Shown piece by piece: positions 1-32,000 of a stretch of DNA of 32,000 nt. The translations under genes and the position numbers were made by a program. The notes beneath the pieces were generated by a model. That model was not told the DNA's origin and did no database searches. It was given only the letters and a program-made list of their open reading frames with translations. Source of the DNA: Microcystis aeruginosa NIES-843. GTDB taxonomy: Bacteria; Cyanobacteriota; Cyanobacteriia; Cyanobacteriales; Microcystaceae. Each line of letters opens with the position of its first letter. Within the stretch, counting starts at the first letter, position 1. The stretch spans positions 2,100,001 to 2,132,000 of the forward strand of contig NC_010296.1 in the NCBI RefSeq assembly GCF_000010625.1, in the 5' to 3' direction.

Positions 1-97
1 TTTTATCTTGGGCCAAAGCCACCGGACGGGCCGCGAAAAGTAGCCAAAGAATCGCCAGCAAAATAATTAAAACCAGACTGAAAATTTTTTTCAACAT
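1..97 (-). CDS. 5' end of an exported-protein gene running off the left edge
   Basis: My own reading; it is truncated by the window edge and so absent from the ORF track. Minus-strand ATG at 97..95, 2 nt after the LCP stop codon (102..100). It translates to MLKKIFSLVLIILLAILWLLFAARPVALAQDK: basic n-region, hydrophobic core and an AxA motif, as in a Sec signal peptide. Confidence 0.4.
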   Translation of the reverse strand, partial: MLKKIFSLVLIILLAILWLLFAARPVALAQDK

Positions 98-99
98 TG

Positions 100-1488
100 T
101 TACTGTTGAGCGTCGAAAAACTGGGCTGCATCATCACCCACCCGAATAGTTAGGTCTGAGTCTAAAGCACCAGTGGAGGATGATTCTACTTTACCGATTC
201 CCAATTGATTTTTCAAGAGGTTAGCGGACTGAATATCACCTTTTTGAGCAATAATTGCCGTGGTTTCTAGCTTTTGGGAGGAGTCATCGCTAATATAAAC
301 ATTTGTGTAGCCCTGTTTGGCCAGATAATTGCGAGTACGACGGGCTAAACCTTTGGTATGGGTGGCATTTTGAATGGCAATCCGCAGACTATAAATGGAG
401 GTTTCTCCCCGCGAATAGTTATCGGTAAAATTATTAGCCACAATGGTTCTAATTTCGCGACGGTTCAAAATCCAATAACTGCGACCATCGTATTCCTCGA
501 GGTTATTAAACCGGCCGGGGAGTAGGATCATTCTTAAGTCATCCTGTTTAATTTCCCGGCCAAAATTAGCGATAGCCAGCATTTCCTCGACGGATAAATT
601 CGTATCGATATATTGTTGTAAAACCTGTACTGCTTTCGGGAGACTGGGGAGAATTGTCGGACTAAAAATCTTTTGTTGTAGTGCTTTTAATAAAATTTGT
701 TGTCTTTGTACGCGACCGATATCGCCGTATTGCTGGTTACGAAAACGGGCAAATTGTTCGGCTTGGTCGCCGTTGAGATTTTGCCAACCCTCTTGTAAAT
801 CAATTTCTAATTTTTGGGTGACATCTTTATGATACATTCGTTCGGGTACATAAACCTCTACGCCCCCGACTAAATCGACTAATTCCTTAAAGGCATCGGT
901 AGTCACCCGGACATAGCGATCTACGGTGACATCCCCTAAAGTATTACTGACCACTTCCGCCGCTAGAGTTGGTCCACCGTGAACATTGGCATCGTTAATT
1001 TTAGTGAAACCGTGGCCAGGAATTCTGACGCGGCTATCGCGAGGGATAGACAACATTCTCACGGTTTTATCGCTAGGATCGAAGCGCACTAGGAGCATGG
1101 TATCGCTGCGACCTTTAAATACATCGTCGCCGTTTTTGGCATCTAAAACTCGATCGATGCCCATAACTAAAATATTAACAGGACGAGAAAGCTGCTGGTT
1201 AATTAAGCTATTCCAAGCTTGAGCCTCAAGGATGTCTGTTTGGGTGGGAAAAGTCGTTTTTTGGAAGATGGCCCCAATTGGTGCGGGTAAGGGACTAATT
1301 AAAGCGACGGCAGCCCCAACAGTGGCGGACACTAGGGCGGTAAAACTGAGGGTTATTCCCCAAAATAAGCCCTTTTGCAGGGGAGATGCTTTTTTTAAAC
1401 CGGACATGACCGAACTGACCACCGTGACGGTATTTTCTGAGTTTTGGCTGTATTCCTGCTTTTCAAACCGCCCCGAAACATTGGCCAT
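100..1488 (-). CDS. LytR-CpsA-Psr (LCP) family cell-envelope protein
   Basis: 462-aa ORF with an ATG start. It has an N-terminal TM helix (GLFWGITLSFTALVSATVGAAVALI). LCP core motifs are present: NILVMGIDR, GRSDTMLLVRFDP, SIPRDSRV, KINDA. The C-terminal LytR_C-like tail ends in LTIRVGDD. Confidence 0.85.
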   Translation of the reverse strand: MANVSGRFEKQEYSQNSENTVTVVSSVMSGLKKASPLQKGLFWGITLSFTALVSATVGAAVALISPLPAPIGAIFQKTTFPTQTDILEAQAWNSLINQQLSRPVNILVMGIDRVLDAKNGDDVFKGRSDTMLLVRFDPSDKTVRMLSIPRDSRVRIPGHGFTKINDANVHGGPTLAAEVVSNTLGDVTVDRYVRVTTDAFKELVDLVGGVEVYVPERMYHKDVTQKLEIDLQEGWQNLNGDQAEQFARFRNQQYGDIGRVQRQQILLKALQQKIFSPTILPSLPKAVQVLQQYIDTNLSVEEMLAIANFGREIKQDDLRMILLPGRFNNLEEYDGRSYWILNRREIRTIVANNFTDNYSRGETSIYSLRIAIQNATHTKGLARRTRNYLAKQGYTNVYISDDSSQKLETTAIIAQKGDIQSANLLKNQLGIGKVESSSTGALDSDLTIRVGDDAAQFFDAQQ

Positions 1489-1682
1489 GGACTAACCTCA
1501 ACATCTGATTAAAAGCTTACTTTAGGAGGTGACTGCTGATCCCTAGAATCTATCTCTAGCCCAAAAGTTCCAGATATTGGCCACCCCCCTCTCGCCGGCT
1601 ATTGTAACATATTGTTAAGGAACTGGCTATAATAGACCTCTTGTAAAAATCAAAATTTGTCTTGGTTGGTTAGGAGTCGGTC

Positions 1683-1710
1683 GTCAGTAGTCAGTAGTCA
1701 GTAGTCAGGA
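1683..1710. repeat. Heptamer tandem array (GTCAGTA)x4, STRR-type
   Basis: The sequence reads gtcagta gtcagta gtcagta gtcagga. It lies in the divergent intergenic region between the LCP and NlpC/P60 genes. Confidence 0.9.
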
Positions 1711-1982
1711 GAATTAAGAATGAATAATGAGCAATTAAATGGTCTATTTAGAGATTTTATGCCATTTAATCCTTATTTTTGCGGTTTTTGAACCCTGAAA
1801 AGTTAATTAGGCAAGAGGAATTTGAGGGATTCAGTTCGGTTATAAATTATCTCTGTGGCCAAGAATTAAGAGAGGTGGAAACTTGAAGATGACAGAACTA
1901 AGGTTATTCTCCTTGTTTTTATCCCTTAGCTTTTGGCTAGTTGGGCATTTGTTTCTGTCAATATAATTCTGATCTATTTTTT

Positions 1983-2660
1983 ATGAAAATCATCTCTATT
2001 CCCCCATCATCGACCCAAGAATATCTCTGTATAAGAGACTTAAATCTCTACAATTCTCCCAGTTGTCAAGAGTTAGCTACCCAAGCACAACAGGGAAGAC
2101 AATTAAAATTTATTTCCCTAGAAATTACCGAAAAAGGGCTACAAATTCAGCTAAGGGAAGATAATTATTTAGCTTGGTTATGCGGAGAAGATTTAGATGC
2201 AATTGCGTTGGCCACCACAGCTTATCAAAAAATTCCTCTAACTCGTTCCGACATAGAAAAACATATTCCTGAGATTATCACTTTTACTCAGGAAGCAAGG
2301 AACCGTACCAATCATTATCTCTGGGGTGGAACCCTTGCACCTAATTACGATTGTTCAGGATTAATCCAGGCTGCTTTTGCCACTTTTGGCATTTGGCTGC
2401 CGAGGGATTCCTATCAACAGGAGGCTTTTTGTCAAAAAATAAACCGAGAGGAATTACTCCCAGGAGATTTAATTTTTTTTGGTGATAAAAGAGTTAATCA
2501 TGTTGCGTTATATCTAGGGAATAATCAATATATCCACAGTTCAGGAAAAGAAACAGGTAACAATGGTATCGCTATAAATCTACTTACTGATGATAGGGAT
2601 AGCGTTAGTCGTCATTATTATCAAAAATTATGGAGTTTCGGTCGAGTTATGCACAATTAA
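1983..2660 (+). CDS. NlpC/P60 (C40) family cell-wall peptidase with an N-terminal SH3-like region
   Basis: It carries the NlpC/P60 signature YLWGGTLAPNYDCSGLIQAAF, then a downstream His (NHVALYLG) and IHSSG. The ORF track opens at a TTG at 1941; the first ATG (1983, MKIISIPP) is the more plausible start. Confidence 0.85.
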   Translation: MKIISIPPSSTQEYLCIRDLNLYNSPSCQELATQAQQGRQLKFISLEITEKGLQIQLREDNYLAWLCGEDLDAIALATTAYQKIPLTRSDIEKHIPEIITFTQEARNRTNHYLWGGTLAPNYDCSGLIQAAFATFGIWLPRDSYQQEAFCQKINREELLPGDLIFFGDKRVNHVALYLGNNQYIHSSGKETGNNGIAINLLTDDRDSVSRHYYQKLWSFGRVMHN

Positions 2661-2670
2661 TCAGTTATCA

Positions 2671-2770
2671 GGGAAATGGGGAAATGGGGAAATGGGGAAA
2701 TTTCAACTAAAACCCCAAAACCCCAAAACCCTAAAACCCCAAAACCCCAAAACCCTAAAACCCCAACCCC
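2671..2770. repeat. Two adjacent octamer arrays: (GGGGAAAT)~4 then (AAAACCCC/AAAACCCT)~8
   Basis: Read directly. The G-rich array spans 2671..2701. The C4A4-type array spans 2709..2770, which is (G4T4)n on the minus strand. The arrays sit between the NlpC/P60 stop codon and the RND start codon (2807). Confidence 0.9.
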
Positions 2771-2806
2771 TAACTCCTCACTCCTTACTCTCCCCCATAG
2801 GTAATC

Positions 2807-5800
2807 ATGTCAGAAAACATCTCCCTAAGCGGTCTGTCAATTCGTCGTCACATAGGAGTATTGATGTTAACTATAGCAGTTATCATCATCGGTCTTTTTT
2901 TTCTAAATCGTTTAGAAGTGGACTTGCTTCCTTCTATCACTTATCCCCGCATTAGTTTAAGGATGAATGTACCTGGAGTTTCCCCGGAAGTCATTCTCGA
3001 AGAAGTAACTAAACCCCTAGAAGAAGGAATGAGTGCCACCGAGGGAGTAGTGCAAGTTTATTCAGAAACTCGCGAGGGAAGGATGCGAGTAGATTTATTT
3101 TTTCAACCGGGGGGAGACTTAAATGTCGCTTTAAATGAAGCTACCGAAAGTTTTAATCGTGTCCGACAAAATTTACCCGATATTATTGAGGAACCGCGCT
3201 TAAACAAATTTGAACCCTCTCGTTTACCCGTCTATGAATTCGCTGTCGTTTCTGATACCCTACCCCTAAAAGATTTAAGATTATTTGCCGATGAAGAATT
3301 AGGGAGAGAATTAGGATTTGTGGAAGGAGTGGCAGTGGTGGACGTGATTGGGGGAGTTAGAGAAGAAATTCAAGTTAATATTGACCTGCAGCGATTACAA
3401 TCTTTAGGAGTGGGATTAAATCAGGTTTTAGACACCCTAAAAAGACGCAATCAGGACATCTCTGGGGGCCGACTAGAGGGAGAAACCGGGGAACCTTTAA
3501 CCCGTGCGGTGGGGAAATTTAAAAACGTAGCGGATATCCAAGATTTAGCACTGACCGATAGTAATAATCCCGAAGAAAAAATCTATCTGCGGGATGTGGC
3601 CAGAGTTATCGATGGGACAGAAGAACAAAGAATTTTTGTCACCCTAAATGGAAAAAATGCCGTGAGGGTTAGCGTCCAAAAACAACCGAATGCGAACACG
3701 ATTGCTGTGGTAGAAGGGGTCAAAAAACGCATTACAGAATTAAAAAAATCCGGGTTAATGACCGGGGGAATACAAGTCGTCCCCACTACTGATGAGTCTG
3801 TATTTATCCAAAACGCGGTTAATAACGTGGTTTCGTCGGGACTAGCGGGGACAATTCTAGCAGGACTGACTGTATTCGTCTTTCTCGGTTCCCTGCGACA
3901 GACTTTTATCATTACCCTAGCGATTCCTCTTTCTACCCTCGTCGCAATTATCTGTATGAAGTTATTCGGGTTATCGATAAATGTGTTTAGTTTGGGAGGA
4001 TTGGCCCTAGGGGTGGGTATCGTGGTGGATAATTCCATTGTCATGCTGGAAAATATTGCCCTCAAAGTTAATCAAAACCAAAATAAGCAAGATTTTTTAG
4101 AAATTGCCCGGAATAGCAGCCAAGAGGTAGAATCTGCTTTATTGGCCTCCACTGCGACTAATCTCGTCTCTATCCTGCCATTTTTACTACTGGGTGGTTT
4201 TATTTCCCTGCTGTTTAACGAGATTATCCTCACTATCAGTTTTGCTGTGGCTGCTTCTCTGTTGTGTGCGTTAACCGTTGTTCCCATGTTAGCCAGTCGT
4301 TTGTTAAATATGCAGGTTTCTAGTGGTATCCATCGATTTTGGCTCTTAAGAGTCTTTAGTCAACGTCTAGAAGGTTTAACCATCCTCTACGGTCGTTTTT
4401 TAGCTAAAATCATCCACTACAGAATACCTGTTATCCTGCTGGCCTTTTTAATTTTAGGGGGAAGTAGTTTCTATCTCTGGCAATATATCCCCCAGGAAGT
4501 CTTTAGTCGTATTCAAACTGGACAGGTGAACGTTTTTGCTCAATTTCCCCCGGGTACCAATTTAAATACTAACCGTCAGGTGATGCGGGAAGTAGAAAAG
4601 ATTTTATTATCACAACCGGAAACTGAGTATGTTTTTACTACCAGTGGCGGTTCTCTTTTTGGCACAACTACCAATGAAAATATTTTGCGCGCTTCTAGTA
4701 CGATTAATCTCAAAAAAGGCACTAATACAGAAGCATATATCGAACGGATGAGCAAAGCACTAGAGCAATTAAACCTCGTTAACGTGCGTTTGCGTCTCAC
4801 CCCCGGTCAAGTGCGCGGTATTATTCTTAATAACTCTCCCTCCGTTGGTGCTGATGTGGATGTGATGTTACAGGGACGCGATGGGAAAACTTTAGAGCAA
4901 GCTGGTGAAGAAATCCTCAGTATTCTCGATGAAAAAGTCCCTAGTGCGCGTTTTCGTGCCGATGCTGACCCCAGACAACCAGAAATTCAGATTAAACCCG
5001 ATTGGACCCGCTTAAATAGTTTGGGATTGAGTACCCTGGAAGTGGGACAAACGCTACGGACCGCTATTCAAGGATCGATCCCCACCCAACTGCAACGGGG
5101 AGAAAGATTAATCGATATCCGGGTGCAATTGGACCCCAACTCGCGGCAAAAAATTAGTGACATATCACAAATACCTATTTTTGTCAATAGGCAAGAAGAC
5201 TTAAAATTAGCAGATATAGCCCGGATTGAAGGGGGAAAAACCCCCGGAGTCATCCAGAGAATCAATCAGCGTCAAGTTTTTATTATTATCGGCAGTTTAG
5301 TCGAAGGGGCGAAATTAAGTGACGCACTCGCGGGAGTACAATCGCTTTTAAATTCCACTCCCTTACCCGATGGTATCAGCATTTTACCCAGTGCTGCTGC
5401 CACGTCTAATCAAGAAATTCAGGGTTCTTTGGGTTTATTAGCGGGTTTATCGGTATTTTTAGTCTTTGTAGTCATGGCCGTGCAGTATAACTCACTCATA
5501 GACCCTTTGGTGATTATGTTAACCGTTCCTTTGGCCCTAGCGGGGGGAATTTTCGGGCTATATTGGACTAAAACCCCGATTAATGCCATTGTCATCGTCG
5601 GGGTGGTTTTATTGGTGGGGATTGTGGTTAATAACGGGATTATTATGGTGGAATTAGCCAATCAATTGCGGCAAGAATTCGGTTTTACTCGACTACAAGC
5701 CATTTTAAAGGCCGCTCCCCAACGTTTACGACCGATTTTAATGACTACCGTGACCACGGTTTTAGGTTTATTTCCCCTCGCTTTAGGATTAGGAGAGGGG

Positions 5801-5911
5801 GGACAATTCCTGCAACCTTTAGGAATTGTCGTTTTTTCGGGTTTGTCTTTAGCAACTCTGTTAACTCTGTTTATTATTCCCTGTTTTTACGTTTTATTCT
5901 CTAGAAAATAA
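2807..5911 (+). CDS. RND (AcrB/AcrD/AcrF, HAE1-type) efflux transporter permease subunit
   Basis: 1034 aa. It opens with the typical RND N-terminus (LSGLSIRRHIGVLMLTIAVIIIG). It shows the two-fold TM/porter architecture and conserved segments GGLALGVGIVVDNSIVMLENI and VGVVLLVGIVVNNGIIMVE. Confidence 0.95.
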   Translation: MSENISLSGLSIRRHIGVLMLTIAVIIIGLFFLNRLEVDLLPSITYPRISLRMNVPGVSPEVILEEVTKPLEEGMSATEGVVQVYSETREGRMRVDLFFQPGGDLNVALNEATESFNRVRQNLPDIIEEPRLNKFEPSRLPVYEFAVVSDTLPLKDLRLFADEELGRELGFVEGVAVVDVIGGVREEIQVNIDLQRLQSLGVGLNQVLDTLKRRNQDISGGRLEGETGEPLTRAVGKFKNVADIQDLALTDSNNPEEKIYLRDVARVIDGTEEQRIFVTLNGKNAVRVSVQKQPNANTIAVVEGVKKRITELKKSGLMTGGIQVVPTTDESVFIQNAVNNVVSSGLAGTILAGLTVFVFLGSLRQTFIITLAIPLSTLVAIICMKLFGLSINVFSLGGLALGVGIVVDNSIVMLENIALKVNQNQNKQDFLEIARNSSQEVESALLASTATNLVSILPFLLLGGFISLLFNEIILTISFAVAASLLCALTVVPMLASRLLNMQVSSGIHRFWLLRVFSQRLEGLTILYGRFLAKIIHYRIPVILLAFLILGGSSFYLWQYIPQEVFSRIQTGQVNVFAQFPPGTNLNTNRQVMREVEKILLSQPETEYVFTTSGGSLFGTTTNENILRASSTINLKKGTNTEAYIERMSKALEQLNLVNVRLRLTPGQVRGIILNNSPSVGADVDVMLQGRDGKTLEQAGEEILSILDEKVPSARFRADADPRQPEIQIKPDWTRLNSLGLSTLEVGQTLRTAIQGSIPTQLQRGERLIDIRVQLDPNSRQKISDISQIPIFVNRQEDLKLADIARIEGGKTPGVIQRINQRQVFIIIGSLVEGAKLSDALAGVQSLLNSTPLPDGISILPSAAATSNQEIQGSLGLLAGLSVFLVFVVMAVQYNSLIDPLVIMLTVPLALAGGIFGLYWTKTPINAIVIVGVVLLVGIVVNNGIIMVELANQLRQEFGFTRLQAILKAAPQRLRPILMTTVTTVLGLFPLALGLGEGGQFLQPLGIVVFSGLSLATLLTLFIIPCFYVLFSRK

Positions 5912-5925
5912 TCCCCCTGCACAGT

Positions 5926-6115
5926 GGGAAGTGGGGAAGTGGGGTGTGGGGTGTGGGGTGTGGGGTGTAGGGTGTGGGGTGTAGGGTGTGGGGAAGTGGG
6001 GAGAATAAATAAAAAAAGTCTCCTATCTCCTATCTCCTATCTCCGGACTCCTATCTCCGGACTCCGGACTCCTGACTCCTATCTCCTGACTCCTGACTCG
6101 GAGAATACTGTCTCC
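5926..6115 (+). repeat. Composite low-complexity element, copy 1: G-rich heptamer arm, GGGGAGAATAAATAAAAA core, CT-rich arm
   Basis: It reads (GGGGAAGT)(GGGGTGT/GGGTGTA)n, then ggggagaataaataaaaaaagt, then (CTCCTAT/CTCCGGA/CTCCTGA)n, ending gactcggagaatactg. ORF 5924..6118 is a translation artefact of this element. Confidence 0.85.
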
Positions 6116-6136
6116 TAACCCAATGTTGGTCAAAGA

Positions 6137-6567
6137 TCTGGACTTCCCCCATACAGAAATACTAAAAAATTAACAAAACCCTTACTGCATGGAGCTTCTC
6201 AGAAAAAATTGAAAAGAGGCTACTGGGTACATTTTTCCCTTGAAAATGGCTGTACCGTTGACTGTATCTGGAGTAGAGCGATTCCGTAGAGTTGGCTGTA
6301 TAGTGATCGCTAACCTTATTGTAACAGATGGTGTCATTAATCTCTAGAGTCAGCGATTCCCTCTGTAGCCATGTTTTTGATGGTTTTCTGCCCCGAAACA
6401 AGCTATAATGGTCGAAAGGTCAAATTTGAAAATTTTTGCCTCAAACCCTATCTGCGTAAGGACTTCAGGATTTTGTGTCCAGTAGTCCATTAGTATTATA
6501 TGGCTTTAACTCAGGCTCTGTAAGACTTTTAGCCATAGCTAGTATGTTTATACGGGGGAAGTCCAGA
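6137..6567. mobile_element. MITE-like non-autonomous element (431 bp)
   Basis: Terminal inverted repeats are tctggacttcccccata (6137..) and tatacgggggaagtccaga (..6567), with 14 perfect bp plus 2 more. It is flanked by AAGA on both sides (6133..6136 and 6568..6571). No recognisable transposase is present; the internal 79-aa ORF has no motifs I recognise. Confidence 0.55.
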
Positions 6568-6934
6568 AAGATAAGCAAAAATTATTGACTGACTCCAAAA
6601 ACTTGAGAATATTTAAATTAACATTTCGCAATATTTATAAATTCTTAAGAATTAATTGAGAAAAATTTTTATTTAACGACGATGTTATGAAGGTTACAGC
6701 GATTTGATAGAATTTCATAATGGGTTATTTTGTGCTTTTTTGGGCAGCAATGGTTGAAACCCTTGCCACACCTACAAGGTGATCCTAATTAAGACGGGTA
6801 AATCAGTCAATTTCACCCCTAACGATGATCTTTTTTTTGTGTAGTTTTATTGCAAAAAAAAAGTTTTTTTGACAAAAAGCACAAAGTATGATAGCACCCC
6901 AATGTATTTCTGGCTGCCAGTAGTTATTGTAGAG

Positions 6935-7100
6935 TGGGAGTTGGGGAGAAGGGTGTAGGGTGTGGGGTGTAGGGGAGAGGGAAGATGGGAGCGCCGGAGA
7001 TGGGAGATGGGAGCGCCGGAGAGGGGAGAATAAATAAAAATAATCTCCTGAATACTGACTCGGAGAATACTGAATCCTATCTCCTGAATCCTATCTCCTG
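6935..7100 (+). repeat. Composite low-complexity element, copy 2 (same family and orientation as 5926..6115)
   Basis: It has a G-rich arm (gggtgtagggtgtggggtgtagggg, ggagatgggagcgccggag x2). The core is gaggggagaataaataaaaataatctcct. The CT-rich arm again contains gactcggagaatactg. Confidence 0.85.
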
Positions 7101-8464
7101 ACTAGAAAATAGAGGCTGAAATAACGCAAATTCGTCGATCATCGAAAATTTGGGTCTGAAACCCCGTCGTTCTACGACGGCTTTACTGTTAAATATTAGA
7201 ACATTTACGAAATATATGCTAAAATGTGAGACATGGAAAAAGCCTATTCTTACCGATTTTACCCCACACCAGAACAAGAGTCGCTATTGCGGCGCACTTT
7301 GGGCTGTGTAAGATTAGTTTACAATAAAGCTCTCCATGTCAGAACACAAGCATGGTACGAAAGACAAGAAAGAGTAGGCTAAGCTCAAACTTCTTCAATG
7401 CTAACCGATTGGAAAAAGCAAGAAGAATTAGACTTTCTCAATGAAGTAAGCTGTGTACCTTTACAACAAGGGTTAAGACACCTACAAACAGCTTTTACTA
7501 ACTTCTTTGCTGGTCGTACTAAGTATCCTAACTTTAAGAAAAAACATCAGGGAGGAAGTGCCGAATTTACCAAATCTGCTTTTAAATTTAAAGACAAACA
7601 AATCTATTTAGCTAAATGCACAGAACCTTTACCTATTCGATGGTCAAGACAAATACCAGAAAGCTGTGAACCAAGCACAGTAACAGTCAGATTACATCCC
7701 TCAGGACGTTGGCATATTTCAATTAGATTTGATGACCCAACGATTAAGCCTTTACCAGTAACAGATAAAGCCATTGGAATTGACTTAGGAATTAGTAGCC
7801 TCGTGATTACCAGCGATGGCGATAAAGTGTCTAATCCCAAGCATTTTAAAAAGCATTATCGGAGACTGCGAAGAGCATCGAAAAATCTTTCTAGAAAACA
7901 GAAAAACTCAAAGAATCGAGAAAAGGCAAGAATCAAAGTAGCCAGAATTCACGCTCAAATCACGGATAGTAGAAAAGACCATTTACATAAGCTAACCACT
8001 CAATTAGTTCGTGAAAACCAAACGATTGTGGTTGAGAATTTAGCCGTCAAGAATATGGTCAAAAACCCGAAATTATCTCAGGCAATATCTGATGTAAGCT
8101 GGGGAGAAATTACCCGACAATTAGCCTATAAATGCCGTTGGTATGGAAGAAATTACATCGAAATAGATAGATGGTTTCCTAGCTCTAAAAGGTGTAGTAA
8201 TTGCGGGTATATTGCCCTTGAAAATGCCGTTAAATGTTCGAGAATGGGACTGTCCAGACTGTGGGACTCACCATGACCGAGATATTAACGCTAGTAAAAA
8301 TATTTTGGCCGCAGGGCTTGCGGTGTCAGTCTGTAGAGCGACCATAAGACCAGAACAGAGTAAATCTGTTAAGGCAGGTGCGGAACCCCGCAAGGGAAAG
8401 AAGCAGAAACCTAAATCGTGAGGTTTGGGAATCACCGTCCGTTTACGGCGGTGAGGATGTCAAG
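7100..8464 (+). mobile_element. Decayed TnpB-only IS200/IS605-family (IS1341-like) element
   Basis: It contains the tnpB pseudogene and a left-end hairpin ccgtcgt-tct-acgacgg (7164..7180). The right end has hairpin caccgtc-cgtttac-ggcggtg (8433..8453) and the terminus GTCAAG (8459..8464). There is no tnpA. The left boundary is uncertain; 7100 is where a 42-nt segment shared with 11204..11245 begins. Confidence 0.65.
7233..8421 (+). pseudogene. tnpB: tnpB (RNA-guided nuclease of IS200/IS605) inactivated by an in-frame stop and a frameshift
   Basis: It starts MEKAYSYRFYPTPEQESLLRRTLGCVRLVYN, a typical TnpB N-terminus. An in-frame TAA lies at 7380..7382, where a Tyr codon is expected (RVG*AQTSS). 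The frame shifts near 8215..8230 (CSNCGYI / [26 protein letters not shown]). RuvC motifs are still recognisable: IGIDLG, VVENL, HDRD. Confidence 0.85.
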
Positions 8465-8480
8465 CTAAATCCGTTGAGTA
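8300..8480 (+). ncRNA. Candidate omegaRNA/reRNA of the decayed TnpB element (scaffold plus 16-nt guide position)
   Basis: By analogy with TnpB systems, the RNA would overlap the tnpB 3' end and run through the right end. A terminal hairpin (8433..8453) and the GTCAAG terminus are shared with the intact copy at 23680..23716. The 5' end is a guess. Confidence 0.35.
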
Positions 8481-9564
8481 AGTAGTCATGCAAAATTAAT
8501 TACCCAAATAAAAAATTAAGAAGTATAATACATAAAAAAACGAAGCAGCAGGAAAATACAATGAGATTGATTAGAGACCTAAACCCCGAGAGCCAGAAAA
8601 TGCTAGAGAGAATTTATCGAGCTAGTAAACATCATCAAGTAAGAGAGCGAGCGAAATGTATACTCTTAAGTTTTCAGGGAACCACGATAGAAGAATTGAG
8701 CGGAATATTTGGAGTTACGAGAAAGACCATCTATAATTGGTTGACGGACTGGGAAGATAGAAAACTAATTGGTTTTTATAATCGTCGAGGAAGAGGGAGA
8801 AAACCTAAATTGACAGAAGCACAAGGTCAACAAGTTATTGACTGGGTAAAAGAAGAACCGAAAAGCTTAAAAAAAATCCAGATAAAAATTGTAGAAGAAG
8901 GGAAATTAACCGTAAGCAAAGACAAGATAAAAAGACTCATAAAAAAAATCAACATGAGGTGGAAAAGGGTGAGAAGAGGGGTCGCCAAAACCCCTGATGA
9001 GTGGGAGCTTGAGGTCAAACTACCTATTTTAGAAGAACTAAAAAAACAGGAAAAAAGAGGAGAGATTGAGATAGGATATTTGGATGAAATGGGAGGGGAT
9101 TCAAAGCCTTGTATTCCTGACGCTTGGCAAGAAGAAAAAACCACGATAAAGTTACCACCAATTGAAGGTAAAAGACTAAATATTTTAGGAATAATGAAAC
9201 GAGATAATCAATTATTTTATGAGACACAGGTCGGAACGGTTACTAGCGAGATAGTTATTAATTTTCTGGATAAATATTGCCAAAATATACAGAAAAAAAC
9301 TGTCATAATAATTGACCAAGCTTCCATTCATACCAGCGAGGCATTTATGGAGAAACTTGAGGAATGGGAAAAGAAAAACTTGAAAATATTTTGGTTGCCC
9401 ACTTATTCACCTCATTTAAATTTAATTGAAATATTATGGAGATTTTTAAAATATGAATGGATTGAATTTAGCGCCTATAAAGACCGAAAGAGCCTCCTCG
9501 CTTACGTTAAAAAAGTGCTGGACAATTTTGGAGGCGAGTATGTAATTAATTTTGCCTAGGTACT
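8481..9564 (+). mobile_element. IS630-family insertion sequence (1084 bp), apparently intact
   Basis: The imperfect TIRs are agtagtcatgcaaaattaattac and its counterpart gtaattaattttgcctaggtact (19/23 match). TA target duplication is at 8479..8480 and 9565..9566. Removing the element restores ccgttgagTAtaagctacat, which matches the uninterrupted repeat at 11163..11203 except for one base. Confidence 0.85.
8561..9559 (+). CDS. IS630-family DDE transposase
   Basis: 332 aa. It has an N-terminal HTH region (TIEELSGIFGVTRKTIYNWL). The DDE-type motifs are YLDEMG, IIIDQASIH and YSPHLNLIEILWRFLK. Confidence 0.9.
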   Translation: MRLIRDLNPESQKMLERIYRASKHHQVRERAKCILLSFQGTTIEELSGIFGVTRKTIYNWLTDWEDRKLIGFYNRRGRGRKPKLTEAQGQQVIDWVKEEPKSLKKIQIKIVEEGKLTVSKDKIKRLIKKINMRWKRVRRGVAKTPDEWELEVKLPILEELKKQEKRGEIEIGYLDEMGGDSKPCIPDAWQEEKTTIKLPPIEGKRLNILGIMKRDNQLFYETQVGTVTSEIVINFLDKYCQNIQKKTVIIIDQASIHTSEAFMEKLEEWEKKNLKIFWLPTYSPHLNLIEILWRFLKYEWIEFSAYKDRKSLLAYVKKVLDNFGGEYVINFA

Positions 9565-9581
9565 TATAAGCTACATATCAG

Positions 9582-9612
9582 AAGAGGCACTCCACTTGCA
9601 GGAGTGCCTCTT
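9582..9612 (+). terminator. Strong hairpin (12-bp stem), terminator-like
   Basis: It reads aagaggcactcc-acttgca-ggagtgcctctt followed by aaattatt. The U-tract is weak, so its function is uncertain. It forms the tail of the dispersed repeat that was split by IS630. Confidence 0.35.
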
Positions 9613-9684
9613 AAATTATTACAGATGTGTCAGCGGCTGCGTGTAAGCATCTCACCGAAAAACTAATGCGCTCCGGGGTTTGGG

Positions 9685-11102
9685 TAGGGCTGTTTCATTT
9701 AAATTAATTACAGCTGATTTTGAGTCAATAAATTTGACCGAAGATTCTCAAGTTTATCTTTTTCTAATCAAAAGAGTTAGTCACAATAACTAATCTTTAA
9801 TCTTCTGCCAATATTTATTATGAATAAATTGATAAAGCCTGTTCCCAAGCCACTAAAAGCCTATCTCTCTTGAAATTGTCTGAGAGTACATCCTGTTAAT
9901 TTAGCTAATTTTTCTGCTTCTTACGTCGATAAAACTATCAATTTTTCCCAACGTTCAGCTAACCACCTCTGTCCCTCTGTTATTGAGAGAAAACCCAAAC
10001 CTCTGAAAAGATTCAATCCTATAGTTGTGAGAATTGACCAATTGCTGGCCGCTTGAAAATCACTTATCTCGCTTTTATCTTCCTCAAAAATTACATCTTT
10101 TACCCAATGTAACTGATTTTCTATTTTCCAATGTCCTCGAATAATTTTAGCAAATACTTGAGCGGATTCGGTTAGGCTACTGATATAGTAAGCTGTTTCT
10201 TCATAGGTTTTATCCCCGCGACTACCCTTTCTTTCTACTTTAATAACTCTTCGCAGATTTTCAAACCCTTGTCTTTCATTTTTTCTCACTTTAAAAACTT
10301 CTATTTTTCTTGATATTTTTCGTCCATGACTATTATCTTGTTCAAGAAAGCAACTTTCTGGCTTTGAGGAATTACTCAGGTCTTGTATTCGCTTATAAAG
10401 ATTTTTCTGATTTCCTTTAACGGTGATAACATAATCATTTTTAGTCTTGGCTATTAAGCTGATTGTTTTTTTCTGACAGTGTAAAGCATCGCCAGTAAAA
10501 ACTTTATTTTGGAGAGAGCAATCCTCAATTATAGCTTGCCCTTCGTCGATTTCAGACCCTTTTTTGTTTTCGATTCTTTTTAAGTGTAATACTAATCCAC
10601 TTTCTTGACTAAACAATGAGACAAACATGATAAAATTTTGTTGTTCATTATTAGGATTCTTTCGGGTGTTTTTGAGACTTTTTCCATCCATACCTAGCCA
10701 ATTTATATCATCTCTTTGTCCATATTCTTCTAATGCCCATTCATTAAACATTTTTAACAAACTCTGCCAGTCAACTCCCATCATTACCCTTCTAATTGTT
10801 GAATAGGATGGGACTCTTTCTGGAATTATGTTAAATTCTTTACTGAGCCTGTGCCGATTATTTTTAGCAAACTCTCCTAGTTCTCTATAACCTGAGTATC
10901 CTAGCATTGTTCCCAGTATTATTACTACTAATACTATCCATAAAGGGTGTCTTTTTCCTTTATCTTTCCTAAAGTCCTTGACTTGTTTCAGTTTTTCTAT
11001 TAAGCTCAACATATATTTTAAAGGTTGGCGGTCACTCCTCATTTTACCTGATAGTGATCGCTTTTACTTTTGATATTCTGATGGGAGAATGAAACAGCCC
11101 TA
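9685..11102 (-). mobile_element. ISAs1-family insertion sequence (1418 bp), apparently intact
   Basis: It has perfect 15-bp TIRs: TAGGGCTGTTTCATT (9685..9699) and AATGAAACAGCCCTA (11088..11102). The 10-bp direct duplication GGGGTTTGGG is at 9675..9684 and 11103..11112. Confidence 0.85.
9921..11042 (-). CDS. ISAs1-family (H-repeat-associated type) transposase
   Basis: 373 aa. The N-terminal DDE_Tnp_1-associated region reads DFRKDKGKRHPLWIVLVVIILGTMLGYSGYRELGEFA. The downstream DDE region includes DGKSL, FTGDALHCQKKT and HWKIENQLHWVKDV. Confidence 0.9.
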   Translation of the reverse strand: MRSDRQPLKYMLSLIEKLKQVKDFRKDKGKRHPLWIVLVVIILGTMLGYSGYRELGEFAKNNRHRLSKEFNIIPERVPSYSTIRRVMMGVDWQSLLKMFNEWALEEYGQRDDINWLGMDGKSLKNTRKNPNNEQQNFIMFVSLFSQESGLVLHLKRIENKKGSEIDEGQAIIEDCSLQNKVFTGDALHCQKKTISLIAKTKNDYVITVKGNQKNLYKRIQDLSNSSKPESCFLEQDNSHGRKISRKIEVFKVRKNERQGFENLRRVIKVERKGSRGDKTYEETAYYISSLTESAQVFAKIIRGHWKIENQLHWVKDVIFEEDKSEISDFQAASNWSILTTIGLNLFRGLGFLSITEGQRWLAERWEKLIVLST

Positions 11103-11162
11103 GGGGTTTGGGGGGTAGAACCCCCCAAAAGCTTGGATTGAGTGATCAAGTGGCAAGTAATA

Positions 11163-11203
11163 CTAAATCCGTTGAGTATAGGCTACATATCAGGAGAGGC
11201 ACT
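11163..11203 (+). repeat. Dispersed ~40-nt repeat, uninterrupted copy (ctaaatccgttgagtataggctacatatcaggagaggcact)
   Basis: The same sequence occurs split by IS630 (8465..8480 plus 9565..9593). A 24-nt version lies on the other strand at 17207..17230. Confidence 0.8.
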
Positions 11204-11245
11204 GACTGGAAAATAGAAGCTGAAATAACGCCAATTCGTCAATCA
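11204..11245 (+). repeat. 42-nt segment matching the region just upstream of the decayed tnpB (7100..7141)
   Basis: gactggaaaatagaagctgaaataacgccaattcgtcaatca aligns with gactagaaaatagaggctgaaataacgcaaattcgtcgatca, differing at 4 positions. It is possibly a solo left-end fragment. Confidence 0.6.
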
Positions 11246-11298
11246 GAATATTTTCATGTTTGGCGGTGCCAAGTTTGGCATCGGGACTGACTTGAAAG

Positions 11299-11469
11299 AG
11301 GGTGTGGGGTGTAGGGTTTTACCGATTTTGAGGGGGTCAATTACCCAATTTTCAGGGAAAAAGTACCTGAATTTTCCCCCTGATCACTCCCATATTTGGT
11401 ACTTTTTGATTGACAAAAAGTCTAAAAGTCTTACCCAACAAGGTTTTTAGATTTATTCAGCCAGCCCTA
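11299..11469 (+). mobile_element. MITE-like repeat, copy A (left end missing or divergent)
   Basis: About 170 bp are collinear with 25136..26326-family copy B at 25136..25326: (GGGGTGT)n, ttttacc.gattttgagg, ttttcagggaaaaagt.cct, tactttttgattgacaaaa.gtctaaaagtcttacccaacaaggtttttagatttattcagccagcccta. ORF 11256..11450 is an artefact of this repeat. Confidence 0.7.
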
Positions 11470-11498
11470 CTTTAGCACTTGATCACAGCAGTTATTTC

Positions 11499-14400
11499 CT
11501 AGGCGACTAGGGTAAAATCACTGGCGGTTAGCGCTGGACTCCCCACTAAAACTGCGAATTCGACTCCTGTTCCCAATCCGATCGCACTTCCGTTTTCATT
11601 GTAGAAAAGGCTGCCGCTGTTACTGCTATAGACGATAAAAGCGGCGCTGGTTTCGACGAGGGCATCATCTTCTACGATGGCGAAATCCGTGGCTTGACTA
11701 AAGCCATTGCCGACGGTGCTGGTTAGGGCGCTAAAGGTGGTTTTGCTCAGGCTCAATTTATCGGCGTTAGGGGTAAAGTCGGTCAGGGTATCAAGTCCGA
11801 TATCGCTGGCCATAAACGCTCTTCCCGTCAGATAACTAAATCGGTCATTACCCACGCCTCCAACAAGAATATCATCTGCTTGATTACCGGTCAGGATATC
11901 ATTGCCTGCACCCCCACTCAGGGTATCATTGCCTGGGCCGCCGTTAAGAGCGTTACTGAGACTATTACCCGTAATCCGGTCATTACCACTGCCTCCAAAA
12001 GCGTTTTCAATGACATTGACAGCGGATAATTTCAGGGTTAGATTGCCGGTAACAACAGTTTGGTTGCTGATGCTGCCCAAATTAAGGCGAATTGGATTGT
12101 TTGTACCAGAAAGGTTGAGGGTATCGATGCCTCCTGTCGTGGTTTCACTGATAGTGTCCAGACCTAAATAGCTATTGGCAGTAAAGACATAAGCATCATT
12201 TCCTGCTAACCCAGCCAGGGTATTGTTGGCACTATTGCCCGTGAGAACGTTATTGCCGGCGTTACCTGTGCCATTGATGGGGTTATCACCAATTAGTCGC
12301 AGGTTTTCTACTCCACTGGGTAAAGTGCGAGTTATATTACTTTGCCAAGTATCGGTGATGATAACTTCGCCTACTGAGTCAGCACTGAGGGTCGCATTGA
12401 TGGGATTGGAAAGGGTGACAGTAAAGGCTTCATCGACTTCGTTGAGGTTGTCATTGAGGATAGGAATGAAGATAGTCCCTATACTGGAATTGGCAGCAAT
12501 AGTGAGAGTCCCTGTTTGGTGAGTGTAATCACTGTTTGCAGTTGCGTTAATCGGAGTAGTGGTGTAGTTAACGCTGATGGATTTACTGCTAAGACTGCTG
12601 AGGCTGACGGTGAGGATCGCCCGGGTATCTTTGCCCTCAATCACGGTGAGGTCGTTGATAGAAAGGGCGGTAGCAGGCGCAGGGTCATCATTGAGAATGG
12701 TTCCCGTAACGGCGGTGGTTGTCCCAATTTTGTATCCTGTTCCAGGCGCTAGGGTTAAGGCGACCGTTTCATTACTTTCTACTGTGGCATCCGCCTTAGG
12801 GTCAACCGTGACGGTGGCGATGGCTGAATTCTGGGCAAAAGTAACGCTTGTGCCAATATTTGCGTAATCTGTCCCTTTGGTTGCTGTCCCACCGATGGTG
12901 TAGTTAACGGTTAAGGGATTGGTCAGGGAACCATCCCGGGTGAAGGTGTAAATGAGGTTGGTGGTTCCGTCTTCGTTGACGCTGAGCGGGTTAACCGCGA
13001 GGGTAATACTGGGAAGATCATCGTTGAGGATGGTTCCTGTGACGGCGGTGGTTGTACCAATGGTGTATCCTGTGCCACTCCCTAGGGTTATGTCAACGGT
13101 TTCATCACTTTCTAAGACAGTATCCGCTGTCGGATTGACAGTCACAGTAGCTGTGCTTGAATTGGCGGTAAAAGTAACGCTTGTGCCGATATTGCCATAA
13201 TCTGTCCCGTTAGTTGCCGTCCCACCGATGGTGTAGTTAACGGTTAAGGGATTGGTCAGGGAACCATCCCGGGTGAAGGTGTAAATTAGGTTAGGGGTTC
13301 CGTCTTCGTTGACGCTGGCAGGGTTAATAGCGAGGGTAATGTTGGGGAGAGCGGAAAAATAATTAAAGTAACTGCCCGTTAGACTTAATCCTGTGCGGTT
13401 TTGGAGAATCGCGATCAGTTCATCGGGTTCGCTGCCCGGTTTGTCGAGGTAAAGTTGAGTATCAGTACCCGATACCATCAGCAGATAGTTACTACTCGTT
13501 CCCCGTAGCTGAATAATGTCATCTGTGGGGTTGAAGTCGCTTATTTGAGCGTAATCGTTGTTACCTGCTAGGGTGCTATCGCCATCATCGTAACCCAGCC
13601 AACTGACATCTCCCAGGATAAAGCGATCGCGCCCTAACCCGCCGGTGAAAGAATCGATTTCTCCCCGTCCGGGGTTACTGCTATTGGGATCAACCCCGAT
13701 GAGGATGTCATTACCATTCCTGACATTAAGGGTGTCATTCCCCATCCCGCCGGTTATGATGTCGTCCCCATCGCCTGTATTGAGGGAATCATTAAAGTTA
13801 GTCCCCGTGATTTGGAAACGTTCGATATTGCTGAAAGTAACGTTGTCATAGTCACCATCATTTCGGCTGTAGGCATAAAAGTAGCCATTCCATCCCCCAA
13901 AACCATTCGGGTTGATAGAACTCCCAATTCCCCCAGAGTAAGTGGCGTTTCCTGCGTAGAGGTTACTGGAATAGTCAACGATTAAGAGGTCATTGCCGGC
14001 TCCCCCATCGACTGTATCCCTTCCACTTCCGGTGTTAATGGTGTCGTTCCCCGCACCGGTATTAATATTTTCGTAATTGCGTAGCCCTACGGAATAGTTG
14101 ATAGTATCGTTTCCTGTTCCCGTCCACAGATTTGCAAACACTTCCACATTTTTGACTACATTGCCGTTAGCTTGAGTTAAGGTGATGCCACTGTTATCGA
14201 CGGTTAAACCTGTAGTCTCACTACTCAAGTCAGCATACCGGATGACATCTGTTCCCGTACCCCCATCAATGTTAAAGACACCATAACCCCCTCGGTCAAA
14301 GGTGTCATTAAAATTAGTCCCCGTGATTTGGAAACGTTCGATATTGCTGAAAGTAACGTTGTCATAGTCACCATCATTTCGGCTGTAGGCATAAAAGTAG

Positions 14401-16745
14401 CCATTCCATCCCCCAAAACCATTCGGGTTGATAGAACTCCCAATTCCCCCAGAGTAAGTGGCGTTTCCTGCGTAGAGGTTACTGGAATAGTCAACGATTA
14501 AGAGGTCATTGCCGGCTCCCCCATCGACTGTATCCCTTCCACTTCCGGTGTTAATGGTGTCGTTCCCCGCACCGGTATTAATATTTTCGTAATTGCGTAG
14601 CCCTACGGAATAGTTGATAGTATCGTTTCCTGTTCCCGTCCACAGATTTGCAAACACCTCCACATTTTTGACCACATTACCATTAGCTTGAGTTAAGGTC
14701 ACACCACTGTTATCAACGGTTAAAGCAGCGGTCTCACTACCAAAGTCAGCATAGCGGATGATATCTGTCCCTGCGCCGCCATCAATGTTAAAGACTCCAT
14801 AACCGCCTCGGTCAAAAATGTCATTAACGTTAGTCCCCTTGATTTGGAAACGTTCGATATTGCTGAAGAAAACATGGTCAGAGTCACCATCGTTTCTGGT
14901 GTAGGCAGCAAATATGCCATTCCATCCTCCAGTGCCGTTAGGATTGATAGCATGACCCAAAAAACCGCTAGGGTAAGTCGTCGTTCCTGCATAGAGGTTA
15001 CTGGAATAGTCAACGATTAAGAGGTCATTGCCTTCTCCTCCATCGACCGTATCCTGTCCACGTCCGGGGTTGATGGTGTCATCCCCCGCACCCGTATTAA
15101 TATTTTCGTAATTGCGTAAGCCAACAGAATAGTTGATGGTGTCGTTTCCCGATCCCGTGCTTAGGTTAGCGAACACCTCCACATTTTTGACCACATTGCC
15201 ATTAGCTTGAGTTAAGGTGATGCCACTGTTATCAACGGTTAAACCTGTAGTCTCACTACTAAAGTCAGCATACCGGATGATATCTGTCCCTGCACCCCCA
15301 TCTATGTTAAAGACTCCATAACCGCCTCGGTCAAAAATGTCATTAACGTTAGTCCCCTTGATTTGGAAACGTTCGATATTGCTGAAGAAAACATGGTCAG
15401 AGTCACCATCGTTTCTGGTGTAGGCAGCAAATATGCCATTCCATCCTCCAGTGCCGTTAGGATTGATAGCATGACCCAAAAAACCGCTAGGGTAAGTCGT
15501 CGTTCCTGCATAGAGGTTACTGGAATAGTCAACGATTAAGAGGTCATTGCCTTCTCCTCCATCGACCGTATCCTGTCCACGTCCGGGGTTGATGGTGTCA
15601 TCCCCCGCACCCGTATTAATATTTTCGTAATTGCGTAAGCCAACAGAATAGTTGATGGTGTCGTTTCCCGATCCCGTGCTTAGGTTAGCGAACACCTCCA
15701 CATTTTTGACCACATTCCCGTTAGCTTGAGTTAAGGTGATGCCACTGTTATCAACGGTTAAACCTGCGGTCTCACTACCAAAGTCAGCATACCGGATGAT
15801 ATCTGTTCCTGCACCCCCATCTAGGTTAAAAACACCATAACCCCCTCGGTCAAAGGTGTCATTAACATTAGTCCCCTTGATTTGGAAACGTTCGATATTG
15901 GTAAAGTTAACAACGTCATAGTCACCATCGTTTCTGGTGTAGGCATACAAGTTACCATTCCATCCTCCATTACCGTTAGAACCAAGAGAACTCACAACAA
16001 TCCCACTAGGATAAGTAGCCGTTCCTGCATAGAGGTTACTGGAATAGTCAACGATTAAGAGGTCATTACCTTCCCCTCCATCGACCGCATCCTTTCCTCT
16101 TAAGGGACTGATCGTATCATCCCCCGCAGTTCCGATAATATTATCATTTCCATTAGTCCCCGTGAAATCCTGCATTTCTACGGCGACAATCTGCCCATTG
16201 AGGTTGATAACCCCCGTATCGTCTTCAGCCTTCAATGCCTGTAGCGTTTTAGCATCCAGACTTTCCCCCAACACTAACGCCGCAAAAATCGCTCCCTCAT
16301 CCCCGGGGCTATCTGATTCATTCAGTCGCCCATCAACGGCGTGTCCAATTTCTTCTAAAATAACTCTGGCGGTCAGCGAAGCTGCGCCCATATTACCAGC
16401 ATTTTGATTTAAAAATTCCTCAGAGATAAAAATCCTATCGAGGGCTGCGGCATAAGCCCCATTCGCCCCATTGAGGTGCGAGCGCAATCGCACTTCAATC
16501 CGGGGTAACTTACTAAAATCTCCTGCTGCCCACGCTGTCTGCAACTCAGAAACATTCACATCTTGCCCAAAAGCCAGTTCCATCTTGGCAGCGAACTCTG
16601 GACTCCGGGCAAAGTCCCGCAACCTTTCCGTGACTGAACTCCAAGCTGTCTCTAAGACGTAAAATAGACTGCCCCCAACTCTTGGCAGAGAATCGAGTAG
16701 GAGACCTTCATCGATAATTATGGGAACGAGCGTATTACTAGCCAT
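11499..16745 (-). CDS. Giant secreted RTX / Calx-beta repeat protein (~1748 aa), probable type I secretion substrate
   Basis: The likely start is ATG at 16745, preceded by TAGGAG; the ORF track opens at a TTG at 16772. Domain layout:
- A conserved N-terminal domain with LEEIGHAVDG.
- About 4.6 units of 172-173 aa, rich in GGxGxD-type nonapeptides.
- Three Calx-beta-like modules (VNYTIGGTATNGTDY and VNYTTTPINATANSDY; about 12360..13350).
- C-terminal RTX nonapeptides (GGSGNDRITG, GGPGNDTLSGGAGNDILTG).
- No N-terminal signal peptide, and an acidic/hydrophobic C-terminus ending DFTLVA. Confidence 0.9.
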   Translation of the reverse strand: MASNTLVPIIIDEGLLLDSLPRVGGSLFYVLETAWSSVTERLRDFARSPEFAAKMELAFGQDVNVSELQTAWAAGDFSKLPRIEVRLRSHLNGANGAYAAALDRIFISEEFLNQNAGNMGAASLTARVILEEIGHAVDGRLNESDSPGDEGAIFAALVLGESLDAKTLQALKAEDDTGVINLNGQIVAVEMQDFTGTNGNDNIIGTAGDDTISPLRGKDAVDGGEGNDLLIVDYSSNLYAGTATYPSGIVVSSLGSNGNGGWNGNLYAYTRNDGDYDVVNFTNIERFQIKGTNVNDTFDRGGYGVFNLDGGAGTDIIRYADFGSETAGLTVDNSGITLTQANGNVVKNVEVFANLSTGSGNDTINYSVGLRNYENINTGAGDDTINPGRGQDTVDGGEGNDLLIVDYSSNLYAGTTTYPSGFLGHAINPNGTGGWNGIFAAYTRNDGDSDHVFFSNIERFQIKGTNVNDIFDRGGYGVFNIDGGAGTDIIRYADFSSETTGLTVDNSGITLTQANGNVVKNVEVFANLSTGSGNDTINYSVGLRNYENINTGAGDDTINPGRGQDTVDGGEGNDLLIVDYSSNLYAGTTTYPSGFLGHAINPNGTGGWNGIFAAYTRNDGDSDHVFFSNIERFQIKGTNVNDIFDRGGYGVFNIDGGAGTDIIRYADFGSETAALTVDNSGVTLTQANGNVVKNVEVFANLWTGTGNDTINYSVGLRNYENINTGAGNDTINTGSGRDTVDGGAGNDLLIVDYSSNLYAGNATYSGGIGSSINPNGFGGWNGYFYAYSRNDGDYDNVTFSNIERFQITGTNFNDTFDRGGYGVFNIDGGTGTDVIRYADLSSETTGLTVDNSGITLTQANGNVVKNVEVFANLWTGTGNDTINYSVGLRNYENINTGAGNDTINTGSGRDTVDGGAGNDLLIVDYSSNLYAGNATYSGGIGSSINPNGFGGWNGYFYAYSRNDGDYDNVTFSNIERFQITGTNFNDSLNTGDGDDIITGGMGNDTLNVRNGNDILIGVDPNSSNPGRGEIDSFTGGLGRDRFILGDVSWLGYDDGDSTLAGNNDYAQISDFNPTDDIIQLRGTSSNYLLMVSGTDTQLYLDKPGSEPDELIAILQNRTGLSLTGSYFNYFSALPNITLAINPASVNEDGTPNLIYTFTRDGSLTNPLTVNYTIGGTATNGTDYGNIGTSVTFTANSSTATVTVNPTADTVLESDETVDITLGSGTGYTIGTTTAVTGTILNDDLPSITLAVNPLSVNEDGTTNLIYTFTRDGSLTNPLTVNYTIGGTATKGTDYANIGTSVTFAQNSAIATVTVDPKADATVESNETVALTLAPGTGYKIGTTTAVTGTILNDDPAPATALSINDLTVIEGKDTRAILTVSLSSLSSKSISVNYTTTPINATANSDYTHQTGTLTIAANSSIGTIFIPILNDNLNEVDEAFTVTLSNPINATLSADSVGEVIITDTWQSNITRTLPSGVENLRLIGDNPINGTGNAGNNVLTGNSANNTLAGLAGNDAYVFTANSYLGLDTISETTTGGIDTLNLSGTNNPIRLNLGSISNQTVVTGNLTLKLSAVNVIENAFGGSGNDRITGNSLSNALNGGPGNDTLSGGAGNDILTGNQADDILVGGVGNDRFSYLTGRAFMASDIGLDTLTDFTPNADKLSLSKTTFSALTSTVGNGFSQATDFAIVEDDALVETSAAFIVYSSNSGSLFYNENGSAIGLGTGVEFAVLVGSPALTASDFTLVA
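13789..16160 (-). repeat. Intragenic tandem repeat, 516-519 bp unit, about 4.6 copies
   Basis: The anchor ctggaatagtcaacgattaagaggtcatt recurs at 13966, 14482, 15001, 15520 and 16039. Perfect identity blocks: 13798..14141 equals 14314..14657 (344 bp), and 14785..15197 equals 15304..15716 (413 bp). Confidence 0.95.
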
Positions 16746-17116
16746 GGCACCACTCCTAAGCCTTTCAGGCAATCCGTAGCGTTTTTCTCTCTTTATGGGC
16801 TGAAGGAAGGGCTTTTTTGCCCTTCACGCAACAGTCTTATCGAGTGGGACCACAGTATTCGGTTGAGAGGCACGAGGTTGTCTAGTCTTTCATCAAATCT
16901 TCCGACTTCGGCAAACGGGGTGTCTTGTCTAATACATTCCCACTTTTGCTCAACTATAAAGTGACCGTCCTTTTTATGTAACCTTCACTTGTACCTACAT
17001 GGTAGCTCGTTGAGAACAGAGTGTTCGTTAAGTTATATTTAAGGATAAATGGTGGGGTTGGCGTGGAGCGATTGCGGGTAACACTCGGTCAGAAAATTTG
17101 GCGTTGTCAGATCAGA

Positions 17117-17146
17117 ATAGGAAAGATGCCATGTAATCTTTCCTAT
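17117..17146 (-). terminator. Hairpin downstream of mutS2 (11-bp stem), weak terminator candidate
   Basis: It reads ataggaaagat-8 nt loop-atctttcctat. On the minus strand it lies about 100 nt after the mutS2 stop codon. The trailing sequence is not clearly U-rich. Confidence 0.3.
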
Positions 17147-17206
17147 CAAAGTAATTTCAGTTCCGGTGCTGATTCGGAGCATCTTTCAATTTGACAACCC
17201 CCATAA

Positions 17207-17230
17207 GTAGCCTATACTCAAGGGATTTAG
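17207..17230 (-). repeat. Third copy (24 nt) of the dispersed ctaaatcc.ttgagtataggctac repeat
   Basis: The minus strand reads ctaaatcccttgagtataggctac, beginning 18 nt after the mutS2 stop codon. Confidence 0.75.
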
Positions 17231-17247
17231 TCTCACCTCTGAAAACC

Positions 17248-19617
17248 CTAAGTTAAATAAGCGATAGTTACCCCCGAACCGCCCTCATTTTGGGGTGCTA
17301 ATTGAAAGCGTTTTACCTGGGGATGACGGGATAAAAAATCGTGAACACCTTGACGCAATTTCCCCGTACCTTTACCGTGAATAATCCATAATATACCCGA
17401 TGGGGTAGCGCGGGTGATCGCCTGTTCGATATCCGTTTCTGACTCTGCCACCCTGGAACCGCGAATATCGACAGTATTATTAGCAGTACGAATTAAAGGA
17501 GTCTCCTGGGGTTTTGTGGGAGTTTGTGGCAAATTTTTGGCAGGTTTTGGCGCAGTTTCCACTTTTTGACCATCCAAAGACTCAATCTGATCTAAGGGTA
17601 GGGTCATCTTCATCATACCGAAACGCAGGGAAATCTCGTCTGATTCCGGTGAAATTGCTAAAACTTCGGCAGTTTGTCCCAAATTGGGCAAGCGCACCCT
17701 TTCCCCCACTTGCGGACGATAATTAACCTTAGTTTTTTCCGTTTTTGGTAATAACCTTTCTGCGATCGCAGTTAACTCCTCTGTGGCTTTTTGGGCATCT
17801 CTACCAGTTTTTGTTCCCGCTTGCAATCGGCGAATAACCTCATTAATCTCTGCTTTTGCCGATAATAAAGCTTTTTGTATCTCCTGCTCCTGATAACGTT
17901 TTAATTCTCGCTCTCTCTCCTGTAGAGAATTGGCCCGCGTGGACACTTCTGTATAAAATTTCTCCGTTTGTTGGAGTAATTGACTAGCTTCTTGAGCTTT
18001 TGACTCCTGTTCCCGTCTTTGCGCTTCCAAACCAGCAATTACTTGATTTATCTCCTCCGATAACCCCCCCAGATGATTTCTCGCTTCGGCCACAATTTCG
18101 GGACTTAATCCCAAACGCTGGGCAATAGTTAAAGCATTAGAACGCCCCGGAATGCCCCATAATAGTCGATAAGTAGGGGAAAGAGTGCGATCATCAAACT
18201 CTACCGAGGCATTTTCAAAGCGAGAATCTCGATACTTTAACGCCTTTAATTCTCCGTAGTGAGTGGTAGCCACCGTCAGTAAACTATGATCGGCGAGGTA
18301 TTGTAAAATAGCGATCGCTAAAGGACTTCCCTCGGCCGGATCCGTACCTGCTCCCACCTCATCGAGTAAAACCAAGGAACGAGAATTTAAAGCCGCTAAA
18401 ATGCGAACAATCCGGCGAATATGACCCGAAAAAGTCGATAAACTCTGTTGCAAAGACTGTTCATCCCCGATATCGGCTAAAACGTGATCGAACCAGGGTA
18501 TCTCTACCGGTTCCCGCGCTGGAATAAACAGGCCCGCTTTCGCCATTAAAGCCGCTAATCCGAGAGTTTTTAAAGTAACGGTTTTTCCGCCGGTATTTGG
18601 TCCGGTGATGGCAACAACGCGAATTTCTGGGCTAATCTGCACATTTATTGGTACGACCTCCCCCCCCTGTTCGTGGTGTTTTTGCCACCAGAGCAAAGGA
18701 TGACGCAAATTCCGCAAAGTAATCGTTTCCGAACCATCGATAAAGTGGGGGGGATTACCCTCTAACCATAAACTGTAACGGGCCCTGGCGGTGGCCAGAT
18801 CGAGCCTAGTAGCGATCGCTAGTAAATATTCTAAGTCCTCAAAGGCTTCGGCGATTGTATTACTTAACTGCCGCAGGATTTTTTCTTCTTCGATTTGTTC
18901 CTGACGACGATATTGCCGCAGTTGATTGCCTTGGTCAACGATAGAGTGAGGTTCAATGTAAAAAGTCGCTCCTGTGCTGGAAGTATCGTGAATTATCCCC
19001 GGTATTTGCTCTTTTTGTGCTGCTTTGACGGGAATCACCCAGCGGTCGCTTCTTTGGGTAATCACCGCTTCTTGGATAGCACCGCCCTGTTTTTGCATGA
19101 TATCCTGTAATTTGCGGTAAATTCGCTCTCTAATCACCTTCATTTGTCCCCGAATTTCCCGTAATTGGGGACTAGCGCGATCGGATATCCGGCCATCTTC
19201 ATCGATACAACGGTGTATCTCCTGTTCTATCTCTGGATAGGTGCGAATTTCCGCTACTAACTCTTTTAAAACCGGTATATCTTCTTGTTCGTCAATTAAA
19301 CGCCGTAAACGTCGCACTCCGGCCAAAGTCGTGGCAATATTTAAAAGTTCCTGTCCCGATAATAAACCCCCCAGATGCGCCCTTTCTAGGGCATCACCGA
19401 TGTCGGTAATCCCATCAAAGGAAAGACGACTATCTAATTTTTGTTCTAAGCTATAAACTTCTTTGGTTTGGCAGAGTAGGTTTAAACTTTCCTCTTTGCT
19501 TTCCGGTAAGGGCAATTGACGAATCGCCATCGCACCGAGTTTAGTCGCTGCAAAAGTAGCTAGGTGTTGACATAGCCGCGGCCATTCCAATAATTCTAGG
19601 GTTTCGTCTTGAATCAA
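17248..19617 (-). CDS. mutS2: Endonuclease MutS2 (MutS domain V ATPase plus C-terminal Smr domain)
   Basis: 789 aa. The N-terminus reads ETLELLEWPRLCQHLATFA and the Walker A motif is ITGPNTGGKTVTLKTLG. DEVGAGTDPAEG is present, and the C-terminal Smr domain reads VDIRGSRV...LWIIHGKGTGKLRQGVHDFL. The start is a TTG; the frame is closed by a TAA 15 nt upstream. Confidence 0.95.
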   Translation of the reverse strand: MIQDETLELLEWPRLCQHLATFAATKLGAMAIRQLPLPESKEESLNLLCQTKEVYSLEQKLDSRLSFDGITDIGDALERAHLGGLLSGQELLNIATTLAGVRRLRRLIDEQEDIPVLKELVAEIRTYPEIEQEIHRCIDEDGRISDRASPQLREIRGQMKVIRERIYRKLQDIMQKQGGAIQEAVITQRSDRWVIPVKAAQKEQIPGIIHDTSSTGATFYIEPHSIVDQGNQLRQYRRQEQIEEEKILRQLSNTIAEAFEDLEYLLAIATRLDLATARARYSLWLEGNPPHFIDGSETITLRNLRHPLLWWQKHHEQGGEVVPINVQISPEIRVVAITGPNTGGKTVTLKTLGLAALMAKAGLFIPAREPVEIPWFDHVLADIGDEQSLQQSLSTFSGHIRRIVRILAALNSRSLVLLDEVGAGTDPAEGSPLAIAILQYLADHSLLTVATTHYGELKALKYRDSRFENASVEFDDRTLSPTYRLLWGIPGRSNALTIAQRLGLSPEIVAEARNHLGGLSEEINQVIAGLEAQRREQESKAQEASQLLQQTEKFYTEVSTRANSLQERERELKRYQEQEIQKALLSAKAEINEVIRRLQAGTKTGRDAQKATEELTAIAERLLPKTEKTKVNYRPQVGERVRLPNLGQTAEVLAISPESDEISLRFGMMKMTLPLDQIESLDGQKVETAPKPAKNLPQTPTKPQETPLIRTANNTVDIRGSRVAESETDIEQAITRATPSGILWIIHGKGTGKLRQGVHDFLSRHPQVKRFQLAPQNEGGSGVTIAYLT

Positions 19618-19912
19618 TTTTGTAGTTTTTTATAATACGCTTTGTATTTCTAGTCTAACCGGATTTGGTCTGATTTTTACAGGAGTCATTTCAGCCGACA
19701 GTAATCAGTCAAGGGAAAAGACAGCACTGTTACTCGCACCTAATACCTGTCACTTAACAATCTCGCCAATCTGTTGACTATCTAAATTACTCGTTAAGAC
19801 TGCACTGGAGTGCCGGAGTTGGGAGCAGGGAGAGGAAGTTCGAGCATTTGTACTAAAATTTCTCATACGCAGTTTAAATTCAGTACAGCTTATAATATTA
19901 GGTCGAGTTCTA

Positions 19913-19950
19913 CTGATAACTGATAACTGATAACTGATAACTGATAACTG
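19913..19950. repeat. Heptamer tandem array (CTGATAA)x5.4, STRR-type
   Basis: Read directly. In the psb27 sense it reads (CAGTTAT)n and begins 3 nt after the psb27 stop codon. Confidence 0.95.
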
Positions 19951-19953
19951 TAT

Positions 19954-20355
19954 CTAAATTCCTTTCTGGAGAGAGAATTGCACCTGTTTAAATTCTTGTT
20001 TTAAACGTTGTTTGAGTTTGTCGGGGATGGGACGGGAACCGTAGGCGGTATAATAACCTGCCAGAGAGTTTAAGGCTGTTTGCATAGTAGTGAAAGAACG
20101 CAAACCCCCGGATTTTTTATCTCGTCGGTAGAGGGAGATGTAATCGTTGATTTGTTCCTTTGCTTGCGACTCAACTGCCGCTTTATTCGGGTCATCTTTG
20201 ACCAAATCAAGGGCTGTGGTTAAACTTTCAATCACCGTCAGGGTATCTTTTCCATAATTGCCCGTTAACCCGGAACTACTAGAACAACCCATCAATCCGA
20301 TGACCAGGACGAGAACCAAAGCTAATAAGCGAGAAATGTAAGGTTTTAGAGACAT
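19954..20355 (-). CDS. psb27: Photosystem II assembly lipoprotein Psb27
   Basis: It has a lipoprotein signal with a lipobox (LVIGLMGCSS). The Psb27-typical sequence is GLTGNYGKDTLTVIESL...INDYISLYRRDKKSGGLRSFTTMQTALNSLAGYYTAYGSRPIPDKLKQRL. The start was moved to the ATG at 20355 (MSLKPY), which gives a normal-length precursor. Confidence 0.9.
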   Translation of the reverse strand: MSLKPYISRLLALVLVLVIGLMGCSSSSGLTGNYGKDTLTVIESLTTALDLVKDDPNKAAVESQAKEQINDYISLYRRDKKSGGLRSFTTMQTALNSLAGYYTAYGSRPIPDKLKQRLKQEFKQVQFSLQKGI

Positions 20356-20683
20356 ATTTTCAACACCATAAGTTAATCCCAAGTCACCTTATCCTATCAG
20401 GAAACCGTGACCAGTTCCCCAGGAGAGTCAACCTGCTGCAAAAATCAAAAATCTTTCCTTTAGTCAGGGGTCAACTGGGGGTAAATAGCCCAAATATAGG
20501 CTTTTTGGGCGGTAAAAGCCCTATTTTTGCCTAAAATTTCGATGCCATCAACCCGGAGTGAGTTGATTCTGGACTAATTCGGGCTGCGATCAGGCACTGG
20601 TGGCGGTTTCAGGGTCGATCGAGATTGGACTTTGCGAGCGATCAATCTAGAAGATAAGTAGGTAGGTGTTAAAAGTTGTCAGA

Positions 20684-20761
20684 CACCCCCCTTATCAAGG
20701 GGGGCAGGGGGGATCCCCCCGCCTATCGGCACCCCCCTTATCAAGGGGGGCAGGGGGGATC
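20684..20761. repeat. Two copies of a 32-nt G6/C6 hairpin module (caccccccttatcaaggggggcaggggggatc)
   Basis: The copies lie at 20684..20715 and 20730..20761. Each holds the hairpin cccccctt-atc-aagggggg. The perfect palindrome GGGGGGATCCCCCC lies at 20707..20720. ORFs 20666..20905 and 20676..20891 are translation artefacts. Confidence 0.9.
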
Positions 20762-20882
20762 AGAGGCAAAATCTATCTTCAATTTAATTATAACTACTTA
20801 CTTAAAAATTCTTCGTTGCTTTCGTCCCATTTCGGAAGAAAGAAAGTTAAATTTTGTCATCTTTGGGCCGCTCAAGCTGGAA

Positions 20883-22247
20883 CTAGGGTGAAATGGGCAG
20901 TTTGACGGTAAAGCTTGTTCCCTTATCCACTTGGCTATCTAGGGCGATTTCGCCACGGTGGAGTTCGACGCATTTTTTAACCACTGCTAACCCCAATCCC
21001 GTGCCGATAATATTTTCCACATTCTGACCCCGATAAAAGGGTTCATAGATCTTACCTCTATCTTCCTCGGCAATGCCGATACCGTGATCCCGGACTTGAA
21101 AAACAATGCGATCGCTATCTTTCCACAAAATCAAACTAATCCCTGCTCCTGTGGGGGAATATTTAATCGCATTTAAGAGTAAATTACTTAAAATCGAGTA
21201 GAGCAGTTTCTCATCTAGATAAGGACGGATCATCAATCCCTGACTGACAAATTTAATCGGCGTATTATTTTTATTGATAAATTGAAAATCCTCGACCAAA
21301 TTTAAGCAAAAAGCTTCAATATCGAGCGGCTCTAACTGACAACTGAGATTGCCAGATTCTGCCCTTGTTAAAATCAAAATATCTGTTAAAAATTGATTCA
21401 TTAGCTTGACAGAAGACTGGATTCTATATAGGTTTTTTCTGCTCGACTGATCTGCATCTTTTAAGCCATTTTCTAATAACTGCGAGGCGGAAAGAATCAC
21501 GGTTAAAGGAGTTCGGAACTCATGGGATATCATAGAAAAAAGCTGAATTTTTAGATCGGAAAGTTCTTTTTCCTGTAGTAATAACCGGTGAATTTCATCA
21601 CTTTTTTGTCGCCGTTTCTCTTGCCAAAAAATCAAAAAATAAACTCCGCAAATAATCCCAAAACTGATAAAAGTTCCCAGTAAACCCAAAAGAGAATTTT
21701 CGCTGATACTATCCCTAGAACTAGCGATGCTACTTCTTAAATTCCTTTTCTGACTAGCTTGTAAATAGGTAAGAAGATTTTGAAACTTATCCCGGACTTC
21801 GACACTTTTAACCGTGATTGCATCTTGAGAAATATCATCGGATCGATCGGATTTATAGGTAGCGATCGATTGCTCGAATAGGACAATTCGCCGATACATT
21901 AAATCCCCGATCTCAGTCACCATTTCCCGCTCGAAATCCGTGCCGTTTTCTAATTGTTTAGCCAGGAGTTGCCAGTTAGATTGCATCAAAGCGATCGCCC
22001 GATGATGACGGCTTAATTCCCTAGGGCTGCCAGTTTTGACATAATCCCGTCTTCCCGATTCGGCCACCGCCATGTTAGCGTAAAGATTAGCGAGATTATC
22101 GATGATCTCGTAGGTAACTTCCACCTCGGCAGCGCGCTGACGCAGGGCGAGGGTATTGCGATAGGAAACTAGGCTAATAGTTCCCATCAATAAGACAGTT
22201 AGCCCGAAACCTCCCGCGATCCATTTTCCTTGTTTGAGCCAATTCAT
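20883..22247 (-). CDS. Sensor histidine kinase with periplasmic CHASE3-like domain
   Basis: The first TM helix is WIAGGFGLTVLLMGTISLV. The CHASE3-like motif reads VEVTYEIIDNLANLYANMAVAESGRRDYVKTG. A second TM helix follows, then the HisKA H-box (SMISHEFRTPLTVI). HATPase_c N, G1 and G2 boxes are present (LLLNAIKYSP, DHGIGI, GTGLGLAVV). The probable start is the ATG at 22247. Confidence 0.9.
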   Translation of the reverse strand: MNWLKQGKWIAGGFGLTVLLMGTISLVSYRNTLALRQRAAEVEVTYEIIDNLANLYANMAVAESGRRDYVKTGSPRELSRHHRAIALMQSNWQLLAKQLENGTDFEREMVTEIGDLMYRRIVLFEQSIATYKSDRSDDISQDAITVKSVEVRDKFQNLLTYLQASQKRNLRSSIASSRDSISENSLLGLLGTFISFGIICGVYFLIFWQEKRRQKSDEIHRLLLQEKELSDLKIQLFSMISHEFRTPLTVILSASQLLENGLKDADQSSRKNLYRIQSSVKLMNQFLTDILILTRAESGNLSCQLEPLDIEAFCLNLVEDFQFINKNNTPIKFVSQGLMIRPYLDEKLLYSILSNLLLNAIKYSPTGAGISLILWKDSDRIVFQVRDHGIGIAEEDRGKIYEPFYRGQNVENIIGTGLGLAVVKKCVELHRGEIALDSQVDKGTSFTVKLPISP

Positions 22248-22301
22248 CAGCAGCAAACCGAAGCTATTTCCAGCTTACTCTATCTAAATGGAGCAAGAGG
22301 A

Positions 22302-22351
22302 CTCCCGTTAAATTTCTCCTTAATTAAAAATATACCAGAAATTAACGGGAG
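22302..22351. promoter_or_regulatory. Long inverted repeat in the kinase upstream region
   Basis: The arms are ctcccgttaaatttct and agaaattaacgggag, about 15 bp each with one bulged A, separated by a 19-nt AT-rich loop. It lies 55 nt upstream of the kinase start codon. It could be an operator, a 5'-UTR hairpin or the IS left-end hairpin. Confidence 0.35.
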
Positions 22352-22376
22352 ATGAATTGCCCCCAGAATCTAAACT

Positions 22377-23716
22377 AACGCGACAGCGTTTCCTAATAAG
22401 GAAAGGCTTGATTCTCAAGGTATGTATGAGCTTGACATATTTAAGCGGTAAGTGTTATACTGAAAAGATAGCACAGATGGGGTCAGGCTGATGTTAAATG
22501 TTTTAAAAGTGAGAATATACCCAAACAAAAAACAGGAACTAGCCTTAGCTAAAAACTTTGGTTGCGTCCGTTTTGTTTGGAATTACTACTTAAATAAAAC
22601 TAACAATCAGTACCTAGAGACTGGTAAAGGAATGACCTACTGTGACATGGCAAAAGACCTTACCCAACTCAAGAAACAGCTGGATTTTGAATGGTTAGCT
22701 GAGGCTACTGCCGCTACCTTGCAGCAATCATTGAAAAACTTAGAATCTGCTTTTAAGAACTTCTTCTCAAAAAGAACAAAATTCCCTAAATTTAAAAGTA
22801 AGCACAAAAAACAATCAATCCGTTATCCTGAAAGTTGTTCAATTAGAAATAAGGGAATTAAGCTACCTAAATTAGGGGTTGTAAAAGCTAAGATTTCTCA
22901 AGTAATAAATGGTAAGATTAAATCCGTAACTGTTTCTAAAACCAGTACAGATAAATATTTTGCTGCCATCTTGTTTGAGATGGATGACTCAACAACCATT
23001 GAAAAACTAAAAATATCAGGGATAGACCTAGGTTTATCTTCTTTAGTTACGGTTTTTGATGGTGAAACAACCTACAAGATTGACCCAATCAAACCTACCA
23101 GAAAATATGCTAAACGTTTAAAGCGGAGACAACAAGCATTGTCTCGTAAAGCCAAGGGGTCTAATAATCGCCAAAAAGCCATTAAGGAGGTAGCCAAGGT
23201 TCACGAAAAGATAGCAAATACTAGACAGGATTTTCTTCATAAACTCTCCAGAAAGTTATGCGATGAAAACCAAATCGTTGTAGCCGAGAATCTGAATATT
23301 AAAGGGTTAGCAAGGACTAAATTAGCCAAATCAATACATGACGCTGGTTTTGGTATGTTGCTTAATTTCTTGGACTACAAGCTAAAAAGAGAGGGAGGAA
23401 AACTTGTAGAAGTTGACAGGTTTTATCCGAGTACAAAACTCTGTTCTTGCTGTGGATTTAAAAATGATTTATTGACTCTCAGTATTCGTGAATGGATTTG
23501 TCCAGAATGTAAGACGCAGCACGATAGAGATGAAAACGCCGCCAAGAATGTAAGGGAAGAAGGTATGAGAATACTGTCAACAAATACCGATGGACAGTCG
23601 GAATTTCAAGCTTGGGGAGAAACTGTAAGACTCGTTGGTACTTGTACCGAAAAGCGGGTTTGGGGTGAATCAAGAATCCCCCGTCACAGCGTCAGCTTAA
23701 CGGCGGGAGTGTCAAG
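22377..23716 (+). mobile_element. TnpB-only IS200/IS605-family (IS1341-like) element, coding capacity intact
   Basis: The right end has hairpin cccgtc...ggcggg (23680..23707) and terminus GTCAAG (23711..23716), as in the copy at 8433..8464. There is no tnpA. The left boundary is not resolved. Candidates are the small hairpin aacgc-gaca-gcgtt (22377..22390), a TTGAT at 22407..22411, or as far left as the inverted repeat at 22302. Confidence 0.6.
22432..22461 (+). promoter_or_regulatory. Sigma70-type promoter candidate for tnpB
   Basis: TTGACA (22432..22437), an 18-nt spacer, then TATACT (22456..22461). It sits 30 nt upstream of the tnpB ATG. Confidence 0.4.
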
Positions 23717-23750
23717 TCTAGACCATGCGAATTTTAGTAGTAGAAGATGA
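22491..23750 (+). CDS. tnpB: TnpB RNA-guided endonuclease (IS200/IS605 OrfB)
   Basis: 419 aa. The N-terminus reads LKVRIYPNKKQELALAKNFGCVRFVWN. The RuvC triad is ISGIDLG, VVAENLNIKG and HDRDENAAKN, and the zinc finger is CSCCG...CPECK. The frame has no stop inside the element; it ends 34 nt past the right end, inside the regulator gene. Confidence 0.9.
   Translation: MLNVLKVRIYPNKKQELALAKNFGCVRFVWNYYLNKTNNQYLETGKGMTYCDMAKDLTQLKKQLDFEWLAEATAATLQQSLKNLESAFKNFFSKRTKFPKFKSKHKKQSIRYPESCSIRNKGIKLPKLGVVKAKISQVINGKIKSVTVSKTSTDKYFAAILFEMDDSTTIEKLKISGIDLGLSSLVTVFDGETTYKIDPIKPTRKYAKRLKRRQQALSRKAKGSNNRQKAIKEVAKVHEKIANTRQDFLHKLSRKLCDENQIVVAENLNIKGLARTKLAKSIHDAGFGMLLNFLDYKLKREGGKLVEVDRFYPSTKLCSCCGFKNDLLTLSIREWICPECKTQHDRDENAAKNVREEGMRILSTNTDGQSEFQAWGETVRLVGTCTEKRVWGESRIPRHSVSLTAGVSSLDHANFSSRR
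23560..23732 (+). ncRNA. Candidate omegaRNA/reRNA of the intact TnpB element (scaffold to 23716 plus about 16 nt of flanking guide)
   Basis: The position follows from TnpB biology. Elements conserved with the decayed copy are a TAAGAC box (ctgtaagac / ccataagac), the terminal hairpin and GTCAAG. The 5' end and the guide length are guesses. Confidence 0.45.
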
Positions 23751-24417
23751 TATGCAACTAGCCGAGATTTTGCGAGAGGCCTTGAGCGAGCGACAATACG
23801 TTGTCGATGTGGCTAGAGACGGAGAAGAAGGCTGGAATTGGCTAGAATTAGGCAAATATGACCTTTTAGTTCTCGATGTCACCCTGCCCAAATTAAGCGG
23901 AACTTTGCTCTGTCAACGTCTGCGACGAGCGGAATCCCATCATCCCGTCTCTGCTAATGCCACCGTTCCCGTCCTATTATTAACCGCAAGGGATACGGTA
24001 ATCGATAAAATCGACGGATTAGACGCAGGGGCCGATGATTATGTCACTAAACCCTTCGATTTGGGCGAATTAATGGCGCGGATTCGGGCCTTGATCCGGC
24101 GTGGCAGCAGCACCAGCAGTGTTTTATTATCTTGGGGGGGGTTGCAGTTAAATCCCAGTACCCACGAGGCCAGTTATAACGGTCAACTTCTTTCCCTCAC
24201 CCCCAAGGAATTCGCTCTCTTAGAATTACTTGTTACCCATGGGCGCCGGGTCTTAAGTCGATCGGGTATTATTGAGCGAGTTTGGTCTTTGGACGATTCT
24301 CCGGCCGAGGAAACCGTTACTTCCCATATTCGCGGTCTTCGTCACAAGCTAAAATCCCTCGGTGCGCCGGAAGACTTTATTGAAACCGTTCACGGTCTTG
24401 GTTATCGTTTAAAGTAA
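23725..24417 (+). CDS. OmpR/PhoB-family response regulator
   Basis: The receiver domain reads MRILVVEDD, DLLVLDVTLPKLSG and LLLTARD, with K in VTKPF. The C-terminal winged-helix region reads LTPKEFALLELLVTHGRRVLSR...VTSHIRGLRHKL...IETVHGLGYRL. Confidence 0.92.
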   Translation: MRILVVEDDMQLAEILREALSERQYVVDVARDGEEGWNWLELGKYDLLVLDVTLPKLSGTLLCQRLRRAESHHPVSANATVPVLLLTARDTVIDKIDGLDAGADDYVTKPFDLGELMARIRALIRRGSSTSSVLLSWGGLQLNPSTHEASYNGQLLSLTPKEFALLELLVTHGRRVLSRSGIIERVWSLDDSPAEETVTSHIRGLRHKLKSLGAPEDFIETVHGLGYRLK

Positions 24418-24448
24418 TATCTGCCTTGGGACAGTAGACAAAATCATT

Positions 24449-24491
24449 TCTGCACGAAATCTGCACGAAGTTTGCAGAGGGTTTCCATAAT
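24449..24491 (+). promoter_or_regulatory. Eleven-bp periodic direct repeats plus a -10-like hexamer (candidate OmpR-family binding site/promoter)
   Basis: The repeats are TCTGCACGAAA (24449), TCTGCACGAAG (24460) and TTTGCAGAGGG (24471), followed by CATAAT at 24486..24491. The site is 32 nt after the regulator stop codon and about 100 nt before ORF 24588. Confidence 0.35.
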
Positions 24492-24587
24492 CACCCGTTA
24501 AATTAGAAAGTTAGACAGGTGCAGGGCTTCTAGACAATCAGAGCGGTCAAACCTGTGACTCTCCTCTCCTAAAAGGGGCTGCTTGAA

Positions 24588-24890
24588 ATGATTTATACGC
24601 GATTTGACTATCACGGCTGGCAGATTGAATTGATCCTAGAAATGCAGGGTTATTCTTTTCAATGTTGGCGAGTGGATGGCAGGGAAGGAATTAGCGATTG
24701 CCTAGTTTATGCCACCTCTGAACAAGCTTTAGCGGCTGCCCGACACAGAGCGGATCTAGAGTCCGCTTGTCTTGCCCTACTGCGATTTCTCAATGATATC
24801 GGCGGCCGGAATTATTACCTCACCCGCGATGATCGCGATGCTCTTAGCCGGTCAATTTTAGAATATGCCCGTCTAGGTGATGTTTTCTAA
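24588..24890 (+). CDS. Hypothetical protein (100 aa)
   Basis: It is an ATG-initiated ORF whose composition resembles the neighbouring genes. I recognise no motif in it. Confidence 0.55.
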   Translation: MIYTRFDYHGWQIELILEMQGYSFQCWRVDGREGISDCLVYATSEQALAAARHRADLESACLALLRFLNDIGGRNYYLTRDDRDALSRSILEYARLGDVF

Positions 24891-24962
24891 TTTCTTCCCC
24901 AGAAGTTTTCCCCTCATATCGTGATTGGTAGGGAGTGAGAATCATTCTCGCTCCGATTTTTT

Positions 24963-25109
24963 TCAGGCCACTTTCGGTAATAGAATCGTGACAGTGGTTC
25001 CATTACCGGGGATATTAGCAATTTCGATCGAGCCTCCGTGTAGTTCCACGCATTTCTGCACTACCACCAAACCCAAGCCGGTGCCGGCGATGTGACGGAC
25101 ATTTTTATA
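24963..25109 (-). pseudogene. 3' remnant of a second histidine kinase (HATPase_c G2-box to stop)
   Basis: My own translation of the minus strand gives YKNVRHIAGTGLGLVVVQKCVELHGGSIEIANIPGNGTTVTILLPKVA*. It parallels the C-terminus of the intact kinase (NIIGTGLGLAVVKKCVELHRGEIALDS...GTSFTVKLP). The frame is cut at the MITE boundary (25110), and the sequence beyond the MITE is not kinase-like. Confidence 0.75.
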
Positions 25110-25326
25110 TAGGGTTTGCGGCAAAAAGTTTTTCCTGGGGGCAGGGTGTGGGGTGTGGGGTGTGGGGTGTGGGGTTTTACCAGTTTTGAGGTGGCCAATT
25201 ACCTAATTTTCAGGGAAAAAGTGCCTAAATTTCCCCCCGATCACTCCCAGAGCCAGTACTTTTTGATTGACAAAAGGTCTAAAAGTCTTACCCAACAAGG
25301 TTTTTAGATTTATTCAGCCAGCCCTA
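25110..25326 (+). mobile_element. MITE-like repeat, copy B (full length, 217 bp)
   Basis: The ends are tagggtttgcgg and cagccagcccta, an imperfect TIR (9/12). It is flanked by TATA on both sides (25106..25109 and 25327..25330). It is collinear with copy A at 11299..11469. ORF 25116..25307 is an artefact. Confidence 0.75.
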
Positions 25327-25402
25327 TATAACTGTTTTGATCTTCTCTGCTTGGAGAAATTGCGATAAAATTAACGATCATAACGATCAATAAAAAAATT
25401 TT

Positions 25403-25837
25403 ATGGTTGTCACTGTTAATAATTCCCTGACACTAAGGGAATTTCTGCAATTACCAGAAACTAAACCCCGCAAGGAATTTATTGACGGTCAAATTATTCC
25501 TAAACCCATGCCCCAGGGTAAACATAGCACTATTCAAGGTGATTTAGTTCCAGCTATTAACGCCAGTCTAAAACCCCAACGAATTGCCCGTGCTTATCCC
25601 GAATTGCGTTGTACTTTTGGCAGTCGTTCTCTAGTTCCTGATGTTTCAGTTTTTCTCTGGGAAAATATTCCCCGCGATGCCGATGGAAAAGTATTAAATA
25701 ATTTTGCGATCGCTCCTGACTGGCTGATTGAAATTCTCTCTCCCGATCAAAATCAGACTAAATCAGTTATCAGTTATCAGTTATCAGTTATCAGTTATCA
25801 GTTATCAGATGTAAGTTTTAAGTTAAAACTCTTCTAG
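25403..25837 (+). pseudogene. Uma2-family (DUF820) putative endonuclease, C-terminal third replaced by a heptamer array
   Basis: The Uma2 core is typical up to its truncation: EFLQLPETKP, GQIIPKPMPQGKHSTIQ, PELRCTFGSRSLVPDVSVF, IAPDWLIEILSPDQ. The frame then runs into (TCAGTTA)6, giving SVISYQLSVISYQLS. It ends without the usual C-terminal beta-strands. Confidence 0.7.
25763..25808. repeat. Heptamer tandem array (TCAGTTA)x6.5, STRR-type
   Basis: Read directly. It is the reverse complement of the family at 19913..19950. Confidence 0.95.
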
Positions 25838-26045
25838 AGTAGTTATGATATATTAGCAAAAAATAATCGACGCAAGCTTTGCCAAGTAAGGCTCACCAGA
25901 ATTTGAAAAAGCAATTTTAATAAAAAAAGCTTTTTGCTTTGTTGGATTCCAGGCTATTTAAGGCTTTAGGCTCATTTAAACTACTAATTTGCTATAAGCA
26001 GTCTAGGAGAGCCTAAGTTAATTAATTAGGGAGGCACGATTATTT

Positions 26046-26110
26046 GTAGGATGGGTTGGCGGTAGCGTAACATGAGCGGGGGTTGGGTTTCATACTTCAA
26101 CCCAACCTAC
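26046..26110. repeat. Palindromic GTTGGGTT/AACCCAAC hairpin element
   Basis: The sequence is gtaggatgggttggcggtagcgtaacatgagcgggggttgggtttcatacttcaacccaacctac. The inner hairpin is gttgggtt-tcatacttc-aacccaac, and the outer gtagg / cctac ends are complementary. Confidence 0.6.
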
Positions 26111-26187
26111 GTTCATCTTATATTTAATTCCACCCACCTACTTAATTAGTTATTTATTTATTTATTTATTTATCTTCATCTTTATCC

Positions 26188-26229
26188 CTGATTACTGATT
26201 ACTGATTACTGATTACTGATTACTGATTA
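26188..26229. repeat. Heptamer tandem array (CTGATTA)x6, STRR-type
   Basis: Read directly. In the SDR gene sense it reads TAA TCAGTAA TCAGTAA..., so the SDR stop codon (26229..26227) is part of the first unit. Confidence 0.95.
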
Positions 26230-26886
26230 GGTGACACTTTGAAACAATTGGGGCCAATCGAGATTGGGAGCGTCTGGGGGGGCAACAATTTCGAGAATTT
26301 TATTGTTAGCGGCGGGATAAAATAGGGATTCTACGCAAACGGAAGCCACTTTCGTGCGGGGAATATTGCCCTCAGACAGGGTATCGGCGGATGACATTTT
26401 AAGGGCATTAAGATTATCATCGTTTTTGAGGCCGCCGGGGCGCACAATCGTGTAGGTTAAGCCACTATTGATTAAATAGTCCTCCGCTTGTTTTTTCCAG
26501 AATAAAATTAACCAAAAGAGATTGAGGGGATGGAAAAAGTTAGATACACAGAGGGAAGTAACGAGAACAAAATGCTCGATTCCTTTCTTTTTTGCGGCAT
26601 CGATGAGATTTTTAGTTCCCAAGTAGTCCACTAACAAAGGTTCCGTGGGATTAAAACTCGGTCTGGCTCCCGTGGCGCATAGCAAAACGCTACAATCAGC
26701 GATGAGTGCCTCTAACTTATCGGCCTGTTGCACATCTCCGACGACGATTTCTACCCCTGCGGGCAAAATTTCCGCCGCTTTCTCTGGGTTTCTCACCAAA
26801 GCGCGGACGGGAATCTGACGTTCGACTAATTGGGCAACAATTCGCCGTCCCGTTTCCCCCGTGGCTCCTGCTACAAATGCTTTCAT
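26227..26886 (-). CDS. NAD(P)H-binding atypical short-chain dehydrogenase/reductase family protein
   Basis: The Rossmann N-terminus reads MKAFVAGATGETGRRIVAQLV. The layout resembles the NmrA/TIC62-like NAD(P)-binding family: VRALVRNPEKA, VLLCATGARP, HFVLVTSL, YTIVRPGGL. Confidence 0.85.
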   Translation of the reverse strand: MKAFVAGATGETGRRIVAQLVERQIPVRALVRNPEKAAEILPAGVEIVVGDVQQADKLEALIADCSVLLCATGARPSFNPTEPLLVDYLGTKNLIDAAKKKGIEHFVLVTSLCVSNFFHPLNLFWLILFWKKQAEDYLINSGLTYTIVRPGGLKNDDNLNALKMSSADTLSEGNIPRTKVASVCVESLFYPAANNKILEIVAPPDAPNLDWPQLFQSVT

Positions 26887-27010
26887 CGCTTCTTGACCTA
26901 ATAGTTTTTAACAATACGTTACACTAATCTCGATTCTACAAATTTCCCTGATCCTTTGGCGGTTAATCCCCAAATGTTTCTAGTACTATCATTTGCCAGG
27001 TTTATAAGTC

Positions 27011-27715
27011 ATGCAGCGTCCCCTCATTAACTCCCTAGCTCGCGAATCTGTAGAAGTCAAAGAAGACAATCAATTTCTCGGTTTTCAAACCCGTTTTGCC
27101 GGAGCCATGGATATGTATAGCAATCAGGACAAGGTTGCCGATTATCTGGGCGCTCACGAAGGTTGGTTTTGTCGTTGTGCCGAACCGATGAAAACTCTGC
27201 CCTTCGGTGAGAATGGTTATATTATCACCATCGGTAAATATGGAGCTTTTGGCTATGAACTGGAGCCGAAAATCGCTGTGGTTCTGGAGCTGCCCGTCAA
27301 TGGAGTCTATCATACTCGCAGTGTTCCCATTCCCGATCAACCGTTTTTAGGCTATCTAGTGGATTATCAGGCAATTATGAAACTAGAGGAAATGCCCCTA
27401 TCTTCTCCTAGTCGGGAAATAGAGGCAATTTTTCGGCAACAGGGACGGGATATTCCGGCGGTTATCACCCAAGTCACCTGGGAACTGCGTATGGATGTTA
27501 TGGTTAAGTTTCCCAAGTTTATTTATAAGATTCCCCGTCCCATTCTCCAAAAAACCGGTGATAAACTGTTGACGCAAATTGTTCGCCAAGTTTCCCCCCG
27601 CTTAACCTACAAAGTTCAAGAGGATTTTCACTCTAGCTTTAATTTACCCCTACCCCCTGCCTCCAGTCGTCTTTTCTATCGTCTGGACTCCTGTGAGGGT
27701 GGGTTGCTTGCCTAG
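27011..27715 (+). CDS. Conserved hypothetical protein (possibly DUF1997 family)
   Basis: It is a 234-aa ATG-initiated ORF with host-like composition. The family assignment comes from memory of cyanobacterial DUF1997 proteins and is unverified. Confidence 0.65.
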   Translation: MQRPLINSLARESVEVKEDNQFLGFQTRFAGAMDMYSNQDKVADYLGAHEGWFCRCAEPMKTLPFGENGYIITIGKYGAFGYELEPKIAVVLELPVNGVYHTRSVPIPDQPFLGYLVDYQAIMKLEEMPLSSPSREIEAIFRQQGRDIPAVITQVTWELRMDVMVKFPKFIYKIPRPILQKTGDKLLTQIVRQVSPRLTYKVQEDFHSSFNLPLPPASSRLFYRLDSCEGGLLA

Positions 27716-27867
27716 GGTTTGGGGGGCCTGTCAACAGTAAGCAGTAGAGCTTGCTGATGGGAAACCAAGGAAAAATAAAGATTTGCTAACGGTGCTGGTC
27801 AGTCTAAGCTAGAATTATTAAGAAATGTTTACTTGTAAAAATAAACCTAAGACTACTTCAATATTTT

Positions 27868-29661
27868 ATGTCTCTGCCTATCCGTAACGTTGCTATCATT
27901 GCTCACGTTGACCACGGGAAAACCACCCTCGTCGATGCACTCCTCAAACAGTCGGGAATCTTTCGAGAAGGGGAAGATGTACCCACCTGCGTCATGGATT
28001 CCAATGACCTCGAAAGAGAACGCGGTATCACCATTCTGGCCAAAAACACCGCCGTTCGTTACCAAGACACCCTGATTAACATCGTCGATACTCCCGGTCA
28101 CGCCGACTTTGGTGGCGAAGTGGAACGGGTTTTAGGTATGGTGGACGGTTGTATCCTGATTGTCGATGCTAACGAGGGGCCGATGCCCCAAACCCGTTTT
28201 GTGCTGAAAAAAGCCCTAGAAAAGGGATTAAGACCGATTGTCGTGGTTAATAAAATCGATCGCCCTAACGTCGATCCTAACCTAGCCGTGGACAAAGTTT
28301 TCGATCTGTTTGTGGAACTGGGTGCCGATGACGACCAATGTGATTTTACTACTCTGTTCGCTTCCGGGATGCAAGGATTCGCCAAAGAAAGCCTCGAAGA
28401 CGAAGACAAAGATATGCAGCCCCTGTTTGAGGCGATTTTACACCACGTTCCACCACCGGCCGGGGACGTTAACAAACCCCTACAGCTGCAAGTAACCACC
28501 CTCGATTACTCGGAATACTTAGGACGCATCGTTATCGGCCGCATCCATAACGGCGTAATTAAAGCTGGTCAACAGGCAGCTTTAGTAAAGGATACGGGCG
28601 CGGTTGTCAAGGGTAAAATAACAAAACTTCTTGGTTTTGAAGGTCTTAAACGGGTGGAACTAAACGAGGCCAGCGCCGGTAATATCGTCGCCGTGGCTGG
28701 TTTTGCCGACGCTAACATCGGGGAAACCGTAACTTTAGCCGATGACCCGCAAGCTTTACCCCTAATTAAAGTCGATGAACCGACCCTACAAATGACCTTC
28801 TCGGTGAACGATTCTCCCTTTGCCGGTCAGGAAGGCACTTTTGTCACCTCGCGGCAAATTCGCGATCGTCTAATGCGAGAATTAGAAACTAACGTCGCCC
28901 TGCGGGTGGAAGAAAGTGATTCTGCCGAGAAATTCCTAGTTTCGGGACGGGGAGAACTGCATTTAGGCATTCTCATCGAAACCATGCGTCGGGAAGGCTA
29001 CGAATTCCAAGTATCGCAGCCGCAAGTTATCTACCGGGAAATTAACGGTCAACCCTGTGAACCCTACGAATACCTCGTTTTAGATGTACCCGAAGAAGCG
29101 GTGGGTTCCAGTATCGAACGTCTCGGCCAACGGAAAGGGGAAATGCAGGATATGCAGACGGGCAGCAATGGCCGTACTCAATTGGAATTCGTGATTCCGG
29201 CCCGAGGTTTAATCGGTTTCCGGGGCGAATTTATCCGTCTGAGTCGCGGTGAGGGGATTATGAACCATAGTTTTCTCGAATATCGTCCTTTCTCCGGGGA
29301 ATTGGCCACCCGTTACAATGGCGTGATTACTGCCTTTGAGGAAGGAGTGGCCACTTTCTACGCCCTCAAAAACGCCGAGGACCGGGGAGTATTCTTTATT
29401 ACTCCGGGGACAAAAGTGTATAAAAACATGATTATCGGCGAAAGCAACCGGCCTCAGGACGTGGAGATCAATATCTGCAAAACTAAACAGTTAACTAACC
29501 ATCGTTCCGCCACCGGGGATGAATTGGTTCAGTTACAATCCCCCGTGGATATGAGTCTCGAACGCGCCCTCGAATACATCGGACCGGATGAGTTGGTAGA
29601 AATTACCCCGAAATCGATCCGTCTGCGTAAATTACCGGTGAAAAAGTTAGCCAAACGTTAA
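27868..29661 (+). CDS. typA: Translational GTPase TypA/BipA
   Basis: G1-G4 motifs are present: [31 protein letters not shown]. The rest is full-length TypA-like sequence ([44 protein letters not shown]), 597 aa in all. Confidence 0.97.
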
Positions 29662-29773
29662 TCGGTTTTGACAAAATCCGGCGGCAATATCTAACAAAGA
29701 AATCCACTCAGATTTTCAACAAAACTGAGATGATAGAAAAAAGTGCCTTGAGTTTGAGGGTAAAGAATCTGCT

Positions 29774-30766
29774 GTGAGCTATTCTGCTACTTTGATGCGA
29801 CATCCGATGTTTCCCGCCGCGTCGGACAGCAATCGTCTTCGTCTCTTTTCGGGATCCGCTAATGTATCTCTTGCCCAAGAGGTGGCCCGTTATCTGGGCA
29901 TGGATGTGGGTCCGATGATTCGTAAACGTTTCGCCGATGGTGAATTGTACATCCAGATTCAGGAATCGATCCGGGGCTGTGATGTCTATTTAATTCAACC
30001 CTGTTGCAATCCCGTCAACGATCATTTGATGGAATTGTTGATCATGATTGATGCCTGTCGTCGTGCTTCTGCCCGACAAATTACCGCCGTAATTCCCTAT
30101 TATGGTTATGCTCGCGCCGATCGCAAAACCGCCGGCCGGGAATCGATCGCCGCTAAACTGGTGGCTAATCTGATCACGGAAGCGGGGGCAAGTCGCGTGT
30201 TGGCCATGGATTTGCATTCGGCCCAAATTCAAGGTTATTTCGATATTCCCTTCGATCACGTTTACGGTTCCCCAGTGGTGGTGGACTATCTTCTCAGTAA
30301 ACAATTACCCGATATCGTCGTGGTTTCTCCCGATGTGGGTGGGGTGGCCAGGGCGCGGGCTTTTGCCAAAAAACTCAATGATGCTCCCCTAGCAATTATT
30401 GATAAACGCCGGCAAACCCATAATGTGGCGGAAGTGATGAACTTGATCGGCGATGTTAAGGATAAAACGGCGGTTTTAGTCGATGATATGATCGATACGG
30501 CCGGTACGATCGCTCAAGGGGCGCAGTTACTGAAAGCCAAGGGGGCGCGACAGGTTTATGCTTGTGCCACCCATCCGGTTTTTTCTGGTCCTGCGATCGA
30601 GCGTTTATCCAGTGGCATAGTCGAGGAGGTGATCGTTACTAACACGATTCCCGTCCCCCAAGAACATCTTTTCCCGCAACTGAAAGTCTTGCCGGTTGCC
30701 CCGATTCTGGGTGAGGCCATATGGCGCATTCATGAGGACAATTCCGTGAGTAATATGTTCAAATAG
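29774..30766 (+). CDS. prs: Ribose-phosphate pyrophosphokinase (PRPP synthase)
   Basis: Matching segments are RLFSGSANVSLAQEVARYLG, RFADGELYIQIQESIRG, ITAVIPYYGYARADRK and the PRPP loop VLVDDMIDTAGT. The ORF opens at a GTG at 29774; in-frame ATGs at 29795 and 29807 are alternative starts. Confidence 0.95.
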   Translation: MSYSATLMRHPMFPAASDSNRLRLFSGSANVSLAQEVARYLGMDVGPMIRKRFADGELYIQIQESIRGCDVYLIQPCCNPVNDHLMELLIMIDACRRASARQITAVIPYYGYARADRKTAGRESIAAKLVANLITEAGASRVLAMDLHSAQIQGYFDIPFDHVYGSPVVVDYLLSKQLPDIVVVSPDVGGVARARAFAKKLNDAPLAIIDKRRQTHNVAEVMNLIGDVKDKTAVLVDDMIDTAGTIAQGAQLLKAKGARQVYACATHPVFSGPAIERLSSGIVEEVIVTNTIPVPQEHLFPQLKVLPVAPILGEAIWRIHEDNSVSNMFK

Positions 30767-30775
30767 ATGGCCGAA

Positions 30776-30801
30776 TCCCCCTAAAACTAGGGGGAATTTT
30801 T
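30776..30801 (+). terminator. Rho-independent terminator of prs
   Basis: It is a 7-bp GC-rich stem (cccccta-aaac-taggggg) followed by aattttta, starting 10 nt after the prs stop codon. Confidence 0.6.
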
Positions 30802-31040
30802 ATATTTAGCCCTTTTCTGTGGAAATGGGGTGGGTTAATGGCATTATCAACCACTCCATCTCGCAGAGAGAGGGGGAAGGTGTAGAGAGAGAATCGATCG
30901 GAAAATTAAATATAGCAATTCTTAAACTTCACTGGTTATTTCACAGTCTTGCCGTACAATGGAGATGCAGAACAGTTCTTCCGATAGTTATTGTGTTCTA
31001 TTAGCTAAAAACGCTTAATATAGGAGATAAATAGCCTAAA

Positions 31041-31856
31041 ATGTCCAAAGTGGTCGATATTAACAATCCACTGATCGATCCAACTCCTCCAGAGGTTCAC
31101 TTAACTAATGCACCTCTAGTGTGTGTGCTTGGACAAGTACGGTTCCCACAAATTCTGGCCGTTGAGGATAGGAAATTTGTGACTCCATTTCAGGAAGCTA
31201 TTAGAACAAAGTATCCTAAGTTACGGCAGGAACGAACTTATCAATTAACTTTTGATAATCAAGAAAAAGATGCCGTCAGATCTCAAGCTGAGGTTATCTG
31301 GCAATTTACAGATGCCAATAATCATTGGCGAGTCTCATTAGCGTCTAATTTTGTAGCCTTAGACACATCAAAGTATGTCAGTCGTCAGGACTTTTTAGAG
31401 CGAATGAGAGAAGTTTTAACTGCGGTTAATGAACATATTCAACCCAACCTTGTTGAGCGAATCGGTATTAGATATGTTGATCGTATTGAGGGTATTGATG
31501 TAGGGAATATTTCTAATTTAGTCAGATCAGAACTGATAAATATCACCGCGTCAACATTTCAAGAACATATTCTTCAAAGTTATAATGAATCTCTGTTTCA
31601 GTTACCTAATACCCAAGGGACACTTGTAGCAAGATGGGGATTGATTCCCAGTAACGCTACTTTTGATCCAAATGTCCTTGAACCGATTGATCAACCGAGT
31701 TGGTTTCTTGATTTAGATATGTCTATTTCAGAGAATCAAGAATTTGACGTTGAAAAAATTTTAGAGGATGCAAAACGATTTTCTGAAAGAATTTATACTT
31801 TTTTTAGATGGTCAGTAACCGAAGAATTTCTAAGACGCTTTGGAGGTGAACAATGA
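31041..31856 (+). CDS. TIGR04255-like family protein (function unknown)
   Basis: 271 aa. The N-terminal NAPLVCVLGQVRFPQI pattern and the central RIGIRYVDRI resemble the TIGR04255 family as I remember it. TAGGAG lies 15 nt upstream of the start. Confidence 0.7.
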   Translation: MSKVVDINNPLIDPTPPEVHLTNAPLVCVLGQVRFPQILAVEDRKFVTPFQEAIRTKYPKLRQERTYQLTFDNQEKDAVRSQAEVIWQFTDANNHWRVSLASNFVALDTSKYVSRQDFLERMREVLTAVNEHIQPNLVERIGIRYVDRIEGIDVGNISNLVRSELINITASTFQEHILQSYNESLFQLPNTQGTLVARWGLIPSNATFDPNVLEPIDQPSWFLDLDMSISENQEFDVEKILEDAKRFSERIYTFFRWSVTEEFLRRFGGEQ

Positions 31857-32000
31857 GTAACTTAGTGATTGAACGTTCAAATACTTTTGGCTCAATCAAT
31901 CCTCAAAAACGATTTAGAATGATTCCTGGTATTGCGGAATCCAGTACCATTGGCTATGATAATCTTGCCGCTCAAAAGTTACTAGCGATTTCAGAAAGAA
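31853..32000 (+). CDS. Unknown protein, 5' part only (runs off the right edge)
   Basis: My own reading. The ATG at 31853 overlaps the upstream stop codon (caATGAgt). The frame stays open for 49 codons to the window end (MSNLVIERSNTFGSINPQKRFRMIPGIAESSTIGYDNLAAQKLLAISER). Confidence 0.45.
   Translation, partial: MSNLVIERSNTFGSINPQKRFRMIPGIAESSTIGYDNLAAQKLLAISER

Follow-up and report, generated by a model that had tools for sequence, protein, structure and literature searches.

A Polymorphic tnpA-less IS200/IS605-Family Element Encoding TnpB and an omegaRNA in a Two-Component System Control Region of Microcystis aeruginosa NIES-843

Overview

Between the divergent genes of a sensor histidine kinase and an OmpR-type response regulator, the genome of Microcystis aeruginosa NIES-843 carries a tnpA-less derivative of a cyanobacterial IS200/IS605 insertion sequence, which encodes TnpB and an omegaRNA. 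All coordinates given here are positions in the window, i.e., the whole 32,000-nt stretch of contig NC_010296.1 that was analysed, and the features are collected in Table 1. The landing of an IS in the 45-bp gap between these two genes is in itself an ordinary kind of event. In the literature, we found no study of this kinase/regulator insertion locus and none on TnpB read-through into host genes.

The explanation that we consider probable as a whole is that of a selfish, population-polymorphic tnpB element with an omegaRNA extending across its right end and a regulator mRNA produced by read-through. The element would have been inserted by single-strand 'peel-and-paste' transposition, with TnpA supplied in trans, 3' of TCTAT in the control region between the divergent genes of an RppA-like two-component system and in the same orientation as the regulator gene. 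Its omegaRNA would be transcribed from the element's own promoter over the right end and acquire a guide beginning with GTCTAGACCATGCGAA, and the TnpB-omegaRNA complex may then cut the empty allele (TCTAT followed by GTCTAGACC...), leading to retention and spread of the insertion. In carriers, the regulator gene is separated from all native sequence beyond position -9, and its mRNA would come from the element promoter and/or the displaced native upstream region, across a terminator-less right end.

Table 1. Features of the element and of the neighbouring genes (positions in the window)
Feature	Position	Strand	Basis or remark
Whole IS200/IS605-family element, tnpA-less, 1432 bp	22284..23715	+	Empty-site comparison; blastn against >35 copies
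Element termini: left CTAAATGGAG..., right ...GAGTGTCAA			
TCTAT target/TAM pentanucleotide	22279..22283	+	Directly 5' of the left end
Left-end subterminal hairpin, arms CTCCCGTTAA / TTAACGGGAG	22302..22351	+	DNA fold -12.4 kcal/mol, z -4.7
Right-end subterminal hairpin (last omegaRNA helix)	23677..23708	+	Covariation, DNA fold
Invariant right terminus GAGTGTCAA	23707..23715	+	Ends the element
tnpB promoter-like site TTGACA-18-TATACT, TG extension	22432..22461 (TTGACA 22432, TATACT 22461)	+	11/12 consensus
tnpB ORF of the window allele, 419 aa	22491..23750	+	ORF, Pfam and ISDra2 alignment
GGG for canonical CT, net +1 frameshift	23662..23664	+	Allele comparison; removes the in-element stop
TAA, canonical tnpB stop of 402-aa alleles; out of frame in the window allele	23698..23700	+	
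omegaRNA scaffold, 140 nt, six helices	23576..23715	+	Covariation and covariance model; ends exactly at the right end
Flank that would supply the guide, GTCTAGACCATGCGAATTTT	23716..23735	+	Guide positions 10-12 are the regulator start codon
Divergent histidine kinase (CHASE3-HisKA-HATPase)	20883..22247	-	ATG 36 nt from the element left end
OmpR-type (RppA-like) response regulator	23725..24417	+	Pfam Response_reg and Trans_reg_C

Identity, Ends and Target Site of the Element

The boundaries of the element were established by comparing occupied with empty loci. Without the element, the sequence is ...CTCTAT^GTCTAGACC; with it, the junctions are CTCTAT|CTAAATGG... and ...GTGTCAA|GTCTAGACC, and no base is duplicated. 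There is thus no target duplication, and the element has no terminal inverted repeats. The start codons of the kinase and the regulator are 45 bp apart where the locus is empty and 1477 bp apart where it is occupied. Homology by blastn to more than 35 copies ends exactly at element nt 1 and nt 1432, which is far beyond chance, and distant copies share the left terminus CT(A/T)AATGGAGCAAGAGGACTCCCGTTA. The first-pass annotation of this DNA had proposed that orthologous loci be compared to recover the empty site and the TAM, and the comparison yielded both, with TCTAT at the left junction. It also moved the annotated left end, as the empty site and the conserved left terminus place it 93 nt further left than position 22377. 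At the other end, the GTCAAG (23711..23716) previously taken as terminal is one base too long. G23716 is polymorphic (G/C/A) in empty and occupied alleles alike and therefore belongs to the flank; consequently, 9 nt (GTCTAGACC), rather than the 8 nt counted before, separate the right end from the regulator ATG.

Over 14 distinct insertion sites of the family, the left-flank pentanucleotide is TCTAT in 12, CCTAT in one, and GTTAT in one; both this flank and the termini are conserved across copies from many genera. The arms of the left-end hairpin are identical in Nostocales copies, while the right-end hairpin shows compensatory changes across genera (GTCA/TGAC, GCTA/TAGC, GTTA/TAAC); the latter had been recognized earlier, although with the narrower span 23680..23707.

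A search for a cognate Y1 (HUH) tnpA was negative for the whole window, including this copy, and for every Microcystis locus examined, a point against the preferred explanation. Full-length relatives in other cyanobacterial genera (L020, L023, L032, and others), which represent the autonomous parent form of 1822-1847 bp, carry an IS200-type tnpA divergent from tnpB and matching NF033573 at 123.8 bits. This makes the window copy a non-autonomous member of the family.

The assignment of the protein is equally clear. All three Pfam domains of the tnpB ORF (HTH_OrfB_IS605, OrfB_IS605, and Cas12f1-like_TNB) score above their cutoffs, and among NCBIfam models guided_TnpB matches at 357.5 bits (cutoff 100), while IS200_TnpB, at 382 bits, stays under its strict cutoff (425). 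The protein matches the ISDra2 TnpB structures 8bf8, 8ex9, and 8h1j (E 5e-75), with D179/E266/D347 aligned on ISDra2 D191/E278/D361 and with C318, C321, C337, and C340 as the zinc-finger cysteines. The RuvC D/E/D triad and the CxxC...CxxC finger read from the sequence at first inspection are thus retained, both in alignment with ISDra2 TnpB.

The omegaRNA and Its Predicted Guide

The omegaRNA scaffold is supported by covariation. In the alignment of copies, its 38 pairs are 92.4% paired, as compared with 39-51% in slid controls, and 19 of the 38 show compensatory changes. A covariance search of the right end had been suggested at the outset; the model R1, built from non-Microcystis relatives only, matches 23576..23715 over its full length at 133.5 bits (E 2.4e-36). 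Canonical alleles at the same site reach 148.6-152.7 bits, and the GGG at 23662..23664 breaks one pair and adds a bulge in helix 3 of the window allele. An Rfam scan of 22000..24600 at E<=1 returned no omegaRNA family; its sole match, to ssnA on the - strand within tnpB, is at chance level (19.5 bits; gathering score 37.3). The single-sequence RNA fold of 23576..23760, in which the GGGG variant would pair with the guide, was uninformative (z -0.24).

It is established that the guide of such an RNA is taken from the flank and that its targets follow a TAM rule (Karvelis 2021, PMC8612924). Since the scaffold ends at the right end, the guide would be the translation-initiation region of the regulator gene, as the first-pass annotation had deduced, with the sequence now corrected to GTCTAGACCATGCGAA... 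The candidate guide GTCTAGACCATGCGAATTTT matches only its own site in the window, where it is preceded by GTCAA and not by the TAM.

Expression of the Regulator Gene

Both genes flanking the element are found where they had been placed, with the kinase ATG at 22247 divergent from the regulator ATG at 23725. The latter start codon is secure: the same start is called in all orthologues, among which a different one had been named as a possible objection. An in-frame TAG lies upstream of it at 23719-21, and the RppA model aligns from residue 1 (217 bits, below the cutoff of 250).

The promoter-like site noticed upstream of tnpB is confirmed as a strong match, and its TTGACA is kept in eight of nine aligned Microcystis copies (ATTGACA in L024). 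On the + strand, 23573..23724 contains no TAnnnT hexamer, so that the final 150 nt of the element are free of -10-like hexamers, and no terminator was predicted; all four predicted terminator-like sites are on the - strand, so that none lies between the tnpB promoter and the regulator gene. For both these reasons, the regulator mRNA most likely arises by read-through from the element promoter or from further upstream.

It had been claimed that the insertion deprived the regulator of its native promoter and ribosome-binding site. The first part stands, since carriers retain only 9 nt of native sequence upstream of the ATG and any native promoter is therefore displaced by 1432 bp, as seen from the empty site. 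A lost ribosome-binding site is not apparent: nothing resembling a Shine-Dalgarno sequence occurs in the native 45-bp spacer, and carriers keep the same 9 nt in front of the ATG. The further claim that the IS has to be the source of regulator expression, though plausible, does not follow of necessity, because transcripts from the displaced native upstream DNA, which has the same orientation as tnpB, could also pass through the element. Nor is the supposed dependence of the system's output on the IS supported. The native promoter was not located; a consensus scan of the empty site gave no + strand sigma-70 match of at least 9/12. The candidate TTAACC-16-TACTCT was rejected, as the last T of its -10 is missing in the commoner TCCAT allele; the sole TAnnnT of the 45-bp spacer is absent from that allele. 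Candidate outward promoters for the kinase in the left end (e.g., TGGTATATT, - strand, 22329..22337) are mere -10-like hexamers and were not scored.

Loss of function has to be weighed against expression by read-through. The insertion could be a knock-down or knock-out allele, in which the shared 45-bp control region is lost, the two-component system is weak or silent, and the element persists as a near-neutral variant or by TnpB homing and hitch-hiking. We regard this as unlikely, yet several facts fit it. Next to the 9 native nt before the regulator, 36 nt remain upstream of the kinase; three of the four - strand terminator-like hairpins lie in the left-end region 22346..22390, where they would hinder transcription out of the element in the direction of the kinase; the majority of the genomes sampled lack the insertion; and intergenic IS1-like and IS1634 insertions in Microcystis PCC 7806 reduced downstream expression, according to the available part of PMC11448079. 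The opposing facts are the strong co-oriented, terminator-less promoter upstream of the regulator and the state of the genes: every regulator examined in carriers is full length, the examined kinase sequences contain no stop, and regulator pN is 0-0.004. This opposition carries little weight because the insertion is young relative to the divergence of its flanks. As the flank haplotypes are older than the IS, most of the purifying-selection signal in the regulator predates the insertion, and such selection among carriers was for this reason given less weight as proof of expression.

Polymorphism of the Insertion

The insertion is occupied at three of ten genome places and in 3 of 15 metagenome contigs, the other 12 contigs being empty. 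L001, initially considered a short deletion derivative (449 bp), was rejected as such, as it represents an assembly gap of Ns. As a separate observation, the synonymous divergence of tnpB at the insertion site is 4-25 times lower than that of the flanks.

A bolder interpretation of this polymorphism, which seems to us distinctly improbable, is that of a natural RNA-guided homing ('gene-drive') allele. Cutting of empty TCTAT alleles by TnpB-omegaRNA, guided by the start region of the regulator, would have placed copies at one and the same nucleotide in several diverged Microcystis haplotypes. Most of the empty alleles that remain would have escaped through a TCCAT target variant, and in carriers the omegaRNA transcript would continue 3' as the regulator mRNA, so that binding or processing by TnpB of its own transcript could gate translation of the regulator. 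As background to the preferred explanation, TnpB homing at the donor joint has been reported (PMC10055086), as has processing by TnpB of its own mRNA (PMC10278001).

The tnpB Reading Frame and Its Overlap with the Regulator Gene

In the window allele, tnpB has no stop inside the element and ends 26 nt inside the regulator gene (stop at 23748-50), with its final 12 codons and the stop outside the element. The first-pass annotation was correct in this respect, but the arrangement is due to the allele-specific GGG, which leaves TnpB residues 391-419 (the last 29 codons) frameshifted in comparison with the family. Six further carriers of the same insertion (L008, L016, L017, L084, L086, and L089) have the canonical sequence at this site. 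In the five with a fully readable tnpB (all except L084), TnpB has ~400-403 aa, as in relatives from other genera. The family stop is located 14-22 nt before the right end, and at 15 nt in the canonical 402-aa alleles at the same site.

Such an overlap could be functional, so that the regulator is translated by coupling to tnpB and the output of the two-component system is IS-dependent by design. The frame crossing the regulator ATG and the lack of an independent promoter-like sequence near the right end speak for this idea. However, in the five readable carriers 25 nt separate the TnpB stop from the ATG downstream of it, and their regulator gene is just as intact without the overlap. Moreover, ribosomes re-initiate inefficiently when they must move 26 nt back from a stop codon. 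Translational coupling is unsupported because the overlap comes from a frameshift missing in the other carriers, and we consider it very improbable; as judged by allele comparison, the run of tnpB into the regulator gene is a by-product of a +1 frameshift peculiar to the window allele. Within the preferred explanation of a selfish element, the activity of this particular copy is uncertain because of its altered TnpB C-terminus and the broken pair, bulge, and loss of ~15 bits in its omegaRNA.

Comparison with Known Systems

No new mechanism is involved, as promoter-region IS insertions, flank-derived guides, and tnpB-only derivatives are already known. Instead, the locus offers a cleanly resolved natural example of TnpB and its omegaRNA, with exact ends, the TAM TCTAT, a covariation-supported scaffold, and parent and empty alleles. 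It would be a convenient place to test whether TnpB homing shapes IS polymorphism in a wild bloom-forming cyanobacterium, and what the presence of an IS605 element only 9 nt before a start codon does to a two-component system.

TnpB-derived RNA-guided repressors, the TldRs, exist (PMC10705468) and resemble the present case in having an RNA guide complementary to the 5' region of a host gene, here covering regulator positions -9..+7, but a domesticated system in which TnpB-omegaRNA represses the regulator at its start region is scarcely credible, since TldRs are nuclease-dead, whereas the window element has an intact RuvC triad and intact transposon ends, is mobile with many copies at other sites, is polymorphic for presence and absence, and has in carriers GTCAA, not the TAM TCTAT, 5' of the target. 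Judged by these sequence features, it is not a TldR member.

In Microcystis, mobile IS200/605 tnpA copies and IS effects on neighbouring genes are described in the available part of PMC11448079. The genome considered there is rich in mobile IS200/605, IS1, and ISNCY elements, and the rewiring insertions, like the present one, are intergenic and directly upstream of a host gene. For those IS1-like and IS1634 insertions, a reduction of downstream expression is reported in that part of the study. IS1341-type elements and other non-autonomous IS605 derivatives likewise have only tnpB between IS605-type ends and need TnpA in trans; the Microcystis element differs in that its autonomous parent was found directly in other cyanobacterial genera.

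ISDra2 of Deinococcus radiodurans differs in its TAM/target (TTGAT instead of TCTAT), and the Microcystis copy has no tnpA, an omegaRNA that matches no Rfam family, and a frameshifted TnpB C-terminus. In other respects, the two are alike: their TnpB proteins are homologous over residues 6-359 with the same triad and zinc finger; the pentanucleotide 3' of which they insert, without target duplication, also serves as the TAM; both ends bear subterminal hairpins; and the scaffold of the omegaRNA, which overlaps the 3' end of tnpB, terminates at the right end, with the guide supplied by the flank.

Ends and Insertion Site of the Element

The ends of the tnpB-carrying insertion between the kinase and regulator genes were determined by comparing contigs that encode exactly the identical regulator protein; L-numbers denote related loci. 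The Microcystis loci are of two kinds. In seven of them (L002-4, L006, L007, L009 and L010), called empty, the two start codons lie 45 bp apart and the site reads CAT-CAGGAGTTAACCGACGCTATTTCCAGCTTACTCTAT^GTCTAGACC-ATG, where ^ is the insertion point; in the remaining, occupied loci the distance is 1476-1477 bp. The insertion is therefore the 1432 bp from 22284 to 23715. It sits between T22283 and G23716 and no base is duplicated; the latter is a flank base, varying as G, C or A in empty and occupied alleles alike. A first-pass annotation had put the left end at 22377, which is 93 nt too far to the right judging by the empty sites and the conserved terminus; its terminal GTCAAG proved to be GTCAA^G with the polymorphic flank base included, and the gap to the regulator ATG is 9 nt instead of 8. 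The comparison of orthologues that it proposed recovered both the empty site and TCTAT at the left junction.

A family scan with one genome per species yielded 59 related loci, spread over many cyanobacterial genera. In more than 35 copies, nucleotide homology to the window element reaches element position 1432 and goes no further; every one of these copies finishes with ...GAGTGTCAA followed by unrelated DNA. At the left end the first 27 nt, CT(A/T)AATGGAGCAAGAGGACTCCCGTTA, are conserved, and at 12 of 14 distinct sites the five preceding bases read TCTAT. In L021, a Crocosphaera locus, a second partial right end of about 87 nt (2729..2828), also ending in GAGTGTCAA, lies 99 nt downstream of the first, as if the right end, with the 3' part of the omegaRNA, had been duplicated in tandem.

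Coordinates of features in the window
Feature	Position	Strand	Remarks
CHASE3-HisKA-HATPase histidine kinase	20883..22247	-	ATG at 22247; divergent from regulator
Left-end hairpin	22302..22351		z -4.7
TTGACA-18-TATACT	22432..22461		TG extension; 11/12 matches
tnpB ORF	22491..23750	+	419 codons; three Pfam TnpB domains
Right-end hairpin	23677..23708		compensatory changes across genera
OmpR-type response regulator	starts 23725	+
Degraded TnpB element, different subfamily	7398..8463		ORF fragments 7398..8276 and 8212..8421; weak omegaRNA-model match at 8294..8463 (14.7 bits)
332-aa ORF	8561..9559		next after degraded TnpB element
53-aa ORF	24963..25124	-	downstream of regulator
144-aa ORF	25403..25837		contains right ACTGATA/CAGTTAT array
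ACTGATA/CAGTTAT arrays (7-nt unit)	19912..19950; 25762..25816		5.8 kb apart
G-rich (GGGGTGT) and C-rich (CTCCTGA/CTCCTAT) 7-nt arrays	5932..6117; 6920..7111; 25127..25198
516-519 bp tandem repeats (4-5 copies, 80-100% identical) and 333 bp tandem repeats	13789..16128; 12685..13317

Genes of the Element and Its Neighbors

ORF and domain calls agree with the earlier placing of the element between a divergent kinase and the regulator. The regulator start is secure, because an in-frame TAG stands at 23719-21, alignments to the RppA and Response_reg models begin at residue 1-3, and the start codon call is identical across all orthologues. The TnpB ORF aligns over residues 6-359 with the ISDra2 TnpB structures 8bf8, 8ex9 and 8h1j (E 5e-75), with D179, E266 and D347 corresponding to D191, E278 and D361 of ISDra2 and with zinc-finger cysteines C318, C321, C337 and C340, which bears out the catalytic triad and zinc finger read from the sequence. 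The promoter proposed for tnpB also stands: it is the sole strong sigma-70-like match in the region and is kept in other Microcystis copies.

Longer copies (1822-1847 bp) occur in Nostoc, Fischerella, Anabaena, Calothrix and other genera; in these, the left end and tnpB are separated by a divergent IS200-type Y1 transposase gene (in L023 at 1032..1496; NF033573, 123.8 bits). Since tnpA occurs in these longer relatives and was found in no Microcystis copy, the window element, on comparison of the copies, derives from a classical IS200/IS605 element, has no tnpA and is non-autonomous. The hallmarks of the family are all observed: a position 3' of a pentanucleotide, absence of a target duplication, and the hairpins at the left and right ends. 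For Microcystis PCC 7806, a 444-bp IS200/605 tnpA is reported in 14-16 mobile copies (PMC11448079); such a gene could supply TnpA in trans, its cognate status being hypothetical.

A Frameshift at the tnpB 3' End

TnpB proteins of the family have about 400-403 aa, a C-terminus of the form ...KKRVSxKQESPVTA... and a stop 14-22 nt before the right end. Six carriers of the same insertion (L008, L016, L017, L084, L086 and L089) read GGGTTTCTGTGAATC; the whole tnpB is readable in all but L084, and in these five TnpB has 402 aa, its stop corresponding to TAA 23698-700. In the window, L005 and L011-15 the sequence is GGGTTTGGGGTGAATC. Here GGG stands in place of CT (23662-64), a net +1 shift by which 29 other residues take the place of the last 12 and the frame is carried on to TGA 23748-50. 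The first-pass observation that tnpB has no stop inside the element thus holds for the window allele and fails as a property of the element; judging from the alleles compared, it is a derived accident of the GGG allele and not a design feature. Translational coupling of the regulator through this overlap, also proposed, does not hold: the overlap is allele-specific and missing in canonical carriers, to which hypotheses built on it are therefore inapplicable. Because the shift lies past the region homologous to the structured ISDra2 core, nuclease function may survive. The GGGG variant behind this frameshift is shared by copies located elsewhere in genomes (L019, L053 and L058), all with broken tnpB, which suggests gene conversion between copies or an element sub-lineage.

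OmegaRNA and Predicted Guide

No Rfam family matched the omegaRNA. In an alignment of roughly the last 150 nt of 28 copies, six helices (38 pairs) are supported, with 92.4% of cells paired versus 39-51% when partners were slid by 1-3 columns, compensatory changes in 19 pairs, and a covariation score of 0.381 versus at most 0.10 in the slid controls. On four of five measures, 0 of 500 shuffles attained the observed values. A covariance model made from 25 non-Microcystis copies only gave one strong, full-length match in the window (23576..23715, + strand, 133.5 bits, E 2.4e-36), whose last base coincides with the right end, and none in empty loci; the search suggested earlier for the right part of the element thus found its predicted omegaRNA. 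The GGG variant costs helix 3 one pair and adds a bulge, and its score is about 15 bits below the 148.6-152.7 of canonical alleles.

TnpB guides are established to come from the DNA directly after the right end (Karvelis 2021, PMC8612924). With that end at 23715, the guide here would read GTCTAGACCATGCGAA(TTTT) and include the regulator ATG as positions 10-12, so the proposal that it covers the regulator's translation-initiation region survives the corrected end. This sequence has a single site in the window, the one adjoining the right end, where GTCAA stands before it in place of the TAM; self-targeting is therefore not expected.

Distribution of the Insertion Among Strains

The element is present in 3 of the 10 genome places listed and in 3 of 15 metagenome contigs. 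When 20883..24417 was compared with L005, L008, L016, L017, L086 and L089, synonymous divergence between carrier pairs was 0.004-0.025 for tnpB, 0.03-0.08 for the regulator and 0.08-0.14 for the kinase, the flanks exceeding tnpB 4-25-fold (Fisher p between 1e-3 and 2e-8). The carriers are spread over several flank haplotypes that empty alleles have as well, and this holds even for the 100 bp next to the junctions. These patterns argue that the insertion allele is younger than its host haplotypes and has entered diverged backgrounds at one same nucleotide. The route could be ordinary recombination, repeated insertion or TnpB-guided homing, all three of which fit the data. The kinase gene shows unusually high between-strain diversity (pS 0.08-0.14, pN about 0.02), far above the adjoining regulator.

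Ten of 12 empty metagenome alleles have TCCAT^C in place of TCTAT^G, as do most empty alleles overall (L010, L077-L083, L085, L087 and L088). This variant is expected to disrupt the transposase target as well as the TAM, and it might render the site refractory to insertion and TnpB cleavage.

Expression of the Regulator and Kinase

As the empty sites show, the insertion has displaced the regulator's native upstream region, as first proposed, leaving just 9 native nt before the regulator and 36 before the kinase. The claimed loss of a ribosome-binding site does not follow: the native 45-bp spacer has no Shine-Dalgarno-like motif. Nor could a native regulator promoter be placed in this spacer, because its single + strand TAnnnT hexamer, TACTCT, loses the final T in the commoner TCCAT allele. 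Between 23573 and 23724 the + strand has no TAnnnT; all four predicted terminator-like sites are on the - strand, and tnpB points the same way as the displaced upstream DNA. On the simplest reading, carriers would make regulator mRNA by read-through of transcripts starting at the element promoter or upstream of the left end.

Less probable is the alternative that the insertion is a knock-down allele. In PCC 7806, the intergenic IS1-like and IS1634 insertions described in the same study lowered expression of downstream genes (PMC11448079). Every carrier keeps both regulator and kinase intact, with a regulator pN no higher than 0.004, a weak signal since most of it predates the insertion.

Other Features of the Window

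The ACTGATA/CAGTTAT arrays are perfect inverted repeats flanking the two-component region; at the position corresponding to the ORF around the right array, related loci have an ORF with Pfam Uma2. The 53-aa ORF resembles a histidine kinase C-terminus, a HATPase_c remnant found as 42-68 aa fragments in five of ten related loci (among them L005, L006, L009 and L010). The 516-519 bp and 333 bp repeats probably encode a repetitive surface-type protein. The 332-aa ORF looks transposase-like by eye.

Comparison with Known Systems

The locus is a well-resolved natural case of a known element type, and nothing found requires a new mechanism; it could serve for studying homing and the influence of an IS on a regulator. 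A TldR identity was rejected, the element differing in its intact nuclease residues, intact transposon ends and target without an adjoining TAM. It resembles ISDra2-type IS200/IS605 TnpB elements in every testable family feature except tnpA, absent here. The predicted TnpB target is the empty allele, TCTAT + GTCTAGACC..., in line with the homing model of Meers et al. (PMC10055086).
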